Virus record (IMG/VR): IMGVR_UViG_3300001460_000004
Location: 124,001 to 188,000 of that record
Direction: 5' to 3' (one strand)
Length of the DNA stretch: 64,000 nucleotides
The notes under the pieces are model-generated. The model was not told where the DNA came from. It saw only the letters and a list, made by a program, of their open reading frames with translations, and did no database searches. Below, in pieces: positions 1 through 64,000 of the stretch (the stretch's first letter is position 1; each line of letters opens with the position of its first letter). The position numbers were made by a program, and so were the translations under genes.

Positions 1-133
1 CACAATGTTCTTCCCAAACACGGTTCATTGCTTCCATACCTTCGAGTGCATCTCCCCGTCCAAAGTTTGTAATTGTTTTCCATGCATTGTCAAAACTTGG
101 TGTGTCTTCATAAAAATTTGGAATTCTAAACAT
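1..133 (-). CDS. Small hypothetical early protein, runs off the left edge (MFRIPNFYEDTPSFDNAWKTITNFGRGDALEGMEAMNRVWEEHC...)
   Basis: Hand-translated minus-strand frame from ATG at 133, GGAG SD upstream, and a sigma70 promoter at 164-192; not in the ORF track because it has no stop within the window. Confidence 0.7.
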   Translation of the reverse strand, partial: MFRIPNFYEDTPSFDNAWKTITNFGRGDALEGMEAMNRVWEEHC

Positions 134-163
134 ATGTTTCTCCGTTTTCTAACTTATATACAC

Positions 164-192
164 AGTATACGATTAAAACTTACAAAAGTCAA
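164..192 (-). promoter_or_regulatory. sigma70-type early promoter
   Basis: TTGACT-N17-TATACT on the minus strand. Confidence 0.7.
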
Positions 193-210
193 GAAAAACG
201 TTCCTTTTGA

Positions 211-298
211 AATCAATGACTTACATTACAAATTGGCTAAGTTATTGAAATATAACAAAAAATAAATGAAAAATAATTTATTTGATAAGTCTTTGATA
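211..298. promoter_or_regulatory. Cluster of IHF-consensus sites between divergent early genes
   Basis: AATCAATGACTTA (211-223) and minus-strand TATCAAAGACTTA (286-298) match WATCAANNNNTTR exactly; 238-250 (minus strand) has one mismatch. Confidence 0.55.
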
Positions 299-349
299 TA
301 TAAAGAAACTTAAAGGTTGATTTATTTTTTATTGTATGTTACTATATAA

Positions 350-1567
350 TTGAAGTTAAATTTTGTGAGGTGCTACATGGCTGTAAAGAAAAAAGTAGTT
401 AATCGTCGAGGTAAGCGAGTTAATCCTGATCCTGTATTTGAAGGATGCGAGAGTTGGAGTGGACAAAAGTTCCTTCGAGAACAGCATAAAGCCACTGACT
501 ACTATCGTACTGAGTACAAAGCATCTGATTTATTGCCTGATTATTTTAAATGGATGTCTAACAATGGCTACAGCAAAACTGATATCAGCCATTGCAGAAA
601 ACACGGCAGTTTTTTGAATGTTGCAGCTATATATGCCCGGTGCATTAATACTGGCATGGTAAATTCCCACCAAGGTGCAATTGAACATTGGGAAACACTA
701 CCTGGAACAACAGGCAATTTAAGACCAACTAGTGAGTTTCTGCATAGTAAAGCCAAAGAGTGTTTGCGTATAGACAACACAAGTCTTATGCCAGATTCAA
801 CTGCAACAACTGATACAAAAGAAACAACTAAGAAAACAATACAAGACCATCTTAAAGAAAAAGCTGGTGAGATGATGGGCGATCTTGAACAGATGTTTGA
901 TGATTATATTGATGAAGGTATGCCTAAAGCGTTTAAGCAAAAACCTTTTACTGTTCTTAATGAAAGTAACTTAGGCCCGCAGTTTATCAATAAAGCTATT
1001 GGTTACTGGGAAGGTCTTAAAGATGAAATGTTAGAGCTACAAGCAGGCGAATGCGAACAACTAAACGAGGGTTATGCACATTGGAATAAAATACAAGTTC
1101 GTAATGTAATAAAGTTTATTGAAGTTATTATTGCTGATTGTAACGGATACTTACAACTTAAAAAGTCTAATAAAAAGCCAAGAACTCGTAAACCTGTAAG
1201 TCCAGAAAAACTTACCCGCAAATTTAAATATCTTAAAGAGGATACAACTTTAAATATTAAGAGTGAAAAAGTAACTGAATTAGCTGAAGCCGGAGAGGCT
1301 TGGTTTTACGATACAAAAAAGAGAAAGCTAATACATGTAGTAGCAGATCAATATAGTAAAACGTTTACAGTTAAAGGTAGTACACTAATTGGCATTGATG
1401 CAAGTAAAACAGTACAAAAAACACTACGTAAACCTGTAGAACAACTTAAAGAGTTTATAAAAGCAAGTGTACCTAACAAACGAAAGTTTTACGATAGTGT
1501 TAAAGCTGTTGAAATCAAGTATACAGGGCGTGGCAGTGATAACTTATTGTTGCTTTCTATAAGGTAA
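350..1567 (+). CDS. Hypothetical phage protein (true start probably ATG at 377, MAVKKK)
   Basis: 405-aa ORF; GAGG SD precedes the internal ATG; no recognisable motif. Confidence 0.75.
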   Translation: MKLNFVRCYMAVKKKVVNRRGKRVNPDPVFEGCESWSGQKFLREQHKATDYYRTEYKASDLLPDYFKWMSNNGYSKTDISHCRKHGSFLNVAAIYARCINTGMVNSHQGAIEHWETLPGTTGNLRPTSEFLHSKAKECLRIDNTSLMPDSTATTDTKETTKKTIQDHLKEKAGEMMGDLEQMFDDYIDEGMPKAFKQKPFTVLNESNLGPQFINKAIGYWEGLKDEMLELQAGECEQLNEGYAHWNKIQVRNVIKFIEVIIADCNGYLQLKKSNKKPRTRKPVSPEKLTRKFKYLKEDTTLNIKSEKVTELAEAGEAWFYDTKKRKLIHVVADQYSKTFTVKGSTLIGIDASKTVQKTLRKPVEQLKEFIKASVPNKRKFYDSVKAVEIKYTGRGSDNLLLLSIR

Positions 1568-1598
1568 ATACATTGGCTAAAGGAGCCAATGAAGTATG
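1565..1598 (+). promoter_or_regulatory. Late promoter TAAATA plus hairpin covering the neck-gene RBS
   Basis: TAAATA 1565-1570; CATTGGCT (1571-1578) pairs with AGCCAATG (1584-1591); the AAGGAG SD lies across the loop and 3' arm. Confidence 0.6.
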
Positions 1599-2357
1599 TC
1601 CAATGAAACCTTAGATAAATTAAAAAGTGATTTGATCACCTATGTCAAAAATGAAATGGGTGATGGAATCATTGACTTGGAATTGGATCCAGCACACTAT
1701 GAAACTGCATATCAAAAAACACTTGGTGTGTATAGACAACGGGCACAAAATGCATACGAAGAAAGCTATAGTTTTATGGAGTTGCAAGACAACATAAATG
1801 TTTATACATTACCCCAAGAAGTCAATAGTGTAAGACAAATATTTCGTAGAACACTAGGGCAAAGGGGTAACCAAGGACAATCATTTGATCCGTTTGGCCA
1901 AGCAAGTGCAAATATTTACTTGCTTAATTTTAATAACGGCGTTGGCGGCCTTGCAACATATGATTTTTATCAACAGTATGTTGAGCTTGCTGCACGTATG
2001 TTTGGTGGATATATTAATTATAATTTTAATCCATCAACTAAAAAACTGCAATTGATTGCTGATCCAAAAGGTAGTGATGAGGTTGTATTGTTATGGACAT
2101 ATAACCAAAAACCAGAAATTACATTACTTACTGATAACTCAATTGTGCAATGGATAAGAGACTACATGACATTTGCATCCAAGCATATTATTGGCGAAGC
2201 TAGAGAAAAATATGCTAGTATTGCTGGCCCACAAGGGGGAAGTGTATTAAATGGTAGTGCAATGAAAGCCGAAGGCTCGGCTGGTATGGAACGTTGTATT
2301 CAAGAATTAAGAGATTATGTTGATGCAAGTGATCCTATAACATTTGTAATAGGATAA
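1596..2357 (+). CDS. Neck / head-tail connector protein (T4 gp13-like)
   Basis: N-terminal ...EMGDGIIDLELD... and C-terminal GEAREKYASIAGPQGGSVLNG pattern resemble gp13-type neck proteins; late promoter upstream. Confidence 0.7.
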   Translation: MSNETLDKLKSDLITYVKNEMGDGIIDLELDPAHYETAYQKTLGVYRQRAQNAYEESYSFMELQDNINVYTLPQEVNSVRQIFRRTLGQRGNQGQSFDPFGQASANIYLLNFNNGVGGLATYDFYQQYVELAARMFGGYINYNFNPSTKKLQLIADPKGSDEVVLLWTYNQKPEITLLTDNSIVQWIRDYMTFASKHIIGEAREKYASIAGPQGGSVLNGSAMKAEGSAGMERCIQELRDYVDASDPITFVIG

Positions 2358-2361
2358 TAGT

Positions 2362-2664
2362 ATGCGAGCAATTGATTTTATATCTGAAGATTATATTATA
2401 TCAGAACATAGTATGGTTTGGAAACGAGCCAGCAATGGAACTGTAAAACTTAAATGGAAATGTGGATTTGGTCCTCGTCGAGATCGAGTAGTAAGCGATG
2501 TTAAACAATGCAGTGCAGCACCAAACTTAAAAAAATCACAAGCAATGAAAAAGACTCGGGCTAGAACTAAAGTTAAACAAGCAAGAAAAGCCAAAAAAAC
2601 TAAAAAAGTAAACCCTGCAACCAGATTAGCAACTAGATTAAATAAACTTAGCCGCAGACGATAG
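2362..2664 (+). CDS. Basic small protein with capsid-targeting-like N-terminus (MRAIDFISE)
   Basis: 100-aa Lys/Arg-rich ORF directly after the neck gene. Confidence 0.65.
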   Translation: MRAIDFISEDYIISEHSMVWKRASNGTVKLKWKCGFGPRRDRVVSDVKQCSAAPNLKKSQAMKKTRARTKVKQARKAKKTKKVNPATRLATRLNKLSRRR

Positions 2665-2670
2665 AAACTC

Positions 2671-4122
2671 ATGCAAATTGAATGTTTAGACAATCCTAAC
2701 AAGGACACAGTAGATGTTCTGTTGATTACAGTTCCGTGGACTGATAGTAGCATGCCATTGATGGCACCAGCAGTATTACTTCCTGTTATTGAAAGTACTG
2801 GTGCTACTGCTAAATGTGTTGACTTAAATATTGAAGTGTATAACATGGTAAAAGACCATGAACATAAAGATGCACTTGTTCGTTTTTTCTTTGACGAAGT
2901 AATTGATCCTGATATTGAAGAATGGGTGTTAGACATGCTTACTAGCATTGCTACACAAATCATGTCATATCAACCCAAGTATGTAGGATTAAGTTTGTTT
3001 AGTTATGTGTGTCAACACACTGCAAAATGGCTTAGTTATGTTATTAAAAAAATAGATCCTAATGTTAAAATTGTAATTGGTGGAGCAGGGTGTTTAACAA
3101 CTTTTACCGGCCCAAGTGAGTTTGCACAAGACTGCATACAACAAGGAATAGTTGATTACCATCTAAGAGGTGACGGCGAACAAGCATTTTATGAACTATT
3201 AACTGGTAATGCAGATTATCCTGGAATTAATAGTTTAGAATGGAAAGAACTTGATAGAGAAGCTCTTGCTAAACTTCCTATACCAGATTATAGACACTAT
3301 AATTTTGATCTCTATCAACAAAGAAGTTTGCCATTAGTTGGTAGTAGGGGATGTGTAAGACAGTGTAAATTTTGTGATTACATTGCTAATTGGAAGAAGT
3401 TTCAATGGCGTAATGCCGATGACATTTTTAACGAAATGTATTATCAATATAAAAAATACAAAATTAGAGATTTTAAATTTCAAGATAGTTTAACCAATGG
3501 AAACATGAAAGAGTTTTTGAGACTTACTGAGCTGTTAGCAGAACACAATCAAACAAATCCAGATGAAAAGTTTACCTGGAGTGGATATTTTATTTTTAGA
3601 AATCCAACAACAAACAGTGATTACGAATGGGAAATGATTAAAGCAAGTGGTGCTAAAGTATTAGTTGTTGGTATTGAAAATTTAAACGAACATATACGTT
3701 ATCATATAGGTAAAAAATTCAGTAATGAAGCCATTGATTATCATTTAGAGCAAGCCTATAAACATAATATTACAATACAAGTATTAAACATAGTTGGATA
3801 TATTAATGAAACTCAAGCCGATATTGACTTTGCAAAGAAATGGTTAGATGAACACACAAAATACAAAGACATGATGTATTTGCAATGGGGAGGAACACTG
3901 GGTATATTTCCTAATACCTGGCTTGAGCGTAATATTAATGATTTAGGTATAATACAAACAGACAAACATCCACAAAGTTGGGTTAATGAAAGTATTGGAA
4001 GCACACCTAGTGTAAGAGCAAACTGGGTCAAGGATCTCAATCAGTATAGTAGTAATTTAGGCTATACCGTAGCAGACAACATTGACAATCACTTTTTATT
4101 GGAAATTTTAATGAATGCTTAA
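2671..4122 (+). CDS. Cobalamin-binding radical SAM protein (class B methyltransferase-like)
   Basis: B12-binding-like segment (VGLSLF...IVIGGAG...RGDGE) followed by SRGCVRQCKFC (CxxxCxxC) and a VGIE motif. Confidence 0.85.
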   Translation: MQIECLDNPNKDTVDVLLITVPWTDSSMPLMAPAVLLPVIESTGATAKCVDLNIEVYNMVKDHEHKDALVRFFFDEVIDPDIEEWVLDMLTSIATQIMSYQPKYVGLSLFSYVCQHTAKWLSYVIKKIDPNVKIVIGGAGCLTTFTGPSEFAQDCIQQGIVDYHLRGDGEQAFYELLTGNADYPGINSLEWKELDREALAKLPIPDYRHYNFDLYQQRSLPLVGSRGCVRQCKFCDYIANWKKFQWRNADDIFNEMYYQYKKYKIRDFKFQDSLTNGNMKEFLRLTELLAEHNQTNPDEKFTWSGYFIFRNPTTNSDYEWEMIKASGAKVLVVGIENLNEHIRYHIGKKFSNEAIDYHLEQAYKHNITIQVLNIVGYINETQADIDFAKKWLDEHTKYKDMMYLQWGGTLGIFPNTWLERNINDLGIIQTDKHPQSWVNESIGSTPSVRANWVKDLNQYSSNLGYTVADNIDNHFLLEILMNA

Positions 4123-4549
4123 CTTACAAACAGCACTAATTGAACTTGAATTTGAATTTGGTCGAGCTAATGATCGTTTTATAAACATAGTTATTAGTGA
4201 TGCTAAAAGTAAATTTAATGTTTTTCCTTATGAGGATAACGGATGGTTTGGCCATGTTGCTTTGCCAGTGCAGTTACCAACTAAGATTTTTATAGAGTGT
4301 AGTGGCAAAACTGATCAAGATGTAATAGTAGACAAAAATAATAATATAATACAAGACACATATGTAAAAATTAAAAACATAAAAATAGATGGATTTTTCT
4401 TATCTAAAAATTATATTGACCAAAAAATTATACAGCATACGTCAACTGGTGAAGAAATTATCAGTAGTTATATTGGACACAACTGCTCAATTGTTTTAGA
4501 CTTTTCAAAAAATAATGCAATTTATCAAGTTTTATACGCTAATCAGTAG
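4115..4549 (+). CDS. Hypothetical protein coupled to the B12 radical SAM gene
   Basis: 144-aa ORF overlapping the upstream stop. Confidence 0.65.
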   Translation: MLNLQTALIELEFEFGRANDRFINIVISDAKSKFNVFPYEDNGWFGHVALPVQLPTKIFIECSGKTDQDVIVDKNNNIIQDTYVKIKNIKIDGFFLSKNYIDQKIIQHTSTGEEIISSYIGHNCSIVLDFSKNNAIYQVLYANQ

Positions 4550-4578
4550 TTGACTTTATAGTGCATTAGTGCTATAAT
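4550..4578 (+). promoter_or_regulatory. sigma70-type promoter for exonuclease/dNMP kinase
   Basis: TTGACT-N17-TATAAT. Confidence 0.75.
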
Positions 4579-4608
4579 ATAAATTACTATAGAGTTTAGG
4601 AGAAAAAC

Positions 4609-5136
4609 GTGGATATTATGATTGATTTAGAGACAGCAGGAGTAGGCCCTGATGCTTGCATATTAACAATTGCTGCTCAAGTGTTTGATCCACTTAAAGT
4701 AACAAACTTTTCTGACCTACCATATGGTTACTGGCGTGTAGATATAGACAGCCAACCTGACCGACAAGTTGACCAATCCACGATTGAATGGTGGGCAACA
4801 CAGCCTAAGCATATACAAGACGAAGCATTTAGTGAAGGCGATCGTGTTAGTTTGTCGCAGGCATTAACTGAATTAGGAAAAATGATCTGGCATAGTACTC
4901 GCTTTTGGGCACAAGGTCCAACGTTTGATGCTACTATATTAGAACATGCATATAAAAGTAATGGGCAAAGTTTACCTTGGAAATTTTGGAGTGTTCGCGA
5001 CAGTCGAACTTTATTCAGTTTAGTTCCTAATTTGCCAAGTCATCCAGCCTCACACAATGCTTTAGAAGATTGTCGAAGGCAAGTTAACATGTTACATGAT
5101 GCTTTTAAAATTTTAAATATTAGAGAGATAAAATGA
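4609..5136 (+). CDS. DEDD 3'-5' exonuclease (DexA / Rv2179c-like)
   Basis: MIDLET (Exo I), GPTFD (Exo II), HNALED (Exo III). Confidence 0.85.
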   Translation: MDIMIDLETAGVGPDACILTIAAQVFDPLKVTNFSDLPYGYWRVDIDSQPDRQVDQSTIEWWATQPKHIQDEAFSEGDRVSLSQALTELGKMIWHSTRFWAQGPTFDATILEHAYKSNGQSLPWKFWSVRDSRTLFSLVPNLPSHPASHNALEDCRRQVNMLHDAFKILNIREIK

Positions 5137-5759
5137 TAATTGGTATTTGCGGATTAATAGGAAGTGGCAAAGGTACAGTTGCAGACATTCTTATTGATTA
5201 TCATGATTTTAAAAAAGTTAGCTTTGCTGATAAACTCAAAGATGGTGTGTCGGCAGTATTTGGGTGGGATCGATCGTTGTTAGAAGGCGATACTGATCGC
5301 AGCCGAATTTGGCGTGAGAAGGAAGATGCTTTTTGGAGCAATGAACTTGATCGAAGTATAACACCTAGACTTGTATTACAATTATTTGGCACTGATTGTA
5401 TGCGTAATGGGTTTGACCCTGACATATGGATGTCATTGGTCAAAAAAGAATTGTTGGATAACCCTAAGCAGAACTATGTTATTCCAGATGTGCGTTTCCA
5501 AAATGAAATGCAGATGATTAAATCAGTTGGAGGTAAGATAATACAAGCACGACGAGGTGCTTTACCCGATTGGTTTTTGAGTTTTAGGGATTATGGATTT
5601 CTTCCTGATCCCGAAATACACGAAAGCGAGTATATGTGGATTGGTCCAGATTGCGATTTTGATACAATTATATATAATGATGGCGGGCTAAGTCAACTTG
5701 AGCAAACAGTTAAAGATCAGGTAATACACCACCTCTCCCCCATGGTAGATTCAGTTTAG
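5133..5759 (+). CDS. Deoxynucleoside monophosphate kinase (T4 gp1-like)
   Basis: GLIGSGKGT P-loop, SFADKLK, TPRLVLQLFGT, DVRFQNE, HESE. Confidence 0.9.
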   Translation: MIIGICGLIGSGKGTVADILIDYHDFKKVSFADKLKDGVSAVFGWDRSLLEGDTDRSRIWREKEDAFWSNELDRSITPRLVLQLFGTDCMRNGFDPDIWMSLVKKELLDNPKQNYVIPDVRFQNEMQMIKSVGGKIIQARRGALPDWFLSFRDYGFLPDPEIHESEYMWIGPDCDFDTIIYNDGGLSQLEQTVKDQVIHHLSPMVDSV

Positions 5760-6054
5760 CAATTTCAATTGTACAATTTAAACAAACAGTTTTTAAATTT
5801 AATAGATCACAATTGTTTAAATTTCCATCAACATGATAAACTATCAGTTGTGCTTTATACTTACAACTAAAACCACAACGATCACAAGTTTTCTTTTGTT
5901 GGTATCCTGCTAATTTCCAATTTGGAATTTGTGGTTTTAGTTTTTTGTCTTTACGTATACAACTATTGCACCTAGTTCGATAGTAGGTTTTTCCGTTAAT
6001 TTTGTTATTAATTGCTGCAACTTTTCGATTACATATTTGACAAAAGGGTCTCAT
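5710..6054 (-). CDS. Zn-binding HNH-like protein (start revised to 6054, MRPFCQIC)
   Basis: Multiple CxxC pairs; VYHVDGNLNNCDLLNLKTVCLNC HNH-like core; TAAATA-N5-ATG supports the 6054 start. Confidence 0.7.
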   Translation of the reverse strand: MRPFCQICNRKVAAINNKINGKTYYRTRCNSCIRKDKKLKPQIPNWKLAGYQQKKTCDRCGFSCKYKAQLIVYHVDGNLNNCDLLNLKTVCLNCTIEIAKLNLPWGRGGVLPDL

Positions 6055-6162
6055 ACGGGTATTTATCAAGCAGACCTTAATTAAGGTACCTATTAAAGCT
6101 AGTTTCTATATATATTGCATAAATATTCTATAGCAATATAACTTAGAAGGAGCGTCCTCAAT

Positions 6163-9100
6163 ATGGCACTAGTATCACCAGGCGTAGAAGTTACTACAGT
6201 TGACGAATCGAATTATTTACCAGCAGCAACGAGTTCGGTTCCGTATATTCTTGTAGCAACAGCCGCAAACAAAGCTTCAGGTACAGATAGTACTGTGATA
6301 GCACCAGGAACCACATCAGCAAATGCTAATAAAGTTTACTTAGTCACAAGTCAAAGAGATTTGGCAGCGACTTTTGGTAATCCAACTTTTTACAACACTG
6401 CGAGTGGAACACCCTTAAACGGGTATGAATTAAATGAATACGGACTGTTAGCTGGATTTAGTTCGTTAGGTGTTAGTAATCGAGCTTATGTACAGCGAGC
6501 CAATATTGACTTAGCTCAATTAACTGCTACAACTGTACGCCCAGTAGGTGCTCCTGCAAATGGAACTTACTGGCTTGATACCGGAGCATCGCTTTGGGGT
6601 CTTAAGCAGTGGAATGCAGCTACATCAACTTTTACAGATAAAACACCAATTGTAATTACTAGTGCAACACAACTTAGTGGCGGCGTACCAGCTTCAAGTA
6701 TTGGAGCACAAGGCGATTATGCAGTTGTTGCAACAAATGCAAAGAATCCAATTTACTACAAAAACACATCAAATGCATGGGTGTTAGTAGGAAGTGACGC
6801 ATGGAAAAATAGTTGGCCAACATTAGTTGCTAGCAATGCTGTCACTGGTACACTTACAGCCGCAGACGTTATTATTATTAACGGAACTTCAGTAGCAGTG
6901 CCGGCTGCCGCAAATAATACATTAACTGGTCTAAAAGATGCAATTAATAGTGCTGCAATTACAGGTGTAACAGCAACCATAGACACAAGTAACAAACTTA
7001 CATTCTTTGTAGACAGTGATGCACAATCTGATGGTAGTAGTGCAGACGGTGGTATCATTAATATTGGTACTGGAAGTACAGCTGGATTGCTAACAACACT
7101 AGGATTAGAAGCAGGCGAAACACATAATTCCCCAGCTTTGCAGCAAAGTTACAACTACACAATTCCACGTTGGAGAACTACTGATAGTTCGCCTCGTCCT
7201 TCTGGATCAATTTGGAATATGTTGTCAGCAGTAAACAATGGCGCAGATCTCAGTGTTAAAAAATATAATTCAACTACAGCAGCTTTTACAGCACAAGATG
7301 TACCTTTGTATGCAAACGATCAATCTGCACTTAAAGCTCTTGATGCTACCAATGGTGGATCAGCTATTACAGTAGGATCGCTTTATGGACAGTACAATGT
7401 AGATCCTGAAGCAAATGCTATTTCACTTTACAACAATACCGCTACATTTAAAGTTTATGAAAGATATGCAACTGGTGCGTTAAACGTAACAGGTGATAAT
7501 ACAGCATCAGTTTTTGTAGCCGCAGAAGAATTTACAATTCAAGCAAGTGCTAAAAATAGCGACACATTATCAAGTGCGGTAACTGCCGTCCTTGGAGGAA
7601 CAACATCTGCAGACTTTGTTGCCGCAGTAAGTGCCGCAGGCGTAGCAAACGTAAGTGCAAGTGTAAGTGCCACTGGTGCAATTGTTATGACACATGATGA
7701 AGGTGGAGTTATTGTTCTTAAAGACACAACTGGTACTCCAGTTGCTGATGCAGGTTTTGCAACAACAATCACAACTGGTCAAGTTAAAGCAGGTACAGGC
7801 ACAGATACTGGTGCTCTTATCCTGAGTAACTGGATTGCACTAACTTATACAGCAAGTGCAAATGCCCCAAGTTTAGATCCAACAACTGGCACTAACTGGT
7901 ACTATAGCCCAGTTGATGAAGTAGACATTATGATTCAAAGTGGTGGAGCTTGGAAAGGTTATCAAACTGTATCACTAGACACACGTGGTATGAACCTTAC
8001 TAATACTAGTCCAAATGGACCAATTGTAAGTGCCAATGCACCGTCACAACAAAGTGATAAAACTGACCTAGTGTATGGTGATATTTGGATCGACACAAGT
8101 AACTTAGAAGAATATCCAGTAATTAAACGGTATTCTTCAGTTAACAATGTTGACACATGGGTAACAATATCAAATATAGATCAAACAACCGAAAATGGTA
8201 TACTATTTGCAGACGCACGTTGGGCTGGTAACGGTAATGTTGATCCAATTACAGATGACATTCCAACAGTCAAAAGTCTATTAACAAACAGCTATACTGA
8301 TGTAGATGCTCCAAACCCAGCACTATATCCTGAAGGTATGCTATTGTTCAATACACGTCGAAGTGGCTACAATGTTAAAACATACCAAACTAACTACTTT
8401 ATTCCAACTAGCTATACTTTTGCAACTTACGCAAGCACAACTGCTTATGTATCCGGCGATCGTGTAACCTATAACGGTGGAATTTATGTAGCAATTGCAA
8501 GTACAACTGGTAACGTACCAACTGATACTTCTTATTGGGCACTATTACAGCAAGCAGCTTGGGTAACAACTGCTGGTAATAAATCAGATGGATCTCCCTA
8601 CATGGGACGGTTAGCAGTTCGACAATTGGTTGTAGCAGCAATGAAATCAGCAATTGACACAAGTGATACATTGCGTGAAGAGCAGCTGGATTTTAATTTG
8701 TATGCAACACCAAACTATCCAGAACTAATTTCTAATATGGTTGCACTTAATAACGAGCGTGACAATACAGGATTTGTTATTGGCGATACACCAATGCGTA
8801 TGGCGCCTACTAGTGCTGATATACTTGCATGGTCAGGTAATACTACTGCTTGGAATACAGGCGACGGGCTTACAACAGCAAGTGAATTTATGGGTGTTTT
8901 CTATCCTTCCGGTCAAACAAACAACGTTGACGGAAAGATAGTTGTAGTACCTCCAAGTCATATGATGTTGCGTACTGTTATACGTAGTGACGATATTAGC
9001 TTTCCTTGGTTGGCACCAGCTGGATCCCGTCGAGGGCTAATTGATAATGCACTTGCAATTGGTTACATTAATGCTTCAACAGGAGAGTTTACTAAATTCT

Positions 9101-9564
9101 CAAATGGACAAGGCATTAGAGATACTTTGTATGAAAACAAAATTAACCCAATCACGTTTATTCCGGGTGCTGGATTGCAGAACTACGGTAACAAAACTGA
9201 AGCTGCAGCATCTAGTGCAATGGATAGAATCAACGTTGCACGACTTGTTGCATATATACGTGGAAGACTTGACTCGATTGCAAGTACATTCTTGTTTGAA
9301 CCAAATGATCAAATTACAAGAAATGAAATTTCAAATGCAATAAGTGGGTTGTTGAATGATCTAGTCGCTAAACGAGGAATTTATGATTACCTAGTTGTAT
9401 GTGACTTGTCAAACAATACACCGGCAAGAATTGATCGAAATGAGCTTTATGTAGATATTGCGATTGAACCGACTAAAGCAGTTGAATTTATCTACATTCC
9501 GGTTAGAATTAAAAACACAGGCGAATTAGCAGCAGGTAATGTTGCAACTTCGCAGACAGTTTAA
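6163..9564 (+). CDS. Contractile tail sheath protein (T4 gp18-like) with large insertions
   Basis: MALVSPGVEVTTVDES start; C-terminal WLAPAG..RG, LYENKINPI, RINVARL, FEPND, VCDLSNNTP, IEPTKAVEFI. Confidence 0.95.
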   Translation: MALVSPGVEVTTVDESNYLPAATSSVPYILVATAANKASGTDSTVIAPGTTSANANKVYLVTSQRDLAATFGNPTFYNTASGTPLNGYELNEYGLLAGFSSLGVSNRAYVQRANIDLAQLTATTVRPVGAPANGTYWLDTGASLWGLKQWNAATSTFTDKTPIVITSATQLSGGVPASSIGAQGDYAVVATNAKNPIYYKNTSNAWVLVGSDAWKNSWPTLVASNAVTGTLTAADVIIINGTSVAVPAAANNTLTGLKDAINSAAITGVTATIDTSNKLTFFVDSDAQSDGSSADGGIINIGTGSTAGLLTTLGLEAGETHNSPALQQSYNYTIPRWRTTDSSPRPSGSIWNMLSAVNNGADLSVKKYNSTTAAFTAQDVPLYANDQSALKALDATNGGSAITVGSLYGQYNVDPEANAISLYNNTATFKVYERYATGALNVTGDNTASVFVAAEEFTIQASAKNSDTLSSAVTAVLGGTTSADFVAAVSAAGVANVSASVSATGAIVMTHDEGGVIVLKDTTGTPVADAGFATTITTGQVKAGTGTDTGALILSNWIALTYTASANAPSLDPTTGTNWYYSPVDEVDIMIQSGGAWKGYQTVSLDTRGMNLTNTSPNGPIVSANAPSQQSDKTDLVYGDIWIDTSNLEEYPVIKRYSSVNNVDTWVTISNIDQTTENGILFADARWAGNGNVDPITDDIPTVKSLLTNSYTDVDAPNPALYPEGMLLFNTRRSGYNVKTYQTNYFIPTSYTFATYASTTAYVSGDRVTYNGGIYVAIASTTGNVPTDTSYWALLQQAAWVTTAGNKSDGSPYMGRLAVRQLVVAAMKSAIDTSDTLREEQLDFNLYATPNYPELISNMVALNNERDNTGFVIGDTPMRMAPTSADILAWSGNTTAWNTGDGLTTASEFMGVFYPSGQTNNVDGKIVVVPPSHMMLRTVIRSDDISFPWLAPAGSRRGLIDNALAIGYINASTGEFTKFSNGQGIRDTLYENKINPITFIPGAGLQNYGNKTEAAASSAMDRINVARLVAYIRGRLDSIASTFLFEPNDQITRNEISNAISGLLNDLVAKRGIYDYLVVCDLSNNTPARIDRNELYVDIAIEPTKAVEFIYIPVRIKNTGELAAGNVATSQTV

Positions 9565-9606
9565 CTGGATAAATAGTATTAATAATACGATAGGAGATAA
9601 AAAAAT

Positions 9607-10257
9607 ATGTCAAGTGCATCATTAAACAAGATGACGGTTCCTCTAGCAAACGATCAATCGTCACCTACTCAAGGGCTGTTGATGCCAAAGCTCAAATATC
9701 GCTTCCGGGTGATATTTGAAAACTTTGGTGTTAGCACACCTAGAACACAATTAACAAAACAAGTAATAGACTTTACTAGACCATCAGTAACGTTTGACGA
9801 AATACCAATTGAAATTTACAACAGTAGATTATATGTTGCTGGTAAGCACACATGGGAAATGCTGTCTGTTAACTTACGTGACGATGCTTCTGGTAGCGTT
9901 TCGAGACTAATGGGCGAGCAGTTGCAGAAACAATTAGATTTTGTTGAGCAAGCAAGTGCCGCATCGGGTATTGACTATAAATTCACTACTAAATGTGAAA
10001 TCCTCGATGGTGGTAATGGGCGAAGTGCACCAAACGTTCTCGAAACATGGGAAATGTATGGTTGTTACTTAAATCAAGTTAACTACAATGATTTAAACTA
10101 TGGATCAAGCGAAGCAGTCACAATTACTGCTCAGATACGATTTGACAATGCAGTACAAACACCTCTTGGTGATGGCGTTGGCGCTCCGGTAGTAAGAGGC
10201 ATTGATGATAACGCAACTGGTCCTGGAACAAGCTCGCTACTACAGTCATTATTTTAA
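9607..10257 (+). CDS. Tail tube protein (T4 gp19-like)
   Basis: Follows the sheath; PKLKYRFRV, AGKHTWE, LNYGSSE..ITAQIRFD pattern. Confidence 0.85.
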   Translation: MSSASLNKMTVPLANDQSSPTQGLLMPKLKYRFRVIFENFGVSTPRTQLTKQVIDFTRPSVTFDEIPIEIYNSRLYVAGKHTWEMLSVNLRDDASGSVSRLMGEQLQKQLDFVEQASAASGIDYKFTTKCEILDGGNGRSAPNVLETWEMYGCYLNQVNYNDLNYGSSEAVTITAQIRFDNAVQTPLGDGVGAPVVRGIDDNATGPGTSSLLQSLF

Positions 10258-10276
10258 TACGAGGCTTTAACTCAGC

Positions 10277-11380
10277 ATGTCTTTTGGAAATAGCTCAATC
10301 ACATCACTTTTTGGAAATCCTATCGTACGTGATTATAGACATGCTGAGAAGCTCTTTAGGTCAAATAACTATGCAAATAGTCCTCGCCTTAAATTTCTTT
10401 TCCATGTATATTTTAATCTTAACACTGGACAGATTCCGCAATTAAGGAATCTGTTCCAGAATACTGAAAGTAGTACTATAGGGTTGTTAGTTAAAAGTAT
10501 TGACTTGCCTAAATATTCAATTGAGACTGATGTAAAAATACAGTATAACAGAAAACGTATTATACAAAAAAGACTTAATTACGATCCTATACAAGCTGTG
10601 TTTCATGATGATCAAAACGATTTGATTAGAGAAATGTGGTATCAATATTATACATACTATTATAAGGATGCACAGAATCCTTATAATGGCCAGCCTGCAA
10701 ACAACGGAAGTATTGGTGCATATAATTTGAATAGCGAAGGATTTAGTTACAGCGACAGAGATATCTATGCACCTTTTAGAAGCGTTAATGATTGGGGGTA
10801 TACCGGTGAAAGTTATACTGACAGTACATCTAGTCAAGGCGGAAAACCTAGTTTCTTTACTGACATCAGAATATACGGAATAAATCAACACAAGTTTGCA
10901 GAATATATTTTAATTAACCCACTTATTAGCGAGTGGAGCCATGATACATTTGATTATGCACAAGGCGATGGTGTAATGGAAAACATAGTAACGTTACAAT
11001 ACGAAACTGTAAAGTATCGCAAAGGATGGATTGGTGATCAAAGACCCGATACAAATGTTACTGGGTTTGCATCACCAACACAATATGATGTAGAACCAAG
11101 CCCAAATGTTGTAAATGCAGGGCTTGCTAGTGTTATATCAAGTGGCGACCGTATTGATACAGGCGCAGGTATGATACAAGATTTACAAACAAGCGGCCTT
11201 ATGGGATCAGTTGGTGGAGTTCAATCAGCTGGGACTTTTTATAGTAGTCAAGCCGATCTTCCAGTAACTGGTGCAGCTAATGCTATAACAGTTAACGAAT
11301 TAAGTGATGTAGTTAATCAGGCACTAGGCGGTTCTCCAATATTTCCAGTAGCCAATAATGGAGGATCTAATGCCCAGTAA
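10277..11380 (+). CDS. Tail tube-like baseplate/tube initiator protein (gp48/gp54-like)
   Basis: Tube-fold-like motifs (VKSIDLPK, QYNRKR, YDPIQAVFHDD, HDTFDY...TLQYE); synteny with sheath and tube. Confidence 0.6.
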   Translation: MSFGNSSITSLFGNPIVRDYRHAEKLFRSNNYANSPRLKFLFHVYFNLNTGQIPQLRNLFQNTESSTIGLLVKSIDLPKYSIETDVKIQYNRKRIIQKRLNYDPIQAVFHDDQNDLIREMWYQYYTYYYKDAQNPYNGQPANNGSIGAYNLNSEGFSYSDRDIYAPFRSVNDWGYTGESYTDSTSSQGGKPSFFTDIRIYGINQHKFAEYILINPLISEWSHDTFDYAQGDGVMENIVTLQYETVKYRKGWIGDQRPDTNVTGFASPTQYDVEPSPNVVNAGLASVISSGDRIDTGAGMIQDLQTSGLMGSVGGVQSAGTFYSSQADLPVTGAANAITVNELSDVVNQALGGSPIFPVANNGGSNAQ

Positions 11381-11747
11381 TGTATTAAATTCAGCATCTA
11401 ACCCACAATTAGACAATACTGTAAGAATATTTGATAATTTTTACAAGTATGAACAGCAAGTAAATCCAGAAGAATATGATGTTGTTTTTGGTTACTTTAA
11501 AGACGTAATGACAACTGACCAAGCTGCTAATAATTTCACAACAGCATTGTTTCGAGTTGCATCAACAAGCAATCAAAATGTATTAACACTGCTAGATGAA
11601 ATAAAAACAATAGGCACCCAAAACACTCTTACTTTAAGTGCTGCTGTGGCTTATTATCTTAATGCTTCTCGCAGTAAATCTTCGTTATTGGGAGTTAATA
11701 GTCCACTTGCAACTAACAAGTTTGTGGCCCGTAATCTATTTGCATAA
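11370..11747 (+). CDS. Hypothetical, probably virion/baseplate protein (start probably 11370, MPSNV)
   Basis: ORF in the tail operon; GGAGG SD before the 11370 ATG. Confidence 0.6.
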   Translation: MPSNVLNSASNPQLDNTVRIFDNFYKYEQQVNPEEYDVVFGYFKDVMTTDQAANNFTTALFRVASTSNQNVLTLLDEIKTIGTQNTLTLSAAVAYYLNASRSKSSLLGVNSPLATNKFVARNLFA

Positions 11748-11750
11748 CTT

Positions 11751-12206
11751 ATGGCTAATAAATTCATACAAGGTGCCTACAAGCCTCTTAATCCTCAAAA
11801 GTATGTAGGAAAAGGAACCCCTAGATATCGTAGTGGCTGGGAATGGGCGTTCTTTCAATTTTGTGATACTAATGTTAGTGTTTTGGAATGGGCTAGTGAA
11901 GCTATTGCTATAAAATACAAACATCCTTTTACAGGAAAAATAACAAATTATATCCCAGATGTGTTTGTACGTTATCGCACTAAAAATAATAAAATTTGTA
12001 CAGAATTAGTTGAAATTAAACCCAAAAAACAAAGTGTACTTGAAGGTAAAATGAATGAAAAACAAAAAATAACTGTTGTTATTAATATGGCTAAGTGGGA
12101 AGCAGCAAGAGCCTGGTGTAAAAATGCAGGGATTGTTTTTAGAGTTATAACTGAAGAGCAGATGTTTCATAACGGAAATCCTAAAGCCAAGGCAAAAAGA
12201 CGTTAA
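11751..12206 (+). CDS. Head completion nuclease (T4 gp4-like, TnsA-type PD-(D/E)xK)
   Basis: PLNPQKYVG, YRSGWE, WASE, YIPD...VEIKP, KWEAARAWC...FRVITE. Confidence 0.9.
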   Translation: MANKFIQGAYKPLNPQKYVGKGTPRYRSGWEWAFFQFCDTNVSVLEWASEAIAIKYKHPFTGKITNYIPDVFVRYRTKNNKICTELVEIKPKKQSVLEGKMNEKQKITVVINMAKWEAARAWCKNAGIVFRVITEEQMFHNGNPKAKAKRR

Positions 12207-12766
12207 TGCGGTGTGCATTTGTACATATTCCTAAAACTGGTGGCGGAAGTGTAGTTGAATGGGCAAAACGAAATAATGTCTGGGACCAATTTATTTTTTA
12301 TGGACACAAAGATATTGATTATATTAAAAATTTAGACGATACCTTTGATGCTAGTTTTTGCATTGTAAGAAATACATACAGTCGTTTGGTAAGTGCCTAT
12401 GTGTTCAGTGAGGCAAAGTTTCGCAAAAATATAACCAAAGGTTATCAACTTGAATGGATGACTAATTTATTATTAGCATGGGAAAAAGGTATTGTACCTT
12501 GGCTTGAACTAATGCACGAAACACAACATGTAACATGTAGAGATCAACTTGATTTTAGTCAAGGAGTAGATTTTATTATACAGACATCAGATTTGTATAA
12601 ATCTACAAAGTTACACGAAATGTTTAATATAACTGATCCTATTAGAAAAGAACGCAGAGTACAAATGTTTAACCCTAGCCTGTATTATACTACAGACTTT
12701 ATTAATTGTGTCAATAGACTATATAAAGACGAGATAGCATACTTTAACTACCAACCGGATATATGA
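12206..12766 (+). CDS. Sulfotransferase family 2-like protein
   Basis: FVHIPKTGGGS (5'-PSB loop), VRNTYSRLVSAY (3'-PB). Confidence 0.8.
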   Translation: MRCAFVHIPKTGGGSVVEWAKRNNVWDQFIFYGHKDIDYIKNLDDTFDASFCIVRNTYSRLVSAYVFSEAKFRKNITKGYQLEWMTNLLLAWEKGIVPWLELMHETQHVTCRDQLDFSQGVDFIIQTSDLYKSTKLHEMFNITDPIRKERRVQMFNPSLYYTTDFINCVNRLYKDEIAYFNYQPDI

Positions 12767-12794
12767 TAAATAATAGCATATATTTGGATGAACA

Positions 12795-13280
12795 ATGACC
12801 AAACAACTTGAAGAATTATTTGATGTAGAATCAACACCAAAGGGCTGGGAAACAACCGTGCCAGATATTCCTGTTGAAGATACACAAACTTCATTATCAG
12901 AAACATATCAGGCCATTGATAAGATAGAAGCAGCATTGCCTACAGTCAGGGGACTAGAAGCATCTGATGCTGAAATGGATGACCTTGCAGTAAAAGCTAG
13001 AGAAAGTTTTGAAGACCTAATGAACTTAGGAATGAATGTTGATAGTCGCTATGCTAGTGACATATTAAGCGTTGCAAGCCAGATGCTTGGACATGCAATT
13101 ACTGCCAAAACAGCCAAAGCAAATAAAAAGCTAAAGATGATTGATCTACAATTAAAGAAAGCCCGGCTGGATCAAACAAGTGGTGATCCAAATATGCAAG
13201 AAGGATCGGGTACTCTAGTTGATCGTAACGAGTTGCTGCAATCACTGCGACAAGCTAAATCAAGCGATAGCGATAAATAA
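12795..13280 (+). CDS. Probable terminase small subunit-like helical protein
   Basis: Helical/coiled-coil ORF ending ...DRNELLQSL, late promoter upstream; size and style resemble gp16. Confidence 0.45.
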   Translation: MTKQLEELFDVESTPKGWETTVPDIPVEDTQTSLSETYQAIDKIEAALPTVRGLEASDAEMDDLAVKARESFEDLMNLGMNVDSRYASDILSVASQMLGHAITAKTAKANKKLKMIDLQLKKARLDQTSGDPNMQEGSGTLVDRNELLQSLRQAKSSDSDK

Positions 13281-13296
13281 AATATAGGATACTAAC

Positions 13297-13899
13297 ATGA
13301 AAAATTTGTCACAATATCTCACTGAGACTGCACAAACTTACGATTATAGAATTAAAATCGTAGGTGAATTACCAAATGGCTTTATGAAAAGTTTTAAAAA
13401 ATGCTTAGACAAATATAACCCGTCAAGCATTAGTGACATCAAAAAGACTCCAGTAGTAAGTGCCCCTCTTGACTTTCCCAATTTTAATAACGAATTAGTT
13501 AACATTATGGATGTAGTGTTTAACTACCCGGCTGCTGAAGATGAAATCCGTCAACTAGCAAAATTGTCAGGATTAAATCCAGATAAAATTATTATTAATA
13601 CTGCAAAATATGCAGCTAGTATGGATGCAGAAGTTGCAGGAATTCAAGACCAAAACACAGACTTGCTTAATTCAGCATATCCAGATGATAATGCAGAACA
13701 AAAGAAAGCAAGTAAAGATTATGGTGATGGTAATCAGCAAGTAGTAAAAAATAATGCAGACGAAGCAACTTGGACTGTAGCAGGTGGTAAAACACCTCCA
13801 GCTGAATATACTAGCAGCCTTCCAATGGGTGATAAAAGTCCACTAACTGACATCAAACGCCCACCACTACCAGCAACTGGTAATCACCCAAAAGGATAA
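13297..13899 (+). CDS. Putative internal head/prohead protein (MKNLSQYLTE N-terminus)
   Basis: Capsid-targeting-like N-terminus, TAAATA upstream. Confidence 0.55.
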   Translation: MKNLSQYLTETAQTYDYRIKIVGELPNGFMKSFKKCLDKYNPSSISDIKKTPVVSAPLDFPNFNNELVNIMDVVFNYPAAEDEIRQLAKLSGLNPDKIIINTAKYAASMDAEVAGIQDQNTDLLNSAYPDDNAEQKKASKDYGDGNQQVVKNNADEATWTVAGGKTPPAEYTSSLPMGDKSPLTDIKRPPLPATGNHPKG

Positions 13900-13903
13900 T
13901 ATT

Positions 13904-15538
13904 ATGAACAATATGTACAAAATTTTAGAATCGTTTAATTCAGTAACAAACGAAGATATTGCTGCAAAAGATGCTGCAGTAATGAACAAACAAAAAAACT
14001 ACAAACCTTTTGGTAAATCTGATCCTGACTATGAAACTGGTGTTGCTCGTGATCCTAAAAAAGATAAAATGTTTGACGAAGATATTGATGCAGAAGATGC
14101 TGCAGTAATGAACAAACAAAAAAACTACAAGCCTTTTGGTAAATCTGATCCTGATTATGAAACTGGTGTTGCCCGTAATTCTAAAAAAGATAAAATGTTT
14201 GACGAAGGCTATGGTTCCATGGTATCTCCAGCCGCTAAAAAAGCCATTGATGCTCGAGTAGCCGCTAATACAGCAGCACTTAAAGCAAAAGGCAAAAAGG
14301 CTGACGAATCTTACTCTCCTGGTGATGAAAACGAAGAAGATATGGTAAGCAATTGCTGTAGTGCCCCTATTTCAGATGTTAGGGATGGGCACGGCAGATG
14401 CTCAGATTGTAAAGAAATGGCAAGTGCAGTTAAATTAGATGAAGACGTGAATGAATCAAAATTTGTTTTTTTCAGTGCAGATGAAGGTGGAATTAATGTA
14501 TCAATTGATAAGGAAACAGCTGGCTGGGCATATAGTAGTGATGAGCTATGCGAATTGTTAAACAAATATAATATTAGCAGTGCTGATAGATTGGCGCACA
14601 GCAGCTCTATAGACTTTGCTAGTGAAGAAGGCTTTGATACAGACGGTGATGCACATGATATGATTCAAGATGCGTTTGTTAAGTGCGGTATTACTGAAGA
14701 TACTGCATTAATGAATGAAGCAGATGTTGAAGAAAATGCATTTAATCAAGCGGCGGCCGCGGCGGCAAGAGCCAATAAGTCAGAGTTTGAGTTTGGTGGT
14801 AAGACACATAAAACTACAATGAAAAAAGACACAGCACATAAGCTAGATGATGATGTACAAATTGACGAAGGTACAGAAATGGGCAGCATAGGCGGAATTG
14901 ATATTAAACAGTTTGGCATGGGCAAAGGTAAACTTGGCCTGCAACTTACTGGGCCTGATGGTGCTGTACAACTATCTAAAAAAGATTGTGCATCACTTGC
15001 AAAAAGAATTACTAAATGGTGCGATAGCGATGGTGCACGACCCGGCGAATACGACGAAGCAATAGAAGAAACTACTACCGCAGGTAGTGTTGCAGTATCC
15101 GAAGAACCAAAAAAGCCAGATATGAGTGCAAGTGTTTATGAGTCTGCTTATATTGATACACTTAACGAAAGTGTCAACATTACAACTAATATGAGTAGTG
15201 ACGGAGCTGACAGTATGACAGTAAGTGCTACTGACGAAGATGCAACAGCATTGGCTATGTTACTACGCAATGCTGGCATGGCAGGATCCTCATCTGGTTA
15301 TCAAGAAGTTGATGTTGATGTTGCTGAAGACTACAGCAACAGCCCTGAAGAGCAGTATCAAACTACTGAGTATCAGCAAAATAATATTGCAGGCGGCTTA
15401 AATGGACCAAAAACACAAGTTAATCCTAACAATCGCGGAGATAATCCTTTAGCAATGAAAGGTTTAGGAAACGGCGGATCAGGCCAAATTAATATTGATG
15501 AAACAAAACTATGGTCATTATATAAGGAAATGAACTAA
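13904..15538 (+). CDS. Acidic modular putative head polyprotein with internal duplication
   Basis: 544 aa, many hydrophobic-x-E sites, 42-aa tandem repeat. Confidence 0.65.
   Translation: MNNMYKILESFNSVTNEDIAAKDAAVMNKQKNYKPFGKSDPDYETGVARDPKKDKMFDEDIDAEDAAVMNKQKNYKPFGKSDPDYETGVARNSKKDKMFDEGYGSMVSPAAKKAIDARVAANTAALKAKGKKADESYSPGDENEEDMVSNCCSAPISDVRDGHGRCSDCKEMASAVKLDEDVNESKFVFFSADEGGINVSIDKETAGWAYSSDELCELLNKYNISSADRLAHSSSIDFASEEGFDTDGDAHDMIQDAFVKCGITEDTALMNEADVEENAFNQAAAAAARANKSEFEFGGKTHKTTMKKDTAHKLDDDVQIDEGTEMGSIGGIDIKQFGMGKGKLGLQLTGPDGAVQLSKKDCASLAKRITKWCDSDGARPGEYDEAIEETTTAGSVAVSEEPKKPDMSASVYESAYIDTLNESVNITTNMSSDGADSMTVSATDEDATALAMLLRNAGMAGSSSGYQEVDVDVAEDYSNSPEEQYQTTEYQQNNIAGGLNGPKTQVNPNNRGDNPLAMKGLGNGGSGQINIDETKLWSLYKEMN
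13952..14206 (+). repeat. 126-bp in-frame tandem duplication (2 copies)
   Basis: EDIAAKDAAVMNKQKNYKPFGKSDPDYETGVARDPKKDKMFD repeated nearly identically; units start at 13952 and 14078. Confidence 0.95.
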
Positions 15539-16839
15539 TGAAATCACTGGGAGCATATCTATTAGAAACAGAAAAATTACAAAACTATGCAATGCCCGGT
15601 GACGGATTTGGTTTAGAAATTAATAATTCATTAAGTTTAGACACGCATATAATTGAAGTATTTGAAGATGGAATACTCATTAACACTGACGACACAGCAT
15701 ATAATTTGTTAGCGGAAAATGGGTGTACATTTGAAGACCAAAGTCCCATGGAACTAAATGCTAGCATTGAAAATGATCACGTTGGCGAAGGCTACAAAGT
15801 TATGCCTCCAATGGACGACAAGTATCAACCACGTAATGGACTCGAAGGACCTTTTACTACGCTAAGTGGAAAAGTAGTATACTATGATCCACGAGAAGGT
15901 AGTTACTACGATCCAGACACAGACATTTATATGTCATACGATGAATTTCAAAACTATGATAAAGACTACACTGACATGCGAAGCGATGAAGACATGGGCA
16001 GTGATGCCGACGAAGCACGTTTAAAAGTAGCAAGTACATTAGATGCACAAGAAGGCCCAGTTGATGAAGCTGGCTGTTCAAATAGTAGGCTGAGAGAACT
16101 TGCTGGACTTCCTGAAACAACAATAAAAGATAGAGACGCATACGATGCTAGTGAACCAGGTGATAAGAAAAAAATTACACTTCCAAAAGCACCTTGGGAA
16201 AAAGACAAAGAAGTAAATGAAGCTGGTACTGTAAGAACAATGCCACTTGATAGTATTGATTGGCCAGATTCAAACATGCTACAAACTGCCACTGATGCTA
16301 TTAGATATGACTACACTTCAAATGATGCATTTAGTCACTTGTACAGTATGCATGGTGATGACCACGGAAAATGGTTAAGAGCAAACGAAGATGATATACT
16401 TGCAATGTTCTCACAGTATAGTATGGACGAAAGTATCGATGAAGAATCTGATGCAGAGATGGACGATCATGCAGAACGTGCAGGTAAAGAAGTTGCACAT
16501 GATGCACATTATGATGGTCGTAAGCACTCGGGTAGAGATGGCAAAGATGTCACTAAAGACTTAGAATATGATGATTACAAAGATCACCATATGGATGAAG
16601 CAGAATATCAAGGACGCAAAGTTAAATTAAACAAACCAATGCGTGGAGATGTTAAAAAATCAAAAGTATATGTCAAGGATCCTAAAACAGGAAACACTAA
16701 AAAAGTTAACTTTGGTGACCCAGATATGAAGATAAAAAAGTCAAACCCTAAAAGACGTAAAAGTTTTAGAGCCAGGCATAATTGTGAAAACCCAGGTCCA
16801 AAGACTAAAGCACGTTATTGGTCATGCAGAGCTTGGTAA
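15538..16839 (+). CDS. Acidic modular putative head protein with basic C-terminal module
   Basis: MKSLGAYLLE start, RLRELAGL motif, basic terminal module (...KKVNFGDP...RKSFRARHNC...ARYWSCRAW). Confidence 0.7.
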   Translation: MKSLGAYLLETEKLQNYAMPGDGFGLEINNSLSLDTHIIEVFEDGILINTDDTAYNLLAENGCTFEDQSPMELNASIENDHVGEGYKVMPPMDDKYQPRNGLEGPFTTLSGKVVYYDPREGSYYDPDTDIYMSYDEFQNYDKDYTDMRSDEDMGSDADEARLKVASTLDAQEGPVDEAGCSNSRLRELAGLPETTIKDRDAYDASEPGDKKKITLPKAPWEKDKEVNEAGTVRTMPLDSIDWPDSNMLQTATDAIRYDYTSNDAFSHLYSMHGDDHGKWLRANEDDILAMFSQYSMDESIDEESDAEMDDHAERAGKEVAHDAHYDGRKHSGRDGKDVTKDLEYDDYKDHHMDEAEYQGRKVKLNKPMRGDVKKSKVYVKDPKTGNTKKVNFGDPDMKIKKSNPKRRKSFRARHNCENPGPKTKARYWSCRAW

Positions 16840-16858
16840 AAGAAAAGGAAAATAAATT

Positions 16859-17137
16859 ATGGTAGCAGTATATTCAGGTGCAATTTCAGCACAAACATGG
16901 ACAACTGATAAAGCAACTATAGCAACTGGTACAACCGCTGTTACAGCACAAGTTGGGCTAGCTGGTAATCCCACTGGCAATGCATCAGTTACGTTGTATA
17001 CTAATCCTATCAATTGTCCAGCAAATTCAAATACACAAATATATGTAGGTGTAGGTAATCAGCTTACTATAGTTGGTACTAATAGCACAGCAATGGAATT
17101 AGGCACACGAACATCGGCGAACGCAGGAGTTTTCTAA
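16859..17137 (+). CDS. Small Thr/Ala/Gly-rich structural-type protein
   Basis: 92-aa ORF with virion-protein-like composition. Confidence 0.6.
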   Translation: MVAVYSGAISAQTWTTDKATIATGTTAVTAQVGLAGNPTGNASVTLYTNPINCPANSNTQIYVGVGNQLTIVGTNSTAMELGTRTSANAGVF

Positions 17138-17515
17138 ATGAAAGCCAAAGACGTCATTGGTGAAAGTGTAGCACGTAATAATGCTAGAACACCAGGCGAA
17201 TTAAAACCCAGTTATGACTATGCAAACCCAGGTGCATTAACAGGCAAAGGCATGGACCGTTATTATGATTTGTATCGGGCAAGCATGATGATGGGAAGAT
17301 TGCCTAGCGATTTAGACAATATTGATGAAGCAAGCTGGTTAAACAATACTGGATACTTTGGTTATACAAACGAAGTTGATAAAGCAAAGATTGAAGCTGC
17401 ATTTAAGGCACTAGGACTACCAGTTATAGAATTAATTGAACAAGGCAGTGAGGAAATGCCTGAGGTAAACACTAAATCTCCAGTTATAGGATTTAAAGGA
17501 TATCCAGGAACATGA
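17138..17515 (+). CDS. Hypothetical, paralogue of the next gene
   Basis: Shares Y.L.R..M, I..ASW and PEVNT.SPV.GFKGY with 17512-17877. Confidence 0.7.
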   Translation: MKAKDVIGESVARNNARTPGELKPSYDYANPGALTGKGMDRYYDLYRASMMMGRLPSDLDNIDEASWLNNTGYFGYTNEVDKAKIEAAFKALGLPVIELIEQGSEEMPEVNTKSPVIGFKGYPGT

Positions 17516-17877
17516 GAGCAATAGAGTTCATACAAGAAAACAAAGACGGTAAACTTAATAAAATTTCGTCTAATGCAATGACTCAAACTGATAAATTTAA
17601 AGATGATGGTAGTGATAGAGCGTATACATTAAATCGTATTATGATGGCTACCGCAGTAGCCGACGGATCTAACACAAAACCAGTTGATATAAATCAAGCA
17701 AGTTGGCAAGAAGATTATAACACAGCACATCCGTATACTGAACAAGAAATGAATATGATGCAAAGTGCATACAACACGGTTGACAGCAAAGTTAAAAAAG
17801 TTGTGAAACGCAAAGAATCTAAAGAACACCCTGAAGTAAACACTATTAGTCCAGTTACTGGATTTAAAGGTTATTAA
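17512..17877 (+). CDS. Hypothetical, paralogue of the previous gene (MRAIEFIQE N-terminus)
   Basis: Shared C-terminal PEVNTISPVTGFKGY. Confidence 0.7.
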   Translation: MRAIEFIQENKDGKLNKISSNAMTQTDKFKDDGSDRAYTLNRIMMATAVADGSNTKPVDINQASWQEDYNTAHPYTEQEMNMMQSAYNTVDSKVKKVVKRKESKEHPEVNTISPVTGFKGY

Positions 17878-17878
17878 T

Positions 17879-18346
17879 ATGTATCAATATAAATGTAAAA
17901 TACTACGAGTAGTTGATGGTGATACAGTTGATATTGATATTGACTTAGGATTTGGTGTATGGTTACATCGCGAACGTGTAAGAGTACATGGCATTGATGC
18001 ACCAGAAAGTAGAACACGAGATTTAACTGAAAAGTTATTTGGTATTGCAGCTAAAGAGCGTGTAAGGGAACTATTACCAGTTGGCAGTACTAGCACACTA
18101 GTATGTCAAGAATATGATAGCACAGGTAAATTCGGTCGTATACTTGGGGACTTCACAGTATACAATAATGTTGGAGATAGATGGGGATCAATGGCAAGTA
18201 TTCTTATTAATGAAGGATATGTTGCTCCTTATGCCGGCGGCAATAAAGAAGAAATAGAAAAAATCCATTTAACTAATAGACAGAAACTTCTGAACGAAGG
18301 TCGAGTAAGTGATGAAGAATATAAAAAAACATTGACTGAAGACTAA
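17879..18346 (+). CDS. Thermonuclease / SNase-like nuclease
   Basis: VVDGDTVD, RVRVHGIDAPE, GKFGRILG. Confidence 0.9.
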   Translation: MYQYKCKILRVVDGDTVDIDIDLGFGVWLHRERVRVHGIDAPESRTRDLTEKLFGIAAKERVRELLPVGSTSTLVCQEYDSTGKFGRILGDFTVYNNVGDRWGSMASILINEGYVAPYAGGNKEEIEKIHLTNRQKLLNEGRVSDEEYKKTLTED

Positions 18347-18367
18347 AAACATGTTAAGCTATATATA

Positions 18368-18589
18368 ATGGATATTGAAGACCTCAAAAGATTAAGTGGG
18401 CAAATAAACCCAGCTAACACAGCCAGGATGACTCCCTATGAAGCAACCGAGGGTAGTAATATAAGCATTACTGGCAACGAAAAAGGTGAACTAATGAAAA
18501 AAGATGGAATTGAACCTGGTACTCCAGAATGGTTTCAGCTATGGTTTAGTTTACCATATATGACAGGCGAACCACCTGTTGGAAAGTAA
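18368..18589 (+). CDS. Small hypothetical protein
   Basis: 73-aa ORF (LKRLSG; IEPGTPEWFQLWF). Confidence 0.65.
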   Translation: MDIEDLKRLSGQINPANTARMTPYEATEGSNISITGNEKGELMKKDGIEPGTPEWFQLWFSLPYMTGEPPVGK

Positions 18590-18600
18590 GTGAGAAAATT

Positions 18601-18852
18601 ATGGAATCAGTATTAGAAAAGCCCACTGTTCCAATTGATATTTTTGAATATAAAAATAATTGGAAACCTGGATTTACTGTTAAGCTGCACAGCGACTGGA
18701 CTGACAAGGGAAAAACTTGGTGCAGACGTAAACTAGAACGACATGAGTGGAGTATGACCTCGTGGACTAATGCATACGAGCATACTTTTCATTTTGAAAA
18801 AGAAGAAAACGCCCAGCAATTTGCACAAGCGTTTTCCGACAATATAAGTTAA
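18601..18852 (+). CDS. Small hypothetical protein
   Basis: 83-aa ORF, Trp-rich. Confidence 0.65.
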   Translation: MESVLEKPTVPIDIFEYKNNWKPGFTVKLHSDWTDKGKTWCRRKLERHEWSMTSWTNAYEHTFHFEKEENAQQFAQAFSDNIS

Positions 18853-18858
18853 ATTAAC

Positions 18859-19026
18859 CTATAATTTCTTTATTTCCATCATACATTTCTTCGATTGCTC
18901 TTGGTATCCCAATCTTGCGAGCTCCACCGCTGCTCTCGAGTAACCAATAATCTGCAACTGTCGATCGAGTGAAGACCACAAGCCAGACAATGGTGAAAAG
19001 ACATAGTTGCTTACTAATGATGTCAT
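18859..19026 (-). CDS. Small 55-aa protein missed by the ORF track (MTSLVSNYVFSPLSGLWSSLDRQLQIIGYSRAAVELARLGYQEQSKKCMMEIKKL)
   Basis: Hand-translated; start overlaps the DUF1127 stop (TAATG coupling) and the ORF fills the gap exactly. Confidence 0.7.
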   Translation of the reverse strand: MTSLVSNYVFSPLSGLWSSLDRQLQIIGYSRAAVELARLGYQEQSKKCMMEIKKL

Positions 19027-19286
19027 TAGACCCAACCTTTCAAATTGACATTTTCTTGATCAATCATAGGTTTTATTTTCCTAGGAAACGAACTATGTGC
19101 AACATACAAAATCTCACCACGTGACATGCCAATGTCGTTTAATTCGTAATCTGTAAGTTTTGACAATTCAGTAATTGTCACCCGAATACCTTGACGCCTT
19201 TTCATTTCAGCATGTAATTTTCTAAACCAGTTGGCAATAATTGTTAAACCAACCCAGCTAAATGTGTTTGCTACTAATACAGTCAT
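19026..19286 (-). CDS. DUF1127 (YjiS-like) small protein
   Basis: RR...TITELSKLTDYELNDIGMSRGEI is the DUF1127 signature. Confidence 0.85.
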   Translation of the reverse strand: MTVLVANTFSWVGLTIIANWFRKLHAEMKRRQGIRVTITELSKLTDYELNDIGMSRGEILYVAHSSFPRKIKPMIDQENVNLKGWV

Positions 19287-19442
19287 TTTTGTTCCTTCTA
19301 TATGTATATGTGTGTAATATGCAATAATATCATTCTTTATTGCATATTAACTATATTTAACACTAAAACCACCGTTTAACAACTGCAAAATAGGCATTTC
19401 GCCTCTGCGTATTTTGCATACCTAAAAAATTGCATTTTCTGG

Positions 19443-19473
19443 TTGACAATGCATTACTAGTATGTTATAAATA
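19443..19473 (+). promoter_or_regulatory. Composite promoter (sigma70 -35 plus T4-late TATAAATA)
   Basis: TTGACA-N17-TATAAATA. Confidence 0.55.
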
Positions 19474-19502
19474 CACATCGACGCAGAAAAAGAGGTTCCA
19501 GA

Positions 19503-20030
19503 ATGAGAACAATAACAACTGTAATATGTGTAGTGATTACTATTTTTGGTAGTACATCATATATTGGAGCATCTCCAAAAACACAAGAAGCATTAAAAAC
19601 TAGTCTTAATCCTCTAACTTTTGATGAACAAACTTTCCCTCAAGTCCACTGTATGGCATTGAATATTTACTATGAAGCTCGAAGCAGTAATTTAGCTGAT
19701 AGAGTTGCTACAGCCGATGTAGTTATAAATCGAGTACTAGATTCGCGATACCCTGATACTATTTGTGAAGTAGTCAAGGATGGATATGTACTAGGAAAAC
19801 GTAACTGTCAATTTAGTTGGTACTGTGATGGTAAATCAGATGACCCGCAAGACGAAGATCGATGGGTTGAGGCACAAACCTTAGCCTGGGCTGTAGTTAG
19901 GTGGGGACAATACCGAGGCATTACTGAAGGTGCTACCCATTACCATGCTACATATGTAAACCCAAGGTGGGCAAAAAGTTTGCAATTAGTTGGACGCATA
20001 GGAGCACACGTTTACTATCGTTGGCAGTAA
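19503..20030 (+). CDS. SleB-like cell wall hydrolase (Hydrolase_2)
   Basis: CMALNIYYEAR, VINRV, YPDTICEVV, CQFSWYCDG, GATHYHA, IGAHVYY; N-terminal hydrophobic anchor. Confidence 0.9.
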   Translation: MRTITTVICVVITIFGSTSYIGASPKTQEALKTSLNPLTFDEQTFPQVHCMALNIYYEARSSNLADRVATADVVINRVLDSRYPDTICEVVKDGYVLGKRNCQFSWYCDGKSDDPQDEDRWVEAQTLAWAVVRWGQYRGITEGATHYHATYVNPRWAKSLQLVGRIGAHVYYRWQ

Positions 20031-20050
20031 TAAAGTAGATAAGTACATGT

Positions 20051-21613
20051 ATGAACAGTACAGATCTCAGTTTAATAAAAACAGCCCATAAAAAAACATC
20101 ATTTACACAAGAAGAAATTGATGATTTCCGAGCTAGTGCTGATCCAGTAACTGGCCCGGATTTTTTCTTGAGTAACTTTTTCTATATACAGCATCCCGTT
20201 CAGGGTAGAATAAAATATCAACCTTTTGACTATCAAAGAAGGTTGACAAATGTTTATCATAATTATAGATTTAGCATTAGTTTAATGCCAAGGCAAACTG
20301 GTAAAAGTACAACAGCTGCCGGATATTTGTTATGGTATGCTATGTTTATTCCTGATAGTACTATTCTTGTTGCTGCACACAAGTTTTTAGGCGCACAAGA
20401 AATTATGCAACGTGTGAGATATGCATACGAAAGTTGTCCTGATCATATACGTGCAGGGGTGGTAAGCTACAACAAAGGTAGTATTGAATTTGACAACGGC
20501 AGTCGTATTGTAAGCCAAACTACTACTGAGAATACCGGACGTGGTATGAGTATATCTTTAATGTATGCAGACGAGTTTGCATTTGTGCGTCCAACTATTG
20601 CTAAAGAGTTTTGGACTAGTATTAGTCCCACTCTAGCAACAGGTGGTAAAGCAATTATTACTAGTACGCCTAACAGTGATGAAGATCAATTTGCATTTTT
20701 ATGGAAAGGTGCAAACAAGTGTTTAGATGAACACGGCAATGCAACAGAAGTTGGACAAAACGGTTTTAAAGCATTTAGGAGTTTTTGGGATGAACATCCA
20801 GATCGTGATGACAAATGGGCACAAGAACAACGTGCTGCATTAGGAACTGATCGTTTTCGTCGAGAAATGGACTGTGAATTTATTATTAATGATGAAACAT
20901 TAATTGCTCCAACTACCCTAATTGATTTAGAAAGCGAAGACCCACTGTATAAAACTGGCGAAGTACGTTGGTATCGCAGACCAGAACCAAATAAAATTTA
21001 TGTTATCGGACTTGACCCTAGTCTAGGAACTGGTGGTGATCCTGCTGCTATACAAGTGTATGAAGCTAACAGTACTGTGCAAGTAGCTGAATGGTGCCAT
21101 AACAGAACTGATATACCTACCCAAATTCGGATACTTTCTGATATTATAACAGCAATAAATGTAATAGTTAAAAATCCTCAAAGTATATACTATAGCGTTG
21201 AAAACAACAGTATAGGAGAAGCCGCATTGATTAGTATTAATGAATACGGTGAAGAGAATATCCAAGGTTACTTTTTAAGCGAATCTGGATCTAAAAATGC
21301 AAGTCGTTTTAGAAAAGGATTTAACACTACTCATAAAGTAAAGTTAGCAGCTTGTAGTAAGTTTAAAAACTTAGTTGAAAGTAAAAAGATGCGTATCAAC
21401 AGTGCTGGACTTATAAGCGAACTTAAAAACTTTGTAGCATTAGGAACAAGTTATTCAGCAAAAACTGGAGAACATGATGATCTAGTTATGTCTACATTAT
21501 TAGTTGTTCGGATGTTACAAATATTACAAACTTATCACGTAGAATTAGACACACAAATGAGAGATCACAATGACCCATCGCAAGAACCTTTACCCTTTAT
21601 CATGTCAATGTAA
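20051..21613 (+). CDS. terL: Terminase large subunit (T4 gp17-like)
   Basis: PRQTGKST Walker A, YADEFAF Walker B, TSTPN, GLDPS, VENN, HDDLVM nuclease motifs. Confidence 0.95.
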   Translation: MNSTDLSLIKTAHKKTSFTQEEIDDFRASADPVTGPDFFLSNFFYIQHPVQGRIKYQPFDYQRRLTNVYHNYRFSISLMPRQTGKSTTAAGYLLWYAMFIPDSTILVAAHKFLGAQEIMQRVRYAYESCPDHIRAGVVSYNKGSIEFDNGSRIVSQTTTENTGRGMSISLMYADEFAFVRPTIAKEFWTSISPTLATGGKAIITSTPNSDEDQFAFLWKGANKCLDEHGNATEVGQNGFKAFRSFWDEHPDRDDKWAQEQRAALGTDRFRREMDCEFIINDETLIAPTTLIDLESEDPLYKTGEVRWYRRPEPNKIYVIGLDPSLGTGGDPAAIQVYEANSTVQVAEWCHNRTDIPTQIRILSDIITAINVIVKNPQSIYYSVENNSIGEAALISINEYGEENIQGYFLSESGSKNASRFRKGFNTTHKVKLAACSKFKNLVESKKMRINSAGLISELKNFVALGTSYSAKTGEHDDLVMSTLLVVRMLQILQTYHVELDTQMRDHNDPSQEPLPFIMSM

Positions 21614-21624
21614 TAAATAACATT

Positions 21625-22971
21625 ATGGATAACTCAAGTAACAATATGTTGTTTAACCTTTTGGTAACAAAAGGATTTGAACCAGAACTATTAGATATTA
21701 GTGGTAAACCTATCACTAATCCTACTGAAGCAGAAATGTTTAGCTTTGAATATCGCGGTGACGAAAAAAATTACGGCACAGTTGTTATTTTGCTAGGCAA
21801 AGAAGGAGACTTGCAGGTTTTCTTTGGAGACAATCTTGGCAAAACAATGGAACTTGGAGACAAGGACGAATGGTATGATTTTCTTGCACAGATTAAAAAA
21901 TTTGCCACTCGTAATTTGTTAAACTTTAAAGTTAACAACATTAACAAACTAAAGTATACCATGCAAGGAATAGCAGCAATTAATGAGGGTCTGTTTGAAG
22001 GTCAGTACTATGGCAAAAAAGATGTTAGCTACAATGGCCCTAAGGATGGTGCTAGATTAATGATCAAACACAAAAATCCAATTGGGGAAAATGGCAAACG
22101 ATATACTCAAGTTGATAAGTTATACGTAGAAAATTCAGAAGGCGAAAGATTTAAGCTACCTTTTAAAAATATTTTAGGTGGAAAAATAATGACTCGTCAT
22201 GTTAAAAATGGCGGAACTCCTTACGATGCATTAGGTACTCATATTAATGATATGATGGAAGAAATGAATGTGTTAGGAAAATTTATTAATGCTACACGTA
22301 ATAAAACATACGAAGATGCAGGAAATGCTATGGTGGAAACTGCTATCCAGCATTATAAAAAACTAAAGAGTAAAGCTAAAAAAATGGTCAGTGACAGAGG
22401 ATATGCCAGAGCCAAACATGACTTTGATCCCGGTAAAATACATGAGAGTGAAATTGCAACAGAGGTATTAAAGAGATATTTTGTTGAACAATCAATTGAT
22501 CAACGCATTGAAGAAGCACTACCGATGCTTGCACGTTTGGGCATAGCCTCAGCGGCAAATAACGTAGGAGAAGAAAAAATGAAAGAAGTAAATGAATTTA
22601 GTGAATGGGTTGAAGATGTAACCGAAGGGACTTGGGCTGTTCCAGAAACACGTGAAGAAATAAAAGCACTTGAACAACTACTAGCGGAACCATTAATTTT
22701 AGGACCAGATGCAACCAACGCAACCAACGCAATTTACGGATACATTGGTGATGATGAATTGTTTGATACACTATACGAGTTATCACTTGATAATCCTGAT
22801 GCAGATGCAAGACCTGCTATTATAGCTCGTTTAGAAAATATGGGAATTGACATTAACATAGATGATCGTCCAGTAACACCAAATGAAGATTTAGACACTG
22901 ATGGTGTTATGATGACTACCCCAAGTAATATGAGCAGCGAGTCTCTTAAACGTTTAGCTGGAATGCTATAA
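21625..22971 (+). CDS. Hypothetical late protein, probably virion/prohead-associated
   Basis: 448 aa; leaderless late promoter; ends LKRLAGML. Confidence 0.7.
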   Translation: MDNSSNNMLFNLLVTKGFEPELLDISGKPITNPTEAEMFSFEYRGDEKNYGTVVILLGKEGDLQVFFGDNLGKTMELGDKDEWYDFLAQIKKFATRNLLNFKVNNINKLKYTMQGIAAINEGLFEGQYYGKKDVSYNGPKDGARLMIKHKNPIGENGKRYTQVDKLYVENSEGERFKLPFKNILGGKIMTRHVKNGGTPYDALGTHINDMMEEMNVLGKFINATRNKTYEDAGNAMVETAIQHYKKLKSKAKKMVSDRGYARAKHDFDPGKIHESEIATEVLKRYFVEQSIDQRIEEALPMLARLGIASAANNVGEEKMKEVNEFSEWVEDVTEGTWAVPETREEIKALEQLLAEPLILGPDATNATNAIYGYIGDDELFDTLYELSLDNPDADARPAIIARLENMGIDINIDDRPVTPNEDLDTDGVMMTTPSNMSSESLKRLAGML

Positions 22972-23004
22972 AAACTCAAACGGTAAAACTTTTTAATAAA
23001 TAAC

Positions 23005-23033
23005 TTGACATTACACTGTGACCAATGTATATT
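23005..23033 (+). promoter_or_regulatory. sigma70-type promoter for the SSB gene (TAAATA just upstream)
   Basis: TTGACA-N17-TATATT. Confidence 0.65.
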
Positions 23034-23040
23034 AGTAATA

Positions 23041-23127
23041 TATACACAGTGAGTGTATAGGCAATCAAAGATACGTAGTTGCGTATCATAGGCAAATGAA
23101 AGAGTAGTAGTAGCTACTCGTAGGCAA
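23041..23127 (+). promoter_or_regulatory. Three tandem hairpin+TAGGCAA units in the SSB leader
   Basis: Stems TATACAC/GTGTATA, GATACG/CGTATC, GAGTAG/CTACTC; loops begin AGT; TAGGCAA at 23058, 23089, 23121. Confidence 0.75.
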
Positions 23128-23141
23128 AAAGGATAAACATT

Positions 23142-24116
23142 ATGGCTTCATTAGCAGAAATTCGTGCAAGACTTGCACAAGCAGAAAACAAGCAATCAGG
23201 TGGACGAGCTCCAGATTCTGATAGCGTAGTATACCCCCACTGGAACATGGATGAAGGAAAGTCAGCGTTAATGCGTTTCTTACCTGATGGCGATAGTAAT
23301 AACACGTTCTTTTGGGTAGAGCGGGCAATGATCAAACTTCCATTTAATGGCGTCAAGGGAAGCATGGACAATAAAATGACTATGGTTCATGTGCCTTGTG
23401 TTGAGATGTGGGGAGACAACTGTCCAATTCTTGCAGAAGTACGTGGTTGGTTTAAAGATCCAAGTCTTGAAGATATGGGTCGTAAGTATTGGAAAAAGCG
23501 TTCATATATTATGCAAGGCTTTGTACGTGAAAACCCAATTAGTGATGATCGTGCTCCAGAAAATCCCATTAGACGTTTCATTATGGGACCGCAAATCTTT
23601 ACTGTTATTAAGAGTGCGTTAATGGATCCTGAGCTTGAGGAAATTCCAACTGATACTATGCGTGGGTTAGACTTTCGTATTAGTAAAACCTCTAAAGGTG
23701 GTTATGCAGATTATAGCACCAGTAAATGGGCTCGTAAAGAAACTCCTTTAACAGCGGATGAACAAGCCGCAGTAGACACACATGGTTTGTTTACGTTAAA
23801 TGACTTTCTTCCAAAACGTCCTGACGATGCAGCTCTTCAAGTAATGAAAGAGATGTTTGAAGCAAGCGTAGATGGACAAAGCTATGATTTAGATCGTTGG
23901 GGATCGTACTTCCGTCCAGTGGGAATGGGTCCTGTGGCTAACACAGCACCTGCACCAACACCAGTAGCTGCACCAGTAGCTGCACCAGTAGCTGCACCAG
24001 TAACTGAAGCACCAGAAGTTAACCCAGTTACAACTCCTCCTCCAGAGGCACCTAAGAGCGATAAAGCAGAGGACATTCTTGCAATGATCCGTGCTAAACA
24101 ATCAGCAACACAGTAG
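23142..24116 (+). CDS. Single-stranded DNA-binding protein (T4 gp32-like)
   Basis: MRFLPD, C..MWG..CPI, YWKKRSY, GLDFRISKT..GGYADYSTS; Pro/Ala linker near the C-terminus. Confidence 0.9.
   Translation: MASLAEIRARLAQAENKQSGGRAPDSDSVVYPHWNMDEGKSALMRFLPDGDSNNTFFWVERAMIKLPFNGVKGSMDNKMTMVHVPCVEMWGDNCPILAEVRGWFKDPSLEDMGRKYWKKRSYIMQGFVRENPISDDRAPENPIRRFIMGPQIFTVIKSALMDPELEEIPTDTMRGLDFRISKTSKGGYADYSTSKWARKETPLTADEQAAVDTHGLFTLNDFLPKRPDDAALQVMKEMFEASVDGQSYDLDRWGSYFRPVGMGPVANTAPAPTPVAAPVAAPVAAPVTEAPEVNPVTTPPPEAPKSDKAEDILAMIRAKQSATQ
23959..24006 (+). repeat. 12-bp tandem repeat x4 (CACCAGTAGCTG) encoding a PVAA linker
   Basis: Three exact copies and one near copy. Confidence 0.9.
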
Positions 24117-24119
24117 CAC

Positions 24120-24770
24120 ATGCTAACTGAACTGGATTGGCTCTTATATCCAGAAGACTGTGAGGTGCTAATAACGCCTCACAGTCTATCACCATATCTA
24201 ATTGAAAAGAATGGCAGTACTGCACTTCGTTGGTATAGTGAACAAAACAACTGGAAAATTGCTAAAAATCATCAAATATATGATTTAGAAAACATAGATG
24301 TTTTTATACGCCCGCCAAAAGTTAGATATTTAAGTGGACTGTATACCTGGTTGCAATGGCTTAAACGTGATCATAATTTAGACTTAGCAACTGCTGAATG
24401 GTTTGCTAAAGAGTTTAGTTTTTTAAACAGGCACTATCTACCACAGTTCCATTGGTTACTTAACTTGGCACGTTATGTAAACCCTACATGTACTATAAAC
24501 TTTCATAAATTTGAAACGTTTTCTCAACACTTCCCTAATAATCATAACCCACATGGGTTTAAGTATGAAGCTGATTGGGGTCGTAACGTATTACAGCAAC
24601 AAAAAAAACTGGATTTTTGGTTTTATCTTGATGATATATTACGTGAACTTGATGGCAAAAGTTTTAATTGGTATGAATTTAGAAATTATTTTAAATCAAA
24701 CTACAGTGATACATATCACGTGTTAACAAGGACTAGTAGCTCAATTAGTAATGTATTGTCCACGACTTGA
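24120..24770 (+). CDS. Sulfotransferase-like protein
   Basis: IEKNGSTALR and FIRPPKVRYLSG resemble 5'-PSB and 3'-PB motifs; HYLPQ. Confidence 0.55.
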   Translation: MLTELDWLLYPEDCEVLITPHSLSPYLIEKNGSTALRWYSEQNNWKIAKNHQIYDLENIDVFIRPPKVRYLSGLYTWLQWLKRDHNLDLATAEWFAKEFSFLNRHYLPQFHWLLNLARYVNPTCTINFHKFETFSQHFPNNHNPHGFKYEADWGRNVLQQQKKLDFWFYLDDILRELDGKSFNWYEFRNYFKSNYSDTYHVLTRTSSSISNVLSTT

Positions 24771-25737
24771 TCATTTTGCAAGACTAAACAGCAATGGCAC
24801 TATTGGAAAATGTGGTCATATGACAATCCAACATGGATTTAAAAATGTTGAACAAATGCAAAATAGCAAATGGTTGGCTAGAGTAAGAGAAGATTTTTTA
24901 AATCAAACTTGGCCAAAAGAATGTATACGCTGTAGAGATACTGAAGCAGTAACACAACGTAGTATTAGACTTTCTAGTATTGAAAGAGATCGATTATTAT
25001 CAAAATTTGATTCTAACTATTTAATTGTTGGTGGTGTACTTGACAACATATGTAATAGTGCATGTCAAAGCTGTAGCAGTGATCTAAGCACAAAAATTGG
25101 TGCATTGGATGGCAGTAGGATTAAAGTTAATAATGAACATTTACTGGATGCACTACCTTGGGAAAACATCATTGAGTTAGATATAAATGGTGGCGAACCT
25201 ACAGCAAGTCCACGCTATCAAACGTTGCTTGAAAATCCACCGCCAAATGTAAAAATCATTAGGATTAATACTAATTGTAGTAGGCCAATGCGAGCCATTG
25301 AAAAATTACTACAACGACGAATTAAAGTAATTGTAACAGCAAGTTTAGATGGTATAGGCGCAATACACGATTATGTGCGTTGGCCAATTAAATGGAACAA
25401 CTATATAAAAGTTATTAACATATATAAACAATTACGTGATCAATATAGTAATTTAGAACTACAAGCATGGACTACAGTTAGCTCGTTAAACGCAATGGAT
25501 TTACCAAACATAATTAAATATTGTAATACAAACAACATTAATCATGACTGGAGTTTTTTAACATTCCCTTCTGCATTAGATGCTCGATATTATAATAGAC
25601 TAACAGCTAATGTGTCATTAGACACAGTTGCAACATTACAAGACAATACTACACAACTTGATGAGTTTATTACTAAACAAGATAAACTACGAAACATAGC
25701 AATGGAGGACTATTATGAAGATTGCTATCACCGGTGA
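24751..25737 (+). CDS. Radical SAM protein with N-terminal twitch/SPASM-like Cys cluster
   Basis: CNSACQSC, GGEP, SLDG..DYVRWP; N-terminal CP...GKC...ECIRC. Confidence 0.85.
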   Translation: MYCPRLDHFARLNSNGTIGKCGHMTIQHGFKNVEQMQNSKWLARVREDFLNQTWPKECIRCRDTEAVTQRSIRLSSIERDRLLSKFDSNYLIVGGVLDNICNSACQSCSSDLSTKIGALDGSRIKVNNEHLLDALPWENIIELDINGGEPTASPRYQTLLENPPPNVKIIRINTNCSRPMRAIEKLLQRRIKVIVTASLDGIGAIHDYVRWPIKWNNYIKVINIYKQLRDQYSNLELQAWTTVSSLNAMDLPNIIKYCNTNNINHDWSFLTFPSALDARYYNRLTANVSLDTVATLQDNTTQLDEFITKQDKLRNIAMEDYYEDCYHR

Positions 25738-26284
25738 TACTGCTGGGATTGGACTAGCATTAAGTGAAGAATTATCATATCGTGGACATGACATTGTTGG
25801 ATTAAGCAAGCGTAATGGTTATAACATTCGTATTACACCTAAAATAGTTGATTTGATTAAACAGTGTGATATGTTTGTTAACAATGCCCAAGTTGATTTT
25901 GCACAAACACAGTTACTATACGGAGTTTGGAAATGTTGGCAAGAATGCCCTGGTAATATAATTTGGAATATTAGTACAATGCTAACACAATGTCCAAGTA
26001 CTACTGATATAACAGATCTTGATCCAGTTGATATGAATATGTATCGCAATCAAAAACTTGCACTTGAGGATGCACACAACCAATTAAAATTTTTTGGGCA
26101 TGGGCCAAAGATGTGTTTGATTAAACCTGGTAATATACAGACACACTCAGGAAAAACAAATGCATGTAACACCACAGTGTGGGCAAAAACTGTTGTTGAC
26201 ACATATGTAACAGCACATGCACAAGGTATGCATCTTGAAGAAATAAGTATTGGATGGTTAAGCAATAAGGATAACCAAATTTAA
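25715..26284 (+). CDS. Short-chain dehydrogenase/reductase
   Basis: ITGDTAGIG, FVNNA, NIS, YRNQK (YxxxK), IKPG. Confidence 0.85.
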   Translation: MKIAITGDTAGIGLALSEELSYRGHDIVGLSKRNGYNIRITPKIVDLIKQCDMFVNNAQVDFAQTQLLYGVWKCWQECPGNIIWNISTMLTQCPSTTDITDLDPVDMNMYRNQKLALEDAHNQLKFFGHGPKMCLIKPGNIQTHSGKTNACNTTVWAKTVVDTYVTAHAQGMHLEEISIGWLSNKDNQI

Positions 26285-27429
26285 TGGATCCAAAAACTGC
26301 ACTTAAAAATGGTACATTCTGTCCATGTCCGTGGACTGGGTTTATTATGCAAGCTGATGGTAGTATTAAAAACTGTGTTGCATCCCAAGATGAAATTGGC
26401 AACATAAACAAAAATACAATACAAGAAGTGTTGGCTAGTGATCATAACCGAGAAATTAAGACAGCAATGTTAAATGGTATAAAGCACAGTAGTTGTGAAA
26501 CATGCCACATAAAAGAACAAAACAATCCATTGCGTACTAATATTATAAGCAATAGAATATATTATCTTAAAGAATTAGCTAGAGTTCCGTATGATCTTTA
26601 TACTGACGACGATGCGTTTGATCTAAACACAGTTGATCTTAGATGGAGAAACACTTGTAATTTTGCGTGTGTGTATTGTGATCCAATCAGCAGTAGTAAA
26701 TGGGCACAAGAACTCAATCAAAAGATACATATGCAAAATAGCAGTAGGCAAGATTTACTTGACTATGTGTTAGAAAATGCACACAAGTTAAAGAATATTT
26801 ACTTTGCTGGTGGCGAACCTTTAATGATCAAAGAAAATAAACAAGTACTCAAAAAACTTAAACAAGTAAACCCATTGCTAAACATTAGAGTGAACACAAA
26901 TCTAAGTAAAACCAATACTGGTATATTTGAACAGTTGTGTGAATTTAAAAATGTACATTGGATTATAAGTGTTGACTCAATGAGTACTGAATTTGAATAT
27001 ATACGCCATGGTGGTAATTGGGAACAATTTAAACAAAACTTCAAAATTATTACACAATTAGATCACAAAATTAGTTTTAACATGCTTTGGTTGATACTAA
27101 ATGCTCATAGTTTGTTTGATACTATTGATTGGTTAACTGACCAAGGCATGCACAACAATAGTATAGTACTTGGTCCTATTACTGGACCAAGTTATCTAGA
27201 CGTGAGAAATTTGCCAATTGAATTGCAACATTCTTTAGAAGATCGTATTATACAACGGCAAGACACCAACAGCACCTGGTTACTGGAACATGGATATCAA
27301 GTGCTTTTAGATCATTTAAGAAAACCATTTAATGGTAATTTAGAAAATAGTCAACACCGTCTAAGTGAGATGGACAAGCGTCGAAATATTAATCATAGGG
27401 ATATTTTTCCATGGCTATACAAACTGTAA
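26284..27429 (+). CDS. Radical SAM protein with N-terminal twitch/SPASM-like Cys cluster
   Basis: FCPCPW...KNC...CETC; CNFACVYC; AGGEP; SVD..FEYIR. Confidence 0.9.
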   Translation: MDPKTALKNGTFCPCPWTGFIMQADGSIKNCVASQDEIGNINKNTIQEVLASDHNREIKTAMLNGIKHSSCETCHIKEQNNPLRTNIISNRIYYLKELARVPYDLYTDDDAFDLNTVDLRWRNTCNFACVYCDPISSSKWAQELNQKIHMQNSSRQDLLDYVLENAHKLKNIYFAGGEPLMIKENKQVLKKLKQVNPLLNIRVNTNLSKTNTGIFEQLCEFKNVHWIISVDSMSTEFEYIRHGGNWEQFKQNFKIITQLDHKISFNMLWLILNAHSLFDTIDWLTDQGMHNNSIVLGPITGPSYLDVRNLPIELQHSLEDRIIQRQDTNSTWLLEHGYQVLLDHLRKPFNGNLENSQHRLSEMDKRRNINHRDIFPWLYKL

Positions 27430-28286
27430 TTGTTTATCCACCTGGTGGGTTTGGTAGTATGCTTGAAGCAGTATTGCGTAGATATAGTGTGCAATATCAA
27501 AGTTTAAATGAAATTGCACCAGCAGACGACGGTTCATTTCATAATTATTCTCGTGGAGAACATGTGTTTATGGTCAATGACAGTACTAACCAAGTCCAAG
27601 ATCATGTGTATAGTGTAATCTATCCAGGATACAACAAAGATATACCTGTAGCATTTGACATATTAGAGAGCCACAAGACACAAAAAGTTTTTGTAAAGAT
27701 TGGCAATAGCTTTGAAATGATACAGTGTTGGTGTTTGTTTGATCACAAAGATGATCTATTAGATCCTAACAATTTGCTTTATAAAGCAATAAACAATGCA
27801 GAAAACTTATCAAGTTGGGGATGTAGTGATTATAGTGAACTAGAAACTTGGCAAAAACGTGAACATTTAAGTTATGTATTAGATGGCATATTTGAAAAAA
27901 CTTTACTTGCAAGTACTCAAGCTCCTGACAATTGGTTTGTTATTAACTTTTCACAGTTATTGTTATCACCTAGGTATGTAATACGCAGTTTGTTTGATCA
28001 TTACAATCTTGACATGAAAGATGAAGATGACTTCACATCGATGATAAACAACTGGAAGGATGTACAAAGCCCAATTTGTGCAAGAGCTGTGCTAATTACG
28101 GATATAATACATGCAACTTTGGGATTTACTGTACCAGTTGATGTCCCTGAACTTAGCATAATGGAACAAGCAATAATACAACAACAATTAAGACAACATG
28201 GATATGAGATAAAATGTCAAGATTTAAATCATTTTCCAAGAACAACAAGTATATTAAAAGATATAATTTATAGACTTGACAAATAG
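27411..28286 (+). CDS. Hypothetical protein, P-loop/sulfotransferase-like family (paralogue of 38581 and 47907)
   Basis: N-terminal YPPGGFGSML motif shared with FMPGAMGHFL and FPGGAHGNYV. Confidence 0.6.
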   Translation: MAIQTVIVYPPGGFGSMLEAVLRRYSVQYQSLNEIAPADDGSFHNYSRGEHVFMVNDSTNQVQDHVYSVIYPGYNKDIPVAFDILESHKTQKVFVKIGNSFEMIQCWCLFDHKDDLLDPNNLLYKAINNAENLSSWGCSDYSELETWQKREHLSYVLDGIFEKTLLASTQAPDNWFVINFSQLLLSPRYVIRSLFDHYNLDMKDEDDFTSMINNWKDVQSPICARAVLITDIIHATLGFTVPVDVPELSIMEQAIIQQQLRQHGYEIKCQDLNHFPRTTSILKDIIYRLDK

Positions 28287-28304
28287 ACAAAAATAAGTTA
28301 TTAT
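28276..28304 (+). promoter_or_regulatory. sigma70-type promoter for uvsX, -35 inside the upstream gene end
   Basis: TTGACA-N17-TATTAT. Confidence 0.55.
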
Positions 28305-28336
28305 AATAGTTAACATATCATAGTAGAGGAAACAAC

Positions 28337-29455
28337 ATGGCAGGTAAACCATTTGACGTAAGTAAATTCCGTAAGGACATTACTAAAAGCATTGACGGAC
28401 TAAGCATTGGCTTTCATGATCCAACTGACTGGATTAGCACAGGCAACTATGCACTAAACTATCTTATTAGTGGCGACTTTAACAGAGGTGTTCCTCTAGG
28501 AAAGGTAACAGTATTTGCAGGTGAAAGCGGTGCTGGTAAATCATATATTTGTAGTGGTAATATTGTTAAGTATGCACAAGAACAAGGCATTTTTGTTGTG
28601 CTAATTGATAGTGAGAACGCACTTGACGAAGCATGGTTACATGCATTGGGAGTCAGCACTGAGGAGGATAAATTACTAAAACTTTCAATGTCAATGATTG
28701 ATGATGTTGCAAAAACTATTAGTACCTTTATGAGTGATTACAAAGCATTACCCGACGGAGAACGCCCTAAAGTGTTGTTTGTTATTGACAGTTTAGGTAT
28801 GTTGTTAACTCCCACAGATGTTGATCAGTTTAACAAAGGTGACATGAAAGGTGATTTAGGTCGTAAACCCAAAGCACTTACTGCACTTGTGCGTAACACA
28901 GTTAACATGATTGGCAGTTACAATGTTGGGCTGGTATGTACTAACCACACATATGCTTCGCAAGATATGTTTGATCCAGACGATAAGATCTCAGGTGGTC
29001 AAGGCTTTGTGTACGCAAGTAGTATTGTTGTTGCGATGAAAAAGATGAAATTAAAAGAAGATGAAGCTGGCAACAAAATTAGTGATGTGCGTGGCATACG
29101 TGCAGGATGTAAAGTTATGAAAACACGTTATGCCAAACCTTTTGAAAGTCTACAAGTAAAGATCCCATATGAAACAGGTATGAACCCCTATAGTGGTCTT
29201 GTTGACATGGCTGAGAAAAGAGGATTGTTAACTAAAGTTGGTAATCGACTACAGTTTAAATCAAACAACGGTGAGGAAGTCTTGCAATTTCGTAAAGCAT
29301 GGGAAAGCAATGCTGATGGGTGTTTAGATAAATTAATGGCACAAGTAAGTTATCTTGATGAAATGGCTGATACTGATAAATTAATTCTTGACAGCGACGA
29401 TGATACATACATGGATGAACTACAACAACAGGAGGCACTGAATGGCGAAGAATGA
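28337..29455 (+). CDS. uvsX: RecA-like recombinase
   Basis: GESGAGKS Walker A, IDSE, VIDSLG, NHTY, SGGQG, KTRYAKP. Confidence 0.92.
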   Translation: MAGKPFDVSKFRKDITKSIDGLSIGFHDPTDWISTGNYALNYLISGDFNRGVPLGKVTVFAGESGAGKSYICSGNIVKYAQEQGIFVVLIDSENALDEAWLHALGVSTEEDKLLKLSMSMIDDVAKTISTFMSDYKALPDGERPKVLFVIDSLGMLLTPTDVDQFNKGDMKGDLGRKPKALTALVRNTVNMIGSYNVGLVCTNHTYASQDMFDPDDKISGGQGFVYASSIVVAMKKMKLKEDEAGNKISDVRGIRAGCKVMKTRYAKPFESLQVKIPYETGMNPYSGLVDMAEKRGLLTKVGNRLQFKSNNGEEVLQFRKAWESNADGCLDKLMAQVSYLDEMADTDKLILDSDDDTYMDELQQQEALNGEE

Positions 29456-29723
29456 TAGTAAATCATTAGAATTGGTTTACAAAGTATGGCAAGATTTAAG
29501 AGAACATTTTGAAACTAATGATAGATCGGAATCTATTGAAACTGTTGTATCTGTGTTGTCTGATAGTGGACATTCCAGTCAAGACATTCATGACGTGTTT
29601 CAAAATGATCCTGAATTTGATAGAATTGTTAGCTTATTTTTTGAAGAAGATGTTAACGACGAGGAAGACGATCCTGATAACTTAGATGACTATTTCTTTA
29701 ATCCAGAAGAAGATGATTATTAA
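29442..29723 (+). CDS. Small acidic hypothetical protein
   Basis: 93-aa ORF between uvsX and uvsY. Confidence 0.65.
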   Translation: MAKNDSKSLELVYKVWQDLREHFETNDRSESIETVVSVLSDSGHSSQDIHDVFQNDPEFDRIVSLFFEEDVNDEEDDPDNLDDYFFNPEEDDY

Positions 29724-30175
29724 TGTGGTATAGGCGAGTAACTGCTAGTTTAGGAGAAATTCCAAACTTTATTGAATTCTATAACAAAGAATTAATAGAA
29801 GCTAAAAAAGAATGTACTGTTTCTGGGCTAGTAGAACTTGCTATAAAAGAATTACCAGGCGTTACTGAACACAGATTTAATCAACTTCAAGAGATTGAAG
29901 CAATATTAAATTATTTAAATATACAAGCTAGAAAAATTAGACGCAAGCATTTTCAAAAATATCTTGAAGGATATGCAAAAGCACTTTCTAGTAGAGATGC
30001 TGAAAAGTATGTAGATGGTGAGGATGAAGTTATTGATTTTGAAACGTTGATCAATGAAGTTGCATTACTTCGGAATACATACTTGGGTATACTTAAAGGA
30101 TTAGAAACAAAACAATGGCAAATGGGACACATTGTAAGATTGCGTACTGCTGGCATGGAAGATATTAGAGTTTGA
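29723..30175 (+). CDS. uvsY: Recombination mediator (UvsY-like)
   Basis: 150-aa helical protein near uvsX; KYVDGEDEV...LKGLETKQWQMGHIV pattern. Confidence 0.7.
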   Translation: MWYRRVTASLGEIPNFIEFYNKELIEAKKECTVSGLVELAIKELPGVTEHRFNQLQEIEAILNYLNIQARKIRRKHFQKYLEGYAKALSSRDAEKYVDGEDEVIDFETLINEVALLRNTYLGILKGLETKQWQMGHIVRLRTAGMEDIRV

Positions 30176-30760
30176 TATTTTCACAAGCACATCAGAATGC
30201 AATTGAAAAAGGCAAAGAGTTTCATTTAGAAAACCCTACATGGTCTGGAACTGACAGTAAGCACTATCTTAAATACACTAAAAAGTTAGCAAAATATTAC
30301 AATATTAAAAACATACTTGATTACGGGTGTGGTAAGGGATTACAGTACGAAAAAGGTTACATGGATAAAATTGGTATTGAAGATGCTTATTTGTACGATC
30401 CTTGTGTTTCTAAATATAATAAATTTCCTCCCAAGGGTGCCAAGTTTGATGCTATATTGTGTATGCAAGTTATAAAACATATCCCAGATGAAGACTTACC
30501 TGCACTTAAACAATTCTTTGAACAAACTGCAACTAAATTTGTATTAATTGCCGATGTTGATCCCAGTGTTCCATCAAAAAAGAAAAAACAACTTATACAG
30601 GATTGGCGCAATCGAGATAACGCTTTTTACAAAAGTATGTTTGCTGACACCTGGTCCAGCTCGGCTAAATTATATTTTGCTTGGCACCAACCCATGGATA
30701 CAAAAGCAAGAGAAGATAACTTAAAAATACAGGAGATTAGAGTTTGACATTTTCATCAGC
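30164..30760 (+). repeat. Direct repeat at both junctions of the methyltransferase gene 30172-30747
   Basis: ATTAGAGTTTGA(T/C)ATTTTCAnnAGC at 30164-30188 and 30736-30760. Confidence 0.75.
30172..30747 (+). CDS. Class I SAM-dependent methyltransferase
   Basis: ILDYGCGKG, LYDP, FDAILCMQVIKHIP. Confidence 0.85.
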   Translation: MIFSQAHQNAIEKGKEFHLENPTWSGTDSKHYLKYTKKLAKYYNIKNILDYGCGKGLQYEKGYMDKIGIEDAYLYDPCVSKYNKFPPKGAKFDAILCMQVIKHIPDEDLPALKQFFEQTATKFVLIADVDPSVPSKKKKQLIQDWRNRDNAFYKSMFADTWSSSAKLYFAWHQPMDTKAREDNLKIQEIRV

Positions 30761-31490
30761 GGACTTGAGTCATCAGCATTCATTGCAAACCTTAGAAGAA
30801 CTATACCAGTTTGATGATTTTATGATGAGTGTGCGAACATTAGCTGATATGGGTTGCGGAAAAGGCAATGACATTGAATGGTGGGCAACTCGTACTACTC
30901 GGGATGAGCATAAAAAGCTATTAAATATCAAATGTACTGGAGTTGACACTACAGAAAAGTTACTGGTTGCTAATGAATATCCAAACATAAGTTATCAACG
31001 GCAGGACTTTGAAGATCCGTTTAAAAGAAAATTTGATGTAATATGGTGCCACGATGCTTTTCAGTACGCAATAAATCCACTTATTACTTTAAAAAATTGG
31101 AATAAAGCACTCACATCAGACGGGATGCTGGTAATTATTTTACCGCAACAAACTGTTATGGAGTTTAGAAGGCAAGCCTTTGATCAACCGCACGGCGTGT
31201 ATTATAACTGGACACTTATAAGTCTTATACATGCACTTGCTGTTAATGGATTTGATTGCGCCGGCGGATTTTTTAAAAAAGAAAGAGATGATCCTTGGTT
31301 ACATGCTATTGTGTACAAAAGCGAAGTAAAGCCAATGGATCCCCGTACTACTACTTGGTATGATTTAGCCGAAGCAGGGCTTTTACCAAGCACATTGTGT
31401 TCTGGTGTAGAAAAATATGCTAAAGCTAGACAACGTGATTTAATATTACCTTGGTTAGGTGGCTCTTTAATTTCATATAGTGATTACTGA
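30744..31490 (+). CDS. Class I SAM-dependent methyltransferase
   Basis: LADMGCGKG, FDVIWCHDAFQY. Confidence 0.85.
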   Translation: MTFSSADLSHQHSLQTLEELYQFDDFMMSVRTLADMGCGKGNDIEWWATRTTRDEHKKLLNIKCTGVDTTEKLLVANEYPNISYQRQDFEDPFKRKFDVIWCHDAFQYAINPLITLKNWNKALTSDGMLVIILPQQTVMEFRRQAFDQPHGVYYNWTLISLIHALAVNGFDCAGGFFKKERDDPWLHAIVYKSEVKPMDPRTTTWYDLAEAGLLPSTLCSGVEKYAKARQRDLILPWLGGSLISYSDY

Positions 31491-32336
31491 TTTTAATCTA
31501 GAAAGTGGTAATCCGTTAGCAATTTCTTCCACTGTAAATTCACTCCAGGCAATATCGTTGAGCCATTGTTGCCTGTCTGGCAGTAGAGGATTTTCTATAT
31601 CGTATAAAAAATCTATATCGTTAGCCACATCGTAAGCAAGACTATGGGTACTAACAAAAGCAGGAACACCATTGACACAAGAGTGCGTCCCCGGATTTGA
31701 GCTGTAACTGACAGTAGCCCACACATTATTGAAATCCATATCAAAGTCATCATAGGTGCCGTTAACATGTTGTGGTTCCTGTCTGTGTACATTTTTAAGT
31801 CCACGTTCTATATGTTCTAATCTACAACGTGGGTGTGGTCGAAATACAATTGGACGCTGTGTGTATTTACGTATTTCGTCGTATGTTTCTAAGAACCAAT
31901 TGCTCATACGTGGCATATTTTGCCACTGTAAACTCTTATCGTGTTGTCCGCATACTAAAATAAAATCCCCGTTGGATCTCCAAGGTTTACAAACCAGTCC
32001 CAAGCTAACAGCCCTAGACCTATCATTGTCTTGCTCACCAAAGTAAGCATCTCTGTTAATTCCATTTAGTCCTACTTTCCATGTTGTTCCGCGTTTGATA
32101 CTACCAACTTCGAGGACAATAACTGGTTTCCGAAGTTTTTGACAATGGGCCCAAATATCTTTGTTACGAGCCATTCTACCGTGAAACAAAACGCTCCAAA
32201 TAACATGAACATCGGAATCGTTAATATTATCACTGTTACCAATGTGGTGCCCATTAGCAATACAACTATGCTCAAAAGCATCAAAAATAGATTTTGCATT
32301 TAGTGCTCCATACTTTCTCCAGAGCTTGAATTTCAT
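31473..32336 (-). CDS. KpsS/KpsC-like capsular polysaccharide (GT-B) protein
   Basis: LVCGQHDKS, FRPHP, SSNPG..S..NGVPAF, RQQWL. Confidence 0.6.
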   Translation of the reverse strand: MKFKLWRKYGALNAKSIFDAFEHSCIANGHHIGNSDNINDSDVHVIWSVLFHGRMARNKDIWAHCQKLRKPVIVLEVGSIKRGTTWKVGLNGINRDAYFGEQDNDRSRAVSLGLVCKPWRSNGDFILVCGQHDKSLQWQNMPRMSNWFLETYDEIRKYTQRPIVFRPHPRCRLEHIERGLKNVHRQEPQHVNGTYDDFDMDFNNVWATVSYSSNPGTHSCVNGVPAFVSTHSLAYDVANDIDFLYDIENPLLPDRQQWLNDIAWSEFTVEEIANGLPLSRLKSVITI

Positions 32337-33205
32337 TATGAATTCCAGTACGCCTCTGGTCGATTGACCATTATATCTTTAGCCAAACTTTTACCTGTAT
32401 CCTTACGGGCACCTTTCATATGATCAAGCCATTTGCCAAGTGCACCATTAATTAAGGGATGCCCTCCCCCGCCTGATTTTGCTTCTTTTAAATACATCTC
32501 AGCACTGTAATCGTGTGCAGTTGGAAAGTCTGCTTTCATTTTATTAAGTATATGACCAAATACATAACTGTCATGCCATTCTTCTAATGTGAAAATACCA
32601 TGTTCAGCATCTTCATACATACGTTCAAACTCTTTAAGGAACTCGTGGCACACTGGATGATTTAGATTTAATCCATAAAATCCACACTCAGGCCAAGTCT
32701 GTGATCCTTTTCCTCTACCTACATATGTAATCCAGGCATTGTCTGGTAATTGTTCTGCAAACTGTTCATAACTCCATTCACTGTGTACAAATGTATCTGC
32801 ATCCATCCATATACACCAGTCTTTAGAGCGTGTACAAGCGTCATACACAGCATATGTCTTGTTAGCAAAGCGTATAGCATCCCATTTAAATGTTTTTTGC
32901 CAATCTTTACGACTGCGTTGCGGTTCATTACTAATATCACCGTTTGCTTTAGGTATATTACACCAACGTTCTTTAAATGCATTTAATTTTGGTAATGCTT
33001 GTTTTGCATTAATTATTTCTATTTGGCCAGGATTAGGGTTGTCAGGCATACAATCTTCTACATATACTAATAGTTTAATACGTTTGTCTACTTGTTGTAC
33101 AAAACTATTTAAAAAACGCTGTCCGTACTTTCTCATTCCATCTGGATGAAATGTTGTTAATACTGTTATATTTTTCTTCATATATATTTCCTCATGTGAC
33201 GCCAT
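32336..33205 (-). CDS. GT-A glycosyltransferase-like protein (start probably 33181)
   Basis: RFANK, WMDADT (DxD), ECGF, WHDSYVF, HMKG. Confidence 0.7.
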   Translation of the reverse strand: MASHEEIYMKKNITVLTTFHPDGMRKYGQRFLNSFVQQVDKRIKLLVYVEDCMPDNPNPGQIEIINAKQALPKLNAFKERWCNIPKANGDISNEPQRSRKDWQKTFKWDAIRFANKTYAVYDACTRSKDWCIWMDADTFVHSEWSYEQFAEQLPDNAWITYVGRGKGSQTWPECGFYGLNLNHPVCHEFLKEFERMYEDAEHGIFTLEEWHDSYVFGHILNKMKADFPTAHDYSAEMYLKEAKSGGGGHPLINGALGKWLDHMKGARKDTGKSLAKDIMVNRPEAYWNS

Positions 33206-34092
33206 GCCTCGCCGCTGCGTAGTTCTTCAAAGCTCCAGTGAAACATACTAATACGTTCTAACCATGCTTGTCTGTCAAACTCAATTGGATTTTCAATTCT
33301 ACTAAAATCGTTATGTGCAACTTCTTTGCACTGGCTTTTAATTGGGTCAGTTACAAATGCATGAAAACCTTGTATGATAGGACCAACTATACTGCTACTG
33401 TTATGATTAACAACAGCCCATGCTTTGTGTAAGTCTTGTTCAAGTGGAGTATCAAACGGGCTTATAGTAGTGTTATGCAAATTGTTTACTCGGCAGTTTT
33501 TTCCAGTCAGATACTCTTTGGCCCTTTTATCCCCTGGATGAGCTCGTATTACGATAAGACGGTCTGTGTGAACTCTAATTTTTCTTACAGTTTCAATTAT
33601 CCAATCTTGTATATTAATTCCATCCATGCTCCAACCACCATTGCGTTGACAGCAGAGTATTATATATTTTCCTCTAGTTTTATAAGGTAGTAATTCAATT
33701 TGGGTTTCGCGTTGTATTTTCTTCCATCGATGTCGGTGCGGATTATCATCAAAGTATATTCCAGTAGTTGGAAAAATACCATCAATGCTGTATCGTAAAT
33801 ACCCCCATGGATTTGCTGAATTTGAATACAGGAATAAGTTTGCATCGGCACATAAAGTTCTTGCATTGCACTCAATTACTCGTCGGCGCAAATCTAAGTG
33901 AGGAGTATGAGTTTGCTCATACACCCAACCTTGTATCATATTTAAGTCACTTGGGATAACATCAAATCCATCATGAATAATTCCTTGATCGCCACATGCA
34001 CAGACTCCTGTGATAAAATCTTGAAGGAGTTGTATTTTTTGAGGTTTATTATTTCTACCTGGAACTGATTTTAAATAGCTAACTACTTTCAT
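33178..34092 (-). CDS. KpsS/KpsC-like capsular polysaccharide (GT-B) protein
   Basis: LCCQR, IRAHP, VNHNSS, RQAWL; paralogous to 31473-32336. Confidence 0.6.
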   Translation of the reverse strand: MKVVSYLKSVPGRNNKPQKIQLLQDFITGVCACGDQGIIHDGFDVIPSDLNMIQGWVYEQTHTPHLDLRRRVIECNARTLCADANLFLYSNSANPWGYLRYSIDGIFPTTGIYFDDNPHRHRWKKIQRETQIELLPYKTRGKYIILCCQRNGGWSMDGINIQDWIIETVRKIRVHTDRLIVIRAHPGDKRAKEYLTGKNCRVNNLHNTTISPFDTPLEQDLHKAWAVVNHNSSSIVGPIIQGFHAFVTDPIKSQCKEVAHNDFSRIENPIEFDRQAWLERISMFHWSFEELRSGEAWRHMRKYI

Positions 34093-35803
34093 TTAGCATT
34101 TCCCATGCAAATCCTGACAACATTTCTTGAGGTGTAAATTGACAATAACTCAAATGTGCTGCAAATTCAATAACATCTTGTTTTTGTGGAATATATAAAT
34201 CATTTAAATCAGATATTTTTGTGTTACACAATGCACTGGCAGAATTAGCAGCAAGAGCAATAGCTGGTACTCCATGTAACATTGCTTCTGTTGCAGCAAT
34301 ACTATTATATGTTATTAACACATATGCTTTATCTAATGCATCCCATATAGTGTCAGAACTAATACGCTCGGTTCTAGTAGGTTTATCTCTCATATTAATA
34401 GGACGATCGGTGAATTTTCTAATTTCCTTTACAGTATTATACATCCACTTGTCGGGATCCTCCCCGTAAAATTTCATTACTTTCCCACTGGGTGGACAAA
34501 TTAATATTTCATCACCTCGTTTTTTCTTTTCAGGAAAGTGATATCCTATCTTGTTTAACCTATCGTGCGGCCGCTTTCTTATTTCACTTAAATTTTGCAT
34601 ACCGTTTTTAGTAATACGGTGATACGTTTTATGTTTAAAATTACCAAGATACCCAGTATCTAAATAATAAAAAGTTCTTCCATTTGCTATACAGTCTTTG
34701 ATTGCTTCCTGGCACTTTCCACTGAGACCTCGGATCAATAACGGAGTAGTTGATTTCTTTTCTCGATTGTAACTTGATATTCTGCCATTAGAGCCTTTAA
34801 CAAAATTAACACATATAGGATCGTATTTTAATCCTCTTTCCTCATAAGGTGCATCGCTTTCAATTGAAACACATCTTATTGTTTTACTATCTGGGTGTCG
34901 CATTTGATCTAGCTCCTTGTTATCAAAATATCTATCTTTTGGGTCTATGAGTCTTTCAAAACTTTTTTTTAAATATGCTCGGGCTTCAAGACTAAAAGGT
35001 AAATGATCGATTGGCTCTTCTTTACCTTCCCAGTACGGTGCTTTTAATTTTTCTTGAGTGTCAAATAATTGTTGGTGCAAACACCTTCTCTCAACTTTAT
35101 AGTATTCATTGGCATATTCACAATCTTCATGTTCTTTAAACCATGGGCCGCCTTCTGTGTAATGCAACGCTTTGGGTGTGCCGTGAACACCTTCATGGTA
35201 CCAACCTACTAACCAATTCCATTCGTGTGAAAACTCTCCTAAGTATCTATCAGTAATCCAGCTAAATCGATGCAAATACTTCCCAGTCTGTTGATTTACT
35301 ACTTTTGCTGTAACAAACTTGTTCTTTACATGTCCACAATTGATTAGCATACAACTGCTCCAATTTTTACGTGGATACAAGTGTTGGGCTTGTCCGTCCA
35401 TTTTAGTAGACTCAGTTGGAGTGTAGTCATGATGGGCACACATTATTGCATATTTGTCATCACGCTCATTAAATAATTTCCTAACATCATCCAAGAAAAC
35501 AAAGTCGCAATCAACAAACAATGCCCAACCTTTAAAATTACACAACTCGGGTATTAAAAATCGGGTAAACGTAAATTCAGTACTGCTAAGTGTATCAATT
35601 TCTCGGGTATACAATCCTGCCCCACGTAGATTTTTCTGTTTAAGGGGTACAATTTTAACTGGACCAGTAGCATGATCAAGTATACTTTGCTTGCATACTC
35701 GATAGGCAATATCTTCGCGGCTATCCCAACCTACAAATACATGCAGGGTTTCTAATTCTTCGTTTATGTTATCACCATCCAAAGATATAATCCTTCCTAA
35801 CAT
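34079..35803 (-). CDS. Fusion: GT8-like GT-A glycosyltransferase + KpsS-like domain
   Basis: FVGWDSRE, STEFTFTRF, FVDCDF, YPRKNWSS, HYTEGGPW; C-terminal LDTGY...NSIAATEAMLHGVP. Confidence 0.75.
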   Translation of the reverse strand: MLGRIISLDGDNINEELETLHVFVGWDSREDIAYRVCKQSILDHATGPVKIVPLKQKNLRGAGLYTREIDTLSSTEFTFTRFLIPELCNFKGWALFVDCDFVFLDDVRKLFNERDDKYAIMCAHHDYTPTESTKMDGQAQHLYPRKNWSSCMLINCGHVKNKFVTAKVVNQQTGKYLHRFSWITDRYLGEFSHEWNWLVGWYHEGVHGTPKALHYTEGGPWFKEHEDCEYANEYYKVERRCLHQQLFDTQEKLKAPYWEGKEEPIDHLPFSLEARAYLKKSFERLIDPKDRYFDNKELDQMRHPDSKTIRCVSIESDAPYEERGLKYDPICVNFVKGSNGRISSYNREKKSTTPLLIRGLSGKCQEAIKDCIANGRTFYYLDTGYLGNFKHKTYHRITKNGMQNLSEIRKRPHDRLNKIGYHFPEKKKRGDEILICPPSGKVMKFYGEDPDKWMYNTVKEIRKFTDRPINMRDKPTRTERISSDTIWDALDKAYVLITYNSIAATEAMLHGVPAIALAANSASALCNTKISDLNDLYIPQKQDVIEFAAHLSYCQFTPQEMLSGFAWEMLNESS

Positions 35804-36392
35804 TAGTAATTTCTTTTGCTCCGTGCATTTTTAAATATTTTCCTGCACATTCTTCAGTATCAGGATGCTGTTCGCATACTATAACAGGTTTGTACTTTAG
35901 TATAGTATTCATTGCACCTTGCAATACTTGTAACTCGTGCCTTTCACAATCAATTTTTAATAAACCAAACTTTGGTAAATTTAAATCATCCATTCTTTTG
36001 ATTGATATATCACCTTCACCAACTTCACTAACAAAACTATTACCAGTATTGTTGCTATCGTACTCCATTATTACTTGACTGTTTGTATTACCTAATGCAC
36101 ATTCATTAACTTGCACTGGTAATCCTTGCACATTTAAATGTAAGCATTCATAAACTTGTTGCATTGGTTCATATGCAATGACTTGATCAAATTTTTCAAC
36201 TAAATGCACAGCCCATAAACCAACGTTTGCGCCAACATCAACTGCAAGAGAAAAATCGGTTACATACTTGTATGCTTCGTCTCTAACATCATCTTGATAT
36301 TGCGGCGGCCCGCCATTTCTTACACGTTTTTTAATTAAACGTTCAAAATGATTATCACTATCTGGCATCCAGTAATTAAAAACTTGTTTCAC
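35772..36392 (-). CDS. FkbM-family methyltransferase
   Basis: VDVGANVG, YEP, LKIDCE..ELQVLQGA. Confidence 0.88.
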   Translation of the reverse strand: MKQVFNYWMPDSDNHFERLIKKRVRNGGPPQYQDDVRDEAYKYVTDFSLAVDVGANVGLWAVHLVEKFDQVIAYEPMQQVYECLHLNVQGLPVQVNECALGNTNSQVIMEYDSNNTGNSFVSEVGEGDISIKRMDDLNLPKFGLLKIDCERHELQVLQGAMNTILKYKPVIVCEQHPDTEECAGKYLKMHGAKEITNVRKDYIFGW

Positions 36393-37048
36393 TTTACACC
36401 TATGATTTTATTTTTACCGCCAGCGTAAGCAATTGATTGATACCCCAAAGGGCTTAATATTTCTAAGACTGTATCTTTTGAATGTCCATATCTAGCTTCA
36501 TGCCCTTTGCATTCATATAAAATTACAGGACGATGTGTTGTTATTAATTTAATACCACCTTTGATAATCAAAGGTTCATAACCTTCTGCGTCTATTTTAA
36601 TAAAGTCAACATCGGTTAGTTCAAGTGAATCAAGTGGTTTTACTGGAATATCTCCATCACTGCCTGGGGTAACATGTGTACTAAATGTTGACTTTTTTGC
36701 ATTGTAATTTAAACTTACATTTTGTTCTATTTCTCCTATGCCATGGGCATAAGTTTTGACATTGTCTAAGTTAAACTTTGCCATGTTCATTTCTAAACAC
36801 TTGTAAACCTTGGGTTCAATTTCAAATGCATGCACTTGCTGAAAGCGACGGCTCATGTGCTGACACATTAGTCCATAGTTTGCACCAATGTCAATTCCTG
36901 TACGATAGTTCTCACAAAGATCCATGGCTGTTTCAATTTGTTGTCTCTGGTAAGATTCCAACAACGGGCTACTAGTTCTTTTTAATGCCCGTATGAGTGT
37001 TTTGTCATCTTTAATAATTGTCCAACCTTGTATTACATCATGTTCCAC
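36389..37048 (-). CDS. FkbM-family methyltransferase
   Basis: IDIGANYG, FIKIDAEGYE. Confidence 0.88.
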   Translation of the reverse strand: MEHDVIQGWTIIKDDKTLIRALKRTSSPLLESYQRQQIETAMDLCENYRTGIDIGANYGLMCQHMSRRFQQVHAFEIEPKVYKCLEMNMAKFNLDNVKTYAHGIGEIEQNVSLNYNAKKSTFSTHVTPGSDGDIPVKPLDSLELTDVDFIKIDAEGYEPLIIKGGIKLITTHRPVILYECKGHEARYGHSKDTVLEILSPLGYQSIAYAGGKNKIIGVK

Positions 37049-37806
37049 TATGTACGCCTCTCAATGTCGTCTTCTTGTAATGTAGTGCCCATCCAAACTT
37101 CTATCACTTTGGCAGGCACATCTCCTATATTAGTGGCTTTATGCCACGTCATGGTGGGGATATCAATACTCTCACTTGGACCATATGTTTTTGATAGTTT
37201 ATCACCATTGGGGTATTCTAGTTCCATTTTAACTAGTCCATCAACTACACACCAATGCTCACTACGAACAAAATGACGCTGATCACTTAGTGATTTGTTG
37301 ACATCAAAGCATAGTTCTTTAACTTGCCATGTGTCTTGCTTGTCAAGTATAGTATAGTTTCCCCAGAGTCTTTGTGTTTTTGGTTTTTCCCAATTTTTTA
37401 ATATCCAGCTGCTGCTATTCTTCTTATCTTCGCCACCTACACCAAATGCAAATTCAACATCATCAAAAACCATTTCCGGAATGTTTTCTGCACTGCGATC
37501 GCCACCGTTTGCAAAGATAACATGTGAATCTGGATACATCATTTTTACATTTTTGATTGCTTCAATTGCAGTATCATCGTCGTCTGTAAAACACAAACAA
37601 TGATCTACAATACCTAACTCTTGAATTATGTTGACTCGTTCTGGTCCAGGCATAAAGGCCCTACCTTTTTTACGTGTAAGCCAGGCATCGCTGTTTACAC
37701 CAACAACCAACTTATTTCCTAATTTTTTTGCTGCCTTAAAATAGGCAATGTGTCCGCTATGGAGTGGATCAAATCCACCAGTGACTAGTACTATTTTTTC
37801 TTGCAT
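37048..37806 (-). CDS. Cytidylyltransferase-like (RfaE/TagD-type) domain fused to a mannose-6-P isomerase-type cupin
   Basis: GGFDPLHSGH (HxGH), NSDAWL.RKKG, ANGGDR, NSSS; C-terminal RLWG, SDQRH..RSEHW, EDDIER. Confidence 0.88.
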   Translation of the reverse strand: MQEKIVLVTGGFDPLHSGHIAYFKAAKKLGNKLVVGVNSDAWLTRKKGRAFMPGPERVNIIQELGIVDHCLCFTDDDDTAIEAIKNVKMMYPDSHVIFANGGDRSAENIPEMVFDDVEFAFGVGGEDKKNSSSWILKNWEKPKTQRLWGNYTILDKQDTWQVKELCFDVNKSLSDQRHFVRSEHWCVVDGLVKMELEYPNGDKLSKTYGPSESIDIPTMTWHKATNIGDVPAKVIEVWMGTTLQEDDIERRT

Positions 37807-37864
37807 AAAGTTATTTAGTGACGTTTAAATGCAGTAAATATGTTTTTAGAAGGCAAAAATTTAT

Positions 37865-38584
37865 ATGGATAATACAGTAAATTGTGCATGTTTGATACAT
37901 GGCGATGTGTATGAATGGCAGTATGTAGAAAAGTTATACAGTATGTTGAAAAGAAACATCAGCTATCCAGTAAGATTGCATGTGTTTACTGAGCCTGAAA
38001 GACCAGTGCCAGCTGAATTTGTTAAACATGACTTAACTATATGGGATGGAGTTAGCGGTCCTAAAAAAAGCTGGTGGTACAAAGTCCAAATGTTTGATAG
38101 AAAACATTTTGCAGGAAAACTTTTGTATTTTGATTTAGATGTTGTTATTACTGGAAACTTAGACTGGATACTAGCATGCAATCCTCAATATCTTTGGGCT
38201 ATACGAGATTTCAAACATTTATGGAGACCACAATGGAATGGTATAAACAGTAGTATGATGTACTGGGATACAATGCAATATCATCGAGTATGGAAAAACT
38301 TTAGCAAAGGTGATATAAAAGAAATTATGCGTAGGTTTCCTGGTGATCAAGATTATATTAGTAATACTGTTGACTTTAAACAATTTAGATTTTTTGATCC
38401 TCAAAAGATAGTAAGCTGGCGCTGGCAAGCAAAAGATGGAGGAATGAGTTTTGAGGGTAGCAGACATTATGCTCGTCCTGANGCAGGCACAGTTTTACCT
38501 CAAGGGTGTAATGTAATGATATTTCACGGATCGCCTAAACCACATCAAGTAAACGATCCTATAATAAATGGTTATTGGGTATGA
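37865..38584 (+). CDS. GT-A glycosyltransferase-like protein (ambiguous base N at 38482)
   Basis: WWYK, YFDLDVVI, NSSMM, GDQDYI, FHGSPKP. Confidence 0.8.
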   Translation: MDNTVNCACLIHGDVYEWQYVEKLYSMLKRNISYPVRLHVFTEPERPVPAEFVKHDLTIWDGVSGPKKSWWYKVQMFDRKHFAGKLLYFDLDVVITGNLDWILACNPQYLWAIRDFKHLWRPQWNGINSSMMYWDTMQYHRVWKNFSKGDIKEIMRRFPGDQDYISNTVDFKQFRFFDPQKIVSWRWQAKDGGMSFEGSRHYARPXAGTVLPQGCNVMIFHGSPKPHQVNDPIINGYWV

Positions 38585-39366
38585 TTATAATAAACTTTAT
38601 GCCAGGAGCAATGGGACATTTTCTATTAGGGCAAATTTATAGATGCTTTCCCAGTTACTATGAAGATAAAGTAGTGCAAATGAACCAACGATATTCATAC
38701 ATGCAACAAAAATCTACCAATCATCATGCAGAGCCTGATTTACGTTTACCGCGTCACGACATAATTGAACCACATCATTTGAGTTGGTTATTTGATAATC
38801 ATGGATCGTTACATAAAACTGTTTTGTTACACAATTATAATATATTACCCAAACGTGAGTTACGCTACAACAGTATAATTAATATAACTTGTAATGGATT
38901 AGCAACACAGCATACTTGTGCTTTTTTAAGCTGGATTAAGAACGGTAAATGGCATATAAAAAGTATCCAAGAGTCAGTTGCGTTAGGAAACAATCTTTAT
39001 CAAGAGACATGTGAGGAAATGCATCGATATACAAAAATGTACATGCCGTATCCAGAATCACATTGCAACATTGAATTTTGGGATATGAAAAATCCTGATA
39101 ACTTATTGGGTGTGTTAGGATCAGTTGCCCGGCATATAAATACTAATCGTATTACACCAATTAATAGAGTACAATATACACAGACTTATGCAAACACATT
39201 ACAACCAATACATAAACACGAAGAACTGTATCAAAACATGATGTGGGTATACAGTTGTTTACAACAGTATGCAAAAGATCCAGTTCCGCAGTATCAAGAT
39301 GCATTTAAAAATGATACAAAAAGGTTTAAATATACAGTTGAACAATTATTCAAGGTGTTTGAATAA
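38581..39366 (+). CDS. Hypothetical protein, P-loop/sulfotransferase-like family
   Basis: IINFMPGAMGHFL motif; start probably 38581. Confidence 0.55.
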   Translation: MIIINFMPGAMGHFLLGQIYRCFPSYYEDKVVQMNQRYSYMQQKSTNHHAEPDLRLPRHDIIEPHHLSWLFDNHGSLHKTVLLHNYNILPKRELRYNSIINITCNGLATQHTCAFLSWIKNGKWHIKSIQESVALGNNLYQETCEEMHRYTKMYMPYPESHCNIEFWDMKNPDNLLGVLGSVARHINTNRITPINRVQYTQTYANTLQPIHKHEELYQNMMWVYSCLQQYAKDPVPQYQDAFKNDTKRFKYTVEQLFKVFE

Positions 39367-39413
39367 AACATCATAAATAGTAGAGACAGAATTTCAATAG
39401 GAGCTTCATAGCA

Positions 39414-40223
39414 ATGGCAAAAACATTACGAATTATTGGTTTGGGATTTCACGCATCACAAGCAACAGTAACAATCAAACTTGACGGGGCAACAGTTTAT
39501 ACCGGAAATGTACCAACAGATACAGTGAATCCGTATACTGTAGATATGACAAATGCACAATTGTCAACAGCTTTTGCAACACCAGTACATACATGGGATG
39601 TTGCAGTTGATTCAGCTGGCACAAACAGTTTAGAAATTGAAGCAACACAAGGAGACTTTGTTTTCTTAAGAGCTGACAGTAATTATATGCCAATTAGCTA
39701 CATTGCATCTCCAAGTGATATGTTTAGTTCCGGTGAGTTTGGATATATTAACTGCTATTATACAACTACTTCAGATGGCGTTTATAGAGATCCCAACAGT
39801 AGTGTACAAATTGATAGCGTTGCTCTTACTCCTTCGCGTAGTGCCGGTCAACTTTTAGGACAATGGAACTGGGGAATTGAAAGTGGCCAAGTGTTTACTA
39901 GTACGTTAAATGTAAGTGCTGGGCTTGAAACACCTGATCCACTTGATGAAGCAACACTAATTAAATCAACTCTAAGTTACACCGGTGATGGTACAACAAA
40001 CTCTTTTGCAATCCCAACTGATGCAGGTGGTGCAGTACGTACAACAACAACTGGACTAGTCAATGGTGCTGATCAGCTTACAAACTGGGTAGTTGATCAA
40101 GCTAGTAATCCAAAAGTTGGCGCATTTAATGTAGTTCCAGCTAGTGGTACAGCTATTGTTATTAATCGTGTTGAGAGATTTGATGACAGCTTAACAAGCT
40201 ATGCTAATTTTGAACTAGTATAA
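39414..40223 (+). CDS. Putative virion structural/adhesin-like beta-rich protein
   Basis: Thr/Ser/Gly-rich, YTGDGTTNSF motif, TAAATA upstream, terminator downstream. Confidence 0.6.
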   Translation: MAKTLRIIGLGFHASQATVTIKLDGATVYTGNVPTDTVNPYTVDMTNAQLSTAFATPVHTWDVAVDSAGTNSLEIEATQGDFVFLRADSNYMPISYIASPSDMFSSGEFGYINCYYTTTSDGVYRDPNSSVQIDSVALTPSRSAGQLLGQWNWGIESGQVFTSTLNVSAGLETPDPLDEATLIKSTLSYTGDGTTNSFAIPTDAGGAVRTTTTGLVNGADQLTNWVVDQASNPKVGAFNVVPASGTAIVINRVERFDDSLTSYANFELV

Positions 40224-40234
40224 TATACCAAAAT

Positions 40235-40259
40235 AAAGGCACTTTTGGGTGCCTTTTTT
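40235..40259 (+). terminator. Intrinsic terminator
   Basis: AAAGGCAC-TTTTGG-GTGCCTTT followed by a T tract. Confidence 0.85.
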
Positions 40260-40285
40260 CTTGACTTTTTTTCCAATTCCTTATT

Positions 40286-40298
40286 AATCAACGACTTA
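40286..40298 (+). promoter_or_regulatory. IHF-consensus site upstream of early promoters
   Basis: AATCAACGACTTA matches WATCAANNNNTTR. Confidence 0.5.
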
Positions 40299-40379
40299 GT
40301 TGCCCAAGAAAAGGTTGCTCAAACGAGCATTGTGTCATATAATATATGTAACAGTTAAAAAACAAAAAAGAAAAAAAAG

Positions 40380-40565
40380 ATGACAGAAGAGCATAGTCCA
40401 AGGGTAGACGGATTCAATGAAGTTGTTGTATACTGTGATACTAATAGAACTTGGTGTATGGGCGAACAAATGGATCATCCTAAAGTATACTACACAATAC
40501 CAGATGGCGGAGAAGCTATATGTGGTTACTGTGATATAAAGTTTAGATTAAAAAAACCATTATAG
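40380..40565 (+). CDS. zf-CHCC zinc-finger protein (NDUFS6-like)
   Basis: C.G...DHPKVY......ICGYCD. Confidence 0.8.
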   Translation: MTEEHSPRVDGFNEVVVYCDTNRTWCMGEQMDHPKVYYTIPDGGEAICGYCDIKFRLKKPL

Positions 40566-40660
40566 CAATATAAAGGTTGACATAGTAATAAAACTGTGTT
40601 ACTGTATTAATATAAGTTGACAAAGAGCAACAAACAAATCGTGTTAATTAGGAGCAATAA

Positions 40661-41668
40661 ATGAATAAAGTTGAAATTAAAAACGGTACGTATCGCGGCG
40701 TTGAAGTTAACGGTGTGTTTTCATTAGTCAAACCTGTACAAACAGGAACAAAAGGAATGTTTCTCACCGTGCAAGGGCAAGGTCAATTTGAAGGTCGAGA
40801 TAAAATTCGAGTGTTAGTTGATAACAAAGACTCGTTTGAATACATTGGTGGTAACCCAGTAACTGATGTCAAACAAGATGTTGAGACAGATGAACAAATA
40901 ATCAAGCGTATTGAAGAGCGTTTTCAAATACTTGAAGATATGACCAAAGCTACAATTAACAGTGATGTACGTGCTATGATTGTCACAGGACCTCCAGGTG
41001 TTGGTAAAAGTTTTGGTGTTGAAACTGAACTTGAAAAAGCAAGTTTGTTTGAACAGATTGCAGGCAAAGGACTCAAGTACGAGGTTGTTAAGGGTGCAAT
41101 GACTCCAATTGGATTGTATGCAACACTTTACAAACATGCAGATAAAAATCATGTACTAGTGTTTGATGATTGTGATAGTATTTTGTTAGATGATTTGAGT
41201 TTAAACATTCTCAAAGCCGCACTTGACAGCGGTAAACGTAGACGTATTCATTGGAATGCAGACAGCAGTAAATTGCGTAATGAAGGTATTCCAAATAGTT
41301 TTGATTTTAAAGGCGGAGTAATTTTTATTACTAACTTAAACTTTGAAACACTAAAAAGCAAACGTCTTAAAGATCATTTGGATGCATTGCAATCACGTTG
41401 TCACTATTTGGATCTTACATTAAACACCATGCGTGATAAGATCTTGCGTATTAAACAGATCTTTAACAAAGGCGACTTGTTTGTTGACTATGATTTTGAT
41501 GCAGAAACAGGTGATGAAATTATTGCCTTTATGGGCGAAAATAAAGATCGTTTGCGTGAAGTTAGTTTGCGTATGGCACTTAAAATTGCAGACTTAACTA
41601 AAGTTAGCAAAACAAATTGGAGAAATTTAGCTAAGTCAACTTGCATGCGAAATGCATACGCAAAATAA
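40661..41668 (+). CDS. AAA+/P-loop ATPase of unknown function
   Basis: GPPGVGKS, LVFDDCD, FITN, ALQSR (arginine finger). Confidence 0.85.
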   Translation: MNKVEIKNGTYRGVEVNGVFSLVKPVQTGTKGMFLTVQGQGQFEGRDKIRVLVDNKDSFEYIGGNPVTDVKQDVETDEQIIKRIEERFQILEDMTKATINSDVRAMIVTGPPGVGKSFGVETELEKASLFEQIAGKGLKYEVVKGAMTPIGLYATLYKHADKNHVLVFDDCDSILLDDLSLNILKAALDSGKRRRIHWNADSSKLRNEGIPNSFDFKGGVIFITNLNFETLKSKRLKDHLDALQSRCHYLDLTLNTMRDKILRIKQIFNKGDLFVDYDFDAETGDEIIAFMGENKDRLREVSLRMALKIADLTKVSKTNWRNLAKSTCMRNAYAK

Positions 41669-41673
41669 GAACA

Positions 41674-41745
41674 ACCGGGATGATACTTACACGTTTCTAG
41701 CTCCTGAGTCATCCCGGTAACCTTGGAGTGAAATACTCCACAAGG
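41674..41745 (+). ncRNA. Candidate structured 3' UTR / small RNA (two hairpins, anti-SD loop)
   Basis: ACCGGGATGA/TCATCCCGGT stem enclosing CTAGCTCCT; second stem CCTTGGAGT..ACTCCACAAGG. Confidence 0.4.
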
Positions 41746-41777
41746 GGTACTAGTTTAATACTAGTACCTCTTTTTTT
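41744..41777 (+). terminator. Intrinsic terminator
   Basis: GGGGTACTAGT-TTAAT-ACTAGTACCTC followed by T7. Confidence 0.85.
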
Positions 41778-41791
41778 GATTAAATAATGAT

Positions 41792-42937
41792 ATGATCTTC
41801 TGTCATGCTCCCTGGACAAATATTGATATTAACCAACAAGGCACAATAGCACCTTGTTGTAAGTTTCGTCATGTTCATTACAATGAATCTGAATACAATA
41901 TTTTTGATCATTCTGTGGAACAGTATATTGAAAGCGATACATTAACTTCAGTTAAAGAAGATTTCAAACAAGGTAATTGGCCAATTGGGTGTATACGTTG
42001 TAAAACAGAAGAAGAAAACAGGATACCAAGCAAAAGGCAAATGGATTATAAACGTTGGCAATCGGTGTTAGACTCTCGTGACTTAATCAAAAAAGAATTT
42101 ATAACTAGTAGTATTGCATTTGGAAATACATGCAATCTTAAATGTATTACATGCAGCAGCTGGGCTAGTAGTCGGTGGCACAAAGAATATAAAGACTTAA
42201 CTGGTATGGATATTAAACCAGTACACTTTCGTAAAAATAAATTTGTAGAAGAGTTTGTTAAATGGGCACCTGATATGTTGCACATTGACATTCCAGGCGG
42301 TGAACCATTTTTAAGTGGTGTACCAGCACAACATCAATTATTAGACTACTATATTACAACAGGCAAAGCTCAACACATGACATTGCACTATACAACAAAT
42401 GTTACAATTTGGCCTAATGACGAATGGTGGACTAGATGGCAACATTTTAAAAACGTAGAAATACAATTGAGTTTGGATGGTATTGATCAACAGTTTGAAT
42501 ACATTAGACATCCGGCAAACTGGAATACAGTATTACAACACATCAAACAATACCAAACCAAACAGATAAAATACATTAACGTTGAGCTAAGTGTTGCCCA
42601 CACTGTAAGTGCATACAATGTTTATTACCTTGACAAGTTTTATGCATGGTGCGAAAGCGTTGGGTTACCAAAACCTTGGTGCGGCAGAGTACATGATCCA
42701 AATGAAATGCGTCCAACTGTTTGGCATGGTAAAGCCAAGCAAGCTATAATAAAAAGATTATATAAAAGTAAATTTATTGATGTAAGGAAATGGGCTCAAC
42801 TGATGTTAGAAAATGATGACAGTGAGCATTATGATGCATTTGTAAAACGTACGGCATGGCATGACCAATACCGCGGCACAAACTTTTCAAAAATTTTTCC
42901 TGAAATGTCTGAATATCTGTTGACACATGCGTCCTAA
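41792..42937 (+). CDS. Radical SAM protein with N-terminal twitch/SPASM-like Cys cluster
   Basis: FCHAPW...PCC...GCIRC; CNLKCITC; GGEP; SLDG..FEYIRHP. Confidence 0.9.
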   Translation: MIFCHAPWTNIDINQQGTIAPCCKFRHVHYNESEYNIFDHSVEQYIESDTLTSVKEDFKQGNWPIGCIRCKTEEENRIPSKRQMDYKRWQSVLDSRDLIKKEFITSSIAFGNTCNLKCITCSSWASSRWHKEYKDLTGMDIKPVHFRKNKFVEEFVKWAPDMLHIDIPGGEPFLSGVPAQHQLLDYYITTGKAQHMTLHYTTNVTIWPNDEWWTRWQHFKNVEIQLSLDGIDQQFEYIRHPANWNTVLQHIKQYQTKQIKYINVELSVAHTVSAYNVYYLDKFYAWCESVGLPKPWCGRVHDPNEMRPTVWHGKAKQAIIKRLYKSKFIDVRKWAQLMLENDDSEHYDAFVKRTAWHDQYRGTNFSKIFPEMSEYLLTHAS

Positions 42938-42948
42938 TAACGTATAAT
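42920..42948 (+). promoter_or_regulatory. Perfect-consensus sigma70 promoter, 6 nt before an ATG
   Basis: TTGACA-N17-TATAAT-N6-ATG. Confidence 0.8.
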
Positions 42949-42954
42949 AATTAT

Positions 42955-43737
42955 ATGTCAAAAAAAGTATTAGTAACTGGCTGTAGTATGACCCGAGGGC
43001 ATGGATTACGCAATGAACAAGACGATAAATGTCTATGGGTCAATGCATTGTTACCTAACTGTATAATTAACAATTATGCAGTTGATGGTGCAAACAACTA
43101 TAGTATTTTTATGCAAACTCTTGCACACTTACGACAAAACTATTATGATGTAGTATTAGTTGGCTGGAGTGCAATACCTCGTTGGTGTTTTAATGTTGGA
43201 CTTGAATTGTATCAAACACACACTGTACTTAGAGATGACGGACACAGTATAAACACAAACGACGGTGGACATTTTACTAGCAAATGGTTAGGCGAAACTG
43301 GTGACCGACTACGTAAAATACAAAACGATCACTGGGATCTATTAGACTTAGTTGCATTTGTGAATGTAATACGTGACATTCAAGTTACAATGAGAGGTGG
43401 TAAACTTGTATTTGTTAACACCCTTGGGCCATGGCCCAGTGAATACTTTGAAAGAAAAAACATTTCATTACCAGACGAACTAGACGAATTTGAAAAAGTC
43501 ATGTATAATATAAACAATAGAGATGATGAAGAAATATTAACCTTGTACAATAAAGTTCACGACGACTACAAATACAATGGCGGAATTCGTAGTGAATTGT
43601 GGTTGAACTTGTACAACAGTTTAGCATCTCTACAACAAGACACGGTAAGTGCAGAAGATTTACATCCTGGGTATGCTAGCCAAGCACATTATACTGATGC
43701 TTTTAAAAATAAAATTGATCGGATGATTGCAGAATGA
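42955..43737 (+). CDS. SGNH/GDSL-like protein
   Basis: TGCSMTRG (block I), NYAVDGANN (block II), DLHPG (block V). Confidence 0.65.
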   Translation: MSKKVLVTGCSMTRGHGLRNEQDDKCLWVNALLPNCIINNYAVDGANNYSIFMQTLAHLRQNYYDVVLVGWSAIPRWCFNVGLELYQTHTVLRDDGHSINTNDGGHFTSKWLGETGDRLRKIQNDHWDLLDLVAFVNVIRDIQVTMRGGKLVFVNTLGPWPSEYFERKNISLPDELDEFEKVMYNINNRDDEEILTLYNKVHDDYKYNGGIRSELWLNLYNSLASLQQDTVSAEDLHPGYASQAHYTDAFKNKIDRMIAE

Positions 43738-45200
43738 AACAAGCAACTCTCATAGTACGAGACGAAGTTAATATTAAATTTGAAGGCTTAGATTTAGATA
43801 CTCGCAAAAAACTGCATGCTAAATTTAAATTTCCTGTACCTTATGCAAGATATTTACCAGCAGTTAAACTTGGACGATGGGATGGCAAGATTGCATTTTT
43901 TCAAATGGGAGGTAGTAGCTATGTAAACTTATTGCCACAAATACTTCCGATGGTAGTTGACGAAGGATATGACATAGAATTAAGTGACCTGCGTGAATAT
44001 ACAACCACATTTGATTTTGACAAAGTAACGAGTAATTCATTTGCACATATCAAATGGCCAGAAAAACATCCAGCTGCTGGCGAAAGTATAACATTACGTG
44101 ATTATCAAGTTGAAATAGTTAATAAGTTTTTAGAAAACCCACAATGTTTACAGGAAATTGCAACCGGCGCAGGTAAAACTATTATGACTGCGGCACTGAG
44201 TCAACGCATTGAATCATATGGACGTAGTATTGTTATTGTTCCCAATAAAAGTTTAGTAACACAAACTGAAAAAGATTACATCAACATGGGATTGGATGTG
44301 GGTGTATTTTTTGGTGACAGAAAAGAATTTGGTAAAACACATACAATTTGTACTTGGCAAAGTTTGAATATACTGTTAAAGAATACAAAAAGTTTTGAAG
44401 CCGAAGTTACAATACAAGATTTTTTAGAAGATGTTGTTTGTGTTATAGTTGATGAAGTACATATGGCTAAAGCAGACGCACTAAAAACACTATTAACTGG
44501 TGTAATGAGTCAAATACCTATACGTTGGGGATTAACAGGAACAATACCCAAGGAAGCATTTGAATTTGAAGCATTACATGTAAGTATAGGCCCAGTTGAA
44601 AGTCAACTGAGTGCTAGTGAATTACAAGAGAGAGGTGTATTGGCAAATTGCCATGTGAATATTGTACAATTAATTGACCAGGTAGAATATAATAATTATC
44701 AAAGTGAATTAAAATACTTATTGGAAGAAACAGGTAGACTGGATACTATAAGCGAACTTGTTAGTCGAGTTAACTTAACTGGAAATACATTAGTATTAGT
44801 TGATAGAATTAGTGCAGGCACAGCATTACAACAAAGATTGCCTGACAGTGTTTTTATTAGTGGTGGTACTAAATCAGGTGAAAGGCAAGATGAGTATGAT
44901 GAAGTGGCTACTGCCCAAGGTAAAATTATTATTGCCACTTATGGGGTGGCTGCTGTGGGGATTAATATTCCCCGTATCTTTAATTTGGTTTTGTTGGAAC
45001 CTGGAAAAAGTTTTGTTCGAGTTATCCAAAGTATCGGGCGTGGGATAAGAAAAGCAGAGGACAAAGATCATGTGCAAATATGGGATATCACTAGTACATG
45101 TAAATACGCCAAACGACATTTAACAAAAAGAAAAACATTTTACAAAGAGGCAAATTATCCCTTTAGTATTGAAAAATTAGATTGGATGAAAATTAAATGA
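43734..45200 (+). CDS. uvsW: SF2 DNA helicase (UvsW-like)
   Basis: LRDYQ, ATGAGKT, DEVH, GLTGT, QSIGRGIR. Confidence 0.9.
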   Translation: MKQATLIVRDEVNIKFEGLDLDTRKKLHAKFKFPVPYARYLPAVKLGRWDGKIAFFQMGGSSYVNLLPQILPMVVDEGYDIELSDLREYTTTFDFDKVTSNSFAHIKWPEKHPAAGESITLRDYQVEIVNKFLENPQCLQEIATGAGKTIMTAALSQRIESYGRSIVIVPNKSLVTQTEKDYINMGLDVGVFFGDRKEFGKTHTICTWQSLNILLKNTKSFEAEVTIQDFLEDVVCVIVDEVHMAKADALKTLLTGVMSQIPIRWGLTGTIPKEAFEFEALHVSIGPVESQLSASELQERGVLANCHVNIVQLIDQVEYNNYQSELKYLLEETGRLDTISELVSRVNLTGNTLVLVDRISAGTALQQRLPDSVFISGGTKSGERQDEYDEVATAQGKIIIATYGVAAVGINIPRIFNLVLLEPGKSFVRVIQSIGRGIRKAEDKDHVQIWDITSTCKYAKRHLTKRKTFYKEANYPFSIEKLDWMKIK

Positions 45201-45213
45201 TAAGAGACTTAAA

Positions 45214-45717
45214 ATGAAAATACTACAACTTGATACAAATAGATCATACAACTTAGAAACACTGCCAGATGAAATTGGTGATTTACGTTTTGCAATATTT
45301 GACAATAGTGATCCTACTAATCCAGATTATTTCTTTATACCTTTAATTTACTTAGAGTCTTTTAGTAGCCCTGCATTGGTGTTACGCATTGGAGAACATA
45401 CAGTAAAAATGCCAATGGATTGGCAACTTTTAATTGGTGAACATGATACTGGAGATCTTGAAGTATTGCCATTGACCAGTTTAAACGATCGAGGATTTAG
45501 TGCATTTAAATTTAATCCATTAACTGATTTTCGACCCGAGTTTTACCCTGTAGAAGTAATTGATGTCTATCAAGATGTTACATGGTATGCGCCTAAACTT
45601 AAAAACGGACAATTACTTTGTGTGCCACTTAGTGACGACCCAAAGCCAGAATGTGTATACTTTGTTAAGGATGTAAACCGCAACAGTGAAATTGTTGATT
45701 ATAACAAGGCTTGGTAA
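45214..45717 (+). CDS. Hypothetical beta-rich protein
   Basis: 167-aa ORF in the replication operon. Confidence 0.7.
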   Translation: MKILQLDTNRSYNLETLPDEIGDLRFAIFDNSDPTNPDYFFIPLIYLESFSSPALVLRIGEHTVKMPMDWQLLIGEHDTGDLEVLPLTSLNDRGFSAFKFNPLTDFRPEFYPVEVIDVYQDVTWYAPKLKNGQLLCVPLSDDPKPECVYFVKDVNRNSEIVDYNKAW

Positions 45718-46041
45718 ATGGGAAAATATTTAATTGTCTTTGTGACACTGTTTGTTGGTGCTTGCAGTAATTTACCTCAACCGCCTATAAGTTTTAATAA
45801 AAAAACAGTTATTATACCAAGAATCACTCCAGTTAAATTAAGAGAGGTTGACTGGATGACAATAAGCATGTATAATATAGATGAAACAATTACAACCCTG
45901 CAATCTAAAGGACAGCCTGCTACAGTGTTTGGTCTCAGCGGTCAAGACTATGAGGACATAAGCGTAAACTTTGAAGCAATGCGGGACTATATAAAAGCAC
46001 AACAACGTATTATTGATGCATATGAGGAATATCTCAAGTGA
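45718..46041 (+). CDS. Lipoprotein, probable o-spanin
   Basis: Lipobox (VGAC), Pro-rich linker, C-terminal amphipathic helix. Confidence 0.6.
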   Translation: MGKYLIVFVTLFVGACSNLPQPPISFNKKTVIIPRITPVKLREVDWMTISMYNIDETITTLQSKGQPATVFGLSGQDYEDISVNFEAMRDYIKAQQRIIDAYEEYLK

Positions 46042-46493
46042 GTGAAAAACTAAACATAGCAAATGAAATGCGATGTGTGGATCAAAAAGATCGAGCCTTC
46101 TATGACAGTTTGACTGACGAAGAAAGAAAAAAGTTTTCAAACTTTCTTATGATACGGTGGAGTAGTTGTGTTAGCGGTGGTCGAGAAATGCAAGAGTACT
46201 ATGTACAAAGTTGCAATCATTTTTTAAACAAACATTTTTTTACTATTAACAAACATCCTAAACTACAATGGTTATGTGCTACAGCTATTAGTCCAGGAAT
46301 GGGAACGCATCGACACAATTGGATAAGCCCTAAAAAGAAAAATAAAGGAACTGATGCAAAGGTTCGCAAAATACTTTTACAAGAATTTCCTAATACAAAG
46401 TCTGATGACTTAGATGTACTATTAAAAATAAACAATTTAAAAGATGTACGAGCGTTTTTAAAAGAACGAGGGCATGATTCTAAAAGTCAGTAA
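46038..46493 (+). CDS. Possible clamp-loader small subunit (gp62-like)
   Basis: FLMIRWSS...N...HPKLQW...RHNWI pattern and size resemble gp62; weak. Confidence 0.45.
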   Translation: MSEKLNIANEMRCVDQKDRAFYDSLTDEERKKFSNFLMIRWSSCVSGGREMQEYYVQSCNHFLNKHFFTINKHPKLQWLCATAISPGMGTHRHNWISPKKKNKGTDAKVRKILLQEFPNTKSDDLDVLLKINNLKDVRAFLKERGHDSKSQ

Positions 46494-47220
46494 TATTGTA
46501 TTCAAACCCTTTATTACGTATGCGTTCTAATACAGTATCAAATACAGTACCATCATCCCCAATAGATATTAGTATTACATTAGGAGATTGGTAAGTTAAT
46601 CCGGTTAAACGCCCGTCCTTTAAGGCACAATTTATTAATTGATGATCATGTGGACCAAACCAAAATTGATTTTGTATTTCTTCTTCAGAATTGGCTATTA
46701 TCTCTAACCGTTTTCCACTAGTTGCATGTGGTAAAAGTGATCGGCAGTGCAAGTGTATCCGACTTTCAGTTCCATAATTTTGTGCAGTATGTGTTAAGCC
46801 AGTGTCCATTAAACTCCAAACACCGTTAACAGGCATATGGTGTATAGTTTGATTATCAAAGTCCATCATAACAGCTAGTGGATTTGTAGTAATAGCTAAG
46901 TGATACCGATCATCTTGATCACTGTGGGCACCGTAATACCTACGTGGATCTAGTTTTCTTAAATAGGCACCACCAACTGGTCCTAATAAATTTAATGCAT
47001 CTCCAACAGGAGTATTTTCAAATTCTGGTAACAACACATATGGATCGTTTACATTTAAATTGGCTCCTGGTTTGACAACTGCATCGCTACCATCTGGGGC
47101 AGTGTTTACTTTGTATGCCCATCCATTGTCTTTACCATTTGCCCATGGCATATTTAACACTTGCTCTATGAGCAAAGCTGTGTTAATATTAGCTAAGTGT
47201 GTTAGAGGTGTGAGTAGCAT
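46480..47220 (-). CDS. 2OG-Fe(II)/cupin oxygenase (Asp/Asn beta-hydroxylase-like); start revised to 47220
   Basis: HSD..RYHL...HTAQN...RIHL facial-triad pattern; TAAGTA-N5-ATG at 47220. Confidence 0.7.
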   Translation of the reverse strand: MLLTPLTHLANINTALLIEQVLNMPWANGKDNGWAYKVNTAPDGSDAVVKPGANLNVNDPYVLLPEFENTPVGDALNLLGPVGGAYLRKLDPRRYYGAHSDQDDRYHLAITTNPLAVMMDFDNQTIHHMPVNGVWSLMDTGLTHTAQNYGTESRIHLHCRSLLPHATSGKRLEIIANSEEEIQNQFWFGPHDHQLINCALKDGRLTGLTYQSPNVILISIGDDGTVFDTVLERIRNKGFEYNITDF

Positions 47221-47238
47221 GTTAGTACTTATTAAGAA

Positions 47239-47913
47239 ATGAAATACAAGTGTAAATATTGCAAAAAAGAATTTCAAAGGGAGAATACTCTTGCAGTGCA
47301 TGTGTGCGAAAAGAAACGTAGATATTTAAATCGTAACGAACCTGGGGTATTAATTGGCTACAAGGCATATCTACGTTTCTATGAAATAACACAGGGCAGT
47401 AAAAAAACAAAAACATATGAAGAATTTAGTAACACTGCATATTACAGAGCATTTGTAAAGTTTGGTTATTCTTGCAGAGACATTAGATGTGTTAACATTG
47501 TACAGTTTACAGAATGGCTAATCAAACATAATAAAAAATTAGACAATTGGTGCAGTGACCGATTGTATACTGAATTTCTTGAGGTGTACTTAACAGTAGA
47601 AAGTGTAAACGATGCACTCACTCGAGCAATTGAAGAAAGCATACGCTGGAATGAAAAAACTGGTAATCCAACACATGATTATTTGCGTTATGGAAATATA
47701 AATGAATTGTGTTATGCAGTTACAACAGGTAGAATAAGTGGATGGGTGTTGTATAACTGTAATAGCGGCCAGGAGTTGTTGACTAAGTTAAATAAAGAAC
47801 AAATTGAAATGCTTTGGCCATGGATTACTAGTGATATTTGGGCTAAAAAGTTTAAAGAGTATCCAGAAGATATGAAATATGCAAAACACATACTTAAAAC
47901 AGCAGGTTGGTAA
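47239..47913 (+). CDS. Hypothetical protein with N-terminal C2H2/C2HC-type zinc finger
   Basis: YKCKYCKKEFQRENTLAVHVC. Confidence 0.75.
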   Translation: MKYKCKYCKKEFQRENTLAVHVCEKKRRYLNRNEPGVLIGYKAYLRFYEITQGSKKTKTYEEFSNTAYYRAFVKFGYSCRDIRCVNIVQFTEWLIKHNKKLDNWCSDRLYTEFLEVYLTVESVNDALTRAIEESIRWNEKTGNPTHDYLRYGNINELCYAVTTGRISGWVLYNCNSGQELLTKLNKEQIEMLWPWITSDIWAKKFKEYPEDMKYAKHILKTAGW

Positions 47914-48899
47914 TGATACTAATTGATTTTCCAGGTGGTGCACACGGCAACTATGTTGAATACATTTGCAATAGATTTCTAGCCGGAGTAAAAACCAATC
48001 CTAGTCCTTTTAAAAGCAGTGGTGTGAGTCATGCCAAAGAATACTATAGTCCAATTAAATTTGAGGCTAAACATTATTTTCAATTTGAACCCAAAAGTGT
48101 GCTAGGTAGTACCCTAATTTCAATACAAGTAAAACAGCAACATTTGATGCAATTAATAGCGATCAATTTTTTACGTGCAGGCGAAGGAAATATTGATGTA
48201 AGAAAATTAGAAGATACACTGTATGATAGGTTAAAAGTTACCAACACTGGAATGATTGATAGCATACGCAAGAATTATATCAACCAAAGTATACTTGGAT
48301 ACAAAGATATCAAGGATCCTAAGTGGCCCAATTGTGATAGTATAGAAGAATATCATCAATTACCACAGTACATTAAAAAAGAATTAACTGAACTACACAA
48401 CTTTGAATTTTGGGAGTTTGATGAAAACAACCCTTATTGTCCACGATGGATAATGAGAGATTATTTTTATCAAGGATTTATGGCCGAAGAAAACAGCGGT
48501 TTTTGGCAGTTTTGTTTAACACAAGAACGTGTGCGTCAAACAGCCCAACAAAGTTTGAGCATTGATTTTATGGATTTGTATAATATAGATAGTTTCACAA
48601 ATATTGTACAGCAAATTGCTAACTTTACTGGGTATACATTTGAAGAGACACAAGAGTTTAGAAACATACATCAAACATTTTTAAATAACCAACCTTTTAA
48701 AAACAGCTACAATTTTTGTAGTATGTTAATTACCGATATTATTAATAACCAAATTGATAAATTACCAGAACTTGATGTCTTGCAAGAAGGTTATATCTGT
48801 GCTAAACTATGTAAACATTATGACACCACTGTAGATTTAAGCGATGCCAGAGACTGGTTTAAAACATCAATATTACTTAAAGGATTTGTAAATGATTAA
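47907..48899 (+). CDS. Hypothetical P-loop/sulfotransferase-like protein with an inserted DPxWP module
   Basis: DFPGGAHGNY; YKDIKDPKWPNC...LPQYIKKEL. Confidence 0.6.
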   Translation: MVMILIDFPGGAHGNYVEYICNRFLAGVKTNPSPFKSSGVSHAKEYYSPIKFEAKHYFQFEPKSVLGSTLISIQVKQQHLMQLIAINFLRAGEGNIDVRKLEDTLYDRLKVTNTGMIDSIRKNYINQSILGYKDIKDPKWPNCDSIEEYHQLPQYIKKELTELHNFEFWEFDENNPYCPRWIMRDYFYQGFMAEENSGFWQFCLTQERVRQTAQQSLSIDFMDLYNIDSFTNIVQQIANFTGYTFEETQEFRNIHQTFLNNQPFKNSYNFCSMLITDIINNQIDKLPELDVLQEGYICAKLCKHYDTTVDLSDARDWFKTSILLKGFVND

Positions 48900-49173
48900 G
48901 CCAGTGATACAGTTTTTTAAAGAAAGCTATAGGCTTTCACCGCTTGCATATTATTGCGAATTAGCAGAAACTATATTATTAGTTTCTGCAAGTGCAATTC
49001 TTACATTAACAGTACTGGATCCTGCAACAAAGATTTTTATTCCGTTGTACCTGGCAGGCAGTATACTTGGAGTAGTTAGCACAGTAATTCGCAAAGCAGG
49101 CTTTGCTATTGTATTGTGTGGGTGGTTTGTTGTAATGAATAGTATTGCAATGGTACAACTTTTTATACTATAG
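48892..49173 (+). CDS. Small membrane protein (about 3 TM segments)
   Basis: Strongly hydrophobic 93-aa ORF. Confidence 0.7.
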   Translation: MIKPVIQFFKESYRLSPLAYYCELAETILLVSASAILTLTVLDPATKIFIPLYLAGSILGVVSTVIRKAGFAIVLCGWFVVMNSIAMVQLFIL

Positions 49174-49180
49174 GTGAATA

Positions 49181-49744
49181 ATGGATATTGATATTGACTT
49201 TGCAGATCGTAAACATGTTTTAGATAGTCTAAAACATGTGCCAGCAAGAATGGACACTGTAAAAGGAGTGCGTAATCACAATAGTGGTGTGTACTTTACT
49301 GAAATTCCATATGATAGTAAACATCAATGTGCTAGTATTGATTATGAAACTGCCGAAGAACGTGGGTATTTTAAAATTGATTTTTTAAATATGCATGTAT
49401 ACAATTTAATTAAAGATACTAATCATTACACAGCAATGCAAAACGCACAAGTACCGTGGGAACGATTATGGGAAGATGTTGAATTTGCTCAACTGTTGGT
49501 TCATGTTGGTAATCATACCAACTTGTTGCAATCAATGCGTCCGGACAGTATAACTAGAATGGCTGCATTTATAAGTGTAATACGCCCTGGTAAAGCACAT
49601 TTACAAAATAAACCCTGGGATCAAGTCTTTGACAGTGTATTTGACGGTGACAACAGCAAAGGGTTTATCTTTAAAAAGAGTCATGCAATCAGTTATGCAG
49701 CTTTGGTAGCATTGCATATGAATTTAATCCACTTTGCGGACTAG
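49181..49744 (+). CDS. Miniature DnaE-like (family C DNA polymerase) catalytic core
   Basis: DIDID, HNSGVY, KIDFL, IRPG, FKKSHAISY in the same order as the DnaE palm/fingers motifs. Confidence 0.8.
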   Translation: MDIDIDFADRKHVLDSLKHVPARMDTVKGVRNHNSGVYFTEIPYDSKHQCASIDYETAEERGYFKIDFLNMHVYNLIKDTNHYTAMQNAQVPWERLWEDVEFAQLLVHVGNHTNLLQSMRPDSITRMAAFISVIRPGKAHLQNKPWDQVFDSVFDGDNSKGFIFKKSHAISYAALVALHMNLIHFAD

Positions 49745-50101
49745 CATAATACTACGGCGCCTACCTTTGTTACGTTGTATATTCTTTAAACTACACACAG
49801 GACCATGAATTATTTGTAGATGTTTGTTGCTAAAAGTTTTTAAACAAAACTTAAATGGTTCCCAATCCTTCTTTAAAAACAAGTTTATTGGTATACTTCG
49901 ATTGCTCTCCCACCACCATTGATGTGCTAATTCTAAGTATTCTTCCTTGAGTCCTCTTTCGATTACATCACCAAAGTCATATATGCTTGTTAGCGTATCG
50001 CCTCGATTTTGTATTACGCCTATGTGTTCATTTCCCACATAGTCGACAAGGCTCAAGAAGGGGTAATTTTGGTTTAGTTTGTTAAAGACATTGTTTACCA
50101 T
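49724..50101 (-). CDS. Hypothetical protein
   Basis: 125-aa ORF (YPFLS...WWWESNRSIPINLF). Confidence 0.7.
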   Translation of the reverse strand: MVNNVFNKLNQNYPFLSLVDYVGNEHIGVIQNRGDTLTSIYDFGDVIERGLKEEYLELAHQWWWESNRSIPINLFLKKDWEPFKFCLKTFSNKHLQIIHGPVCSLKNIQRNKGRRRSIMLVRKVD

Positions 50102-50123
50102 AAATATTATAAGGAGTTCCTAG

Positions 50124-50903
50124 ATGTATGCAGCTACAGTATATTTATACCAACAAATTCAGAAGGTCTTACTTGTGGACAACTCTGATGGAAGTTACTT
50201 TGACCGGAGGTGGAGTGAAGTGTATTCAAAAAAATTAAAATTAAATTTAGGAGTCGATAATGTTATTTTGTTTGCATTTGAAAATCAAGATCAAAAACCA
50301 GTAAACATTTCAGGCAGTACATTCACATTTCGTCTCATAAGCCAAAATGGTGAACAGTTACTATTAGCCAAAGAGTTAGTTAGTCTCAATAATGCCAAAG
50401 GACGTGCTAAAGTTACCATTACCAGTGCTGACATAAACACATTATTTGAGCAACCTGCTAGTTGGAGTATTGAGCAAGCAAGTGGTAATCTTGAAACCGC
50501 AGTATTAGTAGATGCATACAGTGGTGCTCGCGGAGACATTGAAGTTAATAACAGTGTGTATCCTGCATTTGTGCCCAGCAAAACATTAACTATTCCTGCA
50601 CAAGCGCCAGACAGTACAATTTATTATACTAGCACAGTAACAACAGAAGGTGTAGACCAAACAACATTTGTAGTAACTCCTAATGGATTCACAGGAGAGA
50701 TAAGAGTTAATGGTGCAGTTGATACTAGCGGTGATTGGTATGATATTACTTTTGTAGACTTTTCAACACAAGCAACTGTTGACGAAGTGCAACTTGTCAA
50801 TAGCAGTGATTTAATTGGACTCAACGTCCCAGGATATCATCCCTATTTGCGTTTAGAATTTGTTATAAGTGCAGGAAGCATTAGCAACATACTTTATCGA
50901 TAA
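50124..50903 (+). CDS. Putative structural beta-sandwich protein
   Basis: TAAATA and AGGAG upstream; NQDQKPVNISG..F.F Ig-like pattern. Confidence 0.6.
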   Translation: MYAATVYLYQQIQKVLLVDNSDGSYFDRRWSEVYSKKLKLNLGVDNVILFAFENQDQKPVNISGSTFTFRLISQNGEQLLLAKELVSLNNAKGRAKVTITSADINTLFEQPASWSIEQASGNLETAVLVDAYSGARGDIEVNNSVYPAFVPSKTLTIPAQAPDSTIYYTSTVTTEGVDQTTFVVTPNGFTGEIRVNGAVDTSGDWYDITFVDFSTQATVDEVQLVNSSDLIGLNVPGYHPYLRLEFVISAGSISNILYR

Positions 50904-51607
50904 TGAAAAAAATTGTAAGTTTTGGAGATAGCTATGTTTGGGGCGATGAATTAATTGATCCTAAATTAGCAACACAACCTGATGCACATCCAGTGTTGAT
51001 TGAAAATACCAAATACAGAGAACAAAACTGTTATACGGGTTTGTTGGCCAACAGCTATGGTATTCCATACGAAAACTTTGGAATACCAGGTGGAAGTTTA
51101 CAAAGCACAGTTTGGACATATCTTTGGTGGCTTGATAATGAAAAACTACCCATTGAAGATTGTTTAGTTCTAGTTGGACTTACTGAACCTGGTAGGCACA
51201 GTTTTTATAATCCAAAGCATCGTGTGTATCCAAATGATACAGATTGGAATCGTTTTGTACACAGTAGCTGGATACATAGTAACAATAGCAGTGACAATGA
51301 ACAGTGGCATGAACTTGTTAAGTTACACACAGTATTGACAGATTGTCAAGCGTTAAGAGATCTAACACTACATACCACTCAATTGTTTTTTGAAAACACA
51401 CAACATTCACATCCTGTGGTACAATTTTTTACATTGAATCACACAGCTACTAAACCATACTCCACATTGTGGAATTCTACACAAAGCCTACGTGACTTAA
51501 CCCTGTCACCAAAATTACAAAAACCAAATGGTCATCCCAACGAAATTGGACATAAAATTATAAAAGAAGTCTTGCAAGAATACATATACCGTGCTATACT
51601 AAGTTAA
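50903..51607 (+). CDS. SGNH/GDSL-like protein
   Basis: FGDSYVWG, NFGIPGGS, GHPNEIGH. Confidence 0.7.
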   Translation: MKKIVSFGDSYVWGDELIDPKLATQPDAHPVLIENTKYREQNCYTGLLANSYGIPYENFGIPGGSLQSTVWTYLWWLDNEKLPIEDCLVLVGLTEPGRHSFYNPKHRVYPNDTDWNRFVHSSWIHSNNSSDNEQWHELVKLHTVLTDCQALRDLTLHTTQLFFENTQHSHPVVQFFTLNHTATKPYSTLWNSTQSLRDLTLSPKLQKPNGHPNEIGHKIIKEVLQEYIYRAILS

Positions 51608-52560
51608 TGTTAAATGCAATTGAATTATTTCCAACTGGTAAACAAACCAGTAGTGGCTGGTACAGCTACAATGCTCCTTGTTGTGTACACAATGGAGAAA
51701 ATGCCGATCGACGCAAGCGTGGTGGACTAAAGCCACGTGACAATGGTTGGAGTTATCATTGTTTTAATTGTGGATATACTGCTAGTTTTACAATTGGTAG
51801 ACAAGTAAGTTTTAAAGCAAGACGCTTACTGTCCTGGTTTGGTGTTGATAGTTCTGATATTGATAGATTAAATTTAGAAAGTCTACGCCAACGCAGTTTA
51901 TTGGATGCAATTGATCAACAACCCAAACGTAAAATAACATTTGATTTTGCAGAAAAACAATTGCCAGATGGGTGCTCTAACCCAACAGAACAAACAAATG
52001 AATACATAATTAATCGTGGCATACATCAAGTGGGTTTTCCTTTTTTAAGTTATAAAAGAGGACCAAGACTTGGTATTGTAACTCCGTTTACGTACAACGA
52101 CACGATAGTAGGAAGTAGTATACGTTTCCTAGATGATCGTATACCTAAGTATATTAACGATAAACCACAAGGATATGTTTTTGGTATAGATTTGCAACGT
52201 AATAACTGGGAACATGTATTTGTAGTTGAAGGTGTATTTGATGCGTTGTCAATACAAGGTGTTGCTGTGTTACATGACGATGTAAATGATGCACAAGCTG
52301 AACTCATCAACAATTTAAGACGTAGTGTAACAGTAATACCTGACCAAGACAACGCAGGTGTAAAACTAATAGACCGTGCAGTTGAACTAGGTTGGGCTGT
52401 AAGTATACCAAAGTGGCCCAACAACGATATCAAAGACGTAAATGACGCAGTTGTAAAATATGGAATGACAGCAACAATGATTTTTATAATGCAAGCACGT
52501 AATACAAGTAAAATTAAAATTGAATTAGCAAAAAAAGCATTGGTTAGGAAGTTAAAATGA
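51607..52560 (+). CDS. DNA primase (zinc finger + TOPRIM; gp61-like)
   Basis: PCC...YHCFNC, PKY, VEGVFDA, PDQD, KDVND. Confidence 0.9.
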   Translation: MLNAIELFPTGKQTSSGWYSYNAPCCVHNGENADRRKRGGLKPRDNGWSYHCFNCGYTASFTIGRQVSFKARRLLSWFGVDSSDIDRLNLESLRQRSLLDAIDQQPKRKITFDFAEKQLPDGCSNPTEQTNEYIINRGIHQVGFPFLSYKRGPRLGIVTPFTYNDTIVGSSIRFLDDRIPKYINDKPQGYVFGIDLQRNNWEHVFVVEGVFDALSIQGVAVLHDDVNDAQAELINNLRRSVTVIPDQDNAGVKLIDRAVELGWAVSIPKWPNNDIKDVNDAVVKYGMTATMIFIMQARNTSKIKIELAKKALVRKLK

Positions 52561-52588
52561 TAAACAACTGTACGCAGGAGAACACTTA

Positions 52589-53977
52589 ATGCTTAAAGAA
52601 TACAATCTCGATGTACAGAAATTGTTTTTAGAAATGATGTTAGAAGATGCACAAAGTTATGTGCGTATTCAAAACATATTCAATCCAGAAAACTTTGATC
52701 GAAGCTTGATCGAAGTAGCTAAGTTCATTAAAGATCATTGTGATGATTACAAAACAATGCCAGAGATAGCTCAGATAAACTCCAGCACTGGCGTGACACT
52801 AAGTCCAGTACCTGATCTCAACAGTGGACACTTTGAATGGTTTATGACCGAGTTTGAAAACTTTACTAAAAGACAAGAACTTGAACGAGCAATACTAAAA
52901 GCTGCAGACTTATTAGAAAAAGGTACGTATGAGCCAGTTGAAAAACTTATCAAAGATGCAGTACAAATAAGTTTGACACGTGATTTAGGAATAAATTATT
53001 TTGATGATCCACGTGCCAGGCTAACTGCTTTAAAAAACAACAATGGTCAAAACAGCACAGGCTGGAAAGCACTTGATAAAATGTTGTATGGTGGGTTTAA
53101 CAGAGGCGAACTACAAATATTTGCAGGCGGATCGGGCTCGGGCAAGAGTTTGGTTATGCAAAATTTAGCAGTTAACTGGATACAAGCAGGACTCAATGGT
53201 GTGTACATTACACTAGAATTAAGTGAAGGCTTAACTGCAATGCGTGTTGATAGCATGTTAACGGGCACCAGTAGCAAAGACATTTTTCGAGAGTTAGATA
53301 ATGTTGAAATGAAAATTAAAATGGCTGGCAAAGCAAGTGGGCAACTACAAGTCAAGTACATGCCAGCACAAAGCAATGTAAATGACATTAGGGCGTATTT
53401 AAAAGAATTAGAAATACAAAGTGGTTACAAAACAGACTTTTTGTTAGTTGACTATCTAGACTTATTGATGCCGGTTAGTGCAAAAGTTAGCCCAAATGAT
53501 CAATTTATTAAAGACAAGTATGTAAGCGAAGAACTACGCAATTTAGCAAAAGAGTTAAATGTATTGTTTGTAACAGCATCGCAATTAAATCGTAGTGCAG
53601 TTGAAGAAATTGAATTCGACCACAGTCATATTGCTGGTGGTATTAGTAAAATTAATACAGCAGATAATGTGTTTGGTATATTTACTAGCAGGGCAATGCG
53701 TGAACGTGGGCGATATCAGATACAAGCAATGAAAACACGTAGTAGTAGTGGAGTTGGACAAAAAATTGATTTAGATTTTGATATAGCTAGTTTAAGAATT
53801 ATGGATTGCGATGAAGATGCACAGCAAAGCAGTAGCGGGCATGGTAACATATACGAAAGCATTAAAGCAACAACAAATGTTAACGACACAAGTAGTCCAG
53901 TTACCGAAACTCGAAAAGTTGAAGCAGATGTGCAAAGTAGTAAACTTAAAGGCTTGCTAGCATCAATGAAATCATGA
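52589..53977 (+). CDS. Replicative DnaB-like helicase (gp41-like)
   Basis: GGSGSGKS, TLEL, VDYLDL, TASQLNR, TADNV, KTR. Confidence 0.92.
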   Translation: MLKEYNLDVQKLFLEMMLEDAQSYVRIQNIFNPENFDRSLIEVAKFIKDHCDDYKTMPEIAQINSSTGVTLSPVPDLNSGHFEWFMTEFENFTKRQELERAILKAADLLEKGTYEPVEKLIKDAVQISLTRDLGINYFDDPRARLTALKNNNGQNSTGWKALDKMLYGGFNRGELQIFAGGSGSGKSLVMQNLAVNWIQAGLNGVYITLELSEGLTAMRVDSMLTGTSSKDIFRELDNVEMKIKMAGKASGQLQVKYMPAQSNVNDIRAYLKELEIQSGYKTDFLLVDYLDLLMPVSAKVSPNDQFIKDKYVSEELRNLAKELNVLFVTASQLNRSAVEEIEFDHSHIAGGISKINTADNVFGIFTSRAMRERGRYQIQAMKTRSSSGVGQKIDLDFDIASLRIMDCDEDAQQSSSGHGNIYESIKATTNVNDTSSPVTETRKVEADVQSSKLKGLLASMKS

Positions 53978-54831
53978 TATTACCTAAGTTAGTTATTCCC
54001 AGTAGAATTAATCAACATTGGATAGAGAGTGGAATGGACTCGTACGATCTCTGTGTTGACAAAAAACATTTTAAAAAATACCCACACACTGTAAAATATT
54101 ATTACAACAGCCGTGGTTTTCGTGACCGTGAATGGCCTAACTCAGTAGATGATTGCATATGGTGTGTTGGTGATAGTTTTACAGTAGGGTTAGGGGTACC
54201 ACATGAACACAGCTGGAGTTATATACTAGGGGAACGTTTGAATAAACGCACAATAAATGTTAGCATGGATGGTGCTAGCAACACATGGATACGCAGGCAA
54301 GCTGTACAAATACTAGAACTACAACCCAAGTTACTAATACTACAATGGAGTTACATCACTAGACGAGAAGCAACTATGGATCAATTGTGGCAAAAGTTCT
54401 ACGATAGTGTGAGAGATCCAAGTTGGCCAGAATGTAAAACCTATGCACAAATTTCAGAGTTACCCGAGTGGATAAGAACTGAACTTGAAACAGTGCATAA
54501 CTGTAGCAATGTTATGGAAAACATCGACGATACTAATAAGCGTCTACGTTATACTCATACCAGCGACGAACAAGACAAAGAACATTTATACGATCAAATT
54601 ACACAAGTTGAAAGTGCAGTAGATTCAACTTTATTAATACATAGTTTTGTGCCTCATTTTAGTCCAAATGGATATGCTGTTCCCATTCCTAAAAGTATAC
54701 AACCAAGACATATACCTGAAATAACTAAATTAGATCTTGCTCGGGACGGTCATCACTATGATCGGTTAACTGCTGAACATTTTGTTGATCAGTTGGAGAA
54801 TTTAATAACTGAGAACAGTGCCATTTCCTAA
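53974..54831 (+). CDS. SGNH-like protein with an inserted DPxWP module
   Basis: YNSRGFRD, VGDSFTVG, NVSMDGASN, RDGHH; FYDSVRDPSWPEC insertion. Confidence 0.7.
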   Translation: MILPKLVIPSRINQHWIESGMDSYDLCVDKKHFKKYPHTVKYYYNSRGFRDREWPNSVDDCIWCVGDSFTVGLGVPHEHSWSYILGERLNKRTINVSMDGASNTWIRRQAVQILELQPKLLILQWSYITRREATMDQLWQKFYDSVRDPSWPECKTYAQISELPEWIRTELETVHNCSNVMENIDDTNKRLRYTHTSDEQDKEHLYDQITQVESAVDSTLLIHSFVPHFSPNGYAVPIPKSIQPRHIPEITKLDLARDGHHYDRLTAEHFVDQLENLITENSAIS

Positions 54832-55936
54832 GTTCTTCGGATTCTTTTACAGCACTATCATCGCTGTTGTATGGCTTACCTATCCCGTTTTCTGCAACCC
54901 ATTCGTTATACCAACCAGCAACTTCATCAAAGTTTTTAATCATTAATTTTTTTTCAGCCATAGTTTGTAATTTTATAGGCATTCCGGTTACTAATGCACC
55001 ACGATCGGTTAGCTCTTTGATTGCTAGAAAACTTTTGGTGTATGCTTTGCTATTGTTTAACAAGTACTGTTGATCAGTATTGCTTAAACTTTGAATAATA
55101 CCATTACGAGTGCTAGTATCATCTGGCACACTTAATTGAAAGTTTGGTTTGTTACTTTTATCTTCTAACAGCAATGTTGGTTCTACTTGTTTACTAAGTC
55201 CACTTATATCTCCCAGCAAGTAATGACATCGATTCCAGTCTTCAAATTCAATGCCAAATATATCATTCCAGTTACGTTTTTCTTGATGATTAAAGCAAGG
55301 TAATTCTAAACAAAATTCTTCAGCTCGAGGCATGTCTTGCTCGTAAACAAAGTAACTACCAACAGTAAAATATTGATCTACCCACTCTAAGTATTTTGCA
55401 TAGTCTTGAAGATATTTTATTAAACTCATGCGAGGAACTTTAATTTTTATACTGTAAAGGTCTTCGTAGTAATCTGCTTTATCTAATGGGTTGTAAACAT
55501 TAAGTTTGTCACTGCGGGTTACAATAACCCAACTTAGTGCATGTTCAAACAAATTTTCTCTTTGGGCACTAATAATATAAAAATGTTCATTTAGATATTT
55601 GTAAAATTCAACTTGTTGTGCAATTGGGTCATTGCGATTGCGAATATGATATTGTGCTAATCTGCTAGTTTTATAATGATCTACACTGCTTAGTAAATCT
55701 GTTATTTCGCTAAGTGTTTGATGATATCCTCTAGGTTGGTCAATTCTTTCTGGCTTTCCAAGAATTTCACTATTGTATTCTGGGCTAAAGTATCGTATAA
55801 TACCATTAGTAAGTTCGTGTAAGTTTATTACTGGACGATCGTATTTGTGTGCATTCATTAAAATAGTCAGTAATCTTTGCAAAAAAGTACTGCCAACTCG
55901 ATCTGGAGTTAATATTAATACATTGTTATGGTTCAT
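54725..55936 (-). CDS. Sulfotransferase-like (Stf0-like) protein
   Basis: LTPDRVGSTFL, LHE, RENLFEHALS, YE. Confidence 0.55.
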   Translation of the reverse strand: MNHNNVLILTPDRVGSTFLQRLLTILMNAHKYDRPVINLHELTNGIIRYFSPEYNSEILGKPERIDQPRGYHQTLSEITDLLSSVDHYKTSRLAQYHIRNRNDPIAQQVEFYKYLNEHFYIISAQRENLFEHALSWVIVTRSDKLNVYNPLDKADYYEDLYSIKIKVPRMSLIKYLQDYAKYLEWVDQYFTVGSYFVYEQDMPRAEEFCLELPCFNHQEKRNWNDIFGIEFEDWNRCHYLLGDISGLSKQVEPTLLLEDKSNKPNFQLSVPDDTSTRNGIIQSLSNTDQQYLLNNSKAYTKSFLAIKELTDRGALVTGMPIKLQTMAEKKLMIKNFDEVAGWYNEWVAENGIGKPYNSDDSAVKESEELRKWHCSQLLNSPTDQQNVQQLTDHSDDRPEQDLI

Positions 55937-55986
55937 GATAATATTTATAACTACCCTAACTGCCCCAGGCTATAAGTAACACTGCA

Positions 55987-57249
55987 ATGAGCAAACTATT
56001 CCCTGGAAAAGAAATATTCCCTGTTAACTCGCCAACTGCTTGTATGTTAAAATGGAGTTGGAGTACAATAAACCTGCAGGATGCATACACTAGTAGTTGT
56101 CACCGGGTAGAAGGTGAATATTTTGATATTGAACAATTTGATAATTTTCATAACTTACCTGAGAAAATCCTTGCAAGAGAAAAAATGCAACAAGGTATTT
56201 GGCCAGGCAAAGGATGCGAGTATTGCGAACGTGTTGAATGTGCCGGCGGCATCAGTGACAGGACAATGACACTAGAAAGGCAACACACCCGAGATAAAAT
56301 ACCACCTGAGTTGCATGACAACCCCAATGCCACACATGTAACACCTACAATACTCGAAGTGTACTTTAATAATACGTGTAATATGAGTTGTGTGTATTGT
56401 GCACCAAGTGTAAGTAGTCAAATAAATGCAGAAGTTACAAAGAATGGTGGTTTCAGTGTAGGTAACATGCATGTTGAACCTTTTGTTACTAACAACACAA
56501 GGCAAAAACTATTAGTAGAAAAACTTTGGAAGTATCTAAGTACTAACAATCGATATCAACACATACGGCACTTTAATATATTGGGTGGTGAACCATTATT
56601 ACAACAAGAGTTTGATCAGTGCATACAATTTTGGAATGACCATCCCAATCCTAGTTTAACTATTAATTTAGTGAGCAATTTAAACTTTGATCCTAAATTT
56701 TTTAAAAACAGAATAAACCAACTGCGCCAGTTAGTTGATGAATATAAAATATTTCAAGTTGAAATTACTGCAAGTTTAGATTGTTTAGGACCAGAGCAAG
56801 AATATGTTCGCCGTGGACTAAAACTACAAGACTATTGGGTACCAAACTTTGAATTTTTATTACAACAAGATTGGATCAAACCCAGTGTACACAGTTGTAT
56901 AAGTAGTCTCACAATTAAAACATTTGATCAATTAGTCAACAAACTTAACAGTTGGAACCACCAATACAATACTACAATAGATCATTCGTTTGATGTAGTA
57001 GTGGGGAAAAGTTGGCAAGAAATTGCTATGCATCCTATGTTTTTTGGACCTGGCGTATTTGACGAAGATTTTGATCGAATAATTCAAGCTATGCCACAAG
57101 GACACAGTCGACAACACATGCAAGGAATTGCTGATAGTATTCAAGCCGCCCAACGTGATGAAGTTAAAATAAACCAGTTAAAACAGTATTTACGGATACT
57201 AGACACTAGAAGAAATACAGATTATACAGAATTATTTCCTTGGCTTTAG
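55987..57249 (+). CDS. Radical SAM protein with N-terminal twitch/SPASM-like Cys cluster
   Basis: CMLKW...SCH...GCEYC; CNMSCVYC; GGEP; SLD..QEYVR. Confidence 0.9.
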   Translation: MSKLFPGKEIFPVNSPTACMLKWSWSTINLQDAYTSSCHRVEGEYFDIEQFDNFHNLPEKILAREKMQQGIWPGKGCEYCERVECAGGISDRTMTLERQHTRDKIPPELHDNPNATHVTPTILEVYFNNTCNMSCVYCAPSVSSQINAEVTKNGGFSVGNMHVEPFVTNNTRQKLLVEKLWKYLSTNNRYQHIRHFNILGGEPLLQQEFDQCIQFWNDHPNPSLTINLVSNLNFDPKFFKNRINQLRQLVDEYKIFQVEITASLDCLGPEQEYVRRGLKLQDYWVPNFEFLLQQDWIKPSVHSCISSLTIKTFDQLVNKLNSWNHQYNTTIDHSFDVVVGKSWQEIAMHPMFFGPGVFDEDFDRIIQAMPQGHSRQHMQGIADSIQAAQRDEVKINQLKQYLRILDTRRNTDYTELFPWL

Positions 57250-57293
57250 AAGTCATATTACAATAAATACATTTAGACAAAAGAGGTAGTGAC

Positions 57294-57551
57294 ATGCAGA
57301 GAAAGACTAAAAGCATACTTGAAGAATTAGATAGTATCTATAAAGATAAGTATGCCAATATTGACCGCCAACAAACTATTAACAATAGGGCAAATCATGT
57401 TATTGCTAGTGCAATTCGTCTTTTAGAAGATTTTGAAACTCATTATAATGATGAAGATGCTCAAAAATTGCAACGCAAATTGCTCAATGCTATTCGGACC
57501 AAAGAACAAACTAAATTTACAAACACAATGAGACGAGTAAATGTCAAGTAA
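57294..57551 (+). CDS. Small helical hypothetical late protein
   Basis: TAAATA and GAGG upstream. Confidence 0.7.
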   Translation: MQRKTKSILEELDSIYKDKYANIDRQQTINNRANHVIASAIRLLEDFETHYNDEDAQKLQRKLLNAIRTKEQTKFTNTMRRVNVK

Positions 57552-59454
57552 TATTCTTTTAACTGAAGGCGGTAATGTTTTTAAAGACCCTGAGGGCAAT
57601 ATTAAAACTCAGCGTATACAGCTTGCCGACATTGCCCCCACCATTAAATGGTTAGAAAACTTAACTGGATTACCATTAAGTGTTAACATGTTGGGAAGTA
57701 CCGGGCAAAAACCTTCTAGTGGTGATTTAGATTTAGCAGTTGATATTAACAAAGTCAGCAAAGAAGAACTTGACAAGACTCTTACAGATTGGCTTGTAAA
57801 GTCTGGCGTTGCTCCAGAAGATGTACATAAAAAACCCAATGGCTGGGTTATAAAGACTGGCATTAACGTACACTTCCTCACACCTATAGCCGGTAATCCT
57901 AAAAATGGTTATGTTCAAACTGATTTTATGTTTTTGCGTAAACCTGACTGGAGTAAGTTTATACTAACACAGGATCCCAACAGCGAATACAAAGGCGCAA
58001 GTCGTAATGTATTGTTAAACAGTATGGCTAAGAGCATGGGGTTGAAACTAAATCAAAATGATGGAATTATGTCACGTGAAGATAATAGACTTATTAGTGA
58101 TGATCCAGATGTTGTTGCAGAACTGTTACTAGGTAAGCCATACACTGCTCAAGACTTGATGAGTGTTGAAAAAATAATGAAAGCTCTCCAGAGTAATGGT
58201 AATCGAGACGCACTTATTGCTGATTGGCTAGCACATATGGAACGTCAAGGTACTCCATATCAAGGTGAAGTAAACGAAGATAACGAAGTAAGTTTAATGG
58301 CTAGGTTGCGTGATAGAATTATCAATCAAGGCATGAGTGTTATTACCGAAAACCCATATAATTTATATGTATTAAAAGAAGGAGCACGTATTGCACATCC
58401 TGAGGATCTAATATTTGACTTAGGTGCTGCAGGAGCAAACGATGCAATGCGGCAATTACAAGCTACTAGCGATAGTCCTACTAGTGCTACAGTTAAATGG
58501 GACGGAAAACCTGCAATTATTTTTGGTAGAGACGAAACTGGGCAGTTTATACTCACTGATAAGAGTGCATTTGTGGCAACTAAATATGATGGTATAGCAA
58601 AATCACCCAAACAGTTAGCACAAATAATGAATATGAGAAAAGGTGACAGGACTGATTTAAATAAAATGTATGCTAGTATATGGCCAAAAGTAGAAGCTAG
58701 TTTACCTCAAAACTTTAGAGGATTTGTAATGGCTGACTTGCTATACAGTAATACACCTCCTTTAAAAAATGGAAATTATATTTTTAAACCCAATACTGTA
58801 ACTTACAGTGTAAATGCAAATAGCGAATTGGGCAAACGTATTGCTGACAGTAGTGTAGGATTAGCAGTACACACTTACAAAAAAGGACCAGGTGACAGCG
58901 GAAGTCCTATACAAAGTTTAGATATAAATCCAGGTACAGGTGTTACCATATTTGGTAGCAAAGATGAAGGTATACAAAGTGCAAAATTAAATAGTGCATT
59001 ATACAAACAAACAGCCGGCATGATAAAACAACATACTTCTGGTATCAACACACTGTTTGCACCAGAGAATTTGAGAAGTAATAAAATAAGCAACTTACCC
59101 GAGCTTATGAAACAGTATGTTAATCACAGAGTACGCAGTGGGGGATTTAAAAACTTGCTCACAGATTTTGCCCCTTGGGTGCGAGCTAAAGCACCGACTA
59201 AAAGCGAACGTATACTTAAATGGGCAAATGAAAACGAAGCTGCATTCGTAGCCGTATTTGAGATATTTTTAAAGATAACCCAACTCAAAAATGATTTAGT
59301 TGCACAGTTTGATAAACAAACAAAAGACGTACAAGCAAGCTATGATACTGGTGATCGTGGCCATGAAGGGTATGTAGCAAACGATTTAAAATTTGTAGAT
59401 CGTTTTAAATTTAGTAGAGCAAACTTTGCACAAAATAATCCTGACTTAACATGA
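57541..59454 (+). CDS. Fusion of a Pol-beta-type nucleotidyltransferase and an ATP-dependent ligase-like domain
   Basis: LGS...GDLDL...QTDF; then KWDG, EGYV, LKFV (ligase motifs I, IV, V). Confidence 0.65.
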   Translation: MSSNILLTEGGNVFKDPEGNIKTQRIQLADIAPTIKWLENLTGLPLSVNMLGSTGQKPSSGDLDLAVDINKVSKEELDKTLTDWLVKSGVAPEDVHKKPNGWVIKTGINVHFLTPIAGNPKNGYVQTDFMFLRKPDWSKFILTQDPNSEYKGASRNVLLNSMAKSMGLKLNQNDGIMSREDNRLISDDPDVVAELLLGKPYTAQDLMSVEKIMKALQSNGNRDALIADWLAHMERQGTPYQGEVNEDNEVSLMARLRDRIINQGMSVITENPYNLYVLKEGARIAHPEDLIFDLGAAGANDAMRQLQATSDSPTSATVKWDGKPAIIFGRDETGQFILTDKSAFVATKYDGIAKSPKQLAQIMNMRKGDRTDLNKMYASIWPKVEASLPQNFRGFVMADLLYSNTPPLKNGNYIFKPNTVTYSVNANSELGKRIADSSVGLAVHTYKKGPGDSGSPIQSLDINPGTGVTIFGSKDEGIQSAKLNSALYKQTAGMIKQHTSGINTLFAPENLRSNKISNLPELMKQYVNHRVRSGGFKNLLTDFAPWVRAKAPTKSERILKWANENEAAFVAVFEIFLKITQLKNDLVAQFDKQTKDVQASYDTGDRGHEGYVANDLKFVDRFKFSRANFAQNNPDLT

Positions 59455-60065
59455 TACAATTAGACCGTAGCAGTCTTATTTTAACAACATATCGTACTGG
59501 AAGTACAGCCCTGTGTTCGCAACTGCAAGATAGTGGATACCACAATCACGACGAAGCATTTACGTGGGGTAAAAATGCATTTGATTTTACAGAAGCTGTT
59601 AGGAATATTGATTACAAATTTGTTGTTAAAGTTATGCCTGATCAACTCAACGATAGCATTATTGCATATCTTAATAGGTTAATTAAAACAAATCATGTAC
59701 AAGTAATTAGACTATATCGACGAGATATTGTTGCACAAATTGCTAGCATTTATATTGCAAAAAAAACAAAAAATTGGCATGTTACTGATAGAGAAGATAC
59801 AACTCAACAACAGATTGCAATTGATGATCGATTCTTAGCAGAAACAGTACACAACATGTTATCAATGTCATATAACTTAACACAATTGCCTATAGGTATT
59901 GATACACAATTAGTTTATGAAGATTTAGATTTATCTAACAGTCAGTACAAAGTAAATCCAAAACCCAATAACTACAATACAATATTAGATAAAATTCAAA
60001 CAATTATACATAATAATACAGATTTAACCAATCAATACAGTACATTTTACAGTTGGTATGAATAA
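59451..60065 (+). CDS. Stf0-like sulfotransferase
   Basis: TYRTGSTALC, RRDIVAQIAS, VYEDL. Confidence 0.75.
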   Translation: MIQLDRSSLILTTYRTGSTALCSQLQDSGYHNHDEAFTWGKNAFDFTEAVRNIDYKFVVKVMPDQLNDSIIAYLNRLIKTNHVQVIRLYRRDIVAQIASIYIAKKTKNWHVTDREDTTQQQIAIDDRFLAETVHNMLSMSYNLTQLPIGIDTQLVYEDLDLSNSQYKVNPKPNNYNTILDKIQTIIHNNTDLTNQYSTFYSWYE

Positions 60066-60134
60066 GTTTTGCTCAACTGGGCTAAATAAAAGTAGGACTT
60101 AAATTAAAGAGTCCACAAACTTAGGAGAAATACA

Positions 60135-60602
60135 ATGGCAGTTTTTAACCCGTTTAACGGTGATGCACAACCGGTAATGAACACAGACGTTCATAACGGA
60201 TCACAATCAGGTGCAATTTCATCAGCAGCATTGGTCCAAATGGACGGACCAAATCTAGACTTTTTTGGACTAACAGTTCAAAACAGTGGTAACACAGACC
60301 AAGACCTACGCAGTGAGCTAGGACTTTACAGTAGTGCAGTGTTTGATCCAGGCATTTTTGTACAAATTTTGCAAGCAATTCAAACTAAAGGCACAGTTGC
60401 TAAGTACCAAGTTGAAGCATCAGCTGGTGGAGAAGCATCTTTTGCTGTATATCCACAAGGCGCATGGACACAAGCTACACTACAAGCAGCTATCCAGGCA
60501 CTGGGTACAGTTACAGTAACTAAATCAGATGGCACAACACGTACAGTTGACGTATCTGGTTCAGACGTAACTGACACAGGATTTAAACTAGCAGCAGCAT
60601 AA
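60135..60602 (+). CDS. Stand-alone late structural protein (possible capsid decoration)
   Basis: Own TAAATA (60083), AGGAG SD and terminator; Ala/Gly/Thr-rich. Confidence 0.6.
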   Translation: MAVFNPFNGDAQPVMNTDVHNGSQSGAISSAALVQMDGPNLDFFGLTVQNSGNTDQDLRSELGLYSSAVFDPGIFVQILQAIQTKGTVAKYQVEASAGGEASFAVYPQGAWTQATLQAAIQALGTVTVTKSDGTTRTVDVSGSDVTDTGFKLAAA

Positions 60603-60623
60603 GCTAGTAATTAACTAAACTTT

Positions 60624-60654
60624 AAAGGCTCAGTTTTTACTGGGCCTTTTTTTT
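60624..60654 (+). terminator. Intrinsic terminator
   Basis: AAAGGCTCAGT-TTTT-ACTGGGCCTTT followed by a T tract. Confidence 0.85.
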
Positions 60655-60671
60655 GTGCGTTAAATACTGTT

Positions 60672-61082
60672 ATGCATACTATCACACTTTATACACGTTT
60701 TGACATCACGTATACTGGAATCAGACAACATCATAGTAAACTGATACCGACTACAGATCGCAGCGGTTATGAAATTTCTACACTGTTACAATTTAATGTT
60801 AGTCGTAGTCAACAAAGTAATTGGGAAACAATTAATCAACTTATAAGTTTACGTACATTACCGGATAACATCAAAGATCCAGTAGTGGACACAGTTGATG
60901 GTAAAAAAGTGTGGAGATTTAGCTTTGATGTATCAAATCTTGATGCAATTGGCTCAGAAGACACTCCACTTAGTATGTTAATTGGCGATTGTAAAGGTAC
61001 ACCATTTATAACGGGACTTACAGAAGAGACTTCTGATATTACTATCTCAGATAAAAACACTTGGTTTAAGATAAGTAATTGA
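60672..61082 (+). CDS. Hypothetical late protein
   Basis: TAAATA-N5-ATG. Confidence 0.7.
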   Translation: MHTITLYTRFDITYTGIRQHHSKLIPTTDRSGYEISTLLQFNVSRSQQSNWETINQLISLRTLPDNIKDPVVDTVDGKKVWRFSFDVSNLDAIGSEDTPLSMLIGDCKGTPFITGLTEETSDITISDKNTWFKISN

Positions 61083-61100
61083 ATACTATGGAGCTATAAA

Positions 61101-61370
61101 ATGGTACAAATACAATCAACTGATTTAGAAAAGAAAAACCTGGAGGCTCATGTTGATTTATGTGCCGAGAGATACAAGTACTTGGAACAAGCATTAGCTC
61201 AAACTAATGCAGACATGCAAGAATTAAAAGTTATGATGCAACAACTACATGAGTTGCAAATAGCTAGTAATTCAAAAAGCCTGGCTCGCATATGGCAAAT
61301 TGGTGGTGGAACTATTGGTACATTACTAATTATAGTTGGATATCTTTTAACAACATACGTATTGGTATAA
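61101..61370 (+). CDS. Coiled-coil + single TM protein (holin-like candidate)
   Basis: HVDLCAERY coiled coil and C-terminal hydrophobic helix. Confidence 0.55.
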   Translation: MVQIQSTDLEKKNLEAHVDLCAERYKYLEQALAQTNADMQELKVMMQQLHELQIASNSKSLARIWQIGGGTIGTLLIIVGYLLTTYVLV

Positions 61371-61375
61371 AACAC

Positions 61376-61810
61376 ATGAATAAACCTAAAGCGTTAGAAA
61401 CTTTTTTTAGCAAACATCTGGGCTCAGTGATGCATAAAATTATCCTTCCTTTGGATGATAATTGCTATCGTGTGTATAAAGAATATATTTTAACAAAAGC
61501 CGGAGCTTCAAAGGTCACTATACGCAAATCTGGGCATGATGTTCAAACATTTATTGATGCAAAAACTGCTATATCGTGGTGTGCATATGATAAGAAAAAT
61601 AATTTTGTAGATGCAAGAATGGTACTACGACTTGATAAAGATCGCCGACGTATACGAGATGATGTGTTTTTTAGTAACCAACAACTTAGAGTGTGCCCAA
61701 GCGAAGACCGCAAGTACACATTAGAACTAAAAACACAACATAAGCAACGTCTATTGGATGGTGTAGAAAACCAGATAAATAAATTCGTAGATAAAGCTAA
61801 ATACGTATAA
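61376..61810 (+). CDS. Hypothetical protein (start probably 61376, MNKPK)
   Basis: The internal ATG avoids a long overlap with the upstream gene. Confidence 0.6.
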   Translation: MNKPKALETFFSKHLGSVMHKIILPLDDNCYRVYKEYILTKAGASKVTIRKSGHDVQTFIDAKTAISWCAYDKKNNFVDARMVLRLDKDRRRIRDDVFFSNQQLRVCPSEDRKYTLELKTQHKQRLLDGVENQINKFVDKAKYV

Positions 61811-61830
61811 TATATACAAAGGAATCGATT

Positions 61831-62697
61831 ATGAAATTACACGAGTTAGATAACCCATCGCGTGTTGCAAACATTTCAAAAGTATTTGAATCACAGTATG
61901 GTGTGCCATTCAATGCAGAAAAACTTTCAACAAACAGCGCCAGGGCGTTACTTAAAAAAGTTCGTAAAACATTAGGTGAGCAACGTTCGCTAACTTCGTT
62001 TTACACTAGTCAAAACAATCCTAGTTATCTTAAACTAGTAATAATGGAACAAGCATTAGAACAGCACATTGACGAGGACGAAGGTCTTCCAATTGACATG
62101 AATGATCCAAAATTAAAACAAACCATGGACAAAGCCAAGCGTGGTTCCCAACTTAGTCCCGAAGAACAAAAAACTATGACAGCCGTTGCACTTGCACAAG
62201 GTGTTAAGAAAGAAAGTTCACATAGACAAAAACGCATGGTTAAAGAAGGTGAAATGCAAGAAGCCCAGGTGGTACTTGCAGCACAGGATTTTGTTGATCG
62301 TATCCAAGACATGATTGAAGATGTTAGCTCAATGCAATATAAAGATTTACCTGCATTAGTTGATACTATACGTGCTGATATTGGTGCTGATCAAGCTGCG
62401 GCATTTAACACTGCCTCCATTAACGGTCTTACAAGTTTGCTAGATTGTTTGCAAACCAGTAAAGTTGACCTTGAAGCTGCACAGTCTACTCTAACTGGTG
62501 ATGATGTTATTATCCCAGGTGCCGAAGATGTTGCACCAGATGTAGATGCTGAAGTAGATGCACTTGACATTGATGCAGAAGAAATTGATGTTGACGTTGA
62601 TACTGACGGAGATGTTGCAGATATGGATGACACCGAAACAGTTGATGTTGATATTGACATTGACGATGTACAAGACGTTGGTAGAGAACGGAGGTAA
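61831..62697 (+). CDS. Acidic prohead core/scaffold-like protein
   Basis: Helical core with xxE sites and a long Asp-rich tail; TAAATA upstream. Confidence 0.55.
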   Translation: MKLHELDNPSRVANISKVFESQYGVPFNAEKLSTNSARALLKKVRKTLGEQRSLTSFYTSQNNPSYLKLVIMEQALEQHIDEDEGLPIDMNDPKLKQTMDKAKRGSQLSPEEQKTMTAVALAQGVKKESSHRQKRMVKEGEMQEAQVVLAAQDFVDRIQDMIEDVSSMQYKDLPALVDTIRADIGADQAAAFNTASINGLTSLLDCLQTSKVDLEAAQSTLTGDDVIIPGAEDVAPDVDAEVDALDIDAEEIDVDVDTDGDVADMDDTETVDVDIDIDDVQDVGRERR

Positions 62698-62703
62698 ACT
62701 TCA

Positions 62704-63036
62704 GTGTTTGCTCGTGAGATACTTGAAACTACATCAACAGAAGTAGAACAGTTAGCAGCTATCACTCGATTCCTGATAGGTAGAGCTGACGATGAAATGG
62801 CTGAGAAAAAAATCTCAGTTGACGTATTGATTTCACTAGCAAATGATTTTGGACTTCCTATAAACAAAAGACAATTGCGTGACTTATCCCAAAAACCTCC
62901 AATGGATAGCTTTATTCAAAAAATCACCAATGATGAAATTTTCTTTACTGGAGCAACACAAGATATGGATGATAACATGGATATTGATAAAGCTAGAGAT
63001 ACTGTAAAGAAGATGGCCAAACGTGCAGCAAAGTAA
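62704..63036 (+). CDS. Hypothetical protein (MFAREILE N-terminus)
   Basis: 110-aa ORF, GGAGG SD. Confidence 0.65.
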   Translation: MFAREILETTSTEVEQLAAITRFLIGRADDEMAEKKISVDVLISLANDFGLPINKRQLRDLSQKPPMDSFIQKITNDEIFFTGATQDMDDNMDIDKARDTVKKMAKRAAK

Positions 63037-63047
63037 TATTTGCAAAA

Positions 63048-63665
63048 ATGTTTCAAAAATATCAGCTTACCCCAACTAACTTAGAACACGATTATCTTTG
63101 GTATAATAACAATTGCGGATGGGTAAGTGTTCCTAAAAATGCAAATATGATGATTCGTAATATTTGCGAACATTTCAACATGGATTATAAATTAAAATCT
63201 GTAGCAGAACGTCCTGTTGAAATGTTTTGTGTTGTACGCAATCCATGGCTGCGTTTTGTAAGTGGCATGGCGGAGTGCTTGTATCGACGGCACAACGGAA
63301 CTACTCGCACAAGTATGAATGAGTTGCTGTTAGCAATAGATCAATTTTACGAAGAGCCACATTTGTTTGATGAACATTTAGAACCGCAAATTGCATATGT
63401 ACACGGGTATACTTTTACTAAAATTGTAAAATTTGAAAACTTACTAAATGACTTATTAAAAGTTGAGTATTTAAACAAGGACAAATACTTAGTAGCAAGA
63501 TATACAAACCCTAGTTTAACACAAGTGAGTAAATACTTTAACAGTATACATCAAGTTGTCAAACAACATGAATTATTAATTAATAAAGTAATTGAAAAGT
63601 ATTATGCACGTGATTATGAAATATGGCTTTGCCCGCCAGAATACGAAAACAAACTTATAACTTAA
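63048..63665 (+). CDS. Sulfotransferase family 2-like protein
   Basis: VPKNAN, VRNPWLRFVSG, HLEPQ, KFENL, YARDYE. Confidence 0.75.
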   Translation: MFQKYQLTPTNLEHDYLWYNNNCGWVSVPKNANMMIRNICEHFNMDYKLKSVAERPVEMFCVVRNPWLRFVSGMAECLYRRHNGTTRTSMNELLLAIDQFYEEPHLFDEHLEPQIAYVHGYTFTKIVKFENLLNDLLKVEYLNKDKYLVARYTNPSLTQVSKYFNSIHQVVKQHELLINKVIEKYYARDYEIWLCPPEYENKLIT

Positions 63666-63675
63666 AGGAGCACAC

Positions 63676-64000
63676 ATGTTTAAATTTACTAAGCCAGCAT
63701 TATCGAGAATAGTTAATGCTATTGAAGGCACTGACTACAAAGGTATTTTTGTAGATATTAAAAAAAGTGGTTGCACTGGATATAGATATGTGTTACAATA
63801 TGTAGATACAGTTGATGCAGAATGGAGTAAAAGCACTTCGGATGGCATTGACATTTATTGTGATAAAACACAATATTTTATTAATACTACTATTGACTAT
63901 AAAAGTGATATCTTTAAGGAAGGTTTTGAATTTGTTAATCCTAATGAAAGTGCCCAATGTGGCTGTGGGGAGAGTGTAAACTTTGATATCCCATCGCTAC
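63676..64000 (+). CDS. A-type Fe-S carrier (IscA/SufA/HesB family), runs off the right edge
   Basis: Hand translation MFKFTKPA...KKSGCTGYRY...IDY...FEFVNPNESAQCGCGES; AAGGAG SD; absent from the ORF track. Confidence 0.9.
   Translation, partial: MFKFTKPALSRIVNAIEGTDYKGIFVDIKKSGCTGYRYVLQYVDTVDAEWSKSTSDGIDIYCDKTQYFINTTIDYKSDIFKEGFEFVNPNESAQCGCGESVNFDIPSL

Follow-up and report, generated by a model that had tools for sequence, protein, structure and literature searches.

A mobile mini-domain, found so far only in viral sequence, in unrelated tailoring enzymes of large aquatic phages

How can two proteins that appear to have nothing else in common, encoded a few kilobases apart in the genome of a large virus, come to share one short, gap-free stretch of sequence? 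The question arose from a 64,000-nucleotide stretch of DNA (positions 124,001 to 188,000 of the IMG/VR record IMGVR_UViG_3300001460_000004; hereafter, the window), for which a sequence-only reading had noted that a module of about 35 residues bearing a DPxWP motif occurs in both a P-loop-like and an SGNH-like protein. That reading inferred a portable targeting or scaffolding mini-domain, which recruits diverse modifying enzymes to a common substrate or complex and links a dispersed toolkit into one system. The features considered here, in window coordinates, are the following.

47913 to 48899, plus strand: host gene 1 (P0001, 328-330 aa), with a model that resembles a sulfotransferase or small kinase. 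The open reading frame begins with a TTG at 47907, but the homologues start at MILIDF, and so the ATG at 47913 is the likely start.
48300 to 48401, plus strand: module copy 1, residues 132-165 of P0001 (profile match 131-167, 60.9 bits).
53974 to 54831, plus strand: host gene 2 (P0002, 285 aa), a predicted SGNH/GDSL-fold hydrolase or acyltransferase.
54400 to 54501, plus strand: module copy 2, residues 143-176 of P0002 (profile match 140-177, 69.1 bits), inserted just after the WSYxxRRE strand and loop of the SGNH core (site A).
54725 to 55936, minus strand: P0004 (403 aa), the sulfotransferase-like neighbor of the SGNH gene, which carries no module but belongs to a family in which one orthologue does.

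The shared stretch proved to be real and lies where it had been placed. BLASTP of the two proteins returned a single gap-free match of 34 residues, with 13 identities and 22 positives (E 3e-8), while every other segment had E >= 0.88, and DPxWP occurs only at these two places in all six frames of the 230-kb genome. Both families keep the same columns invariant (Y, W-P, L-P) and the same Glu conserved; in the P0001 family the invariant residues are Y132, W140, P141, L152, P153, E159, and H164. Comparison of the two family alignments with hhalign matched only 43 columns around the module (probability 97.2, E 2.8e-11). Hence, this is true local homology, neither chance nor full-length homology. 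Moreover, a profile built on the module found a third, more diverged copy in the same genome but outside the window, at genome positions 49217-49903 on the minus strand (33 bits, E 2.6e-9).

Regarding the hosts, P0002 belongs to a large family of more than 1374 clusters, and its model (pLDDT 88.8, about 95 in the module region) has the three-layer alpha/beta/alpha SGNH fold, with Foldseek matches to TesA, EstA, CE2/CE3 esterases, and others (59 hits at E <= 1e-3; TesA and other GDSL esterases at E 3e-6, probability 1.00). Block I, with the nucleophile Ser, is represented by G66-D67-S68, invariant in 28 family members; the Gly of block II corresponds to the invariant G100; and D258 and H261 of block V are invariant within LARDGHHYD. 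However, the GxND of block III, with its oxyanion-hole Asn, is absent: the strand at this position ends in the invariant W125-S126 and R130-R131-E132, and N103 lies in the block II region instead. In comparison with E. coli TesA, P0002 has about 60 extra N-terminal residues and the module inserted after the third core strand, and its Pfam match to PF13472 is weak, at 22.7 bits against a cutoff of 32.9.

P0001 is a member of a rare family, with 5 clusters in 5.8 billion proteins, and its description as P-loop-like is only weakly backed. There is no Walker A motif (GxxxxGK[ST]), and the invariant loop F8-P-G-G11-A12-H13-G14-N15 (PGGxHGN), which follows strand 1, resembles the PKxGTT-type 5'-phosphosulfate-binding loop of sulfotransferases only in position. 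No Pfam or NCBIfam model matched the protein, and Foldseek found nothing at E <= 1e-3 in the PDB and no significant named fold among AFDB clusters. With a model of only middling quality (pLDDT 69.8), the best VIA-align matches were TPST1, a tyrosylprotein sulfotransferase (Z 7.8), Stf9/Stf1 (7.6), and shikimate kinases (7.0-7.5), values within the range that is common for unrelated models. On these models the two hosts have different folds, SGNH for P0002 and, tentatively, sulfotransferase/kinase-like for P0001.

The module itself is an acidic mini-domain of about 37 residues (36-39 positions, mean net charge -3.4), with a consensus of roughly FYNxIKDPSWPxCx(8)LPxxIQxECxxVH, in which Y, W-P, L-P, I, and E are 94-100% conserved across about 150 very diverged copies. 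It is predicted as the end of a helix, a DPxWP loop (of 10 residues in the P0001 model), and two short helices. No Pfam, NCBIfam, or PHROG model covers it, and isolated modules gave no Pfam match even at E <= 10. Searches of P0001 and P0002 with tblastn against 50,697 GenBank phage records found nothing, an ESM Atlas search with the module part gave only one unnamed viral cluster (score 0.76) and structural rows with TM <= 0.51, which are uninformative, and literature searches for the motif and for the enzyme combination in jumbo phages returned nothing relevant.

The two conditions that would have overturned the sequence-only reading, full-length homology of the two proteins or a lack of other enzyme partners, were both examined, and neither holds. 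The profile found the module in 887 protein clusters at E <= 1e-3, and in 95 at E <= 1e-10, among 1.84 billion representatives; with the module masked, the best 148 hits fall into at least 16 unrelated multi-member host families. Positions are 72 internal, 30 C-terminal, 28 N-terminal, and 18 in short proteins, with 6 doubled. Annotated partners are all enzymes, namely Radical_SAM (13), MTS (8), Methyltransf_25 (6), Eco57I-type (4), Amidohydro_2 (2), DUF6492 (2), Asp_Arg_Hydrox, and GDSL, although most host families have no annotation and this statement rests on the annotated minority. In addition, stand-alone module ORFs lie beside radical SAM genes, and one natural stand-alone ORF is a gene of 106 aa.

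The mobility of the module goes further than had been proposed. Within one SGNH family, related proteins carry it at site A, at a second site (site B), or not at all. A tree of 52 SGNH proteins with the module masked needs 7 state changes, but its backbone is unresolved and well-supported branches force only one per state, so that no number beyond "at least two" can be given. Two more families show presence or absence, a 379-aa family and that of P0004, which has a weak PF00685 match at its N-terminus. The pair formed by the SGNH and P0004-like genes is conserved in related phages with and without modules, and the P0004 orthologue at 6440-7729 of one such record (G001) has a clean module-bearing insertion in the inter-domain linker (57 bits, residues 271-306).

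At the genome level, related jumbo-phage records, collected with the SGNH alignment, hold either several copies or none. Of 12 records whose SGNH has the module, eleven have matches at E <= 0.01, 37 in all, with 3-6 in each of the six records that are at least 92% complete and 1-3 in fragments; the twelfth (G012) is 58% complete and its diverged site-B copy falls below threshold. Eleven records with a module-less SGNH (1.83 Mb, two of them 100% complete) have none, and both kinds share 110-160 genes with this genome. One complete module-bearing genome is 347 kb long, with terminal repeats. The pattern may partly reflect phylogeny, given the unresolved SGNH backbone. As for host range, one degenerate DNA pattern gave 62 of 62 true copies in viral contigs and 0 of 17 in prokaryotic genomes.

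Conservation acts on the protein and not on the DNA. The two window copies are 53% identical in DNA, with codon positions 1, 2, and 3 identical at 19, 21, and 14 of 34, and the module is about as conserved as the catalytic domains, indicating purifying selection at the protein level.

Taken together, the interpretation offered by the sequence-only reading is partly supported: its structural half strongly so, its functional half not demonstrated. What the data establish is the homology of the module between otherwise unrelated hosts, its terminal and internal positions, its presence at two sites or absence within single enzyme families, the protein-level selection, and the several-or-none distribution among related genomes. 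What we infer, with no more than even confidence, is that a mini-domain folding on its own has been grafted repeatedly onto, and also into, unrelated small-molecule or polymer tailoring enzymes, adding one common property to catalysts that use different cofactors (SAM, Fe/2-oxoglutarate, possibly PAPS, or none). This property would most likely be recognition of a common phage-specific substrate or docking to a common partner protein, so that the dispersed enzymes would belong to one modification system and act on one target, candidates being phage DNA, a virion protein or glycan, or a precursor peptide. A search found no RNA runs that contain the region. The enzyme-only partners, the distribution per genome, and the restriction to viruses fit this view. 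However, no partner or common substrate was found, a predicted complex of P0001 with P0002 gave no support (score 0.00, which is not evidence either way), and modules within one genome are no more alike than those between genomes (0.327 against 0.326), with no sign of co-evolution with a genome-specific receptor.

Among the systems of known function, the dockerins of cellulosomal enzymes (Pfam Dockerin_1), which bind cohesins on a scaffoldin, are also small conserved modules appended to many unrelated enzymes, present in many copies or none per genome and, in our reading, giving different catalysts one common address. Dockerins are duplicated calcium-binding loop-helix motifs of about 60-70 aa, extracellular and usually C-terminal, whereas the present module is shorter, has no calcium-loop pattern and no Pfam match, and is often internal, even inside a catalytic fold; no cohesin-like receptor has been found. 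RiPP recognition elements (PqqD-like RRE domains) are likewise portable, fused at either end of radical SAM and other tailoring enzymes or encoded as small separate ORFs beside them, and the partner classes overlap (radical SAM/SPASM, methyltransferase, Asp hydroxylase, possibly sulfotransferase). An RRE is a winged helix-turn-helix of about 85-90 aa with a three-stranded sheet that pairs with the leader peptide, while this module is less than half that size, is predicted as loop plus helices only in both models, and has no PqqD match, and no precursor peptide was identified. In the reading proposed here, the module would work like a dockerin or an RRE without being a member of either family.

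A bolder form of the same view, possible but unlikely on present evidence, is that the module is the address tag of an undiscovered phage-encoded multi-enzyme modification machine, a dockerin-like or leader-recognition-like handle that would bring radical SAM enzymes, methyltransferases, hydroxylases, esterases, and sulfotransferase-like enzymes to one virus-specific polymer, such as hypermodified DNA, a virion glycan or protein, or a phage-made peptide. About 900 otherwise unannotated protein clusters would then be components of one pathway class, with the module's receptor as the key missing gene.

Of the alternatives, the one that survives best, though unlikely, is that the module is a structural or regulatory cap that stabilizes, gates, or regulates each enzyme individually, for example as a lid over the active site or as a redox or metal sensor through its Cys/His, with no shared target. 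Its insertion inside the SGNH catalytic fold, right after the block III strand, the frequency of Cys at two positions and of His (80%, 56%, and 55%), and the lack of within-genome co-evolution are consistent with this. However, one small module would have to serve the same role, also from terminal positions, in folds as different as radical SAM, Rossmann methyltransferase, cupin hydroxylase, amidohydrolase, and SGNH; stand-alone ORFs exist; and the several-or-none distribution is not expected for a per-enzyme cap. The two Cys are not co-conserved (both in 62, first only in 61, second only in 24, neither in 7), which argues against an obligate metal site or disulfide, and the metal-site or disulfide idea was rejected.

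A selfish in-frame insertion without function for the host protein, which would spread within a genome into tolerant surface loops and termini like the Rickettsia palindromic elements, appears very unlikely. Those elements are also short (about 35-50 aa), occur at various surface positions of unrelated proteins, and are found within some genomes only, and the different sites in one family, the insertions in linkers, the several-or-none pattern, and the restriction to one kind of genome would agree with such an origin. But they are DNA repeats with conserved, palindromic nucleotide sequence and weak peptide constraint, whereas here there is no DNA-level repeat, the third codon positions are the least conserved, the peptide is strongly constrained, and annotated hosts are only enzymes, never capsid, tail, or replication proteins. 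Copies within a genome are as diverged as copies between genomes, so there has been no recent burst, although an ancient selfish origin followed by domestication is not excluded.

Equally doubtful is a localization or packaging tag, directing enzymes into the capsid for injection, or to a phage-made compartment or the replication machinery. The module is found only in viral sequence, is portable and independent of position, and the window copies lie among replication genes (primase at 51607-52560, helicase at 52589-53977). Yet no virion or compartment component was linked to it, known capsid-targeting signals are short N-terminal peptides rather than internal folded modules, and insertion inside the SGNH core is awkward for a tag; this reading is a special case of partner docking and cannot be separated from it with these data. 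Chance or compositional similarity, or distant full-length homology, for which only the original short pairwise match taken alone could speak, is refuted by the pairwise and profile-profile comparisons, the different folds, and the hundreds of independent occurrences with the same invariant columns.

Large aquatic phages carry dozens of tailoring enzymes with unknown targets, and a short, highly recognizable module that links at least 16 unrelated host families offers a concrete handle on them, as a search key to collect the whole toolkit, and as bait for the common substrate or receptor, with natural orthologues that have the module, lack it, or carry it at another site as ready-made controls. 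It is also an unusually clean case of a mini-domain inserted at different loops of one catalytic fold, which is of interest for domain evolution and enzyme engineering, and it deserves a family entry in the domain databases. A first, crude comparison of gene content, with too few genomes and too much phylogenetic confounding to name a receptor (4 module-bearing and 2 module-free), yielded 21 genes specific to the module-bearing genomes, including ThyX, a UDP-sugar dehydrogenase cluster, a methyltransferase, and small ORFs.

The virus record, of which the window covers bases 124001-188000, is a single sequence of 230,036 bp with 36% G+C. The features needed first are the two genes that share the stretch under study, together with the stretch in each of them.

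47907-48899 (+), ORF giving P0001, of 330 aa when read from the TTG; its homologues begin at MILIDF, so the ATG at 47913 is the likelier start
48300-48401, the shared stretch in P0001, residues 132-165
53974-54831 (+), ORF giving P0002, of 285 aa
54400-54501, the shared stretch in P0002, residues 143-176

The observation made in the sequence-only reading, namely that these two stretches align without gaps, is confirmed. BLASTP of the two proteins gives one gap-free match of 34 residues, with 13 identical and 22 similar, at E 3e-8, and nothing else below E 0.88, while DPxWP occurs nowhere else in the six frames of the genome.

The homology is local and does not extend over the full length of the proteins. 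P0001 belongs to a rare family of 5 clusters among 5.8 billion proteins, and P0002 to a large one of more than 1374 clusters. In both alignments the same columns are invariant (Y, then W-P, then L-P), and the same Glu is conserved, being invariant in the family of P0001 and nearly so in that of P0002. When the two family profiles are compared, 43 columns around the module are matched and nothing else, with probability 97.2 and E 2.8e-11. In addition, a profile of the module scanned over all six frames of the genome finds a third, more diverged copy outside the window.

Genome 49217-49903 (-), P0130, 229 aa, with the module at 33 bits and E 2.6e-9

The small family of P0130 again matches the other two only in the module. 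Its gene lies in a cluster of radical SAM/SPASM-like, glycosyltransferase-like and amidinotransferase-like genes, next to Ser/Thr/Gly-rich fibre-like genes.

The models of the two host proteins have different folds. The AlphaFold model of P0002 is confident (pLDDT 88.8) and matches TesA and many other GDSL/SGNH esterases (Foldseek E 3e-6, probability 1.00, 59 hits at E <= 1e-3). GDS, the block II Gly and DxxH are invariant, whereas a canonical GxND block III is missing; P0002 is an SGNH-fold enzyme lacking a canonical block III. The model of P0001 is only fair (pLDDT 69.8), and Foldseek finds nothing significant for it. An exhaustive structural alignment places tyrosylprotein sulfotransferases, mycobacterial Stf sulfotransferases and shikimate/adenylate kinases on top at Z 7.0-7.8, which is suggestive but falls within the noise range of the method. 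The term "P-loop-like", used for this protein in the sequence-only reading, is therefore plausible in the sense of a sulfotransferase or small-kinase fold, although there is no Walker A motif, and P0001 is at best sulfotransferase/kinase-like. P0001 may also be a composite of two domains joined by the module, because its C-terminal half (about residues 170-310) occurs on its own in other ORFs of related phages, at 189667-190038 of contig C1 of the related record G004 and at 129931-130335 of contig C1 of the related record G001 (loci L087 and L090). The module has the same predicted secondary structure in both models, that is, the last turns of a helix carrying the Tyr, a loop of about 10 residues carrying DPxWP, and then two short helices carrying LPxxI and E...H.

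A 39-position profile built from the three families was searched against 1.84 billion representative proteins, and it finds 887 clusters at E <= 1e-3 and 95 at E <= 1e-10; two of the top 150 are repetitive false positives. Over 154 module instances in the best hits, conservation is Y 99%, W 100%, P 100%, L 100%, P 97%, I 94%, E 97%, D 87%, first Cys 80%, second Cys 56% and His 55%, and the mean net charge is -3.4. The consensus is about FYNxIKDPSWPxCx(8)LPxxIQxECxxVH. With the module masked, the top hits fall into at least 16 multi-member families that BLAST cannot connect. The module is internal in 72, C-terminal in 30, N-terminal in 28, in short proteins in 18, and doubled in 6.

Where Pfam recognises the rest of the protein, it is always an enzyme. 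Among the 145 aligned top hits, the counts are Radical_SAM 13 (one with SPASM), MTS 8, Methyltransf_25 6, Methyltransf_31 4, Eco57I-type methylase 4, Methyltransf_24 3, Amidohydro_2 2, DUF6492 2, Asp/Arg beta-hydroxylase 1 and GDSL 1. No Pfam, NCBIfam or PHROG model covers the module itself, even at E 10 on isolated modules, and full-text literature searches found no description of it.

At least two small module-only genes are complete ORFs inside contigs, of which one lies 15 bp upstream of a radical SAM gene, and the other lies after a radical SAM gene and a SegE-type homing endonuclease. On the JGI metagenome contig L204, at 2610-4821, a 298-aa radical SAM-like gene, a SegE-type GIY-YIG homing endonuclease gene, a 97-aa module-only ORF and a 159-aa ORF lie in a row, an arrangement that looks like a module-bearing radical SAM gene split by a homing endonuclease. 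The genome under study also encodes three paralogous radical SAM-like proteins (420, 445 and 477 aa), which share a CEYC/CSYC motif upstream of the CxxxCxxC cluster.

Window 55987-57249 (+), radical SAM-like paralogue
Genome 44330-45667 (locus L001 1331-2668, -), radical SAM-like paralogue
Genome 46787-48220 (locus L001 3788-5221, -), radical SAM-like paralogue

The window copy has a weak partial module-like stretch (NLPEKIL, 7.9 bits), which is not significant.

The module is also mobile inside host families, a result that goes beyond what the sequence-only reading had proposed. Eighty SGNH homologues from viral contigs fall into three states. In the first, the module sits right after the WSYxxRRE strand and loop, as in the window (site A). 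In the second there is no module, and the proteins, of 238-258 aa, are otherwise 35-40% identical end to end. In the third, the module sits about 70 residues further on, just before the LDxARDGHHYD block (site B), for example in the homologues at loci L054 (40.7 bits), L072, L077 and L042. A tree of 52 such proteins, with the module masked, needs 7 state changes, but well-supported branches do not fix the number beyond at least two. A second SGNH-like gene of the window carries no module and has no Pfam, PHROG or NCBIfam hit.

50903-51607 (+), P0003, 234 aa, with GDS near the N-terminus and a GHPNxxGH block V, directly upstream of the primase

Two further families show presence and absence of the module. 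The first is that of P0004, a sulfotransferase-like gene that forms a conserved pair with the SGNH gene in related phages.

54725-55936 (-), P0004, sulfotransferase-like

This family lacks the module in six members and has a clean module-bearing insertion in the inter-domain linker of one (G001 6440-7729, module of 57 bits at residues 271-306). The second is a 379-aa family, which has the module in two of its nine sampled members.

The replicative helicase is 48% identical to those of Pseudomonas phage PA5oct and Agrobacterium phage Atu_ph07, and the genome therefore belongs to a distant relative of those jumbo myoviruses. Related IMG/VR records of 200-520 kb share 110-160 genes with it, whether or not they have modules. 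Of the 12 records with a module-bearing SGNH, eleven have matches at E <= 0.01, 37 in all, with 3, 6, 4, 5, 3 and 3 in the six records that are at least 92% complete and 1-3 in fragments; nine of the eleven have at least two matches. The twelfth record (G012, 58% complete) shows nothing at this threshold because its site-B copy is diverged. None of the 11 records with a module-less SGNH (1.83 Mb, two of them 100% complete) has a match. At the density of non-SGNH copies seen in the first group (26 in about 3.5 Mb), about 14 would be expected in the second, a rough figure that ignores relatedness and incompleteness and is thus an indication and not a test. The P0001 family is also absent from the three module-free genomes searched for it.

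To assess the host range, one degenerate 24-base pattern for KDP[S]WP[D/E]C, present in 26 of the 148 top hits, was scanned in two collections. In IMG/VR it gave 62 loci, all 62 of which are true modules at >= 25 bits, whereas in 596 Gb of species-representative prokaryotic genomes it gave 17 loci, none of which is a module; the pattern is narrow, so rare cellular copies are not excluded. The window's own DNA recurs in marine, seawater and brine metagenomes from 18 studies.

Taken together, what the analysis shows is that a small, selected module, found only in viral sequence, has been combined many times with non-homologous tailoring enzymes, at termini, in linkers and in loops of a catalytic fold, and that it comes and goes at the level of whole genomes. 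Its function, on the other hand, is inferred. The hosts use different chemistries and cofactors, so the module is unlikely to bind a cofactor, and what they can share is a target or a meeting place. We therefore favour, with roughly even confidence, a recognition or docking role, in which the module would bind either a common phage-specific substrate or a common partner protein, so that the dispersed enzymes act together. The interpretation given in the sequence-only reading, a portable mini-domain that recruits diverse modifying enzymes to a common substrate or complex, is strongly supported as regards portability and association with diverse modifying enzymes, while its targeting function remains a reasoned but untested inference. 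In a doubly wound alpha/beta fold, site A (after the block III strand) lies on the catalytic face, which leans toward substrate recognition, although this rests on fold topology without inspection of coordinates, and the geometry of site B is ambiguous.

Hints about the target point in different directions, and none of them is established. The window copies sit among replication genes, and some hosts are Eco57I/MTS-type amino-methyltransferases, which suggests nucleic acid. The third copy sits in a sugar-enzyme cluster beside fibre genes, and a UDP-sugar dehydrogenase cluster is specific to module-bearing genomes, which suggests a glycan. Finally, radical SAM/SPASM, Asp hydroxylase and a tyrosylprotein-sulfotransferase-like fold suggest a peptide or protein. 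Genes found wholly or mostly in module-bearing genomes include the following.

Genome 203721-209858, outside the window, a cluster of genes of 117, 460, 424 (UDP-glucose/GDP-mannose dehydrogenase family), 173, 308, 426 and 191 aa
Genome 2349-3020, ThyX
Window 30744-31490, a methyltransferase

In the cluster, the 117-, 424-, 426- and 191-aa genes have homologues only in the module-bearing relatives, and the other three have only weak matches in one module-free genome; ThyX and the methyltransferase show the same pattern.

In this view, the module would work like a dockerin, in that many enzymes share one address with a genome-level all-or-none distribution, and like a RiPP recognition element, in that it is fused or stands alone beside radical SAM enzymes. 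It is a member of neither, because its size, predicted structure and sequence fail their defining features. Promiscuous accessory modules are a known class; the module described here is a new domain family, and it behaves as an unusual variant of that class.

The possibility that the module is a selfish DNA insertion was also considered. The two window copies are 53% identical in DNA, with identities at codon positions 1, 2 and 3 of 19, 21 and 14 of 34. Within each family, the module columns are about as conserved as the rest of the protein, namely 0.54 against 0.62, 0.63 against 0.61, and 0.68 against 0.68. So the constraint is on the peptide, and this is not a DNA repeat like the Rickettsia palindromic elements, even though an ancient selfish origin cannot be excluded. 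Modules of one genome are no more similar to each other than to those of other genomes. An obligate zinc site or disulfide is unlikely, since the two Cys are not co-conserved.

Upstream of P0001 lie two further genes.

47239-47913 (+), a conserved 224-aa protein with a C2H2-like CxxC...HxxC start
46480-47301 (-), a 273-aa ORF, whose syntenic homologue in a related contig has a weak Asp/Arg hydroxylase match

This synteny, from a DEAD-type helicase gene upstream through to the primase and replicative helicase, is kept in the related contigs L002 and L004. In L004, a 295-kb relative, the P0001 homologue (459 aa, with a C-terminal extension of about 130 aa) is followed directly, at 11377-12030, by a 217-aa protein with a clear Sulfotransfer_1 match, and there a radical SAM gene replaces the SGNH gene after the helicase. 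Elsewhere in the window, at 32000-38000, GC and AT skew change sign over about 6 kb (skew -0.13 to -0.15 against about +0.1 elsewhere), which is consistent with a block of genes on the minus strand.

What the first reader, a model, noticed from the sequence alone, without database searches (positions are those of the whole stretch)
49181..49744. 187-aa minimal family C (DnaE-like) polymerase in a T4-type replisome
Seen: DIDID, HNSGVY, KIDFL, IRPG and FKKSHAISY occur in DnaE order, with the segments between them largely deleted rather than truncated from one end; the three catalytic Asp positions appear retained. Established: bacterial DnaE is over 1000 aa with PHP, thumb, clamp-binding and OB domains, and T4-like phages normally use a family B polymerase. 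Inference: either one subunit of a split polymerase or a repurposed minimal nucleotidyltransferase (priming, end-processing, DNA modification).
Basis: partly seen in the sequence, partly recalled or inferred. Interest (0 to 1): 0.8.

Follow-up and report, generated by a model that had tools for sequence, protein, structure and literature searches.

The report
C-terminal half of split mini-DnaE
This 187-residue phage protein is a real, strongly conserved, stripped-down piece of the bacterial replicative DNA polymerase (Pol III alpha); it is the metal-binding half of a two-gene "mini polymerase" already described by computation in T4-like jumbo phages in 2021, and nobody has yet shown what it does.

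Summary
The ORF at 49181-49744 and all five motifs are real. The homology to Pol III alpha (DnaE) is specific. A family profile hits only Pol III alpha chains in the PDB. A high-confidence AlphaFold model (pLDDT 96) matches only Pol III alpha by Foldseek. D2, D4 and D67 correspond to E. coli D401, D403 and D555, and H168 to the steric-gate H760. All are invariant in 79 relatives, and dN/dS is about 0.15.

It is not a complete polymerase and not a remnant. It starts exactly at the DxDxD strand and lacks the GS (triphosphate-binding) motif. That motif sits on a separate 174-aa protein with a Pfam DNA_pol3_alpha match. I found this gene about 78 kb downstream in the same phage genome, next to the clamp loader. 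Three natural fused forms of 375-376 aa exist.

Iyer et al. 2021 (Viruses 13:63) already described this split minimal Pol III alpha in group 2.2 jumbo phages. GenBank and PHROGs label both halves "DNA polymerase". The window carries a new marine member of a known, very abundant, biochemically untested family.

Most likely mechanism: a non-covalent N+C heterodimer acting as an accessory dNTP-using polymerase at the T4-type replication fork. This mechanism is inferred, not shown.

The parts
49181..49744 (+). Gene for the C-terminal (Mg2+-binding plus reduced fingers) half of the split minimal Pol III alpha; 187 aa
   Evidence: ORF; phrog_11778 'DNA polymerase' E=8e-50 over its full length; profile and fold matches only to Pol III alpha; 7991 cluster representatives with E<=0.001 among the 8000 candidates scored, those listed 184-204 aa
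49172..49177 (+). Shine-Dalgarno AGGTGA, 3 nt before the ATG. The protein therefore really starts one residue before the DxDxD strand
   Evidence: read from the sequence; homologues start at the same place
49184..49198 (+). Codons D2-I-D4-I-D6 = E. coli D401, D403 (catalytic) and D405 (DnaE-specific fourth Asp)
   Evidence: alignment to 2hnh 399-418; D2 and D4 invariant and D6 >=90% in 73 representatives; 79/79 in IMG/VR homologues; meaning of D401/D403/D405 from PMC3919608
49277..49294 (+). H33-N-S-G36-V-Y38 palm strand. It follows the DxDxD strand after 27 aa because the thumb domain is absent
   Evidence: H33 and G36 79/79; aligns with the HPSG strand of phage FADO DnaE; strand E29-38 in the model
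49373..49381 (+). K65-I-D67 = E. coli K553 and the third catalytic Asp D555
   Evidence: invariant
49583..49591 (+). R135-P136-G137 = E. coli RPG 639-641 (fingers)
   Evidence: R and P invariant
49670..49684 (+). F164-K-K-S167-H168 = E. coli F756-N-K758-S759-H760. H168 is the equivalent of the steric-gate histidine that excludes ribonucleotides
   Evidence: F164, K165 and H168 79/79; role of H760/S759 from PMC8485763
49724..50101 (-). Conserved convergent 125-aa gene of unknown function. Its 3' end overlaps the 3' end of the C-half gene by 21 nt
   Evidence: ORF; phrog_11637 E=8e-31; 37% and 33% identical to the genes in the same place and orientation in PA5oct and Sharanji
51607..52560 (+). 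DnaG/T4 gp61-type primase (Toprim), part of the conserved replication block around the C-half gene
   Evidence: Pfam Toprim_2/Toprim_3; 32% identical to the PA5oct 'DNA primase subunit' in the same position
52589..53977 (+). DnaB/T4 gp41-type replicative helicase
   Evidence: Pfam DnaB_C E=1.4e-19; 48% identical to the PA5oct neighbour
43734..45200 (+). UvsW-like SF2 helicase, upstream end of the conserved block
   Evidence: Pfam ResIII/DEAD/Helicase_C; 51% and 48% identical to the syntenic genes of PA5oct and Sharanji

Best explanation
The ORF encodes the C-terminal subunit of a two-gene, minimal C-family (DnaE-type) nucleotidyltransferase found in T4-related jumbo phages. This subunit carries four of the palm beta-strands with all three metal-binding aspartates (D2, D4, D67), the K65 equivalent of K553, and a reduced fingers module that ends in the helix bearing the steric-gate histidine (H168). 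The missing triphosphate-binding GS element (WGIGRGSS) is supplied by a separate 174-aa protein. That gene lies about 78 kb downstream on the same strand of the same genome, beside a gp31/GroES-like gene and the clamp loader. The two proteins most likely assemble non-covalently, with no intein, into one Pol-beta-like active site. The break falls in the loop that in E. coli alpha joins residues ~392 and ~399. The enzyme would add deoxynucleotides to a DNA or RNA-primed 3' end. It has no PHP domain, thumb, (HhH)2, clamp-binding motif or OB domain, so by itself it should be distributive. It probably works as an accessory polymerase beside the family B replicase, for example extending primers, filling gaps or repair, possibly held at the fork by other conserved small proteins. 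Shown here: the homology, the fold, the conservation, the split, the partner gene, the synteny and the natural fusions. Inferred: heterodimer formation, dNTP use, polymerase activity and the role at the fork.
For: Homology and fold are specific to Pol III alpha. The catalytic and steric-gate residues are invariant in 79/79 homologues; lengths are 184-194 aa; dN/dS median is 0.15 over 68 pairs.

The partner in this genome is L306:15651-16175. It has Pfam PF07733 E=2e-9 above the curated cut-off at residues 101-173, and phrog_11127 E=3e-44. It is linked to the window's contig through overlaps of 7.7-12.7 kb at 99.8-99.97% identity.

The N-half profile aligns to E. coli alpha 320-392 and the C-half starts at 399, so the two are exactly complementary. 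On phrog_405 the N-half covers 365-429 and the C-half 577-681. The split site is fixed: 80/80 environmental N-halves stop 29-37 aa after GxGRGS, 73 of them at exactly 35.

Co-occurrence in cultured phages: the C-half is in 96 records. The N-half is in 120 records, which also include full-length DnaE of Bacillus and Streptomyces phages. Counts per jumbo-phage host genus are near-identical.

Three natural fused proteins of 375-376 aa come from different sources. In P0189 the Pfam match runs across the junction. The N part of a fused form folds like the Pol III alpha palm (5lew, rmsd 3.6 A over 127 columns).

Both genes sit in replication blocks conserved from this marine phage to PA5oct and Sharanji. 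Iyer et al. 2021 reached the same reading.
Against: There is no biochemical or genetic data for any member of the family (searches found none). I could not model the N+C complex; the AF2 run on the fused form gave pTM 0.41 with the C part below pLDDT 50. About 100 residues of the DnaE fingers (E. coli ~641-739), the thumb and all DNA-clamping domains are missing, so it is not evident that the enzyme can hold a primer-template. PolB, which the 'accessory polymerase' idea presupposes, was not found in the ~150 kb of this genome that I read. The C-half alone does not reach any Pfam threshold.
Confidence: 0.7

Rival explanations
1. The N+C enzyme is an active nucleotidyltransferase, but not a template-copying polymerase. 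It would do something else with (deoxy)nucleotides, such as 3'-end tailing or terminal processing of the phage genome, a step in DNA modification, or synthesis of a small nucleotide product used against host defences.
For: It lacks the thumb, (HhH)2, clamp-binding and OB domains that hold DNA in every cellular C-family polymerase (PMC3919608). The Pol-beta-like fold is used by many non-polymerase transferases (general knowledge). These phages already have what a T4-type fork needs.
Against: The features retained are those specific to DnaE polymerases, not to generic Pol-beta-fold transferases: the fourth Asp D405, K553, the RPG motif and the steric-gate helix F-x-K-S/A-H. Both genes are embedded in replication blocks (primase/helicase, clamp loader), not in modification or defence islands.
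Confidence: 0.17
2. It is a pseudo-enzyme. In this view the folded palm/fingers remnant serves as a structural or regulatory replisome subunit, for instance an adaptor between primase-helicase and clamp loader, and catalysis has been lost.
For: The reduction is extreme and no activity has been shown. The model is a compact, confidently folded domain on its own.
Against: Pseudo-enzymes usually lose catalytic residues. Here D2, D4, D6, K65, D67 and H168 are invariant across relatives of 39% identity and upward (mostly 39-50%), and the GRGS motif is invariant in the five reference N-halves and present in all 80 environmental ones.
Confidence: 0.08
3. It is a decaying fragment of a once full-length phage dnaE gene, or the two halves are joined by a split intein as in cyanobacterial DnaE.
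For: The gene is short and begins in the middle of the palm domain. Full-length DnaE exists in other phages.
Against: There are thousands of homologues of the same length under purifying selection. No relative seen here has a full-length gene at this place. The start and the split site are fixed. The N-half ends at E. coli ~392 and the C-half begins at ~399 (M, then DxDxD), which leaves no room for intein halves.
Confidence: 0.02

Closest known systems
Split minimal DNA polymerase III alpha of group 2.2 jumbo phages (Iyer, Anantharaman, Krishnan, Burroughs, Aravind 2021, Viruses 13:63; PHROGs phrog_11778 = C-half, phrog_11127 = N-half; examples PA5oct EST35_0220 + EST35_0288, Sharanji WNN14606 + WNN14566)
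   Same: Same family. Full-length PHROG matches at E=8e-50 and 3e-44. The C-half is 41% and the N-half 46% identical to PA5oct. It has the same start at DxDxD, the same split site, and the same neighbours: the convergent 125-aa gene, primase and DnaB for the C-half; the GroES-like gene and clamp loader for the N-half.
   Different: This is a distant marine member from an uncultured ~325-kb phage with no nucleotide match in the phage collection. The halves are ~78 kb apart, against 30-44 kb in Sharanji, GAP32 and PA5oct and 182 kb in Atu_ph07. The fused 375-376-aa forms and the size of the family in metagenomes are not mentioned in the passages of that paper that I read.
Bacterial DnaE (Pol III alpha, C-family polymerase; E. 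coli 2HNH, Taq 2HPI, M. tuberculosis 5LEW)
   Same: Pol-beta-like palm with D401, D403, D555 and D405, K553, the RPG motif and the steric-gate helix, all in the same order. It is the only fold and profile match.
   Different: DnaE is a single chain of more than 1100 aa with PHP, thumb, full fingers, clamp-binding motif, (HhH)2, OB and tau-binding domains. Here the core is ~360 aa on two chains and all of those domains are absent. PHP and (HhH)2 are near-universal in cellular C-family enzymes (PMC3919608).
Intein-split DnaE of cyanobacteria (dnaE-n / dnaE-c joined by protein trans-splicing; from my own knowledge)
   Same: A C-family polymerase encoded by two distant genes.
   Different: The cyanobacterial protein is full length after splicing and each half carries an intein part. 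Here there is no sequence left over for an intein, so any assembly must be non-covalent.
DnaE3 of PolC-containing Firmicutes (primer-extending second polymerase; from my own knowledge and PMC3919608)
   Same: A DnaE-type enzyme that is never the sole replicase and works beside another replicative polymerase. This is a functional analogy for an accessory role next to PolB.
   Different: DnaE3 is full length. The analogy is a hypothesis and not a tested resemblance.
Split family B polymerase of chimalliviruses with a clamp-derived subunit (bioRxiv 2026, PMC13648687; title and abstract only)
   Same: It shows that jumbo phages do run multi-chain replicative polymerases.
   Different: It belongs to an unrelated polymerase family and a different phage group.

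Membership tests
C-family DNA polymerase (DnaE type) | Three catalytic aspartates of the Pol-beta-like palm (E. coli D401, D403, D555) | tested here: met
   D2, D4 and D67 align to them. They are invariant in 73 representatives and in 79 IMG/VR homologues.
C-family DNA polymerase (DnaE type) | Fourth conserved Asp (E. coli D405) that separates DnaE groups from PolC | tested here: met
   D6 is present in >=90% of representatives and 79/79 homologues. Feature taken from PMC3919608.
C-family DNA polymerase (DnaE type) | GS/triphosphate-binding element (GRGS, E. coli ~360-367) on the same polypeptide as the aspartates | tested here: not met
   It is absent from the 187-aa protein, which starts at E. 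coli ~400. It is present in trans on L306:15651-16175.
C-family DNA polymerase (DnaE type) | Fingers helix with the steric-gate histidine (E. coli S759-H760) | tested here: met
   S167-H168 align to it. H168 is 79/79 and position 167 is A or S. Role from PMC8485763.
C-family DNA polymerase (DnaE type) | N-terminal PHP domain | tested here: not met
   No Pfam hit on the C-half. The N-half matches only PF07733 at residues 101-173.
C-family DNA polymerase (DnaE type) | Thumb domain between the DxD strand and the HxxG strand | tested here: not met
   27 residues separate D6 from H33. In E. coli more than 100 residues lie between D405 and the K553/D555 block.
C-family DNA polymerase (DnaE type) | (HhH)2, clamp-binding motif and OB domain after the fingers | tested here: not met
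   The protein ends 19 residues after H168. The profile match ends at E. coli 767.
C-family DNA polymerase (DnaE type) | Template-directed DNA synthesis | not testable with these tools
   This needs reconstitution of the N+C pair and primer-extension assays.
Split minimal Pol III alpha of group 2.2 jumbo phages (Iyer et al. 2021) | ~190-aa protein covering the Mg2+-binding and template-binding part, beginning at DxDxD | tested here: met
   phrog_11778 over its full length, E=8e-50. Homologues are 184-216 aa with the same start.
Split minimal Pol III alpha of group 2.2 jumbo phages (Iyer et al. 2021) | Separate N-terminal NTP-binding half encoded at a distance in the same genome | tested here: met
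   A 174-aa gene lies ~78 kb downstream and is linked by overlapping contigs at >=99.8% identity.
Split minimal Pol III alpha of group 2.2 jumbo phages (Iyer et al. 2021) | Host genome is a T4-related jumbo myovirus with a PolB-based replisome | tested here: inconclusive
   T4-type terminase, sheath, gp13 and gp15, primase, DnaB, UvsW-like helicase and clamp loader are present, and the genome is ~325 kb. PolB was not found in window coordinates -8 to +142 kb. About 175 kb was not read.

The most novel reading that the evidence does not exclude
The two halves, together with the small proteins that are always encoded beside them, form a self-contained minimal C-family replicase module. The candidate partners are the ~78-80-aa helical protein translationally coupled to the N-half, the ~150-aa and ~200-290-aa neighbours, and the convergent 125-aa gene overlapping the C-half. 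In this reading these trans-acting subunits replace the thumb, the (HhH)2 domain and the clamp tether. The module would do a defined, essential job at the T4-type fork, such as taking over RNA primers from the primase before PolB. That would give the smallest known C-family polymerase core and a working model of how DnaE was built up from parts.
Probability: 0.2. Interest if true: 0.8.

Novelty: new member of a known kind. Interest (0 to 1): 0.4.

Why it matters
C-family polymerases are the hallmark bacterial replicases and have always been seen as very large multi-domain chains. A ~360-residue catalytic core split over two genes, kept under strong selection in thousands of environmental jumbo phages beside a family B replicase, bears on two questions. 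What is the minimum needed for C-family catalysis? Why does a phage with a full T4-type replisome keep a second, unrelated polymerase? The family is known only from sequence analysis, so any biochemical result would be new.

Tried and rejected
- **Pfam and single-sequence PDB searches on the C-half.** Neither gave anything useful. Only family profiles, PHROGs and the fold comparison see DnaE.
- **Partner inside the window.** It is not there. Regex, tblastn with the Sharanji N-half, and two HMMs run with all filters off over six-frame translations were all negative.
- **Short weak tblastn match.** The match at L011 14788-14835 is chance.
- **Fishing the partner out of IMG/VR.** The pattern would also have missed it, because this N-half has S-F where I required S-Y.
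- **How the partner was found.** Walking along overlapping metagenome contigs, in 8 look-ups.
- **PolB.** Not found with the Sharanji PolB fragment in the loci read by then, window coordinates -8 to +132 kb. One further hop, to about +142 kb, showed no polymerase-family gene among the called genes.
- **Model of the whole N+C enzyme.** MAFFT would not place N-halves and C-halves in separate blocks of one alignment, however I anchored them. I therefore folded the fused protein P0189 with an alignment that was deep only for the N part. The C part came out unfolded (pLDDT 52, pTM 0.41). Only the N part of that model is usable.
- **Intein trans-splicing.** Rejected on length accounting.
- **Decayed remnant.** Rejected on family size, length conservation and dN/dS.
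- **Literature.** I found no experimental work. The PA5oct omics paper gives no gene-level data for these two genes in its main text. The supplement of Iyer et al. is not held.

Full report
**1. The observation**

Window 49181..49744 (+) is an ATG-initiated ORF of 187 aa. An AGGTGA ribosome-binding site lies 3 nt upstream (sequence).

Pfam finds nothing. A single-sequence search of the PDB finds only noise. PHROGs places the whole protein in phrog_11778, annotated 'DNA polymerase' (E=8e-50). It also gives a weaker match to the 1190-position DnaE-type family phrog_405, at profile positions 577-681 (E=1.5e-5).

**2. Is the DnaE resemblance real?**

I aligned the protein with 72 full-length representatives taken from a search of 1.84 billion cluster representatives. 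That search returned 339 hits at E<=1e-3 and 194 at <=1e-10.

The profile of this alignment hits nine distinct PDB sequences. All nine are Pol III alpha: E. coli 2HNH at 1.5e-5, plus T. aquaticus and M. tuberculosis. The match falls into three collinear blocks:
- profile 3-20 = E. coli 399-418;
- profile 53-139 = E. coli 538-641;
- profile 150-177 = E. coli 739-767.

This fixes the residue correspondences:
- D2 = D401, D4 = D403, D6 = D405;
- K65 = K553, D67 = D555;
- R135-P136-G137 = RPG 639-641;
- F164-K-K-S167-H168 = F756-N-K758-S759-H760.

D401, D403 and D555 are the catalytic aspartates. D405 is the extra aspartate conserved in DnaE groups (Timinskas et al. 2014, PMC3919608). H760 is the proposed steric gate against ribonucleotides and is invariant in Pol III alpha (Vaisman et al. 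2021, PMC8485763).

The HNSGVY strand aligns with the H-P-S-G strand of a full-length phage DnaE in the same block as KxD. That alignment has weak statistics and I use it only for the correspondence.

An AlphaFold2 model built on the alignment is very confident (mean pLDDT 96, pTM 0.88). By Foldseek its 13 best PDB matches are all Pol III alpha (probability up to 1.00, 0.69 at the lowest; query TM-score 0.36-0.55, low because the targets carry large insertions). Everything after those is noise. In the viral structure library the top ~22 matches are mostly named phage DnaE-type polymerases; several carry no name.

One correction applies. Besides the internal deletions (the thumb, and about 100 residues of the fingers between E. 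coli 641 and 739), the protein is cut at both ends. It lacks everything before E. coli ~399 and after ~778.

**3. Not a remnant**

The 90%-identity protein collection returned 7991 cluster representatives with E<=0.001 among the 8000 candidates scored. Those listed are 184-204 aa. Full-length members at the 50% level are about 180-230 aa. Seventy-nine IMG/VR homologues are 184-194 aa.

In those 79, the following residues are invariant: D2, D4, D6, R10, H33, G36, P43, Y63, K65, D67, L69, N70, W93, I134, R135, P136, K138, F164, K165, H168 and Y172. For 68 pairs with dS between 0.05 and 1.5, Nei-Gojobori dN/dS has a median of 0.15, an interquartile range of 0.07-0.18 and a maximum of 0.41.

**4. 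What it is: one half of a split enzyme, already described**

Ninety-six phage records encode a homologue. All are jumbo myoviruses of the PA5oct, Rak2/121Q/PBECO4, GAP32 and Atu_ph07 type, at 36-41% identity in the rows listed (all records are below 60%). Several are annotated 'DNA polymerase' or 'DNA polymerase III alpha'.

Iyer et al. [quoted passage not shown] The window's ORF is the C-terminal one.

The N-terminal one in phage Sharanji is WNN14566, 172 aa, annotated DnaE. It ends about 35 residues after WGLGRGSS. A profile of five N-halves aligns to E. coli alpha 320-392 and M. tuberculosis 335-406. That ends just where the C-half begins.

In 80 environmental loci the N-half stops 29-37 residues after GxGRGS, and in 73 of them at exactly 35. 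The break point is therefore fixed. The N-half occurs in 120 phage records. These include full-length DnaE of Bacillus and Streptomyces phages, and the counts per jumbo-phage host genus are nearly the same as for the C-half.

**5. The partner in this genome**

The partner is not in the window. The window is 100% identical at this gene to IMG/VR UViG 3300001460_000004, a contig of 230,036 bp in which window position 1 corresponds to contig position 124,001.

I walked along overlapping metagenome contigs. At about window coordinate +127.2 kb, roughly 78 kb downstream and on the same strand, I found a 174-aa gene (L306:15651-16175). It ends in WGIGRGSS plus 29 further residues, so it stops 35 residues after GxGRGS.

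This gene matches Pfam PF07733 (DNA_pol3_alpha) at E=2e-9, which is 37.9 bits against a curated cut-off of 23.9, over residues 101-173. It also matches phrog_11127 at E=3e-44 and phrog_405 positions 365-429. It is 46% identical to the PA5oct N-half.

The contigs are tied together by overlaps of 7.7, 11.1 and 12.7 kb at 99.94, 99.97 and 99.81% identity. In one sample the genome lies on two contigs of 250,989 and 70,856 bp. It is therefore about 325 kb, and the 230-kb UViG is incomplete.

**6. Evidence that the two halves work together**

- They are complementary and collinear on DnaE, with the break in a loop.
- They co-occur in genomes.
- Three natural fused proteins exist: P0189 (375 aa), P0271 and P0272 (376 aa each). 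They share 78-81% identity and come from ENA and Logan assemblies. In them the N part runs through a ~10-residue linker into DFDID. The Pfam match in P0189 (residues 97-207) crosses the junction.
- The N part of a model of P0189 superposes on M. tuberculosis DnaE1 at 3.6 A over 127 columns.

No sequence is left over for intein halves, so any assembly must be non-covalent.

I could not obtain a model of the whole enzyme. MAFFT would not align the two kinds of half in one alignment. The run that was possible left the C part unfolded.

**7. Context**

Both genes sit in replication blocks that are conserved from this marine phage to PA5oct and Sharanji:
- C-half block: UvsW-like helicase, 167 aa, 151 aa, 224 aa, C-half, a convergent 125-aa gene (phrog_11637) overlapping its 3' end by 21 nt, then primase and DnaB-type helicase.
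- N-half block: a ~200-290-aa gene, a ~78-80-aa gene overlapping the N-half start, the N-half, a ~150-aa gene, a gp31/GroES-like gene and the clamp loader.

The window also holds a T4-type terminase and a tail sheath. I did not find PolB between window coordinates -8 and +142 kb. In Sharanji it lies 18 kb upstream of the C-half.

**8. Mechanism**

Shown here:
- a Pol-beta-like palm divided between two proteins;
- all metal ligands, K553, RPG and the steric-gate helix retained and invariant on the C-half;
- the GS element on the N-half;
- no PHP, thumb, (HhH)2, clamp-binding or OB domain.

Inferred: the halves form a heterodimer that adds deoxynucleotides to a primer 3' end. The conserved histidine argues for dNTP use. 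The enzyme should be poorly processive on its own. It would serve as an accessory polymerase beside PolB, for primer take-over, gap filling or repair, as Iyer et al. suggested. Some of the conserved small neighbours may be further subunits.

Rivals are a non-polymerase nucleotidyl transfer, a pseudo-enzyme, and a remnant or intein-split gene. The first cannot be excluded by sequence. The second is unlikely given the invariant catalytic residues. The third is refuted.

**9. Novelty and score**

The object is genuine and biologically odd. The kind is already published, although only from computation, and it is already labelled by PHROGs, PGAP-style annotation and several GenBank records.

- the partner gene and its linkage for an uncultured ~325-kb marine phage;
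- the exact residue map, including the steric gate;
- selection statistics;
- the fixed split site;
- the natural fusions;
- the conserved small neighbours.

I rate it a new member of a known kind, with interest 0.4.

Noticed in passing
window 49724-50101 (-): A 125-aa gene of unknown function (phrog_11637) converges on the C-half gene and overlaps its 3' end by 21 nt. The same arrangement, with 33-37% identical proteins, is kept in PA5oct and Sharanji. It may be a functional partner or a regulatory overlap.
   Followed up: partly
L306 14502-16667 (about window coordinate +126 to +128 kb): The N-half is always flanked by the same small genes. Upstream are a ~200-290-aa gene and a ~78-80-aa helical protein whose stop overlaps the N-half start (ATGA). 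Downstream is a ~150-aa gene. By phmmer, ours match 50/72, more than 24 of 75, and 67/75 of the corresponding neighbours in environmental loci. These are candidate accessory subunits.
   Followed up: partly
P0189, P0271, P0272; locus L305 1066-2193: Natural single-chain (fused) N+C mini Pol III alpha proteins of 375-376 aa, found on short metagenome contigs from two sources. The passages of Iyer et al. 2021 that I read do not mention them.
   Followed up: partly
window 4609-5136 (+): An Rv2179c-like 3'-5' exonuclease (PF16473). In 22 of 80 environmental relatives its homologue lies 2-4.4 kb downstream of the N-half gene. Here it sits between a radical-SAM gene and a dNMP kinase, next to the tail sheath.
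   Followed up: partly
window as a whole; loci L180-L185, L306, L307: The IMG/VR genome that matches the window (UViG 3300001460_000004, 230 kb) is incomplete. Overlapping contigs from other samples extend it to about 325 kb.
   Followed up: partly
window 6163-9564 (+): An unusually long tail sheath protein of 1133 aa, with weak matches to a carbohydrate-binding CBM_5_12 module and a flagellin 'IN' motif inserted before the sheath C-terminal domain.
   Followed up: no
window 11751-12206 (+): A 151-aa protein with a Tn7 TnsA-like N-terminal (endonuclease) domain, PF08722, inside the structural gene block. The Pfam hit is precomputed and was listed for the identical locus L178.
   Followed up: no
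L011, L184, L306, L307 (about window coordinates +93 to +142 kb): A large island of host-like metabolic genes: GAPDH, PEP carboxykinase, phosphoribosyltransferase, three radical-SAM proteins, TauD, NifU, two Fe-S assembly proteins, Fe-superoxide dismutase, NAD synthase, ferredoxin, an eIF-1A/IF1-like protein, a Vut_1 transporter and a TctA transporter.
   Followed up: no
window 57541-59454 (+) and 59451-60065 (+): A 637-aa DUF6267 protein followed by a 204-aa protein with a faint sulfotransferase hit. Function unknown.
   Followed up: no
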